Part shown: piece after piece, positions 1-64,000 of the stretch | How positions within the stretch are numbered: the first letter of the stretch is position 1 | Layout of the letters: each line of letters opens with the position of its first letter | From: Ylistrum balloti | Lineage: Eukaryota | Direction: 5' to 3' | Assembly: GCF_031769215.1 (NCBI RefSeq) | Contig: NW_026782006.1 | Span: 908,070-972,069, forward strand | Length of the DNA: 64,000 nt | The notes under the pieces: model-generated | Database searches by the model: none | What the model saw: only the letters and a program-made list of their open reading frames with translations | What the model was told of the DNA's origin: nothing | Made by a program: the position numbers and the translations under genes

Positions 1-1556
1 AGATTATACACACAAAGTGTCTACATCTCTCTCCACCCCCTCTATTAAGTAGGGGTGTGGGGACACTATAACAGATTATACACACAAAGTGTCTATATCT
101 CTCTCCACCCCCTCTATCAAGTAGGGGTGTGGGGACACTATGATAACAGAGATTATAGACACAAAGTGTCTATATCTCCCTCCACCCCCTCTATCAAGTA
201 GGGGTGTGGGGACACTATAATAACAGAGGTTATACACACAAAGTGTCTATATCTCTCTCCACCCCCTCTATCAAGTAGGGGTGTGGGGACACTATGATAA
301 CAGAGATTATACACACAAACTGTCTATATCTCTCTCCACCCCCTCTATCAAGTAGGGGTGTGGGGACACTATGATAATAGAGATTATACACACAAACTGT
401 CTATATCTCTCTCCACCCCCTCTATCAAGTAGGGGTGTGGGGACACTATAACAGATTATACACACAAAGTGTCTACATCTCTCTCCACCCCCTCTATTAA
501 GTAGGGGTGTGGGGACACTATGATAATAGAGATTATACACACAAACTGTCTATATCTCTCTCCACCCCCTCTATCAAGTAGGGGTGTGACACTATAACAG
601 ATTATACACACAAAGTGACACCCCCTCTATTAAGTAGGGGTGTGGGGACACTATAACAGATTATACACACAAAGTGTCTATATCTCTCTCCACCCCCTCT
701 ATCAAGTAGGTGTGTGGGGACACTATGATAACAGAGATTATACACACAAACTGTCTATATTTCCCTCCACCCCCTCTATTAAGTAGGGGTGTGGAGACAC
801 TATGATAACAGAGATTATACACACAAGGTGTCTATATCTCTCTCCACCCCCTCTATCAAGTAGGGGTGTGGGGACACTATGATAATAGAGATTATACACA
901 CAAAGTGTCTACATCTCTCTCCACCCCCTCTATCAAGTAGGGGTGTGGGGACACTATGATAACAGAGATTATACACACAAAGTGTCTATATCTCTCTCCA
1001 CCCCCTCTATCAAGTAGGGGTGTGGGGACACTATGATAATAGAGATTATACACACAAAGTGTCTACATCTCTCTCCACCCCCTCTATCAAGTAGGGGTGT
1101 GGGGACACTATGATAACAGAGATTATACACACAAAGTGTCTATATCTCTCTCCACCCCCTCTATCAAGTAGGGGTGTGGGGACACTATGATAACAGAGAT
1201 TATACACACAAAGTGTCTATATCTCTCTCCACCCCCTCTATCAAGTAGGTGTGTGGGGACACTATAACAGAGATTATACACACAAAGTGTCTATATCTCT
1301 CCACCCCATCTAGTAAGTAGGGGTGTGGGGACACTATAACAGATTATACACACAAAGTGTCTATATCTCTCTCCACCCCATCTATTAAGTAGGGGTGTGG
1401 GGACACTATGATAACAGAGGTTATACATACAAAGTGTCTATATCACTCTCCACCCCCTCTATTAAGTAGGGTGTGGAGACACTATGATAACAGAGATTAT
1501 ACACACAAAGTGTCTATATCTCCCTCCACCCCCTCTTATTTAGTAGGGGTGTGGGA
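1..1556. repeat. Minisatellite, 72/78-bp unit (agattatacacacaaagtgtctatatctctctccaccccctctatcaagtaggggtgtggggacactat[ga]taac), about 20 copies, truncated at window start
   Basis: Direct tandem periodicity; unit holds a C-tract/G-tract near-palindrome (ccccct...agggg). Confidence 0.95.
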
Positions 1557-2544
1557 TTACAAAATAAATATAGGATATTTAATAGTGTCTTCAGTAATAA
1601 CAAATTTTACTTTATATATTGCTACACACTTGTGAAAGATACCAAAATATTAGCCACACGAGTGAAATATATTTGTTATTTCTGAAGACACTATCAAATA
1701 TTCTGTTTATTACATTTTCATTGCAAAAATAAACCAAAAAAATGGCAAACTTACGATAACTATAAAATGGGTAAGTTGACCATGCTTTTTCCAGATACAA
1801 CTCACTCATTATACAACGATGTTGTGTGCGGCAAAAAACAGTCCATTTTATGAAAAATCAGTAAAAATATACAGACTCATGAATAAATCATAATGAATGT
1901 TTATTTGTGTTTGGACATGGATTTTGTAATTTATTGATGTCACTTATACACAATAAAATGGTTTAAACGTAAAGTATGGCGCCCTCCTAGTCGCTGTCAC
2001 TATCAATGACAAAGATAAGATTCTTTTAAATGCCTTGGTTCACTGTCAAGACTCTCAGAACCGGGATGGGTTTGACCACTGATAACATAGAGTAATTGGC
2101 TTGCATCGTCTGCTGACTGCCAAGAAAATGGAAATTTACGGTGGAGTTGAAGGTTGTGTTCCCAGTGCCTAGAATTGGAGTAGATTTGTATTGGGCTCTC
2201 TGATTATTCAATCCTCAAAGTGATATTTTTCACTAGTGAAAAATATAAAAAGGTTATATAGTGAAAAATATCACTTTCATCAGTTTGAGATATCCCTATA
2301 TTTCACTGCTAAAAATGTAATAATACCAAATCACATATCTAGTTGATAAGATTCAAGCTTTTATTGGATATACTCACCTTAGAAGGTATTGGTAATATTC
2401 TATCTTTGGAAAACTGTACCACAGGAGCCCTTCAAATCAAGAATGATGACCATTTAGAAATTATTTCAGGATTGACAATCCATTTTAACATCTATACAAC
2501 AAATTATTCAACAATTGTTTTATAACAAACATTGGAGTACACAT

Positions 2545-3213
2545 CATATAACTCCAGACTATGGTAGACAACATATAACTCAAGGTTATGGTAGACAACA
2601 TATAACTCCAGATTATGGTAGACAACATATAGCTCCAGGTTATTGCAGACAACATATAGCTCCAGGTTATGGTAGACAACATATAACTCCAGATTATGGT
2701 AGACAACATATAGCTCCAGGTTATGGCAGACAACATATCACTTCAGGCTATGGTAGACATGATTGAACTCCAGGTTATGATAGACAACATATAACTTAAG
2801 GATATGATAGACAACATAAAACTTCAGGTTATGGTAAACAACATATAACTCAATGTTATGGTAGACAACATATACCTCCACATATCTCCAGGTTATGGTA
2901 GACATCATTGAACTCCAGACTAAGATAGACAACATATAACTCCAGGTTATGGTAGACAACATATAACTCCAGGCTATGGTAAATAACATATAACTCCAGG
3001 TTATGGTAGACAACATATAACTCCAGGTTATGGTAGACAACATTGAACTCCAGGCTATGTTAGATAACATTTAACTCCAGGCTATGGTAGATAACATATA
3101 ACTCCAGGTTATGGTAGACAACATATAACTCCAGGTTATGGTAGACAACATATAACTCCAGGTTATGGTAGACAACATATAACTCCAGGTTATGGTAGAC
3201 AACATATAACTCT
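2545..3213. repeat. 27-bp minisatellite (ggtagacaacatataactccaggttat), copy 1
   Basis: Tandem periodicity of 27 bp; explains the YGRQHITPG / MLSTITWSY repeat ORFs. Confidence 0.95.
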
Positions 3214-3449
3214 AAGTTGAGACTAAGGTGTTTCACTTTGAAAGGTGGTGATTCAACATAATTTTACAGACCATGTATTTGGTCAGTCAAATTAATACCC
3301 CCTGGTCTTCTGAAAAAAAATAAGAGCAAATTTGTCCAGGATATGCCTAATTTATAAACATGAGAAGTTTGCAAAATATTTTCAGAGTAATATATATCAC
3401 ATTTGTAACATCAAATAGTGCTAATTTACTTGATTAAACATTAAATGAT

Positions 3450-6440
3450 GTAACAATCTAACATCTGATGCTGTAGTACTTACTTATACTGCTCTGACTG
3501 TACACAATCTTACATCTGATGCTGTAGTACTGCTCTGACTGTACACAATCTAACATCTGATGCTGTAGTACTTACTTATACTGCTCTGACTGTACACAAT
3601 CTAACATCTGATGCTGTAGTACTTACTTATACTGCTCTGACTGTACACAATCTAACATCTGATGCTGTAGTACTTACTTATACTGCTCTGACTGTACACA
3701 ATCTAACATCTGATGCTGTAGTACTGCTCTGACTGTACACAATCTAACATCTGATGCTGTAGTACTTACTTATACTGCTCTGACTGTACACAATCTAACA
3801 TCTGATGTACTTACTTATACTGCTCTGACTGTGCTGTAGTACTGCTCTGACTGTACACAATCTAACATCTGATGCTGTAGTACTGCTCTGACTGTACACA
3901 ATCTAACATCTGATGCTGTAGTACTTACTTATACTGCTCTGACTGTACACAATCTAACATCTGATGCTGTAGTACTTACTTATACTGCTCTGACTGTACA
4001 CAATCTAACAACATCTGATGCTGTAGTACTTACTTATACTGCTCTGACTGTACACAATCTAACATCTGATCTGACTGACACAATCTAACACTGATTATAC
4101 TGCTCTGACTGTACACAATCTAACATCTGATGCTGTAGTACTTACTTATACTGCTCTGACTGTACACAATCTAACATCTGATGCTGTAGTACTTACTTAT
4201 ACTGCTCTGACTGTACACAATCTAACATCTGATGCTGTAGTACTTACTTATACTGCTCTGACTGTACACAATCTAACATCTGATGCTGTAGTACTTACTT
4301 ATACTGCTCTGACTGTACACAATCTAACATCTGATGCTGTAGTACTTACTTATACTGCTCTGACTGTAAACAATCTAACATCTGATGCTGTAGTACTTAC
4401 TTATACTGCTCTGACTGTACACAATCTAACATCTGATGCTGTAGTACTGCTCTGACTGTACACAATCTAACATCTGATGCTGTAGTACTGCTCTGACTGT
4501 ACACAATCTAACATCTGATGCTGTAGTACTGCTCTGACTGTACACAATCTAACATCTGATGCTGTAGTACTGCTCTGACTGTACACAATCTAACATCTGA
4601 TGCTGTAGTACTTACTTATACTGCTCTGACTGTACACAATCTAACATCTGATGCTGTAGTACTGCTCTGACTGTACACAATCTAACATCTGATGCTGTAG
4701 TACTGCTCTGACTGTACACAATCTAACATCTGATGCTGTAGTACTTACTTATACTGCTCTGACTGTACACAATCTAACATCTGATGCTGTAGTACTGCTC
4801 TGACTGTACACAATCTAACATCTGATGCTGTAGTACTTACTTATACTGCTCTGACTGTACACAATCTAACATCTGATGCTGTAGTACTTACTTATACTGC
4901 TCTGACTGTACACAATCTAACATCTGATGCTGTAGTACTTACTTATACTGCTCTGACTGTACACAATCTAACATCTGATGCTGTAGTACTTACTTATACT
5001 GCTCTGACTGTACACAATCTAACATCTGATGCTGTAGTACTTACTTATACTGCTCTGACTGTACACAATCTAACATCTGATGCTGTAGTACTTACTTATA
5101 CTGCTCTGACTGTACACAATCTAACATCTGATGCTGTAGTACTTACTTATACTGCTCTGACTGTAGTAACAATCTGTACACAACTAACATCTATGCTGTA
5201 GTACTTACTACTGCTGTATCTAACATCTGATGCTGTAGTACTTACTTATACTGCTCTGACTGTACACAATCTAACATCTGATGCTGTAGTACTGCTCTGA
5301 CTGTACACAATCTAACATCTGATGCTGTAGTACTTACTTATACTGCTCTGACTGTAAACAATCTAACATCTGATGCTGTAGTACTTACTTATACTGCTCT
5401 GACTGTACACAATCTAACATCTGATGCTGTAGTACTTACTTATACTGCTCTGACTGTAAACAATCTAACATCTGATGCTGTAGTACTGCTCTGACTGTAC
5501 ACAATCTAACATCTGATGCTGTAGTACTTACTTATACTGCTCTGACTGTACACAATCTAACATCTGATGCTGTAGTACTTACTTATACTGCTCTGACTGT
5601 ACACAATCTAACATCTGATGCTGTAGTACTTACTTATACTGCTCTGACTGTACACAATCTAACATCTGATGCTGTAGTACTGCTCTGACTGTAAACAATC
5701 TAACATCTGATGCTGTAGTACTTACTTATACTGCTCTGACTGTACACAATCTAACATCTGATGCTGTAGTACTGCTCTGACTGTAAACAATCTAACATCT
5801 GATGCTGTAGTACTTACTTATACTGCTCTGACTGTACACAATCTAACATCTGATGCTGTAGTACTGCTCTGACTGTAAACAATCTAACATCTGATGCTGT
5901 AGTACTTACTTATACTGCTCTGACTGTACACAATCTAACATCTGATGCTGTAGTACTTACTTATACTGCTCTGACTGTACACAATCTAACATCTGATGCT
6001 GTAGTACTGCTCTGACTGTAAACAATCTAACATCTGATGCTGTAGTACTTACTTATACTGCTCTGACTGTACACAATCTAATATCTGATGCTGTAGTACT
6101 GCTCTGACTGTAAACAATCTAACATCTGATGCTGTAGTACTTACTTATACTGCTCTGACTGTACACAATCTAACATCTGATGCTGTAGTACTGCTCTGAC
6201 TGTAAACAATCTAACATCTGATGCTGTAATACTGCTCTGACTGTACACAATCTAACATCTGATGCTGTAGTACTGCTCTGACTGTACACAATCTAACATC
6301 TGATGCTGTAGTACTGCTCTGACTGTAAACAATCTAACATCTGATGCTGTAGTACTTACTTATACTGCTCTGACTGTAAACAATCTAACATCTGATGCTG
6401 TAGTACTTACTTGTACTGCTCTAACTGTAAACAATCTAAC
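3450..6440. repeat. 51/42-bp minisatellite (ctaacatctgatgctgtagtac[ttacttata]ctgctctgactgta[c/a]acaat), copy 1
   Basis: Tandem periodicity; long and short units differ by a 9-bp indel. Confidence 0.95.
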
Positions 6441-7425
6441 ACCTCATACTGGTCTTCTACTTCACAACTCATTTCCAAGGCCAATTCCTCCTCCACTTCT
6501 CTATCCAATTCTGAAGACTTGATTAGAATTTGATATTAATCAGAGCTGTATCAAGCAGAAGTTTTTGTCAGATATTGTTAAGAAATCATTCCCTTATCAG
6601 CATAACCCTTGTCAAAAGTCTTAAGAAATGTGGTTTTCCTCATCTTTGAATTATGGGACCAGTATGAATTTCCAGGTGATAAAATTGACTGTCAATGAAA
6701 AAAATCCTTCATCTTAATTTCTCAATCTATTAACCTGTTTGAAAGTGTTGTTTTCTAATATGATAAACACTAGCAGTGATCAACAGTTGGGATATTAGGG
6801 TATTTTATGTAAATATACTAAATTTGTGTGATCAAATTTTAGTGCATCATTACTCTGGCAAATTAGTACGTTGATGAGCTTGTGTATCCATAGTCAAGAT
6901 CAACATGGAAAACTGGAAAAAATATCAGCTAATCAGGTCACACCAGCCTCATTAAATATGCACAGAATTTGCCAATAATCACACTTTAACAAGAGATTAA
7001 GGTAACAAGTCTACCAACCAAGCCTCCTCATAATTCATTTGTTCCTACAAAAGATAACATGTGGAAAGCATTCAGTTAGAGTGTCACAAAATATCAGCCA
7101 ATCAGGTCACAGCAGTCTCATCAAGTATGCATAGAGTTTGCAGATACTCAAACCTGAAGAAGGAATTAATGTAATAAGTCTATAAAGCAAGTTTCCTAAA
7201 AATTCTTATCATTTCTTCTTAAGATAAGGTGCAGAAAGATTTCCCATAGAGTGATTAAAGAAATCAACCAAGTCACAGCAGCCTCATTAAATATGAGCAG
7301 AATTCACCGTTAGTCAAAATTGGGAGAGGGATTAAGGTAACAAGTGAACCAACCAAGTTTCTTCAAAATTCTACCAGTCCTTCTAAAAATATCGTGTGGA
7401 GAGAAATTAAAGAAAACACTCAATC

Positions 7426-7798
7426 AGGTCACAGCAGCCTCATTATCTCAATCAGGTCACAGCAGTCTCATTATCTCAATCAGGTCACAGTAGCCTCATT
7501 ATCTCAATCAGTTCACAGCAGCCTCATTATCTCAATCAGGTCACAGCAGCCTCATTATCTCAATCAGGTCACAGCAGCCTCATTATCTCAATCAGGTCAC
7601 AGCAGCCTCATTATCTCAATCAGGTCACAGTAGCCTCATTATCTCAATCAGGTCACAGCAGCCTCATTATCTCAATCAGGTCACAGCAGCCTCATTTTTC
7701 AATCAGGTCACAGTAGCCTCATTATCTCAATCAGGTCACAGCAGCCTCATTATCTCAATCAGGTCACAGTAGCCTCATTATCTCAATCAGGTCACAGT
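7426..7798. repeat. 28-bp minisatellite (caggtcacagcagcctcattatctcaat), copy 1
   Basis: Tandem periodicity; derived from a motif inside spacer C. Confidence 0.95.
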
Positions 7799-8017
7799 AC
7801 CAAATCACATATCTAGTTGATAAGATTCAAGCTTTTATTGGATATACTCACCTTAGAAGGTATTGGTAATATTCTATCTTTGGAAAACTGTACCACAGGA
7901 GCCCTTCAAATCAAGAATGATGACCATTTAGAAATTATTTCAGGATTGACAATCCATTTTAACATCTATACAACAAATTATTCAACAATTGTTTTATAAC
8001 AAACATTGGAGTACACA

Positions 8018-9307
8018 TCATATAACTCCAGACTATTGTAGACAACATATAACTCAAGGTTATGGTAGACAACATATAACTCCAGATTATGGTAGACAAC
8101 ATATAGCTCCAGGTTATTGCAGACAACATATAGCTCCAGGTTATGGTAGACAACATATAACTCCAGATTATGGTAGACAACATATAACTTCAGGCTATAG
8201 TAGACAACATATAACTCCAGGTTATGGTAGACAACATATAACTCCAGGTTATGGTAGACAACATATAGCTCCAGGTTATTGCAGACAACATATAACTCAA
8301 GGTTATGGTAGACAACATATAACTCCAGGTTATGGTAGACAACATATATCTCCAGACTATGATAGACAACATATAACTCCAGGTTATGGTAGACAACACA
8401 TAACTTCAGGCTATGAAAGACAACATATACCTCCAGACTATGATAGACAACATATAACTCCAGGTTATGGTAGACAACATATAACTCCAGGTTATGGTAG
8501 ACAACATATAGCTCCAGGTTATTGCAGACAACATATAACTCAAGGTTATGGTAGAAAACATATAACTCCAGGTTATGGTAGACAACATATAGCTCCAGAC
8601 TATGATAGACAACATATAACTCCAGGTTATGGTAGACAACATATAACTTCAGGCTATGGTAGACATCAATGAACTCCAGGCTATGGTAGACAACATATAC
8701 CTCCAGGTTATGGTAGACAACATATAACTCCAGGTTATGGAAGACAACATATAACTCCAGGTTACGGTAGACAACATATAACTCAAGGTTATGGTAGACA
8801 ACATATAGCTCCAGGTTATGGTAGACATCATTGAACTCCAGACTATGGTAGACAACATATAACTCAATGTTATGGTAGACAACATATACCTCCACATATC
8901 TCCAGGTTATGGTAGACATCATTGAACTCCAGACTAAGATAAGACAACATATAACTCCAGGTTATGGTAGACAACATATAACTCCAGGTTATGGTAGACA
9001 ACATATAACTCCAGGCTATGGTAGATAACATATAACTCCAGGTTATGGTAGACAACATATAACTCCAGGTTATGGTAGACAACATTGAACTCCAGGTTAT
9101 GGTAGACAACATTGAACTCCAGGCTATGGTAGATAACATATAACTCAAGGTTATGGTAGACAACATATAACTCCAGGTTATGGTAGACAACATATAACTC
9201 CAGGTTATGGTAGACAACATATAACTCCAGGTTATGGTAGACAACATATAACTCCAGGTTATGGTAGACAACATATAACTCCAGGTTATGGTAGACAACA
9301 TATAACT
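8018..9307. repeat. 27-bp minisatellite, copy 2 (about 48 units)
   Basis: Same unit as 2545-3213. Confidence 0.95.
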
Positions 9308-9549
9308 CTAGGTTGAGACTAAGGTGTTTCACTTTGAAAGGTGGTGATTCAACATAATTTTACAGACCATGTATTTGGTCAGTCAAATTAATACCCCCTG
9401 GTCTTCTGAAAAAAAATAAGAGCAAATTTGTCTAGGATATGCCTAATTTATAAACATGAGAAGTTTGCAAAATATTTTCAGAGTAATATATATCACATTT
9501 GTAACATCAAATAGTGCTAATTTGCTTGATTAAACATTAAATTATGTAA

Positions 9550-11565
9550 CAATCTAACATCTGATGCTGTAGTACTTACTTATACTGCTCTGACTGTAAA
9601 CAATCTAACATCTGATGCTGTAGTACTTACTTATACTGCTCTGACTGTAAACAATCTAACATCTGATGCTGTAGTACTGCTCTGACTGTAAACAATCTAA
9701 CATCTGATGCTGTAGTACTTACTTATACTGCTCTGACTGTAAACAATCTAACATCTGATGCTGTAGTACTTACTTATACTGCTCTGACTGTACACAATCT
9801 AACATCTGATGCTGTAGTACTTACTTATACTGCTCTGACTGTAAACAATCTAACATCTGATGCTGTAGTACTTACTTATACTGCTCTGACTGTAAACAAT
9901 CTAACATCTGATGCTGTAGTACTTACTTATACTGCTCTGACTGTACAGATGTACACAATCTAACATCTGATGCTGTAGTACTTACTTATACTGTTCTGAC
10001 TGTACACAATCTAACATCTGATGCTGTAGTACTTACTTATACTGCTCTGACTGTACACAATCTAACATCTGATGCTGTAGTACTTACTTATACTGCTCTG
10101 ACTGTACACAATCTAACATCTGATGCTGTAGTACTGCTCTGACTGTAAACAATCTAACATCTGATGCTGTAGTACTGCTCTGACTGTACACAATCTAACA
10201 TCTGATGCTGTAGTACTTACTTATACTGCTCTGACTGTACACAATCTAACATCTGATGCTGTAGTACTTACTTATACTGCTCTGACTGTACACAATCTAA
10301 CATCTGATGCTGTAGTACTGCTCTGACTGTACACAATCTAACATCTGAAGCTCTAGTACTTACATATACTGCTCTGACTGTACACAATCTAACATCTGAT
10401 GCTGTAGTACTTACTTATACTGCTCTGACTGTACACAATCTAACATCTGATGCTGTAGTACTGCTCTGACTGTAAACAATCTAACATCTGATGCTGTAAT
10501 ACTGCTCTGACTGTACACAATCTAACATCTGATGCTGTAGTACTTACTTATACTGCTCTGACTGTACACAATCTAACATCTGATGCTGTATTACTGCTCT
10601 GACTGTAAACAATCTAACATCTGATGCTGTAGTACTTACTTATACTGCTCTGACTGTACACAATCTAACATCTGATGCTGTAGTACTGCTCTGACTGTAA
10701 ACAATCTAACATCTGATGCTGTAGTACTGCTCTGACTGTAAACAATCTAACATCTGATGCTGTAGTACTGCTCTGACTGTACACAATCTAACATCTGATG
10801 CTGTAGTACTGCTCTGACTGTACACAATCTAACATCTGATGCTGTAGTACTGCTCTAGTACTGCTCTGACTGTACACAATCTAACATCTGATGCTGTAGT
10901 ACTGCTCTGACTGTAAATAATCTAACATCTGATGCTGTAGTACTTACTTATACTGCTCTGACTGTACACAATCTAACATCTGATGTACTTACTTATACTG
11001 CTCTGACTGTACACAATCTAACATCTACAAATTATACTGCTCTGACTGTACACAATCTAACATCTGATGCTGTAGTACTGCTCTGACTGTACACAATCTA
11101 ACAACAGAGTACTGCTCTGACTGTAAACAATCTAACATCTGATGCTGTAGTACTGCTCTGACTGTACACAATCTAACATCTGATGCTGTAGTACTGCTCT
11201 GACTGTACACAATCTAACATCTGATGCTGTAGTACTTACTTATACTGCTCTGACTGTACACAATCTAACATCTGATGCTGTAGACTTACTTATACTGCTC
11301 TGACTGTACACAATCTAACATCTGATGCTGTAGTACTGCTCTGACTGTAAACAATCTAACATCTGATGCTGTAGTACTTACTTATACTGCTCTGACTGTA
11401 AACAATCTAACATCTGATGCTGTAGTACTGCTCTGACTGTACACAATCTAACATCTGATGCTGTAGTACTTACTTATACTGCTCTGACTGTAAACAATCT
11501 AACATCTGATGCTGTAGTACTTACTTGTACTGCTCTAACTGTAAACAATCTAACACCTCATACTG
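9550..11565. repeat. 51/42-bp minisatellite, copy 2
   Basis: Same unit. Confidence 0.95.
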
Positions 11566-12545
11566 GTCTTCTACTTCACAACTCATTTCCAAGGCCAATT
11601 CCTCCTGTCCCTTCTCTATCCAATTCTGAAGACTTGATTAGAATTTGATATTAATCAGAGCTGTATCAAGCAGAAGTTTTTGTCAGATATTGTTAAGAAA
11701 TCATTCCCTTATCAGCATAACCCTTGTCAAAAGTCTTAAGAAATGTGGTTTTCCTCATCTTTGAATTATGGGACCAGTATGAATTTCCAGGTGATAAAAT
11801 TGACTGTCAATGAAAAAAATCCTTCATCTTAATTTCTCAATCTATTAACCTGTTTGAAAGTGTTGTTTTCTAATATGATAAACACTAGCAGTGATCAACA
11901 GTTGGGATATTAGGGTATTTTATGTAAATATACTAAATTTGTGTGATCAAATTTTAGTGCATCATTACTCTGGCAAATTAGTACGTTGATGAGCTTGTGT
12001 ATCCATAGTCAAGATCAACATGGAAAACTGGAAAAAATATCAGCTAATCAGGTCACACCAGCCTCATTAAATATGCACAGAATTTGCCAATAATCACACT
12101 TTAACAAGAGATTAAGGTAACAAGTCTACCAACCAAGCCTCCTCATAATTCATTTGTTCCTACAAAAGATAACATGTGGAAAGCATTCAGTTAGAGTGTC
12201 ACAAAATATCAGCCAATCAGGTCACAGCAGTCTCATCAAGTATGCATAGAGTTTGCAGATACTCAAACCTGAAGAAGGAATTAATGTAATAAGTCTATAA
12301 AGCAAGTTTCCTAAAAATTCTTATCATTTCTTCTTAAGATAAGGTGCAGAAAGATTTCCCATAGAGTGATTAAAGAAATCAACCAAGTCACAGCAGCCTC
12401 ATTAAATATGAGCAGAATTCACCGTATGTCAAAATTGGGAGAGGGATTAAGGTAACAAGTGAACCAACCAAGTTTCTTCAAAATTCTACCAGTCCTTCTA
12501 AAAATATCGAGTGGAGAGAAATTAAAGAAAACACTCAATCAGGTC

Positions 12546-12864
12546 ACAGCAGCCTCATTATCTCAATCAGGTCACACATTATCTCAATCATCACAGTAGC
12601 CTCATTATCTCAATCAGTTCACAGCAGCCTCATTATCTCAATCAGGTCACAGCAGCCTCATTATCTCAATCAGGTCACAGCAGCCTCATTATCTCAATCA
12701 GGTCACAGTCATTATCTCAATCAGGTCACAAGTAGCCTCATTATCTCAATACAGGTCACAGCAGCCTCATTATCTCAATCAGGTCACAGTACACATTATC
12801 TCAATCAGGTCACAGTAGCCTCATTATCTCAATCAGGTCACACATATCTCAATCAGGTCACTGT
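12546..12864. repeat. 28-bp minisatellite, copy 2
   Basis: Same unit. Confidence 0.9.
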
Positions 12865-13086
12865 ACCAAATCACATATCTAGTTGATAAGATTCAAGCTT
12901 TTATTGGATATACTCACCTTAGAAGGTATTGGTAATATTCTATCTTTGGAAAACTGTACCACAGGAGCCCTTCAAATCAAGAATGATGACCATTTAGAAA
13001 TTATTTCAGGATTGACAATCCATTTTAACATCTATACAACAAATTATTCAACAATTGTTTTATAACAAACATTGGAGTACACATCA

Positions 13087-13508
13087 TATAACTCCAGACT
13101 GTAGACAACATATAACTCTGAGGTTATAGTAGACAACATATAACTCCAGATTATGGTAGACAACATATAGCTCCAGGTTATTGCAGACAACATATAGCTC
13201 CAGGTTATGGTAGACAACATATAACTCCAGATTATGGTAGACAACATATAACTTCAGGCTATGATAGACAACATATAACTCCAGGTTATGGTAGACAACA
13301 TATAGCTCCAGGTTATTGCAGACAACATATAACTCAAGGTTATGGTAGACAACATATAACTCCAGGTTATGGTAGACAACATATACTCCAGACTATGTAG
13401 ACAACATATAACTCAGGTTATGGTAGACAACATATAACTCCAGGTTATGGTAGACAACTGTAGTACAACATTAACTCCAGGTTATGGTAGACAACATATA
13501 ACTCTTAT
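13087..13508. repeat. 27-bp minisatellite, copy 3, degenerate with many small indels
   Basis: Same unit but decayed; runs directly into the 51-bp array with spacer B missing. Confidence 0.8.
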
Positions 13509-15605
13509 GGTAGACTAACATCTGAACAATATCTAACATCTGATGCTGTAGTACAACTTATAACTGCTCTGACTGTACTGCTCTGACTAACTCTGATGCT
13601 GTAGTACTTAAACTGCTCTGACTGTACACAATCTAACATCTAACATATACTGCTCTGACTGTACACAATCTAACATCTGATGCTGTAGTACTTACTTATA
13701 CTGCTCTGACTGTACACAATCTAACATCTGATGCTGTAGTACTTACTGACTGTAAACAATACTGCTCTGATGCCTACTTACAACATGTAGAATTTAACAT
13801 CTGATGCTGTACTTACTATATACTGCTCTGACTGTACACAATCTAACATCTGATGCTGTAGCTTACTTATACTGCTCTGACTGTACACAATCTAACATCT
13901 GATGCTGTAGTACTTACTTATACTGCTCTGACTGTAATCTAACAATCTAACATCTGATGCTGTAGTACTTACTTATACTGCTCTGACTGTACACAATCTA
14001 ACATCTGATGCTGTAGTACTGCTCTGACTGTACACAATCTAACATCTGATGCTGTAGTACTGCTCTGACTGTACACAATCTAACATCTGATGCTGTAGTA
14101 CTGCTCTGACTGTAAACAATCTAACATCTGATGCTGTAGTACTGCTCTGACTGTACACAATCTAACATCTGATGCTGTACTGCTCTGACTGTACACAATC
14201 TAACATCTGACTGTAGTACTTACTTATACTGCTCTGACTGTACACAATCTAACATCTGATGCTGTAGTACTGCTCTGACTGTACACAATCTAACATCTGA
14301 TGCTGTAGTACTTACTTATACTGCTCTGACTGTACACAATCTAACATCTGATGCTGTAGTACTGTACACAATCTAACATCTACTTATACTGCTCTGACTG
14401 TACACAATCTAACATCTGATGCTGTAGTACTTACTTATACTGCTCTGACTGTACACAATCTAACATCTGATGCTGTACTGCTCTGACTGTACACAATCTA
14501 ACATCTGATGCTGTAGTACTGCTCTGACTGTACACAATCTAACATCTGATGCTGTAGTACTTACTTATACTGCTCTGACTGTACACAATCTAACATCTGA
14601 TGCTGTAGTACTTACTTATACTGCTCTGACTGTAAACAATCTAACATCTGATAGCTGCTCTGACTGTACACAATCTAACATCTGATGCTTATACTGCTCT
14701 GACTGTACACAATCTAACATCTGATGCTGTAGTACTTACTTATACTGCTCTGACTGTACACAATGACTGTACACAATCTAACATCTGATGCTGTAGTACT
14801 TACTTATACTGCTCTGACTGTACACAATCTAACATCTGATGCTGTAGTACTGCTCTGACTGTACACAATCTAACATCTGATGCTGTAGTACTTACTTATA
14901 CTGCTCTGACTGTAAACAATCTAACATCTGATGCTGTAGTACTGCTCTGACTGTACACAATCTAACATCTGATGCTGTAGTACTTACTTATACTGCTCTG
15001 ACTGTACACAATCTAACATCTGATGCTGTAGTACTTACTTATACTGCTCTGACTGTACACAATCTAACATCTGATGCTGTAGTACTGCTCTGTACACAAT
15101 CTAACATCTGATGCTGTAGTACTTACTTATACTGCTCTGACTGTACACAATCTAACATCTGATGCTGTAGTACTTACTTATACTGCTCTGACTGTAAACA
15201 ATCTAACATCTGATGCTGTAGTACTTACTTATACTGCTCTGACTGTACACAATCTAACATCTGATGCTGTAGTACTGCTCTGACTGTAAACAATCTAACA
15301 TCTGATGCTGTAGTACTGCTCTGACTGTACACAATCTAACATCTGATGCTGTAGTACTGCTCTGACTGTAAACAATCTAACATCTGATGCTGTAGTACTG
15401 CTCTGACTGTAAACAATCTAACATCTGATGCTGTAGTACTGCTCTGACTGTAAACAATCTAACATCTGATGCTGTAGTACTGCTCTGACTGTAAACAATC
15501 TAACATCTGATGCTGTAGTACTTACTTATACTGCTCTGACTGTAAACAATCTAACATCTGATGCTGTAGTACTTACTTGTACTGCTCTAACTGTAAACAA
15601 TCTAA
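13509..15605. repeat. 51/42-bp minisatellite, copy 3 (5-prime part scrambled)
   Basis: Same unit; first ~1.3 kb has many indels. Confidence 0.9.
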
Positions 15606-16595
15606 CACCTCATACTGGTCTTCTACTTCACAACTCATTTCCAAGGCCAATTCCTCCTTCCCTTCTCTATCCAATTCTGAAGACTTGATTAGAATTTGAT
15701 ATTAATCAGAGCTGTATCAAGCAGAAGTTTTTGTCAGATATTGTTAAGAAATCATTCCCTTATCAGCATAACCCTTGTCAAAAGTCTTAAGAAATGTGGT
15801 TTTCCTCATCTTTGAATTATGGGACCAGTATGAATTTCCAGGTGATAAAATTGACTGTCAATGAAAAAAATCCTTCATCTTAATTTCTCAATCTATTAAC
15901 CTGTTTGAAAGTGTTGTTTTCTAATATGATAAACACTAGCAGTGATCAACAGTTGGGATATTAGGGTATTTTATGTAAATATACTAAATTTGTGTGATCA
16001 AATTTTAGTGCATCATTACTCTGGCAAATTAGTACGTTGATGAGCTTGTGTATCCATAGTCAAGATCAACATGGAAAACTGGAAAAAATATCAGCCAATC
16101 AGGTTACACCAGCCTCATTAAATATGCACAGAATTTGCCAATAATCACACTTTAACAAGAGATTAAGGTAACAAGTCTACCAACCAAGCCTCCTCATAAT
16201 TCATTTGTTCCTACAAAAGATAACACGTGGAAAGCATTCAGTTAGAGTGTCACAAAATATCAGCCAATCAGGTCACAGCAGTCTCATCAAGTATGCATAG
16301 AGTTTGCAGATACTCAAACCTGAAGAAGGAATTAATGTAATAAGTCTGTAAAGCAAGTTTCCTAAAAATTCTTATCATTTCTTCTTAAGATAAGGTGCAG
16401 AAAGATTTCCCATAGAGTGATTAAAGAAATCAACCAAGTCACAGCAGCCTCATTAAATATGAGCAGAATTCACCGTTAGTCAAAATTGGGAGAGGGATTA
16501 AGGTAACAAGTGAACCAACCAAGTTTCTTCAAAATTCTACCAGTCCTTCTAAAAATATCGTGTGGAGAGAAATTAAAGAAAACACTCAATCAGGT

Positions 16596-16810
16596 CACAG
16601 CAGCCTCATTATCTCAATCAGGTCACATCAGCCTCATTATCTCAATCAGGTCACAGTAGCCTCATTATCTCAATCAGGTCACATCAGCCTCATTATCTCA
16701 ATCAGGTCACATCAGCCTCATTATCTCAATCAGGTCACAGTAGCCTCATTATTTCAATCATGTCACAGTAGCCTCATTATCTTGATCAGGTCACAGTAGC
16801 CTCATTATCT
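16596..16810. repeat. 28-bp minisatellite, copy 3
   Basis: Same unit. Confidence 0.9.
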
Positions 16811-17054
16811 ATGTGCAGAATTTGCTGTTTATCAAACTTGGTCAAGGGATTAATTTAACAAGGGTACCAACCAGGTTTCATGAAAATTTGATATTTTCAT
16901 TTGGTGTTTAAGTTAATTCTCTCACAATTATCTAATTAGATCAAAGTAGTTACTATAGCAGAGATCCCGGTGCATTAAACACTTCTCAAAAGTTAATCAT
17001 AAAAAAAGACACAGTCATAAGGGATATGGGAAGAACTCAACGTTATAATTCCCT

Positions 17055-18515
17055 CTTCTAACTACTTAAGAAACACTGACAGTATCATATCCCACACATG
17101 GTGAACCAAAAGTTAAACTTCTCTCTTACACTTAACTTCAAAACAAATGCTGACAGTATCATATCCCACACATGGTGAACCAATATTTAAACTTCTCTCT
17201 TACACTTAACTTCAAAACATTTGCTGACAGTATCATATCTCACACATGGTGAACCAATATTTAAACTTCTCTCTTACACTTAACTTCAAAACATTTGCTG
17301 ACAGTATCATATCTCACACATGGTGAACCAAAAGTTAAACTACTCTCTTCAACTTAACTTCAAAACATTTGCTGACAGTATCATATCTCACACATGGTGA
17401 ACCAAAAGTTAAACTTCTCTCTTACACTTAACTTCAAAACAAATGCTGACAGTATCATATCTCACACATGGTGAACCAAAAGTTAAACTTCTCTCTTACA
17501 CTTAACTTCAAAACAAATGCTGACAGTATCATATCCCACACATGGTGAACCAAAAGTTAAACTTCTCTCTTACACTTAACTTCAAAACATTTGCTGACAG
17601 TATCATATCTCACACATGGTGAACCAATATTTAAACTTCTCTCTTACACTTAACTTCAAAACAAATGCTGACAGTATCATATCTCACACATGGTGAACCA
17701 AAAGTTAAACTTCTCTCTTACACTTAACTTCAAAACATTTGCTGACAGTATCATATCTCACACATGGTGAACCAAAAGTTAAACTTCTCTCTTACACTTA
17801 ACTTCAAAACAAATGCTGACAGTATCATATCCCACACATGGTGAACCAAAAGTTAAACTTCTCTCTTACACTTAACTTCAAAACATTTGCTGACAGTATC
17901 ATATCTCACACATGGTGAACCAATATTTAAACTTCTCTCTTACACTTAACTTCAAAACATTTGCTGACAGTATCATATCTCACACATGGTGAACCAAAAG
18001 TTAAACTACTCTCTTCCACTTAACTTCAAAACATTTGCTGACAGTATCATATCTCACACATGGTGAACCAAAAGTTAAACTTCTCTCTTACACTTAACTT
18101 CAAAACATTTGCTGACAGTATCATATCTCACACATGGTGAACCAAAAGTTAAACTTCTCTCTTCCACTTAACTTCAAAACATTTGCTGACAGTATCATAT
18201 CTCACACATGGTGAACCAAAAGTTAAAATTCTCTCTTCCACTTAACTTCAAAACATTTGCTGACAGTATCATATCCCACACATGGTGAACCAAAAGTTAA
18301 ATTTCTCTCTTACACTTAACTTCAAAACATTTGCTGACAGTATCATATCTCACACATGGTGAACCAAAAGTTAAACTTCTCTCTTACACTTAACTTCAAA
18401 ACATTTGCTGACAGTATCATATCTCACACATGGTGAACCAATATTTAAACTTCTCTCTTACACTTAACTTCAAAACATTTGCTAACAGTATCATATCTCA
18501 CACATGGTGAATCAA
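17055..18515. repeat. 74-bp minisatellite (gtgaaccaaaagttaaacttctctcttacacttaacttcaaaaca[at]ttgctgacagtatcatatc[tc]cacacatg), about 20 copies
   Basis: Tandem periodicity of 74 bp. Confidence 0.95.
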
Positions 18516-18982
18516 GAGATACACCCAGTTAAATTCCTTTTAACTACTAAAGAAAAAACTTACAGGATAGAACAGTTTCTTTTCCAATATTTCCTAACAA
18601 ATCAAATAAAGATAATTATGTTATGTGTAAAGAACTGGCTGTTATTAGAATATAAAATTAAAAAAAAACAAAAGGAAAAAAAAAACAAAAACATGTAATA
18701 ATTAAATTTTTTTTAAAAATCAACAAGGTTCATTAAGATATACACCCTATCCACAATCCTTTTGATTTCAACAACGGGTTAGATGTTACCTAAAATACAT
18801 TGACTATTGACCAAAATATAACCATATAAAGGTCTCACTGATTAACAATATCGTAGTTATCTTGTACACAGGCCTTAACTTGTGCATAATATTAGCCTTC
18901 AATAAGTAAGGGTGGAAATTCAAATGTATAGTTACTGAAATTATCATCATGTTGTGAGGTAGTTAGGCAAACAGGAAATCAG

Positions 18983-19478
18983 AGATATTATGATGGTAAA
19001 GACTCACACCATTATAGATATTACGATGGTAAAGACTCACACCATTATAGATATTACGATGGTAAAGACTCACACCATTATAGATATTACGATGGTAAAG
19101 ACTCACACCATTATAGATATTACGATGGTAAAGACTCACACCATTATAGATATTATGATGGTAAAGACTCACACCATTATAGATATTACGATGGTAAAGA
19201 CTCACTCACACCATTATAGATATTACGATGGTAAAGACTCACAACATTATAGATATTACGATGGTAAAGACTCACACCATTATAGATATTACGATGGTAA
19301 AGACTCACACCATTATAGATATTACGATGGTAAAGACTCACACCATTATAGATATTACGATGGTAAAGACTCACACCATTATAGATATTACGATGGTAAA
19401 GACTCACACCATTATAGATATTACGATGGTAAAGACTCACACCATTATAGATATTATGATGGTAAAGACTCACATTGT
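18983..19478. repeat. 33-bp minisatellite (attatagatattacgatggtaaagactcacacc), about 15 copies
   Basis: Tandem periodicity; unit is a multiple of 3, which gives spurious repeat ORFs on both strands. Confidence 0.95.
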
Positions 19479-20087
19479 CAGGAGAATACTCGGCTGAATC
19501 AGCATTAGAAGACTCCTCCTATTAACAAACAAGAGTGACGTAGTGACAGGACATTTTTACTGACTCGATGGAAACAATTCTGAATAGGTGACAATTTACT
19601 GTAAAATGTCTAGTTGTTAGTGATCTCCTGATGAATATAGGACAGCATCAAAAACCAGTTCTAATTGTTTAAGATGCCTTAGATTTAGTATCATCATGTT
19701 TCATTGCTGGATTTTGGTACTACTTTGATGAAATTTAATTTAGCACATACATGACCTTTTATAAAAGCCAAGAAGAACAGTCCTAAAATCTAAATTAAAT
19801 TCAACCTCAGGCCTGAAGCCTTGACTGCCACATGATGTAAGCAATACTGAATATAAAGGTTAAAGGGTAAGTAGCTTTTAAGTGTGATGAAAAAGATATT
19901 GAGATATTAATGATAGTAAGTCTTAATTGATAAGATTCAAGTTCTTGAGGGTCAATATATGCATACAGTCAAAACTGTAATCCTTTACTAAAAATTCTTA
20001 TTAAGTTATTTCCAGTGGAAAATAAATAATAATAAAAATACAATTTTCCTAAAAAAAAAACAAAATAGTAAACTTCTTCCCTTCCCA

Positions 20088-20590
20088 AAGGAGGAATGTG
20101 AGACCCTGGGGTTAAGAAATTCATAATTTTGGTAAAGCCACCTTAAAACCTTTCCATCCATGAAGAGCGTATCTAGGTGTTGAGAAGATGATTTTTGAAA
20201 TTTTAGTAAATTTAGCCCCATCCATCAGCCCCTGGAGGTTAGCCAGGATCAATATGTGCATATCATCAAGCTGTCATCCTTTGAAAATAATTTTAACCAA
20301 GTTTGAAATATTTCCAATGGAAATGAAACAAATTAAGCTCAAAAATGCACTTTACATATACAAACTGTAGCAAGCTTTACTCCTCCATAGGGGAAAATGT
20401 GAGACCCTGGGGAGGGGGTACCAAGGTTACCAATTTTGGTTACCCTAAGACCTATCCATACAGGAAGAGCATTTGATTCTACCATGAGAAGAGAAAGATT
20501 TTTGAAATTTGAGTCAATTGGACCCCTTTTGGACCCACCCCTCAGGCCCCTGCTAACAGGTGACCATATAATTCACTAAATTTTTTCATC
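20088..20590. mobile_element. Two tandem diverged copies (~295 bp) of a SINE-like interspersed element (core ...aatgtgagaccctgggg...), overlapping the PARP4 stop codon and 3-prime UTR
   Basis: Copy a 20088-20382 and copy b 20383-~20590 align along their length at about 70% identity. Confidence 0.6.
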
Positions 20591-20845
20591 ATTGGCCAGG
20601 GCAGGCTTCCGCAAAATTTCACTGAAAACAGTTTGGAGGATTTTAAGATGCAGAATGCCAGATACAAAGCAATGATTGTAATTGGTCAGCATAAAACTCT
20701 GTCTCAGGTGAACTAAAATTCTTACATCTGGTGCGATAACTTCCCACAATTCATCTAGAACAACATGAGGGCCAAGATATGTACAAATTTCAGTATGTTC
20801 CAACATTAGCAGGTCATCAATATCTGGTGAGGTCACCTCTTCATC
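20576..20845 (-). CDS. PARP4: PARP4 terminal exon as modelled DEEVTSPDIDDLL...ILRKPALANDEKI, stop at 20578-20576
   Basis: Acceptor cagtgtttctttcag|; open frame of 89 codons to TAG; an internal GAT|gtaaga at about 20715 could instead be a donor, so the true 3-prime end is uncertain. Confidence 0.5.
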   Translation of the reverse strand, partial: DEEVTSPDIDDLLMLEHTEICTYLGPHVVLDELWEVIAPDVRILVHLRQSFMLTNYNHCFVSGILHLKILQTVFSEILRKPALANDEKI

Positions 20846-23800
20846 CTGAAAGAAACACTGGTCATCATAAATTTTATATGTATACAGAACAAACTAATCA
20901 GACAAGCATACAGACATTTTATTTTATCATTGGACTAATATGATTGACAGTACAGACCAAAAATGTGATATCTGACCCTCAAAGTCAAATGTGTGAGATT
21001 CAACATATGATAGTCAAATATATGACAAACTAGAAAAGTTTTTCTGTGCGCAAAATTTTAAATCAAATGTTAACCAATTTCTCCCTCAATACCTGGCAGC
21101 AAAGTTAAAAAAAAGAAATGAATTTTTGTAACAATACAGTTAACATAACATATGTCCAATTCAGAGTTTCAATTAAATTATTTGTTCTTTCCCTCAATCA
21201 AACCTTGTCACGCTTCTCAACAGCTATGAAGCTTGTCAGCTGAGTGACGATGGAGAACTCCTTGCTCAGTCTGATAATGTAATCCTTCATGTCCATCTTC
21301 ATCCTCTGTCAAGGTGAAAGGATAAAGGTGACTGCACAAAAACACATCAGAAATGATGCAACACCACTACATTTACAAAAAACCTGAAGTTTTATTTTAA
21401 AGTTTGACCTTGAAGTACAATCCTTAAAATTTGACCTTGAAATACAAACAATGTCCAGCTTTTCTCATATTTGACCAAAGATGATGTTCTTAAAATACAA
21501 ATCTCACCTGTTGATTGAGACCGTCTGATGACAAGAGTCCATCCTCCCAGTCACGGATGATAGCTTTGGCTGCCAGCTGGTGCAAAATCTGTCGTAACAT
21601 AAATAAAGTGAGGGATAGAGGAGATTCAACACCTTGAGATGTATTGGTGATCATATTGGTAAAAGGACCACTTTCTGAAATCAATTTACATGAGATCCAA
21701 CGATATTAATTTGGACAAATATCCAAAGTAACAAACAATTTGATTATGTGAGTTTTACCTTTCCTTTAGATACATAGCGGTCAGATTTGGTCACTACAGC
21801 CGATATTTCTTGGTCACCTATTTCAGCGGTCAGGGTTGCCTGTGAAGTAATACAGCGTTGTTATATAGTCATTTCCTCAAGTCACAAAGAGCAGACCTGT
21901 ATTTTGCCATCATAAGCCCATGAGTATAAAAGTAAGTCAAGAGATTTGAAATATTGTGCCTAAATATCAATCTAGCAAAATTATACATAAAGTTGGCACA
22001 ATCAAACTTACATACATGGAAAATTGTCAGAATGTATCACAGATCACATGGCAGTGATTTCCTGAGAAATTCCAGTCAGATGAGTTCTATTCCCTCATGG
22101 ATCACTTTGATGTGAAGAAAGTTAAGTTTAACTACTAGTATAGCTTTTAACTATAATGCCACAAAACAATCTGACACCAGCCTATGAAAACTTCCACTTC
22201 ATTCTTTGAATTAAGAGAGCTTCACATAAACATGCTTAGATTGAAATTTCAATACAATCAATAAATATGATACATTAGCCATCAAAAGATAGTACATGGC
22301 TATTACAGGACTGACATAACATTTCCCATAAATTCCCATCACTAAGGTTTTTTATGTTCCTGCAAATTGAAATGGTCATATACACCAACCCAACAATACC
22401 TGGGTTTTCCTCAATACTCTGGTTTCCTCCCTCATTAAGACCCCACACTTACTCCAGGCTAACAACAGTGATTCATATTTTTAGCTACAAGTGTTTTTGC
22501 AATAGTTGTAAAATGAAGTTAATATGAAGATTTGACATGAAGGACATATAGAAGCACTTACGCTGGCACAGTTCTGAACAAATCCATAAACTACTATCCT
22601 TGATCCACTAAATACAGCTGTAATTTGATTGGGTGCCTGTTTTGGAGGCGGAGCACCATATTCCTGTTGCCAGGAGACAGCCACTGATGTCAGTCCAGGT
22701 TGACCTGCTTTAGCAATCTGGGACTTCACCTTGGAAAATCCGAGAACATTCATTTGAAAACTGGGAGATCATCCCCCCTCCATACAACTGTTAACACTCT
22801 CTACAATTAAACATGCTAATATGACCAAGAAACAAATATCATCAAGTCGTTTGTACCGCTGGGCTTGATACATCTTCTTAGTTAGATTGGTTCAGCAAAA
22901 GACTAGTAAGCCAAAGGTCACGAGTTCGAATTGTAAAGGAGGCATTGAAATCAATTATGATCTTGATTACAAGTTTAACACTTGTATAGAGACTTGGGAA
23001 TGATACTTTGCATTGCTTTAACCACTAGACACTCAAGGACAAGTTCTTTCCTAAAGGGAGAGTAAGTAACCCTGGTAAAATACTAGCCACAGTATACTGG
23101 TAAGCTGGAGAGATTTTTGGTTTGACTGGGGCATGACAAGTAAACCAGAGCATCTGGAGTTGATCATTACCAGAGGCTTTAAAACAAATAATGACCTCTG
23201 TTACATATCCAAATCATGAAACCATAACAAAACAACTTGTTTTAATGTATTCAGATTACCTATCTTATAAAAGTATCTCGTTAATAATGTGTTTTACCTT
23301 TTCTTCCCACTTTGACTTTGCTTTACTATCAAATCCTTCGAATACTCCAGCTCCAACACGAGCCAGTGCTCCAAGCACGTGACGGTTCATCATACTGCTG
23401 TAATAAATAGAAAAGAATGAAGCCCACAGTCGTTAATGGTCTTTAACAGCAGGGAGAAGGGATATTTTTTCTATTTTGAATGAAATCTTTCTAAAAGTAT
23501 GATTTTCAAGATGGCAGTCATGGTGGCCATCTTGGATTTCAGAGAGACCCAAAAAATAACAATCCTTTGTCAGGACCATCTCAGGATCATTTCATGCAAG
23601 TTTGAGCTCAATTCCTCTGTTGGAACTTCAGAAGAAGTTAAAATGTCAGAAGTTTATGCACGGTGAATGACAATTGACGAAGCCTGATCATGACCCTTAG
23701 GGTTAGATGACCTTACAAATATATATAGATTAATAAAAGAATAAACAAGGACAGTGATGTTACACAAGGTGGGAGGAAATAATCATTGTATCAATATTTT

Positions 23801-26800
23801 GATTAATCTTCTTAAAGAGGTCTACTTAAAATTATTTCAAGAAAATTTGCAAATTTAAATTGGTAAGTACAAAATATGGGAGTTAAGAAGATTACATACC
23901 TAACACCAAAGGTAAACACTCGCGTGTGCTGGGAATTCTTGTGTACAGTGTCCATGGTGATGTCCTGATTGTTAATATGCCCATCAGACACAAGGAAAAT
24001 ATTCCGTAATGCACTCTCTGGTTTGAGCAGGTAGAATGAATGTAAAGGTCGGTACAAATCTGTATTTCCCATGTTTGCATCTACAGACTGTAATGATAAA
24101 GGTGACTTTCAACATTAAATAGTCAATTACACTGTTGAGTGATGCTGATTGGATCAGCAAAGAGTGAAACATTTTCCTTATCAATGGCTCTGTAATATCC
24201 CTTATCATCATTAATTACCGCTAAATAACAATTATTTCTAATAAATTCCTGTAATATCCCTTATCATCATTAATTACCGCTAAATAACAATTATTTCTAA
24301 TAAATTCCTGTAATATCCCTTATCATCATTAATTACCGCTAAATAACAATTATTTCTAATAAATTCCTGTAATATCCCTTATCATCATTAATTACCGCTA
24401 AATAACAATTATTTCTAATAAATTCCTGTAATATCCCTTATCATCATTAATTACCGCTAAATAACAATTATTTCTAATAAATTCCTGTAATATCCCTTAT
24501 CATCATTAATTACCGCTAAATAACAATTATTTCTAATAAATTCCTGTAATATCCCTTATCATCATTAATTACCGCTAAATAACAATTATTTCTAATAAAT
24601 TCCAAGAAGATCCCTGTAGCTGTTTCAAAGTAATAGTGATGATGAGAGTGGTTTACAAATGGACAACAACCACTTATGATATGGTGGAGGTACCTCATGT
24701 TACTGACCTGTATTAGAACTTCAGCTGTAGAGACACTGGACTTGTTCTTCGGTTGGCTTGAAGGGAAAAGTTCACGGAAAGCTGATGAAGACAACAGACA
24801 AGTCATAATTTAAAAAATGCTATGTAAATCCAGCAGACACACAAAAACATCCCTATATGAACACAACTAAATTCTCCAGCAACCATTCAATGTCCCAATT
24901 CAAGGAAACCATTACACTTCAGTTTCACTTCAGAGATAACAAAGCTTCTAAAAATTTATATGTGAAAGCTACAATCTGAAGTTTAACCAATGTACTTACC
25001 TGTCCCAAAAATGACAACATTGAATTTCCAGGTTTTAGGCAGGAAGTGGAGGATAAGAAGCAGAATCTTCTTGGCCTCATTCAAACCCTTGTCTGTCATG
25101 GAGTTGGACAAGTCAAGCATGAGGATGACCTCTGACTCATTGTCCTCACAGGCCTCAAACTCGGGGTAAAACGTCAACATACAGGCCTAGGATAAAACAG
25201 TAGAATGTCAACATATAGGGCAAGGATAAACAGTACAATGTCAACACACAGGCCTAGTATAAACAGTTCAATGTCAACATATAGGGCTAGAGTGAACATT
25301 AGAATGTCAACATACAGGCCTAGTATAAACAGTAAAATGTCAACATACAGGGCTAGGATAAACAGTAAAATGTCAACATACAGGCCTAATATAAACAGTA
25401 CAATGTCAACGTACAGGCCTAGTTTAAACAGTAAAATGTCAACATATAGGGCTAGAGTGAACATTAGAATCTAAACATACAGGCCTAGTATAAACAGTAA
25501 AATGTCAACATACAGGGCTAGGATAAACAGTAAAATGTCAACATACAGGCCTAATATAAACAGTACAATGTCAACATACAGGTCTAGTATAAACAGTAGA
25601 ATGTCAATATATAGGTCTTGGGTGAACATTAGAATCTAAACATACAGGTCTAGGGTGAATAATAAAATGTCAACATGTCAACATACAGGTCTAGAGTGAA
25701 CATTACGATGCCAACGTACAGGTCTAGGATAAAACATTAGAATGTCAACATACAGGCCTAGGATAAAACAGTAGAATGTCAACATACAGGCCTAGGATAA
25801 AACAGTACAATGTCAACATACAGGTCTAGGATAAAACAGTACAATGTCAACACACAAGCCTAGTATAAACAGTTCAATGTCAACATACAGGCCTAGGATA
25901 AAACAGTACAATGTCAACATATAGGGCAAGGATAAACAGTACAATGTCAACACACAGGCCTAGTATAAACAGAACAATGTCAACGTACAGGCCTAGGATA
26001 AAACAGTACAATGTCAACATATAGGGCAAGGATAAACAGTACAATGTCAACATACAGGCCTAGGATAAAACAGTACAATGTCAACATACAGGCCTAGGAT
26101 AAAACAGTTGAAAACCAAGCTTGACTGCTGCTTCTCTCCTACCAAATTTCATGTGAACTTCTTACAAATTAAAATGAATTAAAAACTTCTTGAGGAAGAA
26201 GTTGTATTAAGATTCCCATACTGATCTCTCACCTGCTTTGTTGGATCATCTTCACTCTGTTCTACCCACATACGAGGGACATGAGCCTCTGCTAACTCCA
26301 AAAGAAGTTGAAAGCCATCACCAATATTTAGATTTGGTTCCATCACCACAAGGACTGTAGATTGTTCAGGCTACAATATAACCAAGGTACATCTGACTGT
26401 AACATTGACCTGCTTTGCTTTCTCATCATATACAGATTAGTGACAAAAATTTGGAAACGACAGCATTTAAAATATAAATTATGATCAACTAATTCAAGAG
26501 GTCCAATAGGGTCCTTGGTGCAAAAAGGACAGATAAACAAACCGAGGACAGATTGACTCACCACAAAACAGGCAAAGTTAGAACAGTTCTATCCATCACT
26601 GGACAAATAGTCTTCCTGGGGACAATTTGATCTATCACAAAACAGACAGACTGAGGACAGTTTGACCCACCACAGAACTGACAAACTTAGGGCAGCTTGA
26701 GTCACCCAAGGACAGATAGACAGACTGAAGATAGGCTAACCTCTCACTAGAAATACAGACTGAAGAGACTACAAGACACTACAGTACACACAGACACATT

Positions 26801-29800
26801 GAGGACTGCCTGATTTAAGACAGAGAGAGACAAAGAACATTTTGAGCCACAAAAGGACAAACAACAGATGTGCTATAATGATAGGCACTTATACATAACA
26901 ATATTCCAATGTAAAACCGACAACTAAAGTTTACAAAAATAGTGTGCTACATTTGCAATGTAAAATAATTACCCCTAAATAAATACTGTGATGATGAAGC
27001 TATACGATGTTAACATCTATGTCGCAGTGTAAGGCTCACTCAACAGACATAACTGTGATGATGAAGCTATACGATGTTAACATATTATCTATGTCGCAGT
27101 GTAAGGCTCACTCAACAGACATAACTGTGATGATGAAGCTATACGATGTTAACATCTATGTCGCAGTGTAAGGCTCACTCAACAGACATAACTGTGATGA
27201 TGAAGCTATACGATGTTAACATATGATCTATGTCGCAGTGTAAGGCTCACTCAACAGACATAACTGTGATGATGAAGCTATACGATGTTAACATATTATC
27301 TATGTCGCAGTGTAAGGCTCACTCAACAGACATAACTGTGATGATGAAGCTATACGATGTTAACATATTATCTATGTCGCAGTGTAAGGCTCACTCAACA
27401 GACATAACTGTGATGATGAAGCTATACGATGTTAACATATTATCTATGTCGCAGTGTAAGGCTCACTCAACAGACATAACTGTGATGATGAAGCTATACG
27501 ATGTTAACATATTATCTATGTCGCAGTGTAAGGCTCACTCAACAGACATAACTGTGATGATGAAGCTATACGATGTTAACATCTATGTCGCAGTGTAAGG
27601 CTCACTCAACAGACATAACTGTGATGATGAAGCTACTATACGATGTTAACATCTATGTCGCAGTGTAAGGCTCACTCAACAGACATAACTGTGATGATGA
27701 AGCTATACGATGTTAACATATTATCTATGTCGCAATGTAAGGCTCACTCAACAGACATAACTGTGATGATGAAGCTATACGATGTTAACATATTATCTAT
27801 GTCGCAGCGTAAGGCTCACTCAACAGACATAACTGTGATGAAGAAAATGTTACCTTGCCATTCTTTATCTTCTTCACTTGACCTTTATCATCAATGCTCT
27901 ACAAAATAAAATCAACACCCAATTTGATATTTATAGATGTAACACATTGAACATTTCTGCCGTAAGTAGTTGCCTTTTTGTATTATACATTCAGTGCCCT
28001 TACTTACTCACTTTATCACAAAGCTTTCAAAATGGTGTGTTATTGACAGTTCGAAAAAAATAAACTAAAAATGTCCTTTTTTATTACAAAATTACAAATC
28101 AAGTAAATGAGTTGATATTTATTTTTAATATAACTTTGATGTAAAAGTGATTAAAATCAATTTGAAAATTGAAAAAAGAGGTTGCTAACTCAATAATAAA
28201 TGTCTCAGTGCCATGGAGTTGCCGAATGCTTACTTAGTTTGTAAAACAGATATACATTTCAGCATTAAAAAATTGTTTAAAATACTACGTATCATATAAT
28301 GCTTGTTTACTTTGTAAAATAAATACAAATTACAACATGACTGCATAATACCTCTTTAATATGTTCACTAGAGTGATCTGTTTAATGGATTTGAGTGCAG
28401 GATTATGCTAACAGAAACGTAAGGTAATATGCAGGGGTTTATAATTCTATATATAAATAGTCATTAAAGATAGTGTAAATTTAATTACCCAGCAAATGTT
28501 TTCACACTTAATCCAAATGTCCCAAAATTTATGTTACCATGCCTATGTTGGTAACAATGTAGAGACATGCCTGATATTTGATATATGTGAACTTGCCTAA
28601 GCTTGGACATCTGGGAAACATTAGCCCTGCAAAATTATTGTTAAATATAGTTTTCCTCCATTTTGAACAGTTGTTAAATGTTCCACATTAATTAAGTGGT
28701 AAAAAGAAACAATAATATATTTAGTCAACATTTCTCAACCGAAAATCTAAATGTGATTTTCTTCTGACCTTAATCTATGTGGGCACTGAAATCTAACCAG
28801 GTGCACACCCTGACAGGTCTGGTGTGAATATAAAGTAACATGCACAGCTTGTACACAAGAATGACTTTTGACCTTCCACTTTGATTGATGACAACCAAAT
28901 TCTAGTCGGGTATAGATCTTGGTGGGGTTCATGAGGCATCTTGTACACAAACTTTTTACATCAGAAGTAGTCAAGGGTGAACTTTGACCTTTAACCATGA
29001 CCAAAGATCACTGAAAGCTCCAAGGTAAACCCTGGTGGGGTTAAGATATAGTTTGAACATAAAGTAAAATTGTAAGGGGTCATGAGATATATTGTGCACA
29101 GTTTACCATGGACAATTGGACAAATTGCTTACTTTATACACACCCTTCCCTTACTAAAGTGAGTGGTATAATTATTTCTGTCTGTGACTTACTTAAGTGA
29201 TTTGAGAATCAAACTATGAAATACATACCGCAATCATAATTTCATGGGTTGGGCTATGGACACTTCTTATGTCGAAGGGCATGTCCACTGCCACCTCTAC
29301 ACAGCATTCAATGTCCTTGGGGAAGGAAACAAAACCAGTTTTATCAACAGTCAGAAATATACACCAGGGATCCAAACGGGATGTTGGCACCAGTTTACCT
29401 CTATTTGTTCTTCAAAAGTTGGGAATATTTTTTCACTTCTTTTATCCCTGTTTTTGCTCTAAACTGAAGGAAATTTAAAAATTCTTTTGAAGAAATAGTG
29501 ATAACCTTTAACTATCAAATCAATGATGGTTGCTAGCCATTATTGTTTTTCTAATCAGTTTCACAACCAAAAGGCACAACTAGGTTCCAAGAGAAATCTA
29601 CATAATTCTGAAATTTGAGAAAGATCCAGTCCTACTCAAGAAATAACAAAGTTATATTGTCAAAATCAAAGATGGCCACCTGTCAGCCAATTAGATTTTT
29701 TATCTATCCCAAAATACAAAATCAAAATGCACAACTAAGGACCAAAGGGCACCTACATATGAAATTGGAGAAAGATCCATCAAGCACTGTATAGTGATAC

Positions 29801-32800
29801 TAATTTTTCAATGTCAAAATTCTAGACAAGTCAACTGTTGACCATGGTGTTTTTCTGATCAGTCCCAAAATCAAAGGGGCTCAATTAGGGACTGAGGGAA
29901 ACCTACAAATGAACTTTGAGAAAAGATCCATCCTCTAATTCTCAGGAGAAAGTGATAATTGAAATTATTTATGGATGGTCATAAAAAATGGACATCAGGC
30001 AGTTTTAAAAGCCCACCATCAGATGATGGTGGGGAAAAATCTAAACATTACAAAACTTGATTAAATTTGAAGTTTTGTTACATAAAAATTCATCTTAATG
30101 CTTGCAATTTTGATCTCAGTCTTAGTGTAAAAAAATATTTGTGATTTTCAGTTAATGTTTGTCATGGTCTGTGGAGGCTGTGTATCTGTGACTTCCTATC
30201 AACGTTTGTGATAGTCTGTTGAGGCTGTGCATCTGTGACTTCCTGTCAATGTCTGTGAAAATCTGTTAAGGCTGTGTATCTGTGACTTCCTGTCAATGTT
30301 TGTGATGGACTGTTGAAGCTGTGTATCTGTGGCTTCCTGTCAATGTTTGTGATGGTCTGTGGAGGCTGTGTATCTGTGACTTCCTGTCAATGTCTGTGAT
30401 GGTCTGTGGAGGCTGTGTATCTGTGACTTCCTGTCAATGTTTGTGATAGTCTGTTGAGGCTGTGTATCTGTGACTTCCTGTCAATGTTTGTGATAGTCTG
30501 TTGAGGCTGTGTAACTGTGACTTCCTGTCAATGTTTGTGATAGTCTGTGGAGGCTGTGTATCTGTGACTTCCTATCAACGTTTGTGATAGTCTGTTGAGG
30601 CTGTGCATCTGTGACTTCCTGTCAATGTCTGTGAAAGTCTGTTAAGGCTGTGTATCTGTGACTTCCTGTCAATGTTTGTGATGGTCTGTTGAAGCTGTGT
30701 ATCTGTGGCTTCCTGTCAATGTTTGTGATAGTCTGTTGAGGCTGTGTAACTGTGACTTCCTGTCAATGTTTGTGATAGTCTGTGGAGGCTGTGTATCTGT
30801 GACTTCCTGTCAATGTTTGTGATAGTCTGTTGAGGCTGTGTAACTGTGACTTCCTGTCAATGTTTGTGATAGTCTGTGGTGGCTGTGTATCTGTGACTTC
30901 CTGTCTGCTGTGTAACTGTGACTTCCTGTCAATGTTTGTGATAGTCTGTTGAGGCTGTGACTTCCTGTCAATGTTTGTGATAGTCTGTCTATTGAGGCTG
31001 TGTATCTGTGACTTCCTGTCAATGTTTGTGATATGGTCTGTGGAGGCTGTGTATCTGTGACTTCCTGTCAATGTTTGTGATAGTCTGTTGAGGCTGTGTG
31101 TATAGTCTGTTGAGGCTGTGCATCTGTGACTTCCTGTCAATGTTTGTGATAGTCTGTGTGAGGCTGTGTATAGTCTGTGAGGACTGTGACTTCCTGTCAA
31201 TGTTTGTGATAGTCTGTGGAGGCTGTGTATCTGTGACTTCCTGTCAATGTTTGTGATAGTCTGTTGAGGCTGTGTAACTGTGACTTCCTGTCAATGTTTG
31301 TGATAGTCTGTGGTGGCTGTGTATCTGTGACTTCCTGTCAATGTTTGTGATAGTCTGTTGAGGCTGTGTAACTGTGACTTCCTGTCAATGTTTGTGATAG
31401 TCTGTTGAGGCTGTGTAACTGTGACTTCCTGTCAATATCTGTGATAGTCTGTTGAGGCTGTGTATCTGTCACTCCCTGTCAATGTATGTGATAGTCTATT
31501 GAGGCTGTGTATCTGTGACTTCCTGTCAATGTTTGTGATGGACTGTTGAAGCTGTGTATCTGTGGCTTCCTGTCAATGTTTGTGATGGTCTGTGGAGGCT
31601 GTGTATCTGTGACTTCCTGTCAATGTCTGTGATGGTCTGTGGAGGCTGTGTATCTGTGACTTCCTGTCAATGTTTGTGATAGTCTGTTGAGGCTGTGTAT
31701 CTGTGACTTCCTGTCAACGTTTGTGATAGTCTGTTGAGGCTGTGCATCTGTGACTTCCTGTCAATGTCTGTGAAAGTCTGTTAAGGCTGTGTATCTGTGA
31801 CTTCCTGTCAATGTTTGTGATGGTCTGTTGAAGCTGTGTATCTGTGGCTTCCTGTCAATGTTTGTGATAGTCTGTTGAGGCTGTGTAACTGTGACTTCCT
31901 GTCAATGTTTGTGATAGTCTGTGGAGGCTGTGTATCTGTGACTTCCTGTCAATGTTTGTGATAGTCTGTTGAGGCTGTGTAACTGTGACTTCCTGTCAAT
32001 GTTTGTGATAGTCTGTGGTGGCTGTGTATCTGTGACTTCCTGTCAATGTTTGTGATAGTCTGTTGAGGCTGTGTAACTGTGACTTCCTGTCAATGTTTGT
32101 GATAGTCTGTTGAGGCTGTGTAACTGTGACTTCCTGTCAATATCTGTGATAGTCTGTTGAGGCTGTGTATCTGTCACTCCCTGTCAATGTATGTGATAGT
32201 CTATTGAGGCTGTGTATCTGTGACTTCCTGTCAATGTTTGTGATAGTCTGTTAAGGCTGTGAAACTGTGACTTCCTTTCAATGTTTGTGATAGTCTGTGG
32301 TGGCTGTGTATCTGTGACTTCCTGTCAATGTCTGTGATAGTGTGAAGAGGCTGTGTATCTGTCACTCCCTGTCAATGTCTGTGATAGTATGAAGAGGCTG
32401 TGTATCTGTCACTCCCTGTCAATGTCTGTGATAGTATGAAGAGGCTGTGTATCTGTCACTCCCTGTCAATGTCTGTGATAGTCTATTGAGGCTGTATATC
32501 TGTCACTTCCTGTTAATGTTTGTGATAGTATGTTGAGGGTTTGTATCTGTCACTTCCTGTCAATGTCTGTGATAGTATGAAGAGGCTGTGTATCTGTCAC
32601 TTCCTGTCAATGTCTGTGATAGTCTATTGAGGCTGTGTATCTGTCACGTCCTGTTAATGTTTGTGATAGTATGTTGAGGGTTTGTATCTGTCACTTCCTG
32701 TCAATGTCTGTGATAGTATGAAGAGGCTGTGTATCTGTCACTTCCTGTCAATGTCTGTGATAGTCTATTGAGGCTGTGTATCTGTCACTTCCTGTCAATG

Positions 32801-35800
32801 TCTGTGATAGTATGAAGAGGCTGTGTATCTGTCACTTCCTGTCAATGTCTGTGATAGTATGTTGAGGCTGTGTATCTGTCACTTCCTGTCAATGTCTGTG
32901 ATAGTATGAAGAGGCTGTGTATCTGTCACTTCCTGTCAATGTCTGTGATAGTATGAAGAGGCTGTGTATCTGTCACTTCCTGTCAATGTCTGTGATAGTA
33001 TGAAGAGGCTGTGTATCTGTCACTTCCTGTCAATGTCTGTGATAGTATGAAGAGGCTGTGTATCTGTGACTTCCTGTCAATGTCTGTGATAGTATGAAGA
33101 GGCTGTGTATCTGTGACTTCCTGTCAATGTCTGTGATAGTATGAAGAGGCTGTGTATCTGTCACTTCCTGTCAATGTCTGTGATAGTATGAAGAGGCTGT
33201 GTATCTGTCACTTCCTGTCAATGTCTGTGATGGTATGAAGAGGCTGTGTATCTGTTACTTCCTGTCAATGTCTGTGATAGTATGAAGAGGCTGTGTATCT
33301 GTCACTTCCTGTCAATCTTTATGATAGACTGGTGGTGATTATATTCTTACATTGCTGTCCTGAGAGCTCTTTTTCCATGGTGCTAAGGTACCTGGAAGAC
33401 GGAAACTGACAAGATCATCTTCAACCTGTAATTCTGTGACATAGGTTATCTTGATAACAACATCTGCATTGGCCGGAACATTTCCCACACTGACTGTAAA
33501 CACATCCTGTTAAGAAAATGAAAACTGTCAAATCATCAGAACCTCAGCTTCAAGATTTGCTGAAGATGAACATGTACCTTATACTGTTGAAACTTGTCTC
33601 AAAAATCCAAATCCAAATTCTGTTAGAGTTTAAATAATTTTCAAGTCATGAACTTTTTCCTATCATATCTTTGTAATTTCAGTTTGGATGACTCGAATTT
33701 CATTGAGTCGAAATTTCGGTTGAGTCAAAGCAATTTTTCAGTCCCTTCCATTGGAAAGCAAGGGAAAACTCATTTATTGTCTTGAAATTGATTTTTGTCA
33801 AAACAATGGTTTGTCTTCTGACCAAATCGACAAATACATACACAAAGTAGAAAGTCACATATGTGTAACACATGGCTAATTACAGCATATCTGTGGTCCA
33901 TCGTACACACAAAACTTGGTCACTGGCGATTAGTTACCAGTTTAATTATCCAATTAAAGTTTGGCTTCTTAATTAGTGTCACCATCTTGTAGAAGTGACT
34001 TACCTGTACATTAAAAAAGTAGCATGTTAACACAAAACATGAAAACATTTAGCTTGGTTGCGTGCATCTTCAGGAACAATAAAAACGAAACTGTCAAACC
34101 AGTATAAACTTTTTGACGAAATCTGATCCCAACAATTCCAAAAGAAACTAATTTTAAGCTTGTTTACTAAAGGACTGTGATCGGTAACTTTGTAAGATTT
34201 AGTGTTTGGACAATGAAGTGCTGAACGTATCTGTCGTTAATTTTTCATTAATTCATGATTAAACAATGGTGTAAAAACTAACATCAGGAAAAAACATAGG
34301 AGTCCGCCTTGTGTATAATACTGTTTGACACTTTCTGTTATCTGGTTCCTTCTGCTTGTAGATTTTATCCGTTAAAGTCATTAATGCCCTTGTAACTGAT
34401 ACATAATTTAGATTGAACACTTTATAGATTTTATCTGTGTAAGTCATTAATGCCTTTGTAACTGGTACATAATTTGGATTGAACACCTTATAGATTCAGA
34501 TCAGAATTCAAATTGAATTTCGGTTTTCCTTTCATTGAATCAATACTTAAAACTCTTTCACAAAAGTTTGTTTTGAAATAGTAATTCTAACAAGCTGTTT
34601 GACATACCGGTGATTCTTCATCCTGATCCATCAGGTAGGCCCCATGGCCCTCACTGATAGCCTTTTTGTACTCTTGGTGAGCCGTCTCTTTTTCTTTCAC
34701 CTCCCCGACCACATGCTTGTCATTGATGTATGCTTCAAATCCACACACTGCAGCCATCTCATCAAGGGGAAAGACATACTTGCCCTCCAACATTTCCTCA
34801 CTGTTGTTATGGTAATGTTGTAAAACCTTCACCTGACAAGGTTAAGGTCACAACTCACTGTTTAAAGTTATAACTACACCAATCTCCATATAAATGAGGA
34901 GACAGGATGTATCAGCTCAAATTAACCTTATTTTGCAGTTTTGAACATAATGTGTCACATAAATGTTTTGACATAACTAATCCTCACCTGATATGTCAAG
35001 GTTCAACAGTTTAAATTAGTCAAAACTTTGTCAAACTCGTCAAGGTCACAATTATCTACTGTTACAATTACACTATGTCAAGGTCACAATTACCTACTGT
35101 TACAATTACACTATGTCAAGGCCACAATTACCTACTGTAACAATTACACTATGTCAAGGCCACAATTACCTACTGTAACAATTACACTATATCAAGGCCA
35201 CAATTATCTACTGTAACAATTACACTATGTCAAGGTCACAATTATCTACTGTAACAATTACACTATGTCAAGGTCACAATTACCTACTGTAACAATTACA
35301 CTATGTCAAGGCCACAATTACCTACTGTAACAATTACACTATATCAAGGCCACAATTACCTACTGTAACAATTACACTATGTCAAGGTCACAATTATCTA
35401 CTGTAACAATTACACTATGTCAAGGTCACAATTACCTGCTGTAACAATTACACTATGTCAAGGTCACAATTATCTACTATAACAATTACACTATGTCAAG
35501 GTCACAATTACCTACTGTAACAATTACACTATGTCAAGGTCACAATTACCTACTGTTACAATTACACTATGTCAAGGTCACAATTACCTACTGTTACAAT
35601 TACACTATGTCAAGGTCACAATTATCTACTGTTACAATTGCACTATGTCAAGGTCACAATTATCTACTGTTGCAATTACACTATGTCAAGGTCACAATTA
35701 CCTACTGTTACAATTACACTATGTCAAGGTCACAATTACCTACTGTAACAATTATACTAACTTTGTTTATTAATAATACACTAGTACCATTATTAATTAT

Positions 35801-38800
35801 TTCACAAAAATGGAAAATCTTGTAAATATTATGAAGCAATCAAAAAAGTCATGTCACTACTTGTAGAAAACACAGCAATATTTTACTTTATCAGATAATC
35901 TGGCTGTTGTTCCATGCATTCATCCATGTAATATTTTTACTTCAATGTCACTAGTGTAATTTACCCTAGAGCATTTTTCATTGGCTGTTTCATTCAGAAT
36001 TGAATCGTGATGTTATATCATGGATGATGATGTAATGTCATGAACAGAAAATGGAACAACAAAATGGCTGTCTTTGTTGGATTTTCCTCCTTCTGTATTA
36101 ACAACTGTGAAAACTTCAATCACCTGTGTGATCAAATGTATTCTCATTTCATACAAGATTTTTTGGAACACATCTTGCTTGCCAAAAAACTATGAAAATA
36201 AAACAAATTTTTTACAAAATAATTGTACAATAAATACTGTAGTAACCTGTCCTTTAAGTATGCGATTGATATTCATTCTATTAACAAAACAACTACAGGG
36301 AAGAATTTGACAAACAATTAGTCAAACATAATATCATTCACATCAAAATACCTCAGCCACCAAGTCCTTCAGTTTGCCAAACACATTTACACTGGTTAGT
36401 TCAACAGGATTAATGTCTTTCCCATCAGCCACCAGTCCTGATTTCACCTTTGTCATGGGATCTAAGACATCTTTCACATCTGCTAAATCTGAAACAAGGA
36501 TTTTATGTCATGATCACAGAAATTCACAAACTTAAAGAATGTTCATTCCATCCAAATATTTTTTGGTTTATTGAAATAGCTGTAATATTTTAAAGACTCA
36601 GTCATTATACAAATTACTAGTGATTATAAAGGAAAACTTTGCAACACCAGGCAATTTTCCTGACTATCAGAAAACAATTAACACCAAAATACACAAAAAT
36701 ACACTAAAAGGAGCACTTATCATGCTAAAGAAACATTCTTCTTATTCTTCAAATCTATAACATATTCTCCAAATTATTGTCAAACATCAGAAAGCTATAA
36801 ATCAATTATATATCTTTTAACAAATTACAGTTTCCAAACTGATTTTATTTAAATTTAATACATACTGATTTTGTCCATTTTTGTTGTTGAGTCAGTATAA
36901 GTATCAACACTGTTGTCTGTGGGTACAATTTCCATAGGTATAGGGGTCTCACTGCCGATGGTGAACTCCACCAGGTAGCACATCTTCTGTTGATTCTGAG
37001 AGTATACTACATACTCATCCTCCTAAAACATAAATACAAATTCCCTTTCCCTGCTAATAATGTCCTCACTCACCTTTCTCACTTAGATATTTACTGCCTT
37101 CAATATTTTGACAGAAATTACAGGAAAAAGGAATATATGACTGGACAGGAGACATACTTTTTACCAGCGTGAAGATAACTTTGGAATCATTCCTTATGGC
37201 ACATAATCACCAGAGGAGCAAAAGAATCTCCCTCCCGGCACTATATTTTGACAAAATTTAAATCGTAATTGTAAAATCTTAACAATATCTTACCGTAAAG
37301 TCAGATGCTTTGTTGGATGTGCTGGCCACACCATGGACACTAGAGTACCCATCTGGGGCATGCTCAAGGGTCTTGTCATGTGTGTATAGGTCCATACACT
37401 TGCCTAGAGCAACCTTATTAACCAGCATCATCCTTGTGCCCCGACTCTTACTGACCTGTGAGTACTTCACACTGGTGCTGGAAAAACAATACAATAACTG
37501 ACTGCTGGTGAAAAGGTGCATCAACAAAGTGTGAGATAAGTAATTATCTCGTTGTTATAGTGTGAGATAAGTAATTATCTCGTTGTTATAGTGTGAGATA
37601 AGTAATTATCTCATTGTTATAGTGTGAGATAAGTAATTATCTCCTGGTTATAGTGTGAGATAAGTAATTATCTCCTGGTTATAGTGTGAGATAAGTAATT
37701 ATCTCCTGGTTATAGTGTGAGATAAGTAATTATCTCATTGTTATAGTGTGAGATAAGTAATTATCTCCTGGTTATAGTGTGAGATAAGTAATTATCTCGT
37801 TGTTATAGTGTGAGATAAGTAATTATCTCGTTGTTATAGTGTGAGATAAGTAATTATCTCATTGTTATAGTGTGAGATAAGTAATTATCTCCTGGTTATA
37901 GTGTGAGCTAAGTAAGTATCTCATTGTTATAGTGTGAGATAAGTAATTATCTCCTTGTTATAGTGTGAGATAAGTAATTATCCCCTTGTTATAGTGTGAG
38001 ATAAGTAATTATCTCCTTGTTATAGTGTGAGATAAGTAATTATCTCCTTGTTATAGTGTGAGATAAGTAATTATCTCCTGGTTATAGTGTGAGATAAGTA
38101 ATTATCTCATTGTTATAGTGTGAGATAAGTAATTATCTCCTTGTTATAGTGTGAGATAAGTAATTATCTCCTGGTTATAGTGTGAGATAAGTAATTATCT
38201 CGTTGTTATAGTGTGAGATAAGTAATTATCTCGTTGTTATAGTGTGAGATAAGTAATTATCTCCTGGTTATAGTGTGAGATAAGTAATTATCTCGTTGTT
38301 ATAGTGTGAGATAAGTAATTATCTCCTTGTTATAGTGTGAGATAAGTAATTATCTCCTTGTTATAGTGTGAGATAAGTCATTATCTCCTTGTTATAGTGT
38401 GAGATAAGTCATTATCTCCTTGTTATAGTGTGAGATAAGTAATTATCTCCTTGTTATAGTGTGAGATAAGTCATTATCTCCTTGTTATAGTGTGAAATGT
38501 ATTACATAATTATCTCCTGGTTATAGTGTGAAAACTTTCAACCACATTTACTATACACAGTTCTCCATTACATTATCAAACATACAGATTTTGGTTCTTT
38601 GTGCTCACAAATATTGAAAGAAAACATTTAAACATGTATACCAGTATGTATTCAAACCTGAAACTCTCAAAATCAAATTAAATTTTTCTCCTATTCTCAC
38701 ATCATTACAAAAAGAAATGTAAACTAGACACAATAACATAACTTATAGTTACAAGCATTAGAAGCCTGGTAAATATGTATCTTTATTTTCTTACCTTGCA

Positions 38801-41800
38801 GCACTTGCAAAATAGATTCCGGCTCCTAACATTCCGGCATCTGTCCTCTTCCCTCCAAAGTCATCCACAACAACCTTTGGCATCAGAAGACCCCTTGGGA
38901 ACCCAATATAATCATACTGATACAAATTAAACTTTCAGGACACAGAGTCCACCCCCTTCATTCACTTGTCCAGATTTGAGTGGGAACAAAATAAAACTTT
39001 ATCAGTTTTCAAAACATTTCCTCATGTTGTCTTAAATACCACCAAACAAATACAGACATTAATAGAGAATATCTCCATCTGTTACCAAAAGGAAGTCTGA
39101 TGTTGGATTGTCTACGACTGTCATGTACTGTAACAGGGGGTCCAAGTTATGTGTTAAGTCCAGTGCAGATGTTCCATACATTAGGCTTGTTCCCAGAGTA
39201 TATCATTAACTACAGTAAAGTATAAACACTTTGGTGATGAGCTTACCTAGACAAAATCCCAACCAGTAAAGTATAAACACTTTGGTGATGAGCTTACCTA
39301 GACAAAATCCCAACCAGTAAAGTATAAACACTTTGGTGATGAGCTTACCTAGACAAAATCCCAACCAGTAAAGTATAAACACTTAGGTGATGAGCTTACC
39401 TAGACAAAATCCCAACCAGTTAAGTATAAACACTTTGGTGATGAGCTTACCTAGACAAAATCCCAACCAGTAAAGTTTAAACACTTTGGTGATGAGCTTA
39501 CCTAGACAAAATCCCAACCAGTAAAGTATAAACACTTTGGTGATGAGCTTACCTAGACAAAATCCCAACCAGTAAAGTATAAACACTTAGGTGATGAGCT
39601 TACCTAGACAAAATCCCAACCAGTAAAGTATAAACACTTTGGTGATGAGCTTACCTAGACAAAATCCCAACCAGTAAAGTTTAAACACTTTGGTGATGAG
39701 CTTACCTAGACAAAATCCCAACCAGTAAAGTATAAACACTTTGGTGATGAGCTTACCTAGACAAAATCCCAACCAGTAAAGTATAAACACTTAGGTGATG
39801 AGCTTACCTAGACAAAATCCCAACCAGTAAAGTATAAACACTTTGGTGATGAGCTTACCTAGACAAAATCCCAACCAGTAAAGTTTAAACACTTTGGTGA
39901 TGAGCTTACCTAGACAAAATCCCAACCAGTAAAGTATAAACACTTTGGTGATGAGCTTACCTAGACAAAATCCCAACCAGTAAAGTATAAACACTTAGGT
40001 GATGAGCTTACCTAGACAAAATCCCAACCAGTAAAGTTTAAACACTTTGGTGATGAGCTTACCTAGACAAAATCCCAACAAAGTTGTTTGGTTTTGAAGC
40101 ATGAAACAGGAGATTCTGACCAAATAGTTCCTTGGTAAAGTTATCCTCTTCCATCTGTCTTTGTACCTCAAACACGTTAATTATGTTCAGTCTGGTGTTC
40201 CTAATGTACAGAAAATAGAAAAGTTTGATTACTTTGTTTACAACCAACAAGTGGTAGGAGCATGTTCAGATCACAACATGTTCTTTCTATATGTATCATA
40301 AAAAATTCAGATTACTTCACCTAAAATAACCCATACTTTGAATAACGAGCCCATTAAAACAGATCACAACCAGTCTACAATGTTCACAGCTTCACTTTTA
40401 TTGTCATAGACCACTTCTACTTAGAAGCAAGTTTACATTTAACGCTATAAACTTGTCACCAGTAAATGTAACTGCTTCTGCAATCATTGATTTCAACAAC
40501 TTTTGTTTGTAAAGAGTTGCTTACACCAATTTTATGTGTTTCCAAAATGTAATTAGTAGTAAAATAAAGAGTAAAACTGATCCTGAATCTATTTGCTAAA
40601 AGTAAAATAAAGAGCAAAGCTGATCCTGAGTCTATTTGCTAAAAGTAAAATAAAGAGTAAAACTGATCCTGAATCTATTTGCTAAAAGTAAAATAAAGAG
40701 TAAAACTGATCCTGAATCTATTTGCTAAAAGTAAAATAAAGAGCAAAGCTGATCCTGAATCTATTAGCTAAAAGTAAAATAAAGAGCAAAACTGATCCTG
40801 AATCTATTTGCTAAAAGTAAAATAAAGAGCAAAGCTGATCCTGAATCTATTAGCTAAAAGTAAAATAAAGAGTAAAACTGATCCTGAATCTATTTGCTAA
40901 AAGTAAAATAAAGAGCAAAGCTGATCCTGAATCTATTAGCTAAAAGTAAAATAAAGAGTAAAACTGATCCTGAATCTATTTGCTAAAAGTAAAATAAAGA
41001 GCAAAGCTGATCCTGAATCTATTAGCTAAAAGTAAAATAAAGAGTAAAACTGATCCTGAATCTATTAGCTAAAAGTAAAATAAAGAGTAAAACTGATCCT
41101 GAATCTATTTGCTAAAAGTAAAATAAAGAGTAAAACTGATCCTGAATCTATTTGCTAAAAGTAAAATAAAGAGTAACGCTGATCCTGAATCTATTAGCTA
41201 AAAGTAAAATAAAGAGTAAAATTGAACCTGAATCTATTTGCTAAAAGTAAAATAAAGAGCAAAGCTGATCCTGAATCTATTTGCTAAAAGTAAAATAAAG
41301 AGCAAAGCTGACCCTGAATTTATTTGCTAAAAGTAAAATATAGAGCAAAGCTGATCCTGAATCTATTTGCTAAAAGTAAAATAACGACCAAAGCTGATCC
41401 TGAGTCTATTTGCTAAAAGTAAAATAAAGAGCAAAGCTGATCCTGAATCTATTTGCTAGAAGTAAAATAAAGAGTAAAGCTGACCCTGAATCTATTTGCT
41501 AAAAGTAAAATATAGAGCAAAGCTGATCCTGAATCTATTTGCTAAAAGTAAAATAACGACCAAAGCTGATCCTGAATCTATTAACTAAAAGTAAAATAAA
41601 GAGCAAAACTGATCCTGAATCTATTTGCTAGAAGTAAAATAAAGAGTAAAGCTGATCCTGAATCTATTAGCTAAAAGTAAAATAAAGAGCAAAGCTGATC
41701 CTGAGTCTATTTGCTAAAAGTAAGATAAAGAGCAAAGCTGATCCTGAATCTATTTGCTAAAAGTAAAATAAAGAGCAAAACTGATCCTGAATCTATTTGC

Positions 41801-44800
41801 TAAAAGTAAAATAAAGAGCAAAACTGATCCTGAGTCTATTTGCTTAAAGTAAAATAAAGAGTAAAGCTGATCCTGAATCTATTTGCTAAAAGTAAAATAA
41901 AGATTAAAGCTAAGTGATTCTGAATCTATTTGCTAAAGGTAGTACTATAGACAGAGGCATACTTACCCCTCCATAGACTTGTTGATGAGGGCCTTCACTG
42001 TCTTGTATACGTGATGATCAGGGCCTCTGTGATCTATCTGGCACCTAAGAGCCCTGTACTTGGACTCAGTTGATCCTCGCAGTGACCAGCCAGTGGCTTC
42101 ACTGACTGTCAGCATGTCCTTCATCACCTACCAAACATTTACAGAAAAACCTGGTTAATAGGAAATTATTTATTGCCAAAATTTTCTTCTCTTGGATTTG
42201 CAGAAACCCAAAGAGGGCTAAAAGAGTCTGTATCATTCACCTTCTTTTCAGGAACAGCCTACACATGACTGCTGTAAACCTCAAACAATGCAATAACCTT
42301 AAAGTGAGATGATGTCATACTTCATATGATTTAATCTGCTCAGCATCAGTGAAATAATTATACATACCTGACAAATATCTTGCTCGCAAGACAACCAGGA
42401 GTTGTTTACACTGCTGACAGACACCTTGGTATTGTGTGGAAGGGCAGAGTAATAATCATCAAGGACAGATTGCTTGTCCTCTGGTTGACCTCTCAGCTTC
42501 ATTAACAATGCTTCAGCCTTCTCAATCTAAAACAACCATACAAAGTATTCCCCATGGTAATAAGTTCAATGTAAGGACCACAACAAACACTCATGGTTTC
42601 TTACCTCAACTTGTTATTGACTCATTTCACTAAAAAACATTGATTGCCATATCAGCTTGAAGAAGGTAAAATCGACTGAGAGATTGACGTTAAGACTAGT
42701 GTAATCTGAAGAACTGCAGTAAGTTATCTAAATCACAATTTGTGAATACTTTCAGGATATAATACATCTTTTCATGGAACAGAGAAGTTACAGCATGTTC
42801 GCCTTTTTATGTTATTTTTCAGCTATATACCACAATACGTTATCATCTTGATGTTGTGCTTGGATAACATTGACCTGTTCTAGTTTGACAGAGCTCGGTG
42901 AGGTCAAGGTGTCCGACAGGTCTGAATATGCTTCCTTCCATATTCCCTCCACCAATTCACAGACAGGGGTGGATAACTCTGCTTTCTCCAGTCCAAATGA
43001 GACCATCACCTGTTCAGGAAAACTTCATGTGAACATTCACATTCTGTGATATGAATTTTACTTTGATAACAGAAGTCCTTACGCAAAGCTGATGTAAGTT
43101 AAAGTTTCAATTTTAAACATAGAATAGACATCCTCGATAATGCAAGAAATAAAATCACTACCACTTTCTGCACTCCTGGAGTATTTTACGGCAAAATTGA
43201 AAGCATACATGAGGTAATTTGATTGGTCTAGAGAAAGTTTCATGAGGAAAAAAACTGACAAATCACAAACTGATACGCTCCTTTGAATCTTACAAAGGAG
43301 CGACATCAAACTTCTAAGCCAGTACAACATACGTTAATGTGACCTTGAGATTCATTTTATGTACAGTATAAAATCTGTATTCTTGTCTTATCCACATGGT
43401 ACAGTACATGGGGAACCTTCGGTTTTTCAATAAGATGTTTCAGGGGTTCAGAGAGCAACAGTGATCCCTGGAGTACCAAGGAGGATGTAAAATAGAGATC
43501 CAAACACTTACTGGTTTAATTTTTTTTAGTTCAAATATTAGCTGACCTTTTGAAAATTCAAGGTGCCTACTCCCCTTGGTGGTGCATCATGGGAGACCTC
43601 CATTAGGTTTGGGTGGTCTGTCTCCTGTTTGTACAGGAAACTGTACATCTTTGTGGCTTCCTCCGAAGTCTCAACATAATAACACTCCATTTTTTCAGGT
43701 TTTCCTTCCTATGGAGAAAGTTATGAAGTTTAATGAACAATATCCTTTTTATATCAACATCATAAAAAAAAACTTGGCATACAGGACATTTATTTTATCA
43801 AAAACATTAACTTCAACTTTCCAATATGAAAAATATATACATAAAAATGTACCTGTATATTTTTAAGGTTTCCATGGTGTTTGGACACCCTGAATCTGTG
43901 AATTTGTCGAGGCAGAAGATCACATTCTTCTGTAACATGAACTTCAAGCACACAGAAAAATGTTCGTCCTGCACTCTTCACATATTTCTGCAATACAAAC
44001 CATACAAAATAATTAAAGAAAAAGATTGAGTTTTCCTACAGAATTTGAGTTTGGATCTTGCTTCATTGTACCAACAATTTTCATTGAGTCCATAAATTAT
44101 CATGCATGACCAACAAAATTATTTTTTTGCTATCTTTAATGGAAGAACGATACAGCAAGGAATTTGATAAATAACAGACTCCTATATCCAAGCTGATTCT
44201 ACAACCAGTGATAAAAGTCAACAGGGATCTCTTGTGCTAACATTCTCACCTGTAATACTGCATACTTTGCCACCTGATATTTGGTGTGGTTGAAAATTGG
44301 AGTGTGTTTTTCCTGTAGCGGCCATGCCTTCACTCCCGCTGGATAGAAGTATGACTTCCTCCTCTTACCAAGTATCTGGTACTTTGTAGCTATTACAAAT
44401 AATTTATCATTGGCTTAAGTGTACATATTTACTTCCACAAAAATTTGAGATCTGATCAATGCATTTATTAATACAATTATTACAGAACAAGGAAACTGTA
44501 TTTGTTTATGATTTCAATGAACAGTAATATGTATGCCTGGGCTTATTACCATGCTTATTTTCTGATAAATTAGGAAATAAATTGATCTTAATAGTGTATT
44601 TTTGTGTACTTGTTTAAGTATTCCATGCCATGGCTTCTATGCTGTATGAAATACATCTACAACAGTGAATCATTAGTTGTAGCAGACACCCCTAGGTAAA
44701 CAACATGTTTCATCAACCTCACCTGCAATTTTACCAGAGCCAAGTTTCTGAGACGTTGATTTGCCAACCATTAAGTAATCATCAGAACTGAGTAGTCTCC

Positions 44801-45463
44801 CTTTATCCACACAGTCATACAGGAAAGAGATGGATACAACAGGAATGCCGTACTTCTGGGCCATCTTACACTTGTAGCTAAAGTCTGTTTTGGCAGGATC
44901 ATTGCATACAACATGAGTACTCTAGAAACAATAAATAAATTTCATAATTCAGTTTAAATCTGAAACTTATTTTTACTCCTAATTAGCATATTTATGTTGA
45001 TAACATCTTGATGTCAATGAAGATATCATGAAAAAAGTTCATTTTAATTTGGACTACAAGTAAACCTTTATATGCTGAGATGCCAACCTGAACACATTAA
45101 TCTATGATGACATTCCGTTATCATTTACAAATCAGTCATCTATGTTTTACTAAAAAATAAGATGATATGATTTAATAAATCTAGTTTCTAAATAATCTAT
45201 CATGTACTTAGTCATGAATAATGAAAAAGCTGTTAATAAGTGATAAATCTACACAGACTATAAACAATTGAATACTGACAGAATTCAACAATTTAAGTAA
45301 GTTGTTCTTTTTCTGCTTGAAAGATCCCTACCTTCTTTGTGACAATGTAGGAAACAACACCATCATTTTCTGTTATCTTCTTTCGGATTTCCTGTTTCTT
45401 TTTGAAACTGACACTAGTTGTCAGATCAAGGACAACATGACAACCACGAAATACTGTTGTCAT
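20576..45463 (-). CDS. PARP4: PARP4-like gene (vault-type poly(ADP-ribose) polymerase: BRCT, PARP catalytic, VIT and vWA domains), CDS span, 27 exons modelled
   Basis: Chain of GT-AG exons with consistent reading phase; translated exons align motif by motif with human PARP4 recalled from memory (LLxHxS...NxVGIL, GIYFA, E-Y-V-VY, KYxFPLDxxAAVCGFEAxINxKHxVGExKEKE, VxIKITYxTEL, DxSxS MIDAS motif, RVFxFG, TSFxAVEKRD). Confidence 0.85.
21204..21305 (-). CDS. PARP4: PARP4 exon 26 RMKMDMKDYIIRLSKEFSIVTQLTSFIAVEKRDK
   Basis: Acceptor ctttcaccttgacag|, donor AAG|gtttga; human LIIKLSKENSLITQFTSFVAVEKRDENE. Confidence 0.8.
21508..21588 (-). CDS. PARP4: PARP4 exon 25 ILHQLAAKAIIRDWEDGLLSSDGLNQQ (alternative upstream acceptor at 21674 would add ...TNMITNTSQGVESPLSLTLFMLRQ but breaks the phase)
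   Basis: Phase-0 acceptor ctttatttatgttacgacag|, donor CAG|gtgaga; human IHKLAARALIRDYEDGIL. Confidence 0.6.
21759..21839 (-). CDS. PARP4: PARP4 exon 24 ATLTAEIGDQEISAVVTKSDRYVSKGK
   Basis: Acceptor tattacttcacag|, donor AAG|gtaaaa; only open frame; 81 bp, phase 0. Confidence 0.6.
22562..22729 (-). CDS. PARP4: PARP4 exon 23 VKSQIAKAGQPGLTSVAVSWQQEYGAPPPKQAPNQITAVFSGSRIVVYGFVQNCAS
   Basis: Acceptor gttctcggattttccaag|, donor AGC|gtaagt; human SVSVKWQQ...LLVYGF. Confidence 0.8.
23298..23397 (-). CDS. PARP4: PARP4 exon 22 SSMMNRHVLGALARVGAGVFEGFDSKAKSKWEEK
   Basis: Acceptor ctatttattacag|, donor AAG|gtaaaa; human NRHVLRILSQCGAGVFEYFNAKSKHSWRKQ. Confidence 0.85.
23900..24087 (-). CDS. PARP4: PARP4 exon 21 (vWA) SVDANMGNTDLYRPLHSFYLLKPESALRNIFLVSDGHINNQDITMDTVHKNSQHTRVFTFGV
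   Basis: Acceptor tttatcattacag|, donor AG|gtatgt; human MGNTDFWKTL...NILLVSDGH...HTRLFACGIG. Confidence 0.85.
24190..24602. repeat. 59-bp minisatellite (cctgtaatatcccttatcatcattaattaccgctaaataacaattatttctaataaatt), 7 copies, PARP4 intron 20
   Basis: Perfect tandem periodicity. Confidence 0.95.
24708..24781 (-). CDS. PARP4: PARP4 exon 20 AFRELFPSSQPKNKSSVSTAEVLIQ
   Basis: Acceptor tgtctgttgtcttcatcag|, donor CAG|gtcagt; phases 1 to 0 link exons 19 and 21. Confidence 0.7.
25000..25186 (-). CDS. PARP4: PARP4 exon 19 (vWA MIDAS) ACMLTFYPEFEACEDNESEVILMLDLSNSMTDKGLNEAKKILLLILHFLPKTWKFNVVIFGT
   Basis: Acceptor cctag| right after an in-frame TAG, donor G|gtaagt; DxSxS MIDAS motif; human ACMLVFQPDL...IICLDCSSSM. 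Confidence 0.85.
25187..26105. repeat. 33-35-bp minisatellite (caggcctaggataaa[a]cagtacaatgtcaacata), about 27 copies, starting inside the PARP4 exon-19 acceptor
   Basis: Each unit, read on the minus strand, is ttatcctag|gcctgtatgttgac, a copy of the exon-19 acceptor plus its first codons. Confidence 0.9.
26233..26370 (-). CDS. PARP4: PARP4 exon 18 PEQSTVLVVMEPNLNIGDGFQLLLELAEAHVPRMWVEQSEDDPTKQ
   Basis: Acceptor tatattgtag|, donor CAG|gtgaga; matches human SAAYLPRMWVEKHPE. Confidence 0.8.
26985..27845. repeat. 72-bp minisatellite (…ctatgtcgcagtgtaaggctcactcaacagacataactgtgatgatgaagctatacgatgttaacatattat), about 12 copies, PARP4 intron 17
   Basis: Tandem periodicity; array starts within 10 bp of the exon-17 donor. 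Confidence 0.95.
27854..27898 (-). CDS. PARP4: PARP4 exon 17 SIDDKGQVKKIKNGK (45-bp exon)
   Basis: Acceptor ttttattttgtag|, donor AAG|gtaaca; only open frame; phase 0 links exons 16 and 18. Confidence 0.5.
28880..29150. repeat. Two diverged copies of a ~110-bp element (…cctggtggggtt…gtaaggggtcatgag…), PARP4 intron 16
   Basis: Internal duplication seen by eye; probable interspersed-repeat fragment. Confidence 0.5.
29229..29315 (-). CDS. PARP4: PARP4 exon 16 DIECCVEVAVDMPFDIRSVHSPTHEIMIA (5-prime boundary uncertain; frame stays open upstream to ~29398)
   Basis: Acceptor ggttttgtttccttccccaag|, donor GCG|gtatgt; the upstream open frame (...DPWCIFLTVDKTGFVSFPK) also resembles human EKICIKEIGTKQSFSL, but there is no in-phase AG. 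Confidence 0.55.
29540..30000. repeat. About 155-bp unit x3, diverged tandem repeat, PARP4 intron 15
   Basis: Recurring ...caaaatcaaa[gg]g[gc]cacaacta[ag]gg[at]c[ct]aa[ag]g...tttgagaaagatcca... modules. Confidence 0.6.
30150..33335. repeat. 47-bp minisatellite (ggctgtgtatctgtgacttcctgtcaatgtttgtgatagtctgttga), about 67 copies (3.2 kb), PARP4 intron 15
   Basis: Tandem periodicity of 47 bp; a variant subfamily (…gtcacttcctgtcaatgtctgtgatagtatgaaga) fills the last ~1 kb; array ends ~30 bp from the exon-15 donor. Confidence 0.95.
33351..33506 (-). CDS. PARP4: PARP4 exon 15 (VIT) DVFTVSVGNVPANADVVIKITYVTELQVEDDLVSFRLPGTLAPWKKSSQDSN
   Basis: Acceptor ttttcattttcttaacag|, donor AAT|gtaaga; matches human DVFTVSVGNLPPKAKVLIKITYITEL. 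Confidence 0.85.
34358..34496. repeat. Tandem duplication, ~68 bp x2, PARP4 intron 14
   Basis: gattttatc[cg]t[tg]aagtcattaatgcc[ct]ttgtaactg[ag]tacataattt[ag]gattgaacac[tc]ttatagatt twice. Confidence 0.8.
34608..34832 (-). CDS. PARP4: PARP4 exon 14 (VIT) VKVLQHYHNNSEEMLEGKYVFPLDEMAAVCGFEAYINDKHVVGEVKEKETAHQEYKKAISEGHGAYLMDQDEESP
   Basis: Acceptor ccttaaccttgtcag|, donor CCG|gtatgt; near-identical motif run to human PARP4 VIT (AKYIFPLDDKAAVCGFEAFINGKHIVGEIKEKEEAQQEY...QGHGAYLM). Confidence 0.9.
35035..35760. repeat. 38-bp minisatellite (ctatgtcaaggtcacaattacctactgttacaattaca), about 19 copies, PARP4 intron 13
   Basis: Tandem periodicity; unit is itself two ~19-bp half-repeats (gt[ct]acaattac). 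Confidence 0.95.
36352..36488 (-). CDS. PARP4: PARP4 exon 13 NLADVKDVLDPMTKVKSGLVADGKDINPVELTSVNVFGKLKDLVAE
   Basis: Acceptor tccttgtttcag|, donor GAG|gtattt; phase 1 in matches exon 12. Confidence 0.8.
36866..37022 (-). CDS. PARP4: PARP4 exon 12 EDEYVVYSQNQQKMCYLVEFTIGSETPIPMEIVPTDNSVDTYTDSTTKMDKI
   Basis: Acceptor tatttatgttttag|, donor A|gtatgt; catalytic Glu motif E-Y-V-VY (human DDEFVVYK). Confidence 0.85.
37294..37477 (-). CDS. PARP4: PARP4 exon 11 STSVKYSQVSKSRGTRMMLVNKVALGKCMDLYTHDKTLEHAPDGYSSVHGVASTSNKASDFT
   Basis: Acceptor ttattgtattgtttttccag|, donor ACG|gtaaga; matches human PARP4 VALGKCMDLHEKDFSLTEAPPGYDSVHGVS. Confidence 0.85.
37529..38535. repeat. 31-bp minisatellite (gtgtgagataagtaattatctc[gca]t[tg]gttata), about 32 copies, PARP4 intron 10; each unit has an inverted repeat gagataa-gtaa-ttatctc with two opposed AGATAA (GATA-type) motifs
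   Basis: Tandem periodicity of 31 bp; the palindrome is seen directly. Confidence 0.95.
38795..38893 (-). CDS. PARP4: PARP4 exon 10 GLLMPKVVVDDFGGKRTDAGMLGAGIYFASAA
   Basis: Acceptor gggttcccaag|, donor AAG|gtaaga; GIYFA catalytic Tyr motif; phases 2 to 2 fit the neighbouring exons. Confidence 0.85.
39216..40062. repeat. 51-bp minisatellite (agtaaagtataaacactttggtgatgagcttacctagacaaaatcccaacc), about 17 copies, abutting the PARP4 exon-9 donor; every unit carries a copy of that donor
   Basis: Minus-strand reading of each unit is ACTGGTTGGGATTTTGTCTAG|gtaagctcatcacc; the true exon end is CAACTTTGTTGGGATTTTGTCTAG|gtaagctcatcacc. Confidence 0.95.
40063..40200 (-). CDS. PARP4: PARP4 exon 9 (PARP signature) NTRLNIINVFEVQRQMEEDNFTKELFGQNLLFHASKPNNFVGILSR
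   Basis: Acceptor ttttctattttctgtacattag|, donor CTAG|gtaagc; LLFHASKPNNFVGILSRG matches the PARP LLWHGSRTTNFAGILSQG block (H-A-S variant). Confidence 0.85.
40553..41940. repeat. 43-bp minisatellite (tttgctaaaagtaaaataaagag[tc]aaa[ag]ctgatcctgaatcta), about 32 copies, PARP4 intron 8
   Basis: Tandem periodicity; ends ~27 bp from the exon-8 donor. Confidence 0.95.
41967..42127 (-). CDS. PARP4: PARP4 exon 8 VMKDMLTVSEATGWSLRGSTESKYRALRCQIDHRGPDHHVYKTVKALINKSMEG
   Basis: Acceptor aaatgtttggtag|, donor GG|gtaagt; aligns to human AKYRALRCKIEHVEQNTEEF. Confidence 0.8.
42368..42526 (-). CDS. PARP4: PARP4 exon 7 IEKAEALLMKLRGQPEDKQSVLDDYYSALPHNTKVSVSSVNNSWLSCEQDICQ
   Basis: Acceptor tatggttgttttag|, donor CAG|gtatgt; PARP regulatory helical domain. 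Confidence 0.8.
42839..43009 (-). CDS. PARP4: PARP4 exon 6 VMVSFGLEKAELSTPVCELVEGIWKEAYSDLSDTLTSPSSVKLEQVNVIQAQHQDDN
   Basis: Acceptor tttcctgaacag|; donor AAC|gtattg just before an in-frame TAA; aligns to human SDLVEMIWAEA region. Confidence 0.65.
43547..43708 (-). CDS. PARP4: PARP4 exon 5 EGKPEKMECYYVETSEEATKMYSFLYKQETDHPNLMEVSHDAPPRGVGTLNFQK
   Basis: Acceptor aactttctccatag|; donor AAG|gtcagc chosen only to keep phase 0 (weak donor, 3-prime boundary uncertain). Confidence 0.55.
43843..43977 (-). CDS. PARP4: PARP4 exon 4 KYVKSAGRTFFCVLEVHVTEECDLLPRQIHRFRVSKHHGNLKNIQ
   Basis: Acceptor gtttgtattgcag|, donor CAG|gtacat; 135 bp, phase 0. Confidence 0.7.
44250..44338 (-). CDS. PARP4: PARP4 exon 3 GVKAWPLQEKHTPIFNHTKYQVAKYAVLQ
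   Basis: Acceptor tcatacttctatccag|, donor CAG|gtgaga; phase 1 in matches exon 2 phase 1 out. Confidence 0.6.
44723..44921 (-). CDS. PARP4: PARP4 exon 2 (BRCT) ...STHVVCNDPAKTDFSYKCKMAQKYGIPVVSISFLYDCVDKGRLLSSDDYLMVGKSTSQKLGSGKIA
   Basis: Acceptor ttgtttctag|AGT immediately after an in-frame TAG, donor CAG|gtgagg; BRCT C-terminal motif. Confidence 0.8.
45332..45463 (-). CDS. PARP4: PARP4 exon 1 (start codon) MTTVFRGCHVVLDLTTSVSFKKKQEIRKKITENDGVVSYIVTKK
   Basis: ATG at 45463-45461 with in-frame TAA 14 codons upstream; donor AAG|gtaggg; matches human PARP4 N-terminus (BRCT). Confidence 0.75.
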
Positions 45464-45904
45464 GGTGATATTTGTCTCACTGAGGGCCTCCTCGTCAGTA
45501 CATTAAAGTCTCAGTGACAAATGCTTAGGTGTACACTAACTGCATCTAATGTTTAACCAAACATCGAATGTTTCTCTTTGTATTGTTGATAGGGTAAATC
45601 TGAAAGATAAAGCATGAACTGATGTCAGATGTTCAATATATATCACCACAGTGTTTACTCACATAGAATGACCGATCTTAGCAACAGCTTCCTGAATCTT
45701 CATAATGCTATAAAACCTGCTGTTAAAGTTGATGAATAAAAGGAGTACTTTTCCCAACAACCTGCTTTTGTGAACACTTCCATTATATTTGTTAGTACAG
45801 TACATGACAGATATTATTATAAATACTTAGGAATAGGTTTCATTATGTATGTTTTGTTATCTTTACAGGCACTTGTGTTTATAAAAAAGTTGTATTATAT
45901 TGTA

Positions 45905-45990
45905 ACTCATCTCAATGCCTCCTCTAGGAATCGAACCCGAGAACCCTGGCTCACTAGTCTGACGTCTAACCAATCAAGCTGAAGAGAAGT
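45905..45990 (-). other. tRNA-derived element (tRNA pseudogene or SINE head) with a B-box GGTTCGATTCC and a D-arm-like AGCTTGATTGGTTAGAC
   Basis: B-box consensus and D-loop-like motif on the minus strand; acceptor and T stems do not pair well, so probably not a functional tRNA. Confidence 0.35.
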
Positions 45991-48213
45991 TCTCTCCAGC
46001 CGAGTAGTATATTGTGGCTAGTATTTTACCTGGATTACAATATATTTCCTGCTTTCCCTTTGGGTATTTTTTTTATTTACAATCGCTTTTCAGTACTTTT
46101 TTCTCTCTTCATTGTGGGGTCACAGTCGTCTTTCAATACAACTACAACCTCAGGTAAAAGATCCATGCTGTAGTCTGATACTCCCTACCTTTGACAATTT
46201 ATGTTTCTCGGGAACCTGTGTATAAATGTAACCCCTCAGCTCTTTAGTGATGAGACGACTCAAAAGTTTGGTACTTCCATTTAATCAATAATTAAGAAAA
46301 CCAGAGACCCATGAGGTACGTGGCACAGCTGTCTCTAAGAGTCTTGATTATGATCGTCCAGCAGTCAGATGGAAAGTGACTGGTAGTGGACGTGAACAGG
46401 GCTTTGGTATGTGTGCAGGGTGGCGTGAGTACGTAAATACCCGTGCAACATACACTCTTCATACAAACTTCGTACTAGTTATGACACGAGCACAGGACAG
46501 ATATTATGTACGTAAACATAAATAGCTTAGTGCATTGAGCACATTGAGTACACCCTGTTACATAAAACCTATCCATTGCATTACACTGAGGTTATCGCCC
46601 ATGTTGATTTAATCATGCTAAAGATTTTTATTCATAAATTCCATTTCCTAATCACTAAATCGCTATCCCACAAAAGATGATGATGATTTTGACACAGTAC
46701 CTGATTGAGAATACCATATACTCACATATTACAATGTTTGACTATAAGACTGTCGCCAGTATGAGTTATACACCGTATAAAATCCAGCCAAGATAGTGTA
46801 AACAAACACCGCGTGATCACAACACCTTGTCGGCAAAATGTGCGCACGATTAACCCTAACTTAAACAGCAATCGTAAATTTAAATTTGACTTAAACGCAT
46901 GTCAAGGCTTTATCTGTTCCAAAAATATTCTAGATATTGTTGTCAAAGCATTCTAATAACAAATTTAAACGAAGTCATACCTGTGAATTGTGTCAAGTAC
47001 TTCCTCCTGTCAGTCCAGAACTCCAGCAATATTCACAAAAGCGCATGCGTGTTGGGCATCACCTTTCTAATTTTAGAAATGATTCAAAAGACGCTGGAGT
47101 TCCTCATTCCACGTTTACAATAGATAACAAACAGTCTATAAATGCTAGTGACATCTTTAAGTGTACATGTTGGTATGTATTATACATTGTTGAATTATTA
47201 AATAAAAATACTGTTTAAGGTAACTCAAAGTTATAGCACTGATGATATTTGAATTAGTGATGAGAAAACTATTAATCATTTATAAAAATCAGAATTCGTC
47301 ACAACAGCAAGGCAGTTTAATTACTAACTTAAGTTAATTAAACCTAGTAAATTGGTACATGATAAAGCTGTTTCAAATAGGTACGTGATGTCACTATAAT
47401 GGTTTGGATTGATGAACAGGTGGCTTCACATTCCTGTTACATCTGAGGACATCACTGACGAAAACAAGTCGGTGAGCAAATGCCACTGAATTAAATAAAA
47501 ATGTTCAAGGCCATAAATATGAGAAGACTTCAAAACAATCCTTCGGCTCCTTTTAACATATCTTACCTCAGTGACTTTAATTGAAAATAGGATTTATAAT
47601 ACCCCATCTTTATAGTCACATGCTGGCAAAATGGACTTGTTCAAATGCCATAAGTTATATCACTGGCACTATGCCCCATGTGATTAGTTCGTCTAGTTTA
47701 TCGTCCCATGAATACCCAGGATCCTTTTGAGACAGGGTCTCTATGTAGTTAAGGTGGATTAACCACTGAACAACATGTGGGAAACCCATCACATGCCATA
47801 CAGAGAAACTGAGGTAAAAACGATTTGAGCACAACTACTTCATCGTGCACAGACTGTCCATTTCTGAGCTTCCTAAGGGAGCGCATATGACTGTGAGTAT
47901 GAAGTGTCAAACCATGCCTCTCAGATCCTCACTTGAGGTTAGATAGGATAATGCTCTGAGCTTCTGCAGCCCCCATGTGACAAGCAAGTTAAAATCATGT
48001 TATTAATACATTTAAATACCATATTTGAGGTAATCATTTACTTTACTGATTATTCAATGTACTTCATGTATTTCTTTATCTCCTTAATCCATCTGATTCT
48101 GTATATTTCTATTGAAAATTACAAAGTAGAATCAAAACTAATTTTGCAGTTTTTCCTGTAAATATTATAACACAAAATTGAAATCTCTTCATCCCAAGAT
48201 GCTTTAAACCAAG

Positions 48214-48498
48214 TTGGATGAAATTTCTGTCATTTTCAAAAATGAGGAAGCAATTTTAAAGGAATTGATTAATCCTTTATTTTGCCCACTTATCAGACCT
48301 GGGGCTGGTAAACCTCCCATCTATACAAATCTGGTTCTCCTTCTAACAATGCACCTAACCAAATTTGGTAAAAATACCTTCGTTCTAACACAAGGAAAAG
48401 GATATAAAATCAATTTCTATGGAGCCTTACCTCTCAGTTACAAAACTGTTTCCTCTGCTGACAATTTGGTCAAAATCAGCTGTCCTCTTTATGATTAG
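48214..48498 (+). other. Orphan 94-codon ORF (…ISVIFKNEEAILKELINPLFCPLIRPGAGKPPIYTNLVLLLTMHLTKFGKNTFVLTQGKGYKINFYGALPLSYKTVSSADNLVKISCPLYD), unknown; possible transposon-ORF remnant
   Basis: Open frame only; no recognisable family and no obvious splice context. Confidence 0.2.
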
Positions 48499-50319
48499 TG
48501 GGGATTTGTAGAAAAAAGTTAAGGGACACACAATGTATGCTATGCCATAAGCCCTTATGGCCCTATTCTGCAGATGCATTCTTTACAAGCATATTTTCAT
48601 GTAATGAAAAAAATGAATGAAAATACCTAGAAAACTTCCAATAATCAATATCTTCAGTCAAAGTTAATGGTATTACATTTCTGTAACATTAATGCAATGT
48701 ATAAAGATTTCAACAACATAATAACTTAGTATGAAGGTTTATTCAACAATTTCAATTCAATAATTTATAATACATAATTCCCTACATACACAATTGTATG
48801 TATGATCATAAAACACTTATAACATTAAACAAGTTGAAAGAAATGATTATTTTCTAGTCCTACTTGCAAAACTACAATATCCTGAAAGTTGTCTCCCTTC
48901 AATTTGTCAAACTTCATCAGTATTTATGAAAACAACTTGGGAATTCTTGTACTTTTGATTTCCATATTTTCTTCAAGCTAAGTAATAAAATAAGGAGAAT
49001 TGCGTGACATTTAGTGTCATCCTTTTCACACATCTAAAAAGCATACTATTGTCAAATCACCACCTCATTAATCATTACATTCCTGACTCTTTTTTCATGT
49101 CACATTCAAAGGAAGCTTGTAATAAAATTAGAAACTTTAGTGGCTTAATAATATGTCATTTCTTATTGAGGATCATCAATTCATCATTTAGTACATTGGT
49201 TCTATTTTTGATCAATACATACTATTTACACAAATCAATCTATAAGTTTCATACATGAAATAAATGTAAGGACTTTCAACAGACGATTAATTTATTTGGC
49301 AGGTGTCTTTATGGCGAGATGTTATTCAACTTCTGAAATTGTTAAAAGTCAAACAAAAGCCTTGATAACATGGATATTTTATTTGTTCTTCAGTGTATAG
49401 AATATGTGTCACATTATAATTAGATAGAACCTACTGCACTTAAATGTAATTGTAATTAAAATTTGATTATTCAAATTCCTATAATTATTTAAAATTTATA
49501 CCAAGATAGAAATGTGACTGCAAAATACACTCAATGACTAATAATGTCACAGTAGAATATGTTAATTCATATCAATGTGTATATGTATATAAATATCGAT
49601 AAAAGATAACAGAAATATCAGTATCAGAGGCCTTGTAACGTCACCACATGATTACCTCCCTTTGACCATTGTACATTGTTAGATTCTAAGTGTGTGAAGA
49701 ACATCAATGAACAACAGTGGTGATATTTAACAATTGTCTTATTCCTATTGCAGATTTTAATGAAATATGGAAAAGTAAAATGTCTCTCTTTCTATAGCCA
49801 TAAACAAAGGTGGGTTTATCCTTCACACAACACCTAACTCTAACTGAAGTCACCACAGATCTGTGGCATAACACCACTCTTTCCTTATTTACTAACAATC
49901 ATGAACTATGTTTACATGACTTATGTTATGGTTACATGTCTTAATAGCTATCACAAATGTTTATACCTGTCCAGTACAATATCCTTATAACATGATTAAC
50001 ACAAAGCGAAAGGTTTAATTAAAAGCTGAGTGCTAGTTTATAGTAAAAGTTCCTATCAGAGTTGTCTCAACTACTTCCTCTCAACTCTGAGCATCACAAT
50101 CCCTTCTGTTTATACATCTGTACTAGAGTTTAGACAATTATGTCCTGCCTTTTCTACATGGTACAAAATGTTTTAATGTTTCACAGCAACAGTAGGGTAG
50201 CAATCATCTTTCTCATCTGATCAAGGTGAAGTTATTCTCTTACAGTTTAAACTTTTTTCTATTCCAAGGCATACGTTAAAGAAGTGAAGTTTCTGCATCA
50301 CAATGAGCTAGATGATTGA

Positions 50320-50358
50320 TCAATTCCGTAACTTTGCAAGTCTCTGCGTTAACTCATC
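50320..50358 (-). CDS. CHMP1: CHMP1 terminal exon DELTQRLAKLRN*
   Basis: Acceptor ctttttcttcag|; matches CHMP1B C-terminus DELSQRLARLRDQV. Confidence 0.8.
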   Translation of the reverse strand, partial: DELTQRLAKLRN

Positions 50359-53300
50359 CTGAAGAAAAAGAAAACAATTACTTTAGCTGTGTATTTTACA
50401 AAGAATTTCCATAAGCAGTTAGAACATTTCTTTGTAGATGTCAATATACTAACAGGTTTTACAGATAAAGTATAATTTGTAAAAATGCAAATTGTTGAAT
50501 ATATTTAAAATCACTCCATAAATTGCACTTAACATCTACATCACTCTCCAGAATACTAATCACTATCAAAAAGAGAACTGAATAAAATGTAACATACTAA
50601 ACTTTCCTGCAATTAAAATGTCAGATTCCTGGATCACTACTTATATTTTCTTAAGAAGTTACAGAAAACCAATGACTAATACACAGACTACTCATCAGAT
50701 GAAAATTTTAATTAACTAAAATTTTTTTTAAAATCACATCTAAAAAGTCAACTACCCCTAACCAACTTATTCCTGAACAAGATCAGGCCAAAGAGCCACT
50801 TGAATTCTATTAAACTTCATGCTTGTTCACAAAATAGTTGATGATGCTACCACTTAACCCAGAAACTTACCTGTCCAATACTAACAGCTGATGCTGTCAC
50901 CACTTAACACAAAAACTTACCTGTCCAATACTAACAGCTGATGCTGTCACCACTTAATACAGAAACCTACCTGTTCACTACTAGCAGTTGATGATGCGAC
51001 CCCTGATGGTAAAGTGGACTGTGCTGATGGTAGATCCATGTTTAATTCCAATCTGTAACACAGGACACATACAATGTATCTATGATCAAAAGAGAATTGA
51101 TTCTAAAGTCTCATAAGTTAGCAAAATGAACACCAAAGGAATTACCACAAGTATAGAAGTGGTACATCACTTCATACAATCGAGTAGGACAGCTTGTGCA
51201 ATTGTATACACAACAAGTAAACTACAATAGATAATCCATTTCATATATACATATGTTCATTGTGTATCTCTAGTACATCAACAAACATCCTGTTTTCATA
51301 ATACATCATTGAAATCTGTTGATGGTCTTCCATAGACAAAGTTGACAGATAACTGAACAAAAATATGTGAAATTATAGTTCATCAAAAACAAATATTGAA
51401 GGTTTTACTGATTGACATACCCAGCCTCATCAGCAACTTCCTGCATAAGGCCTTCCACCTGTGTCTGTGGTGTGTTGAGGGTGGACGAAGCATTCATTGT
51501 ATCCTCCATTACCTGTGACTGCACATCTAGATTCTCAAACTGCTGTTCAAATCTATCCATCAACTGGGAGATCTGTAAAAAGGAGGAATCACATTCATTT
51601 CAAAATCTGATGGATAACACAACACTTGTCGGAAGATATCAAGTTATGTACAGTATCATAAAATGAAGAGGTGCCCTTCACACCCTGCTTAACTACAACT
51701 TGACACCAATAATTAACTGCTTTCTAACACGATCAATATGATATATAGTCTGGAGTAGTATTTACAGGCCCAAGGAACACTACATATGTACATACTAAAT
51801 TTGATAAAGATTAGATTTTTGAATTCTGAAAAGCATCATAGATGAACACTTCAAAATACATCAATATATCTCATCATTCTCCAGGTGAAGTTTCATTATA
51901 ACAAAAATAAATTTACCTTCTCCAGATTCATACTCTTCATTGCTGATTCCATTGACTTGACCACACCTGCCATGGAACCTGTGACCTGCCGATCATAGAC
52001 ATTTACATATTTTATTCATATCTAGAAATCTAATTTATCAATTCACCTTCATATATTTCTAACAAAATAGATCTGTATTCTTTAAAGAAGCAATATTTAC
52101 AGAAATCCCAGTGACATTTTATGAAATTCACTATATATAAAGTTGGTTGTTGGTCTGTAACAATACAGTTCAATATTGTAAAGGTACATGCTGTAGAAGT
52201 AATATTATTTTAGTGTTTTTCATGTTAAGGATATCGCACAAAAATGGCTTTGAGAATTTCCAATTTCTGTACCTTGTCAATAGAGCAATTATTGTAAAGG
52301 CAAAAATTCAACATAGAACTTATTTGTTTAAAATTTAAAATGAACTGTGCCGAAATAAATATGTTTAAGACTTAGTGAACATGTCAGAAAATAACATAAA
52401 TCTGAGGTAACCTTGACTGAAGTTACCAAGCAAACTCTATAAATGATGAATGAGTAAGATATTATGTACCTGTTTCATGGTGACAGCAGTTTGAACTCGA
52501 GCTGCTACAGCATCGATCCTTGCACTCATACGTCTGTAATTAAGGGCCTGGTTTTTCTGGCGGATTGAATTCTCTGCATGTATTCTGGCTCCCTCCAGGT
52601 TACCTTTCTGGATAGCCTGTAACAAGTAAATTCTTATTTTTTAGAAAGAATCTGAATACACAACCTGAGACTCTAATAACATCAAAATGAGATTTAATTT
52701 AGAAATTATGATCAAATTTCGTATAAATTCTACACTGATCTGACATAGACCAAGGCTGTAAGATTATCAGAGAGCACTAATATCAAAAGCAATATGAGGT
52801 TTCATTAAAGTGTCTGATTGTAACAATGACAGTGTTAAGAACTAGACAAACTATTTCTTGCCAAATGTTGACTTCCAGCAGTGTCCTACCCCTTTGGTGG
52901 TACATGACACACTGTCTGAAGGCATTTTCTAAATCATATTGTGTTCTAAATTTCATTAAGGTAACTGGAAGAAAAGAGAAACCATGTGCAAGATGGCACT
53001 AGTTGTACCAATATGATCTTCACCAGTGATCTAAATTAGCCTTCTTATTAATGCACATGAATATGGAGGCCCTGCTTGACTAGACTTGTATTTAAAACAA
53101 GTTGTACATCTTATTTCTTTACATATATGTACAGTTTTTAAAACAAAAAATTGAACTTAAAGATGTACATTTACAATTATAATTTCATTTTACCAGTATA
53201 ATGTTACAGAATATCATCATCACCTGTACATATGATTGACAATTCCAATATTTCTGTGTTACAATAAACTCACCTTTTTCAATTTTCTTTTTTCTGATCT

Positions 53301-54623
53301 TTCTTCCTTATCACATTTGTTAGCAAAACGCAGCAGTGACCTAGCACTATATTTCAAATTGAAGAGTTGTCCTGCAGTGTGTTAAGGTTTAGATCTGTGT
53401 GCTAAGTGTGTTATACAAAAGCTTAGGTATAGGTCAAAGATTATGTCAGTTATAGAAAAGTAATGCATACAGATATATCCTAAAGAATTAGAAACATGTA
53501 TGAATTATGCTCCGATGACTAGGCTTATCAGCAAAATGAAATAACAAGGTTAAGTTTGTGATTCCTTGTGTATAATTGAGATTATGTAAAATTTGGTTGC
53601 AAATTGTTTTATCTAATATCCATTATAAATCCCATCATTCACTTCATAGGGCAGTCATTATAAAACAACTGAACTGCCAGAAAATTTACTAGCAATACCT
53701 CACACAACAATTACCTTGGAGGATCAGAACTGTGTTTATGATAGTAATAAGTAATCAAATGCTGCTACAGCCTTACATCATTGCTGTAGAGATGAAATGG
53801 TACATATAATTGTGTTTATACAGATTGTGTTAAGTACCTCTATTTTAAATACATAATCGCCATTTGGCACATCAGTAACATTTGTCCTTTACATGTTACA
53901 GTAAAAACGGTTTAGATCAAATTCTATCATACTGATCAGTTATAGTTTTTCTTAATTATACTTTAAGATGTCAGTAACCAGTAAGTTCTAGGCTTCTCTT
54001 GACCGAGCCTAAAGTTAAGATTCTTGTAAGCTCTAAGTTTACCTTGACCAAGCCCAAGATCATGATTCCAAATTTCTTAGTTTCCCTTGACTAGGCCTAC
54101 AGTTAATATTCTAGTCAGTTCCAAGTTTCTCTTGACAAGGCAAAAGGTGAAGATTCTAGTAAGATTGAAGTATACCTAGACCAGACCTAAGGTTAAGGAG
54201 AATCAACAAGAATTACAAGTTTGTTTTTACAACTCATTTCCTATTGTCAATGTCATTCTATGCTTGTATAATATAAGATATGTGTAATAGAATAAGTGCA
54301 TTACAATAAGTGCTATACGATGTAATATTTTATATTGGTAATATCTTAAACATATAATTGTTTCAAGTTATATGTGGTACACTAGTCAATACTTACCTTA
54401 TAATTACATACATATGTAACTAATTATTTGTAAAATACTTACCTTATAATTACTGGTAATCAATGCATAAATTTCTGAGTTATACTTACTTACAAGCTCA
54501 TTAAAAGGTATATGAGCAACGTTACCTTTTTTAATTTGGTTTTTTCTTCTTTTTCTGACTTTTCACTTCGTTTTGCATTGCGTTCCAAGTCCTTTGCAGC
54601 AAATTTGAGATTAAAGAGATGTT
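50320..54623 (-). CDS. CHMP1: CHMP1 (charged multivesicular body protein 1, ESCRT-III; CHMP1B-like) gene, exons 2-7 modelled, exon 1 not found
   Basis: Exons translate to HLFNLKFAAK...AIQKGNLEGARIHAENSIRQKNQALN..RMSARIDAVAARVQTAVTM...VTGSMAGVVKSM...ISQLMDRFEQQFENLDVQ...DELTQRLAKLRN*, collinear with human CHMP1B; canonical splice sites and phases. Confidence 0.85.
50878..50978. repeat. CHMP1: ~47-bp unit x3: tandem triplication of the CHMP1 exon-6 tail plus its GTAAGT/GTAGGT donor
   Basis: Minus-strand reading: ...GTGAACAG|gtaggtttctgtattaagtggtgacagcatcagctgttagtattggacag|gtaagtttttgtgttaagtggtgacagcatcagctgttagtattggacag|gtaagtttctgggtt. Confidence 0.85.
50971..51052 (-). CDS. CHMP1: CHMP1 exon 6 (G)LELNMDLPSAQSTLPSGVASSTASSEQ
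   Basis: Acceptor gtgttacag|, donor CAG|gtaggt; this donor is tandemly triplicated downstream. Confidence 0.8.
51421..51572 (-). CDS. CHMP1: CHMP1 exon 5 ISQLMDRFEQQFENLDVQSQVMEDTMNASSTLNTPQTQVEGLMQEVADEA(G)
   Basis: Acceptor cctttttacag|, donor GG|gtatgt. Confidence 0.85.
51917..51985 (-). CDS. CHMP1: CHMP1 exon 4 VTGSMAGVVKSMESAMKSMNLEK
   Basis: Acceptor ctatgatcggcag|, donor AAG|gtaaat. Confidence 0.85.
52470..52616 (-). CDS. CHMP1: CHMP1 exon 3 AIQKGNLEGARIHAENSIRQKNQALNYRRMSARIDAVAARVQTAVTMKQ
   Basis: Acceptor cttgttacag|, donor CAG|gtacat; near-identical to CHMP1B. Confidence 0.9.
53274..53371 (-). CDS. CHMP1: CHMP1 exon 2, copy A (paralogous alternative): QLFNLKYSARSLLRFANKCDKEERSEKRKLKK
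   Basis: Acceptor cactgcag|, donor AAG|gtgagt; identical 98-bp length and phase to copy B, 1.25 kb downstream. Confidence 0.65.
54526..54623 (-). CDS. CHMP1: CHMP1 exon 2, copy B: (K)HLFNLKFAAKDLERNAKRSEKSEKEEKTKLKK
   Basis: Acceptor agtctag|, donor AAG|gtaacg; 98 bp with 2+32 codons; closest match to CHMP1B EKHLFNLKFAAKELSRSAKKCDKEEKAEKAKIKK. Confidence 0.7.
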
Positions 54624-55798
54624 CTAGACTGTTAAGGTATATCAGTCAAAGCATGCAATAGGTATATATATCAATATACATAAAAACACAGTCATATATA
54701 TAAAAAACTATACACAATTAAGATTAAGGACGCTTAATATACAGCTATATATATCTTATTGGAAAGGTATGATATACTTTTATGATGATAAACATATAAA
54801 CTTAGAATAAATTCATAATTCCAGAGACATATATAACGTGTTACATACGTCTATGACAATTCCAATATGCAGATTTTTGTTGAATATTGTTAAAAAACCT
54901 ATAACATGCTAATAATCATAATGATGACATCTTATAGCATCTAACAATCTTTTTGATGGAGGATATGTATAACGTATACAGATAACACAGGACCACAAAC
55001 TTATAATTATAGACATACACATTTAAGTCTATGATACATATAGGACATGTCTATGCATCTATACAGTTAATTCTATCCCGAACCTGGTAAGAGTGATAAA
55101 CCCCGTCACAATTTTGTAACATGAATCTGGATTCAGTTTAATCATATATACATGAACAAACTAAAATTAAAGCACTCGCTTTGCTGAAAACAAATTTTGT
55201 ATCTGTATATCTATATTTAAGTTCAGAGCTAACAGTACTTTATAGTAAATATCACAATCAACATCACTTATTTATTTTACAACATGAGGGTTTATGACAT
55301 GGGCCATATTCACTACCTTGAATGGCACTTCAGTAGAAATCCCCTAAATGGTACAATGTTTAAGAATCCTAATATTTCCAATAAACAATTCCATGTGTAA
55401 TCAGGAAATCGTGACTTCCAATGTTTACATTTTCTGCTTCCATCAAGCAAACAGATCTTGAGAATCAACATCTCACCCATTTTTAAGCATCAGAATGTTT
55501 TCATTAATAGTTTAAAGGATACTGTCCATCGACATCTTTCGTTTCTGTTTTCCTCAGATTAAGTTTCCCTGTGTTTGTGTTTAAGATCTGTCTGCAAGAG
55601 TTGTGATTGAGAAATGACTACTTCCCTTGTGATGTTTAATGGAAAATGAGCTCATTGTAAAACGTCATCGGTATTTGTGTATTATTTGGATATCGGAACA
55701 CCTTTGAATCGATCCTTTACTTGAGTGCATGTTGCATTGGGTAATGTAAAAATACGAGGACTTCCGACTTGGAGAAGAGCACATGGGTTTCAGTAAAC
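54624..55798. promoter_or_regulatory. Putative shared divergent promoter region between CHMP1 (minus) and URB1 (plus); the unidentified CHMP1 exon 1 should lie here
   Basis: Head-to-head gene orientation; URB1 ATG at 55799; CHMP1 exon 2 needs an upstream exon that supplies the ATG and one phase base. Confidence 0.3.
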
Positions 55799-55955
55799 AT
55801 GACGGAGGATAATAATACACCGTTAAAGAGGAAAAAGAAGAAGTCTGCGGAAGAAAAACAAGATGCTGAGTCACCAAATAAAAAGAAAAGGACAGAAGAT
55901 TTTACAGAGATCACATTTAAATACCTTCTGAGAGATCCATCGACAGCTTTTTCAG
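55799..55955 (+). CDS. URB1: URB1 exon 1 MTEDNNTPLKRKKKKSAEEKQDAESPNKKKRTEDFTEITFKYLLRDPSTAFS
   Basis: First ATG of the open frame; donor CAG|gttcgg; Lys-rich N-terminus then FK..L.DP as in human. Confidence 0.7.
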
Positions 55956-58900
55956 GTTCGGTTCTGCAGTCGGCCGATTTATTTTGCATCAACTTAAAAA
56001 AAACTACCGGTACTAGCAGATTCGCAGGCCTGAAAATTCTAATGTCACTTGTTCCGACCAGAAGTTTGAATATTGTAGTGACAAACAGTTTTGGCACTTG
56101 CAGTTTTATTACAGTATTAATCGGTTGATATGTTTGTGCAATGTGAGATCGAAGAAATTCTTCAATGTTACCGTGTCTAAGAAAAAGGCTATTTATGGTC
56201 ATGCATTCACACGAATAACAGACTTAAATATGTCCAAGTTCGTTCTCACACACATCATGACTGCTGACATTTTTATACATTGTCAACGATTGTAATGGAA
56301 CATATATAGTATGTCGTTTTCTGTTCGATGACAACCAATCACTTTCAAACTCCCCAGGGTGCAAAGTTTTGTATGTCTGAACAGCTTTTTGTCATAATAA
56401 GAAATCTCAAATTGGTTTACAGATAAGATTCAGATTGCGTCTTGAAACTTTGTTGGCTCTCTGGCTACATCATGAAATAGGTTTTTTAAAGAGTTATTGC
56501 CCTTTCTCTTTTTCAGCATTAAGAATTTTTTTGGCACTATCTTCCTCAGTTTACAACTATTTTCTATTAAACTTTGTAGGCATTATAAGTATGATAAATG
56601 GGCATGTTTTCCTCTGTAATATTGAGAAACCTGTAATGAGATTTAATATTTTTTCAAGTTTTCGCTTCTTCTTTCAGCATTACAGTATTGTCCCGAATTA
56701 TTCTCTCAAATTTCAACTTTTCTCTGTAATACTTGGTATGCTTTACCATCAGAACATCAATATCCATTTTGATTTATTTCATGATATGGCCAATTTCCTA
56801 AATTTGTCCTTTACTCTTTCAATTTTCATCCCAACTAACAAATTTTCTTCCAAAAATGAGATAAAAGGCTTTTTCCCCAAAAACTCAGAGGGAAAAAACT
56901 TTCAATTTCATTGCTGTTGGGAAGTCATGAATGTTGTCTAGTATAGGGAGAAAATGACAAATGTATTGGTGTATTTCAGTAAATTTTGTGATAATTCAAA
57001 TACTGATTGTTAAGTTTTTTGATCACATGTTTACTGTGATAAAATTACCCATATCTAATATTTTGCTTATAATCAACATTTAAACACTGGACATAGTTTG
57101 GAACTGTGAGTTAATATGATGTTTGATTGTTACAATAGTCCACTTCAGATAGCCTGTATTGTATCAGGCATTGAATCATGTGCTTGTCTGATTACAACAA
57201 TTTAAAAAAAAAGATTTTCAATAAAGTATTTAAGGAAGCACACAAGTTAAACTATGTAAATCAGGGGTAGCCATTTAATGGCATTTTAGATGTAAATATA
57301 AAGAAAGTAACATTTAAACAAGTCATAGCTCACATCCTATCTGGATTCTGGTCTTATCAGTATTAAAAGTTTTTGTATCTTATTTCAGCTTTTGAACAAT
57401 TTTCTGAGACTGCACGTCAGTGGTCAGAGGAGCATGGATATGATATCATTGCTGGATACTGTCGATCTTCAGCAGAATGCAGTGAAATATTTAAAGTACT
57501 TGAAGCAGGGAAAAGAAAACCAGGAGAGGTAATCTCAGTCTTTATGATGAAAATACATCACTCCATCTTAAGTATGTTCATTTCTTATATATTTATTTAT
57601 TCATGCTGGTTAATGAGTCCTTGCTGACATAGACATTACAAAATCCTAATATAATGTTAAGTGAATCATACAGTAGACTTTCTTAGTAAAAGAATGATGG
57701 GAGAATTGTAGACCTAGCCTAAACTGAGCATGTCACAGCCAGAGGACTGGTTAAGGACAGAGTGGAAGAGGAAGGGGATCCTACACTGAGTAAATTTCTG
57801 TATGTTGGTAGTATATTGGGAGGCAGTCAGAATTACTTAATAAATAATCCTTATTGCTAACTTAACCCTGACCTCTGGGCTGGTGTTATCATGCCTGCTC
57901 TTTTTTGAAAAACCACAGAGGGATCTTTGTCACGAGAGTTGGATATTTTTTTATTCGGGCCATCATTCCGCGGACTTTGGGTTAGTGGTTAGATGTTAGT
58001 AAGGTGCTGGTAGGGTGATCTGCCCCTAAACATACTATTTACTTTAGTAATGTCTATACTTTCTGTAAATCCATATGCGATAAACATTCATAGAAAAAAA
58101 ATGTAGAAGTAATTCATACAGTAGACATGTACAGGTAAAAGTGAGTCATACAGTAGATATGTACAGGTAAAAGTGAGTCATACAGTAGATATGTACAGGT
58201 AAAGTAAGTCATACAGTAGATATGTACAGGTAAAAGTGAGTCATATCGTAGACATATACAGGTAAAGTTAGTCATACAGTAGACATGTACAGGTAAAAGT
58301 AATTCATACAGTAGACATGTACAGGTAAAGTTAGTCATACAGTAGACATGTACAGGTAAAAGTGAGTCATACAGTAGACATGTACAGGTAAGATTGAGTC
58401 ATACAGTAGACATGTACAGGTAAAAGTGAGTCATACAGTAGACATGTACAGGTAAAAGTGAGTCATACAGTAGACATGTACAGGTAAAAATGTGTCATAC
58501 AGTAGACATGTACAGGTAAAAGTGAGTCATATCATAGTCATATACAGGTAAAGTTAGTCATACAGTAGACATGTACAGGTAAAAGTGAGTCATACAGTAG
58601 ACATGTACAGGTAAGATTGAGTCATACAGTAGACATGTACAGGTTAAAGTGAGTCATACAGTAGACATGTACAGGTAAAAGTGAGTCATACAGTAGACAT
58701 GTACAGGTAAAAATGTGTCATACAGTAGACATGTACAGGTAAAAGTGAGTCATATCGTAGACATATACAGGTAAAGTTAGTCATACAGTAGACATGTACA
58801 GGTAAAAGTGAGTCATACAGTAGACATGTACAGGTAAAAGTGAGTCATACAGTAGACATGTACAGGTAAAAGTGAGTCATACAGTAGACATGTACAGGTA

Positions 58901-61900
58901 AAAGTGAGTCATACAGTAGACATGTACAGGTAAAAATGTGTCATACAGTAGACATGTACAGGTAAAAGTGAGTCATATCGTAGACATGTACAGGTAAAAG
59001 TGAGTCATACAGTAGACATGTACAGGTAAGATTGAGTCATACAGTAGACATATACAGGTAAAAGTGAGTCATACAGTAGACATGTACAGGTAAAAATGTG
59101 TCATACAGTAGACATGAACTGGTAAAAGTGAGTCATACAGTAGACATGTACAGGTAAAAGTGAGTCATACAGTAGACTTTCAACGAAAAGGAAAAAAAAA
59201 TCAGTTATGAGAAGAAGATTGTGATTAAATAATGATATAACTGTTTTATTACTATAGTCAAACTTCATTAATTCAAATGCATATTCATCCTAAGTTTGTC
59301 ATTTGACCAGTTGGCAGCTATTTTCGGTGTGTTGGAGGCTATATTACTAAGGATTGCAGATGACCTTGAGAAGTTTACCATGGTTGGCCAGAACATCGTT
59401 CAAAGACTGTTATCTTCACAAATGGCTACAGTATACTTTACCCTGCTGGTGACTAACAAGTCTGGTCACATCAAGGTTACCCTCAAGCTTCTGACAGCTA
59501 TGGTGATGTTGGGAGACCGGTCAGCCCGGATGGTTCTTGCTCAGTTTGATTTCAACAATCCAGTCCTACCACCATTATTGAATCGCAGAGACAAAAAGGT
59601 AGGATAATGCAAAAAAAATTCATGTGTAATCCTTTTGGTAAAGAATGTTGAGTGAAAAAAAATTATCATCTGTGTTCATTGGGCGAATTATTGAACTGTT
59701 GGTGATTGAAATAAAATTGATCAAATTTTTATATGATCATGAAAAATTTTTAGGGGTTGTATTATGTTCTGATGTTGTCCATCTGTCTATCCATCTGTCT
59801 GTCCATCTTTTTGTCCATCTGTTTGTCCATTTGTAAACTTGTGCTTTTCCTGAGATCTCCTCCCACAGTTTTTACACATAATGTTTCAAACGTTACAGAC
59901 AGACATGAAGTTGTGCCTCTCTGAACAGCATTTTGATTTGATGTTTTAAAAAGAGTTACTGCCCTTTTTTTCGATCATCTTTATTTTCTCTTGAGACCTC
60001 TTTATAAGGTGGCATTTTGACTTAACAAGTTTTTGAAAATCATTGCCCTTTATTCTCTCATTTTTCAGCTACTTTCTTTTAAGCTTGGTAGACTTAATTT
60101 TACTGACATGACATTGTGCTTTCTCAAGAGCATTTTGATTAAACTGTTAACTGATTGTCATATTTCAATGCATAATAGTATCTCTCTTTTACATGGGACA
60201 GGCTTATATTGTTCTGCCCTGCAGTATTCTTGTTTTGTATAGCTCTTTGGCCAAGTTATTGAAATACTCAGTCATGGTTGTACCCTGTTGTGTTCCAGGA
60301 TCCTAAAGATGTACGTACATGCTTGATTCACTTTATGATGTCTTTTCTGATCACTGGGAGTGATGATGTTGTCAAACAACTAATGGAACAAAGAGGTAGG
60401 ATTTAGATGTGTTTCAAAATTGGGAAATGAGAAAAATGTCATCATAACCATCAATAGAAATTTGTTAGCAATAATTATTTACATATTGATCAAAAGGATT
60501 TTGTCTAGTCCACATTTGTTAAGACCCTGGATCCTTTTACCATTTTTGAAGGAAGGTGTATTGGAAGAACGGCACGCTCCTATCTTCCTGTAATAAGTAA
60601 TTGTGTTGCGCTACATTTTCATTTTATACAAAGTTTTGATGGAAACTTAGTACCCATAAACCTGATATAGTTGTGTACCTGTGTGCTCCGTAGTGTAACA
60701 GGGTTTGCAGGTTTACTTTGATCTTATAAGCTTTGCTGATAAAAAGTATGTTTTCAACATAATTTTTGTCCATTTATACGTTCCACATGCTGCATGAACC
60801 TAGGGTAAAATTGTAATAAATGATAAATTTTCATATCATTTAGACAAGCTTCATGTTTGATTTCAGGTTTCCTTGGTAGCTTGATACCTGGGCTCCAATC
60901 TGATAGTGTGGGTAACATACAGATGGTAATGTCTACATTACTTCACAAGGTAAAGATAATGTAAACTGAAACTAAAGGATGTTGGATTTGATATCATCTG
61001 CTAGAGATATTTCCAAATTTATATATAAACATACCATTAAAATGTGGCTTATGCATTGGACTAATATGTATGTTGACATACCCATTCTGTGTGGCAGATA
61101 CATTGGACTAATATGTATGTTGACATTCTCATTCTGTGTGGCAGATACATTGGACTAATATGTATGTTGGCACACTCATTCTGTGTGGCAGATACAATGG
61201 ACTAATATGTATTTTGACATTCTCATTCTGTGTGGCAGATACATTGGACTAATATGTATGTTGACATACCCATTCTGTGTGGCAGATACATTGGACTAAT
61301 ATGTATTTTGACATTCTCATTCTGTGTGGTAGATACATTGTACTAACATGTATGTTGACATACTCATTCTGTGTTGTAGATACATTGGACTAATATGAAT
61401 GTTGACACACTCATTCTGTGTCTTAGATACATTGGACTAACATGTACGTTGACATACTCATTCTGTGTGGCAGATACATTGGACTAATATGTATGTTGAC
61501 ATACTCATTCTGTGTTTGAAATATGATTCTGTTCACATGACAGTATTTTTTTGTTATTTTTGACATACCTAAGTTGAGATTTTCTGAGATTGAAATGATA
61601 CACATAAACCCAATCTCACATACTAGTGATGTTAACAACAAGCTTTATATATATGTTCAGTGTTAAAAGAAGATTTAAGATATGCCAGGTTCCCCATATC
61701 ACATTGTATTAGCTTGTTTAGGTTTTGTCAATATACAGTCACTGTTCTTATATTCAGGTTGTCCAGAATCCTGCAGTTAGTAAGACATTAAAGGTGCGAC
61801 TGTTTACCGAGTCCAACATGAGACTTTTGGGTCAGATGTACCACTGGACTGGTCCTAGCACCTGGCAGAACCGGCCAGCAGAGGATCAGATAGAGGTTAG

Positions 61901-63507
61901 TAAAAATCTTCACCATTCTGAGAAACTTCGCATAAAAGTTTCATTATTATAAGATTAGTTTGTCTTTATGTGATCATATGAAATCCTTAAATTGCAGCGA
62001 TAGTTTAGAAATTTAAGTTTTAATGAAAATATATCATACCCTTTACATGGTATTAAATTATGATATATAAACATTTAATATACCAGTAGAATGATTCCCC
62101 AACATGAAGGCATCGGAGGTTGAAGTCTCAAATCTTAACATGACTTTCAGTCAATTTCAATTTCCAGGTAACAACAAAAATTTAAGGTGTAGTGTAGTTG
62201 GTATTTTTTATTTGAGATATAACAAAGCATTGCCATACAGTTAAAAGAGTGGATATTCTTGTATGGGGTGGGAGAAGTATATGAATAGATTTAAACATTT
62301 TCTCCACTAACTTGATGGTAATAACCTTTAGCAGTTATGTAATATGTATAGCTTTTTCCAGGCATAGCATTTTTTTGCGGTTCAATGAAATGTTGGCATT
62401 TATATTATCACACATCAATAAAGAGTGCATTCTGTTTACAAAGCTAAAGGAAACTTATCTCACAGGTGGGTGATGCCAATCAAACTGAGGACCAGAAAAC
62501 CGTGTCAGAGGCTACACACCAGCTCTTGGTAGAGTTGTGTTCCTCTCACAGATATGGAATCAACTTCTACGACAAATCACTGGGCACTACTGGACAGTAA
62601 GAAATATTCTGTAACTTCAGTATCAAGGAAATTAGAGCTGGACAGGTGTTACTCTGGAAACACTACCAATACCTTACTAATATAGGATTTGAACATCTAA
62701 AATTGAATTCTAACTCTGAGTGGGATTTGAGTATCAGACTAGTGTAGAAAGTAATATTTCATAAAGTACTTTCGCTTTTCTTATTGGTTTCACTGTGAAA
62801 GTGTTTGTGTAAGCAACATGAATAGAACACTAGGTTACATTGTATTACAAAGATTCTGTAAAATCCTCGAGGGGAAAATCAAGATGTTTGTTCACAGAAA
62901 AAATATTGGAAACTAAAGTCAAGGGCATGAAAAACAGTAGTAATACACTTCTAAACTTTGATTTTTTTTCCCCAGAAATCAAAACCACATTTTGACCAGT
63001 TTCTTGACATCACTGACCAAAGTAACAGAATCACCACTGATCCAGGAATTGGTTATAAAGACACTTCGGGCATGCCCAGACCAGCTGTGTCATTTCCTGC
63101 CCTCCATGTTAAACATCCTGTCACCACGACCTTCTCCTAAGTGGCGGGCTTCAATGGCGTTTCTCTGCAAGGTCATGATCAGACAGTTCTGTATCAAAGC
63201 TTAATCTAACACAAGATTAATCATTACCATAGTGATAGCTGAAATGGGAATGTATTTTTTATGAAATTCATTATCAGAAAAATGATTACAAAATTTAGGT
63301 TGATTTTTATTTCACTGCAGAAAAAGTCAATATAGCAGACAAGGTAATATTAAATATTTGCTTCTTCAGATTTTTGAAAAACAGTCAGACCTACCAGCTG
63401 TGTTCAAGATCAAGGAAAGAGTGAATGCCCATAAATTTGTGGATATGTTGATGGTGGACACCTTACCTCCACAGGAGATGTTATACACTGTACTGCAGGC
63501 TCTCAAG
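55799..63507 (+). CDS. URB1: URB1/NPA1 (nucleolar pre-ribosomal-associated protein 1) N-terminal part, exons 1-9; gene continues beyond the window
   Basis: Spliced exons collinear with the human URB1 N-terminus (…FKAQLKDP…, EDVYDVVEGYIKISVECVEIFQLL, IFQVFEAILLRTASDL...LSLMTAMV, HGINFYDASLGTFG, LVVNILKVCPDLL). Confidence 0.8.
56355..56950. mobile_element. Cluster of interspersed-repeat modules (…tctgaacagc[at]ttttg… / …aaagagtta[tc]tgccctttctctttttcagc…), URB1 intron 1
   Basis: Shares ~40-60-bp blocks with 59885-60245 (URB1 intron 3); probable MITE/SINE-like family. Confidence 0.45.
57389..57528 (+). CDS. URB1: URB1 exon 2 AFEQFSETARQWSEEHGYDIIAGYCRSSAECSEIFKVLEAGKRKPGE
   Basis: Acceptor tatcttatttcag|, donor GAG|gtaatc; phase 1 in. 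Confidence 0.8.
58109..59180. repeat. 32-bp minisatellite (acaggtaaaagtgagtcatacagtagacatgt), about 33 copies, URB1 intron 2
   Basis: Tandem periodicity; each unit contains CAGGTAAAAG and AAAAGTGAGT (strong 5-prime splice-site consensus). Confidence 0.95.
59311..59598 (+). CDS. URB1: URB1 exon 3 LAAIFGVLEAILLRIADDLEKFTMVGQNIVQRLLSSQMATVYFTLLVTNKSGHIKVTLKLLTAMVMLGDRSARMVLAQFDFNNPVLPPLLNRRDKK
   Basis: Acceptor tcatttgaccag|, donor AAG|gtagga; strongest URB1 match. Confidence 0.85.
59769..59830. repeat. 12-bp tandem repeat (gtccatctgtct) x5
   Basis: Direct tandem copies. Confidence 0.85.
59885..60245. mobile_element. Second copy cluster of the same interspersed repeat, URB1 intron 3
   Basis: Motifs tctgaacagcattttgat, aaaagagttactgccctttttt and attgccctttattctctcatttttcagc shared with 56355-56950. 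Confidence 0.45.
60299..60395 (+). CDS. URB1: URB1 exon 4 DPKDVRTCLIHFMMSFLITGSDDVVKQLMEQR
   Basis: Acceptor ccctgttgtgttccag|, donor G|gtagga. Confidence 0.8.
60867..60949 (+). CDS. URB1: URB1 exon 5 GFLGSLIPGLQSDSVGNIQMVMSTLLHK
   Basis: Acceptor tcatgtttgatttcag|, donor AAG|gtaaag. Confidence 0.75.
61052..61515. repeat. 47-bp minisatellite (cattggactaatatgtatgttgacata[cc]tcattctgtgtggcagata), about 10 copies, URB1 intron 5
   Basis: Tandem periodicity. Confidence 0.95.
61758..61895 (+). CDS. URB1: URB1 exon 6 VVQNPAVSKTLKVRLFTESNMRLLGQMYHWTGPSTWQNRPAEDQIE
   Basis: Acceptor ttcttatattcag|, donor GAG|gttagt. Confidence 0.8.
62466..62596 (+). CDS. URB1: URB1 exon 7 VGDANQTEDQKTVSEATHQLLVELCSSHRYGINFYDKSLGTTG
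   Basis: Acceptor aaacttatctcacag|, donor CA|gtaaga. Confidence 0.8.
62976..63171 (+). CDS. URB1: URB1 exon 8 QNQNHILTSFLTSLTKVTESPLIQELVIKTLRACPDQLCHFLPSMLNILSPRPSPKWRASMAFLCK
   Basis: Acceptor tttgattttttttccccag|, donor AAG|gtcatg (weak); phase 2 in matches exon 7. Confidence 0.75.
63370..63507 (+). CDS. URB1: URB1 exon 9 IFEKQSDLPAVFKIKERVNAHKFVDMLMVDTLPPQEMLYTVLQALK
   Basis: Acceptor tatttgcttcttcag|, donor AAG|gtcagg, which is also the first base of a 75-bp minisatellite. Confidence 0.75.
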
Positions 63508-64000
63508 GTCAGGGTCACATACATCACTCAGAGTCTTGGTCACTAAAATCATACAAGGTCAGGGTCACATACATCGCTCAGAGTCTTGGTCACTAAAATC
63601 ACTCAGGGTTAGGGTCACTCAAATCATTCAAGGTCAGGGTCACATACATCACTCAGAGTCTTGGTCACTAAAATCACTCAGGGTTAGGTCACTCACATCA
63701 TTCAGTGTCAGGGTCACATACATCACTCAGAGTTTGTGCCACTAAAATCACTCAGGGTTAGGGTCACTCACATCATTCAGTGTCGGGGTCACATACATCA
63801 CTCCGAGTTTGTGCCACTAAAATCACTCAGAGTTAGGGTCACTCACATCATTCAGTGTCAGGGTAACATACATCACTCAGAGTTTGTGCCACTAAAATCA
63901 CTCAGGGTTAGGGTCACTCACATCATTCAGTGTCGGGGTCACATCAATCTGAAGGTCAGTGTCACACATCACTCATTAGGTCACTGACACTCATCTTTTC
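63508..64000. repeat. 75-bp minisatellite built of three ~25-bp subrepeats (g[gt]tca[gc]ggtcac[at][tcn]a[ac]atca[ct]tca), 6.5+ copies, starting with the URB1 exon-9 donor GTCAGG; truncated at window end
   Basis: ORF period of 25 aa; units 2 onward recreate CAAG|GTCAGGGTCAC. Confidence 0.9.

Follow-up and report, generated by a model that had tools for sequence, protein, structure and literature searches.

Does an intron that opens with copies of its own 5' splice site still use the first of them, and how do such copies arise? The question is raised by the window, the whole 64,000-nt stretch of Ylistrum balloti DNA analysed here, in which the last complete exon runs directly into a minisatellite that repeats the donor. 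The gene had been taken to be URB1 on inspection of the sequence, and we can confirm this. Pfam PF11707, the N-terminal Npa1 domain, matches with 29.8 bits against a cut-off of 22.7, which assigns the gene to URB1/Npa1, the nucleolar pre-ribosomal-associated protein 1, and the closest annotated relative is the URB1-like protein XP_033740037.1 of Pecten maximus (86% identity across 457 aa). This relative was found only through an exhaustive search of representative proteins. A word-indexed protein search with exons 8 and 9 alone as query gave no match, and longer queries and profile queries recovered distant URB1s only, missing the close scallop relative.

A map of ORFs and splice sites showed that the exon in question is indeed the ninth coding exon. 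Coding exon 8 (62976–63171, forward strand, 196 nt), supported by the same map and by the Pfam Npa1 match, ends in the donor AAG/GTCATG (the slash marks the exon-intron junction), and a 196-nt exon 8 is also present in Pecten, Mactra, Mytilus, Haliotis and Lingula. Exon 9 (63370–63507, forward strand) comprises 138 nt or 46 codons, is in phase 0 at both ends and encodes IFEKQSDL...TVLQALK; it shares 87% nucleotide identity with P. maximus exon 9 (positions 7606–7743 of locus L005). A 138-nt phase-0 exon ending in ...LK is kept in six further species (Pecten, Mactra, Mytilus, two Haliotis species and Lingula), and so is the position of the following intron. The exon terminates as ...GCTCTCAAG/GTCAGGGTCACATACATC, with the authentic 5' splice site AAG/GTCAGG at 63505–63513 (forward strand) and cleavage between 63507 and 63508. 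The donor of P. maximus is identical (CTCAAG/GTCAGG), that of Haliotis rubra is CTCAAG/GTCAGA and that of H. asinina CTCAAG/GTCAGT. Donors were scored with a matrix from the 32 P. maximus URB1 donors, which replaces a human-based matrix; on this scale the authentic exon 9 donor lies at the 66th percentile. Exon length, phase and the P. maximus protein, which crosses the junction as QALK/HRHIV with no residue contributed by the repeat, all agree with the donor position originally proposed, and sequence comparison thus leaves the boundary of exon 9 well supported.

The sequence-only reading had allowed that this boundary might be wrong and that the exon might continue into the repeat as coding sequence. 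The distal units are open in one frame for 99 codons (63688–63984), and the encoded peptide matches the Pfam family zf-C2H2_STOP2_3rd with 51 bits. However, three stops in the same frame lie between this open frame and exon 9, and read-through from exon 9 in its own frame gives VRVTYITQSLGH and then a TAA at 63544–63546 (forward strand). Seven orthologues run straight from ..LK into conserved sequence. Since the 75-bp unit is a multiple of three, an open frame easily arises by chance. For a C2H2 repeat we asked for two Cys and two His per unit and for a per-domain score above the family cut-off. The translated repeat contains one Cys per 25 residues, with Gly at that place in the proximal units, and a single unit reaches 20 bits, short of the cut-off of 27, and covers only positions 8–29 of the 35 in the profile. 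The match to this plant-type zinc finger was rejected, since its 51 bits come from three near-identical copies and are inflated by the repetition. On sequence grounds, it is hardly conceivable that exon 9 ends elsewhere and that the repeat or its open frame codes for protein.

The minisatellite (about 63502–63944, forward strand) begins at the exon 9 junction and reiterates the donor, as had been noticed from the letters. Tandem Repeats Finder (TRF) reports a period of 75 (5.6 copies, 93% matches, score 665), inside which periods of 25 (17.4 copies, 71%) and 50 are nested, so that the proposed 25-bp sub-structure is real. The 75-bp higher-order unit consists of three 25-bp sub-repeats, A, B and C. 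According to the 25-bp layout, the unit table and the pairwise identities, the array reads A-B; A-B-C; A-B-C shortened by 1 nt; and then A-B'-C three times. Several details of the first description had to be corrected. The repeat does not start at the first intron base, because homology reaches about 5 nt into the exon: exon TCAAG equals unit end TCAAG, and these five exon bases belong to the first unit. The first spacing is not 75 bp, the first repeat being a 50-bp A-B unit. The suggested sub-repeat motif ggtcacNNNatcaNtca has no match, even with one mismatch allowed; by eye, the spacing is GGTCAC-N4-ATCA-N-TCA, with four Ns rather than three.

The three distal A-B'-C units (63707–63931, forward strand) are 95–99% mutually identical, and each also holds an internal AGG/GTTAGG or AGA/GTTAGG. 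They are followed by a degenerate tail of 25-mer relics (63932–64000, forward strand), which includes AAG/GTCAGT at 63952–63960 (+447). The array had been thought to run off the end of the window, but this is not clearly so: the well-kept 75-bp periodicity stops at 63944, and 63945–64000 consists of two to three degenerate 25-mers. We found no acceptor or exon 10 within the window up to base 64000. To judge from the sequence, 63932–64000 probably is the 3' part of intron 9. The tail has the window's only AAG/GTCAGT, and in P. maximus the single unit of this kind is the last one, 37 nt ahead of the acceptor, which makes it probable that exon 10 (HRHIVPRD... in Pecten) begins a little past base 64000.

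How good are the copied donors? The sequence CAAGGTCAGGGTCAC occurs exactly three times, at the real donor (63504), at 63554 and at 63629. The first decoy (63555–63563, forward strand, AAG/GTCAGG, +50 nt) is the same as the real site from -4 to +18, and the second (63630–63638, forward strand, AAG/GTCAGG, +125 nt) from -5 to at least +44; both stand at the 66th percentile of scallop URB1 donors (32 P. maximus donors). The four distal 75-bp junctions read CAGT/GTCAGG or CAGT/GTCGGG and are very weak, at the 3rd percentile of the same set. A third, variant decoy, AAG/GTCAGT, is located in the degenerate tail at 63955. The claim that every later unit re-creates the donor thus stands for the two proximal units (+50 and +125) and for the tail, and fails for the four distal junctions. 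Any transcript spliced from a decoy would include the TAA at 63544 as a premature stop.

Arrangements of this type have been described in other animals, contrary to the novelty implied at first (PMC1557585, PMC3087553). By its sequence, the array matches a class of minisatellites that start across an exon-intron boundary and have units of about 10–100 bp or more within an intron: it is a head-to-tail array with the junction in the first unit and the donor reiterated downstream. Our searches of the literature on scallops and molluscs found no account of such an arrangement. The nearest relative in anatomy is the 37-bp VNTR in intron 7 of human F7, whose first monomer spans the junction with 4 exon bp and 33 intron bp (Borensztajn et al. 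2006, PMC1557585), compared with about 5 exon bp in the scallop. In both, identical copies follow the authentic donor at distances of up to a few hundred bases, all inside that intron. They differ in that the 4–8 decoys of F7 are all identical, whereas the scallop array has two identical decoys and one variant, the others having decayed; the scallop unit, moreover, is a 75-bp higher-order repeat of 25-mers, and the host is a mollusc. Use of the first site only was shown by experiment in F7, while in the scallop we infer it. The amphioxus 'mirages' (Adh3, TnC, globins, PGBD5) are tandem duplications of exon-intron boundaries that reportedly leave splicing undisturbed and whose units evolve in concert (PMC3087553, PMC3902484). 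They resemble our array in being minisatellite-like boundary duplications in the repeat-rich, highly polymorphic genome of a marine invertebrate; in contrast to its roughly 5 exon bases, they often include longer exon parts and also acceptors, and they belong to another taxon.

It is possible, though rather unlikely, that the scallop decoys are used. Splicing at +50 or +125 would add 50 or 125 nt with the in-frame TAA, giving unproductive isoforms targeted by NMD, which might be noise or might serve to control the dosage of URB1, a ribosome-biogenesis factor. The two proximal decoys do match the real donor for 15 nt or more and reach its percentile, and exact decoys persist in P. maximus too. 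There is also precedent: in intron 2 of human IFI6 (6-16) and intron 13 of CBS, a junction-spanning minisatellite likewise reiterates the donor, and the two nearest decoys are used beside the authentic site, as summarised in PMC1557585. By contrast with those genes, such products in the scallop would carry a premature stop. In the minisatellites of F7, LMNB2 and PDGF, however, the authentic site alone is used (PMC1557585), and the amphioxus decoys are silent as well; the P. maximus gene model has the first donor only; and the distal units have lost the G at -1, as expected if decoys bring no benefit.

RNA folding did not single out the real donor, which is no more accessible than the decoys, and structural masking of the decoys was rejected. 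The array is less structured than its shuffles (z = +2.2), and an Rfam search over 55–64 kb found no RNA family. A recursive splice site, or ratchet point, combines a strong 3' site (pyrimidine tract and YAG) directly with a regenerated 5' site and lies in a very long intron. In the window, the unit ends (..ACTCAGA, ..CTCAGG or ..ATTCAAG) show no pyrimidine tract, and intron 9 measures about 0.5 kb in the window and 301 nt in Pecten; this candidate was rejected as well.

The same intron in P. maximus (LR736842.1; L005 7744–8044) is filled with homologous 25–27-nt units behind the shared donor CTCAAG/GTCAGGGTCA. It contains three exact CAAG/GTCAGGG decoys at +102, +129 and +156, and 7 of 8 bases match between the exon end CTCTCAAG and the unit end CTATCAAG. 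The RefSeq gene model, which joins QALK to HRHIV, uses the first donor. The two arrays thus agree in gene, intron, donor, homologous units, exact decoys and the terminal AAG/GTCAGT unit, and they differ in that P. maximus has a 27-bp unit, no 75-bp higher order and an intron of 301 nt, the first ~100 nt of which are degenerate units, so that the exact decoys sit farther downstream. Orthologous units behind a shared donor indicate that the array is older than the split of the two scallops. No array was found at this intron in the other molluscs examined, Mactra, Mytilus and Haliotis among them, or in Lingula.

Persistence across two genera might suggest that the array is a selected element, with sites for U1 snRNP or hnRNPs or with nuclear-receptor half-sites, that aids recognition of exon 9. 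In a BLAST comparison of the two scallops, intron 9 is the sole aligned intron stretch, barring up to ~80 nt beside exons, and the interiors of other introns stay unaligned. By eye, the unit consensus is about 90% alike in both, and possible binding motifs are present: in the 301-nt Pecten intron region TCAAGGTCA occurs seven times, and in the window four C sub-repeats contain UAGGGU. Against this, 31 of 44 four-fold sites are identical between the species, a moderate neutral divergence; at about 70% identity, ancestral sequence is expected to be still recognisable, and an array shared by descent needs no selection. Intron 8 also still aligns weakly. Conservation as a sign of function was therefore rejected, common ancestry being enough. 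A comparison of repeat consensus with consensus always flatters relative to one of unit with unit, and copy number, unit length and unit order differ between the species. Special help is unnecessary for a GTC donor, a type that is ordinary in scallop URB1 (5 of 32), and this exon is spliced in Mactra, Mytilus, Haliotis and Lingula, where no array is present. A selected function is accordingly improbable.

Bivalve genomes hold many tandem repeats associated with mobile elements, and the array could in principle be a copy of a dispersed satellite or transposon-borne repeat that landed beside the exon, rather than a local duplication of the junction. The search of the scallop's own genome covered 64 kb only, which leaves some room for this. 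Within these 64 kb, however, we found no further copy of the unit, nor was there one in five other URB1 loci (P. maximus L005 outside intron 9, H. rubra L001, Saccostrea L002, Lingula L003 and H. asinina L008); a 22-nt core of the unit gave no match to metagenome contigs, which is weak evidence. The repeat also carries the exon's last bases and occupies the same intron in both scallops. We regard a dispersed origin as very improbable.

The reading we prefer, at a probability of roughly three in four, is that of a neutral product of slippage, with splicing from the first donor and decoys that are silent or only rarely used. On this reading, the minisatellite that occupies intron 9 in the URB1 gene of this pectinid scallop is old and lineage-specific. 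Its founding unit would have held the final few bases of exon 9 along with the donor, which would explain why the donor recurs in later units. Replication slippage or unequal exchange would most likely have built the array, and would still be reshaping it, in a genome that generates minisatellites everywhere. Within each species the most similar units adjoin (95–100% identity), which is typical of array turnover, and recent amplification probably produced the 75-bp higher order in Ylistrum and the 27-bp unit in Pecten maximus. Splicing most likely proceeds from the exon-adjacent donor, and the decoys would be silent or yield rare premature-stop transcripts that get degraded. The array itself would have no function of its own. 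Two observations count against this reading: in IFI6 and CBS it is the two nearest decoys that are used, and the corresponding pair in the scallop copies the donor exactly; and the BLAST alignment restricted to intron 9 could hint at constraint, although repetition inflates it.

The array itself is certainly beyond chance, but its placement against a donor is unremarkable in such a genome. Minisatellites make up 40% of the window and 25% of its URB1 part, and a rough estimate puts the chance that an array edge falls within 5 nt of one of 17 exon edges at ~0.1–0.2. Intron 2 of the same gene contains 28 sense-strand donor look-alikes of at least equal score, all but one (27/28) inside its 32-bp minisatellite. 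Arrays that span donors show a suggestive excess. In P. maximus URB1 we observed 4 against 0.9–1.0 expected (P = 0.014), and the pooled URB1 genes of four molluscs have 6 against 2.6 expected (P = 0.04, post hoc), compared with 1 acceptor-spanning array against 2.6 expected. It is conceivable, if doubtful, that donor-spanning minisatellites are a regular feature of genes in scallops and some gastropods, like the amphioxus mirages, with the intron 9 array, kept since the two scallops diverged, as a retained member rather than noise. Duplication would then either be linked to splice donors, or a first-donor rule would have to be strong enough to ignore dozens of perfect decoys.

Taken alone, the array is probably a harmless by-product, of a known type, of a repeat-rich genome. 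It is of minor weight as a further natural case of tandem identical 5' splice sites, which have already been dissected in human F7, though it does show the arrangement in a mollusc, persisting across genera. Annotators of repeat-rich bivalve genomes should be aware that exact donor copies, sometimes with exon sequence, may trail the true donor. Four to five of the 32 P. maximus URB1 donors are reiterated, and at one of them a 40-bp unit (27 exon nt plus GTATGTACAGGGC) is repeated 74 times. Together with this case, scallops offer a natural test of how the spliceosome chooses the first among many equal donors.

URB1 lies on the plus strand, and nine of its coding exons can be traced, starting with an ATG near 55799. 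Exon 9 is an open stretch of 138 nt on the same strand (IFEKQSDL...TVLQALK, 63370-63507) with ttgcttcttcag before it and GTCAGGGTCACATACATC after it, and together with the exon at 62976-63171 it matches the Pfam domain Npa1. A word-indexed protein search returned distant URB1 proteins only (oyster, abalone and Lingula, about 46% identity). An exhaustive search gave a full-length match, with 86% identity across all 457 residues, to the Pecten maximus "nucleolar pre-ribosomal-associated protein 1-like" (XP_033740037.1), which identifies the window as DNA of a pectinid scallop, though not of P. maximus itself. Across the end of exon 9 this protein reads ...EMLYTVLQALK|HRHIVPRDTVLDF; in its gene (L005, the P. 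maximus URB1 locus) exon 9 occupies 7606-7743 and ends CTCAAG|GTCAGGGTCA, and exon 10 begins at 8045. The 138-nt phase-0 exon, with its ..LK end followed directly by GT, is found in five further species besides P. maximus: Mactra antiquata (CTAAAG|GTAAGT), Mytilus edulis (TTAAAG|GTAAGA), Haliotis asinina (CTCAAG|GTCAGT), Haliotis rubra (CTCAAG|GTCAGA) and Lingula anatina (GTCAAG|GTAAAT). The domain match, the P. maximus orthologue and the conserved exon thus bear out the assignment to URB1 exon 9 made in the sequence-only reading, and no further security for the boundary 63507|63508 could be had from sequence alone. That reading had also considered that exon 9 might code on into the repeat. 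Read-through past the exon yields VRVTYITQSLGH and then runs into a TAA at 63544-63546, which speaks against this.

From 63508 on, TRF reports a single array with three nested periods (75, 50 and 25). Period 75 gives 5.6 copies with 93% matches and a score of 665, period 25 gives 17.4 copies with 71% matches. In a 25-bp register the array can be laid out in sub-repeats A (GTCAGGGTCACATACATCACTCAGA), B (GTCTTGGTCACTAAAATCACTCAGG) and C (GTTAGGGTCACTCAAATCATTCAAG), which follow each other as A-B, A-B-C, A-B-C (one base short) and three times A-B'-C, where the B' variant starts with GTTTGTGCCAC; two to three degenerate 25-mers then fill the tail up to base 64000. The 25-bp sub-structure proposed earlier is real, although the motif given for it was one N short. 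The repeat had been said to start at the first intron base, but its first ~5 nt (TCAAG) still belong to the exon. No other copy of the array unit was found anywhere in the 64-kb window. Assembly errors can easily alter the copy number of such arrays. That this array exists is nevertheless beyond doubt, because a related species, assembled independently, has the orthologous array.

Three exact copies of the 15-mer CAAGGTCAGGGTCAC are present, one at the authentic site and two farther on, at +50 and +125. We ranked the donor copies among real donors with a scoring matrix built from 32 P. maximus URB1 donors. The authentic site and these two decoys (AAG|GTCAGG) fall at the 66th percentile, a tail copy at 63955 (AAG|GTCAGT) at the 84th, the B-C joints (AGG|GTTAGG) at the 31st and the four distal unit junctions (AGT|GTCAGG or AGT|GTCGGG) at the 3rd. 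The claim that each later unit re-creates the donor thus holds for the two true look-alikes and fails for the four distal junctions, and the first decoy lies 50 bp, not 75 bp, from the authentic site. A transcript from any decoy would include the TAA at 63544-63546. In RNA folding, the array was less well folded than shuffled versions of itself, and the authentic donor was no more exposed than the decoys. Rfam gave no match.

A C at donor position +3 is rare in vertebrates and would look unusual in a human gene, but it is nothing special in scallop URB1, where GTCAG and GTCAT are frequent. Five of the 32 P. maximus donors read GTCAG, and the window cases are exon 8 (AAG|GTCATG, 63172) and exon 9 (63508). 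The junction motif TCAAGGTCA, present twice in the window array (63503-63511, 63628-63636) and seven times at intron 9 of Pecten (L005 7739-8011), has the sequence of an extended ERR/SF-1/FTZ-F1-type half-site for nuclear receptors and is a putative site of that kind. TAGGGT, carried by four C sub-repeats of the window, resembles an hnRNP A1-type site and is likewise putative. The distal units are open over 99 codons (63688-63984), and this frame scores 51 bits against Pfam PF23115 (zf-C2H2_STOP2_3rd). One unit by itself, with one Cys, reaches only 20 bits, under the cut-off of 27, and we regard the zinc-finger match as a chance similarity inflated by repetition.

Intron 9 of P. maximus is 301 nt long and consists of related units all the way from donor to acceptor, of which TRF flags L005 7804-7963 (27-bp unit, ACATCACTATCAAGGTCAGGGTCACAC). 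CAAG|GTCAGGG recurs exactly at +102, +129 and +156, and one AAG|GTCAGT unit lies 37 nt upstream of the acceptor. The Pecten intron carries, close to its 3' end, a counterpart of the window B' motif TTTGTGCCAC, and the only AAG|GTCAGT of the window sits in the array tail. These matching positions suggest that the array predates the divergence of the two scallops and that different units were later amplified in each lineage. By the same layout, the window intron probably ends shortly past 64000; the sequence-only reading had instead taken the array to run off the window end. No array was found at this intron in Mactra, Mytilus, both Haliotis species or Lingula.

It is tempting to read this conservation as function. 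BLAST between the two scallops aligned only intron 9, the promoter region and the exons, the last with up to ~80 nt of flanking sequence, and the intron 9 alignment score reaches z = 33.7, a value inflated since a repeat can be matched to itself in many different registers. However, the two scallops agree at 31 of 44 four-fold degenerate sites of exons 8 and 9, and a weak alignment persists in intron 8 (68% identity, z = 2.1), so that shared ancestry is enough to account for the similarity. Unit length, number and order are unlike between the two species.

Minisatellites are abundant here, with 29 arrays making up 40% of the window and 25% of its URB1 part. URB1 intron 2 contains 28 sense-strand donor look-alikes whose scores equal or exceed that of the exon 9 donor (by an approximate matrix), 27 of them inside a 32-bp minisatellite (58103-59177, 33.8 copies; AAA|GTGAGT, CAG|GTAAAG, CAG|GTAAGA). 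Decoy donors in intronic repeats are commonplace in the URB1 gene of the window. The remaining window arrays keep at least 94 nt away from exon edges, and we roughly estimate at ~0.1-0.2 the chance that, in such a gene segment, an array edge falls 5 nt or less from an exon edge. In the part at 1-41941 of this extremely minisatellite-loaded window, one succession of arrays (27-mer, then 51/92-mer, then 28-mer) occurs three times at 2537-16810, which suggests a tandem triplication of a ~5.4-kb block.

Some other mollusc URB1 genes also carry arrays at exon-intron junctions. In P. maximus, donors are spanned by duplications at L005 18633-18726 (47 bp x 2, 26 exon nt), 22501-22577 (38 bp x 2, 8 exon nt) and 27952-28075 (63 bp x 2, 12 exon nt) and by an array after coding exon 23 (24802-27760, 40 bp x 74, comprising the last 27 exon nt and GTATGTACAGGGC); a 46-bp array (23138-23949) ends 3 nt short of an acceptor. 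In the H. asinina gene (L008), two arrays span donors, another begins exactly at a donor and a further one spans an acceptor (32947-33248, 36029-36972, 25845-26197, 20633-20891), and in H. rubra (L001) a 33-bp array (11253-11798) starts 3 nt past the exon-8-equivalent donor. Mactra and Mytilus URB1 have no junction-spanning arrays. Against random placement within introns, the four donor-spanning arrays of P. maximus compare with 0.9-1.0 expected (P = 0.014); for four genes pooled, donor-spanning arrays number 6 vs 2.6 expected (P = 0.04) and acceptor-spanning arrays 1 vs 2.6. This excess at donors is at most a post hoc hint.

Minisatellites across splice junctions have been described before. 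In F7 IVS7 the 37-bp unit comprises 4 exon bp and 33 intron bp (Borensztajn et al., PMC1557585). Splicing in F7 IVS7, LMNB2 and PDGF takes the authentic site alone, that in IFI6 and CBS also takes the two nearest decoys, and the F7 decoys are functional yet outcompeted by the most upstream site (PMC1557585). Amphioxus 'mirages', minisatellite-like tandem duplications of exon-intron boundaries, are reported for Adh3, TnC, globins and PGBD5, where they reportedly leave splicing undisturbed (PMC3087553, PMC3902484). The scallop array, known here from its sequence, has the structure of this mirage or F7-type class, and our literature search found no report of a junction-spanning minisatellite in molluscs. 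It adds one more case, from a phylum new to it, to an arrangement that is already known and mostly inert, and that is to be expected in such a genome. The original observation is real, if overstated in detail, and its interpretation was right on the exon and on a repeat born at the junction.

Upstream of URB1 and head-to-head with it, the window contains CHMP1/Snf7-like exons on the minus strand (51408-51599, 52440-52640), whose own Pfam match is weak (Ist1), and farther upstream a BRCT-domain exon (44676-44921, minus strand). P. maximus, Saccostrea and Lingula share the divergent CHMP1/Snf7-like-URB1 pair. In the Lingula anatina URB1 locus (L003), three consecutive exons occur twice about 2.8 kb apart (5890-6890 vs 8765-9695), and the second copy contains an ambiguous residue. 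Either a segment was duplicated within the gene or the doubling is an artefact of the assembly.
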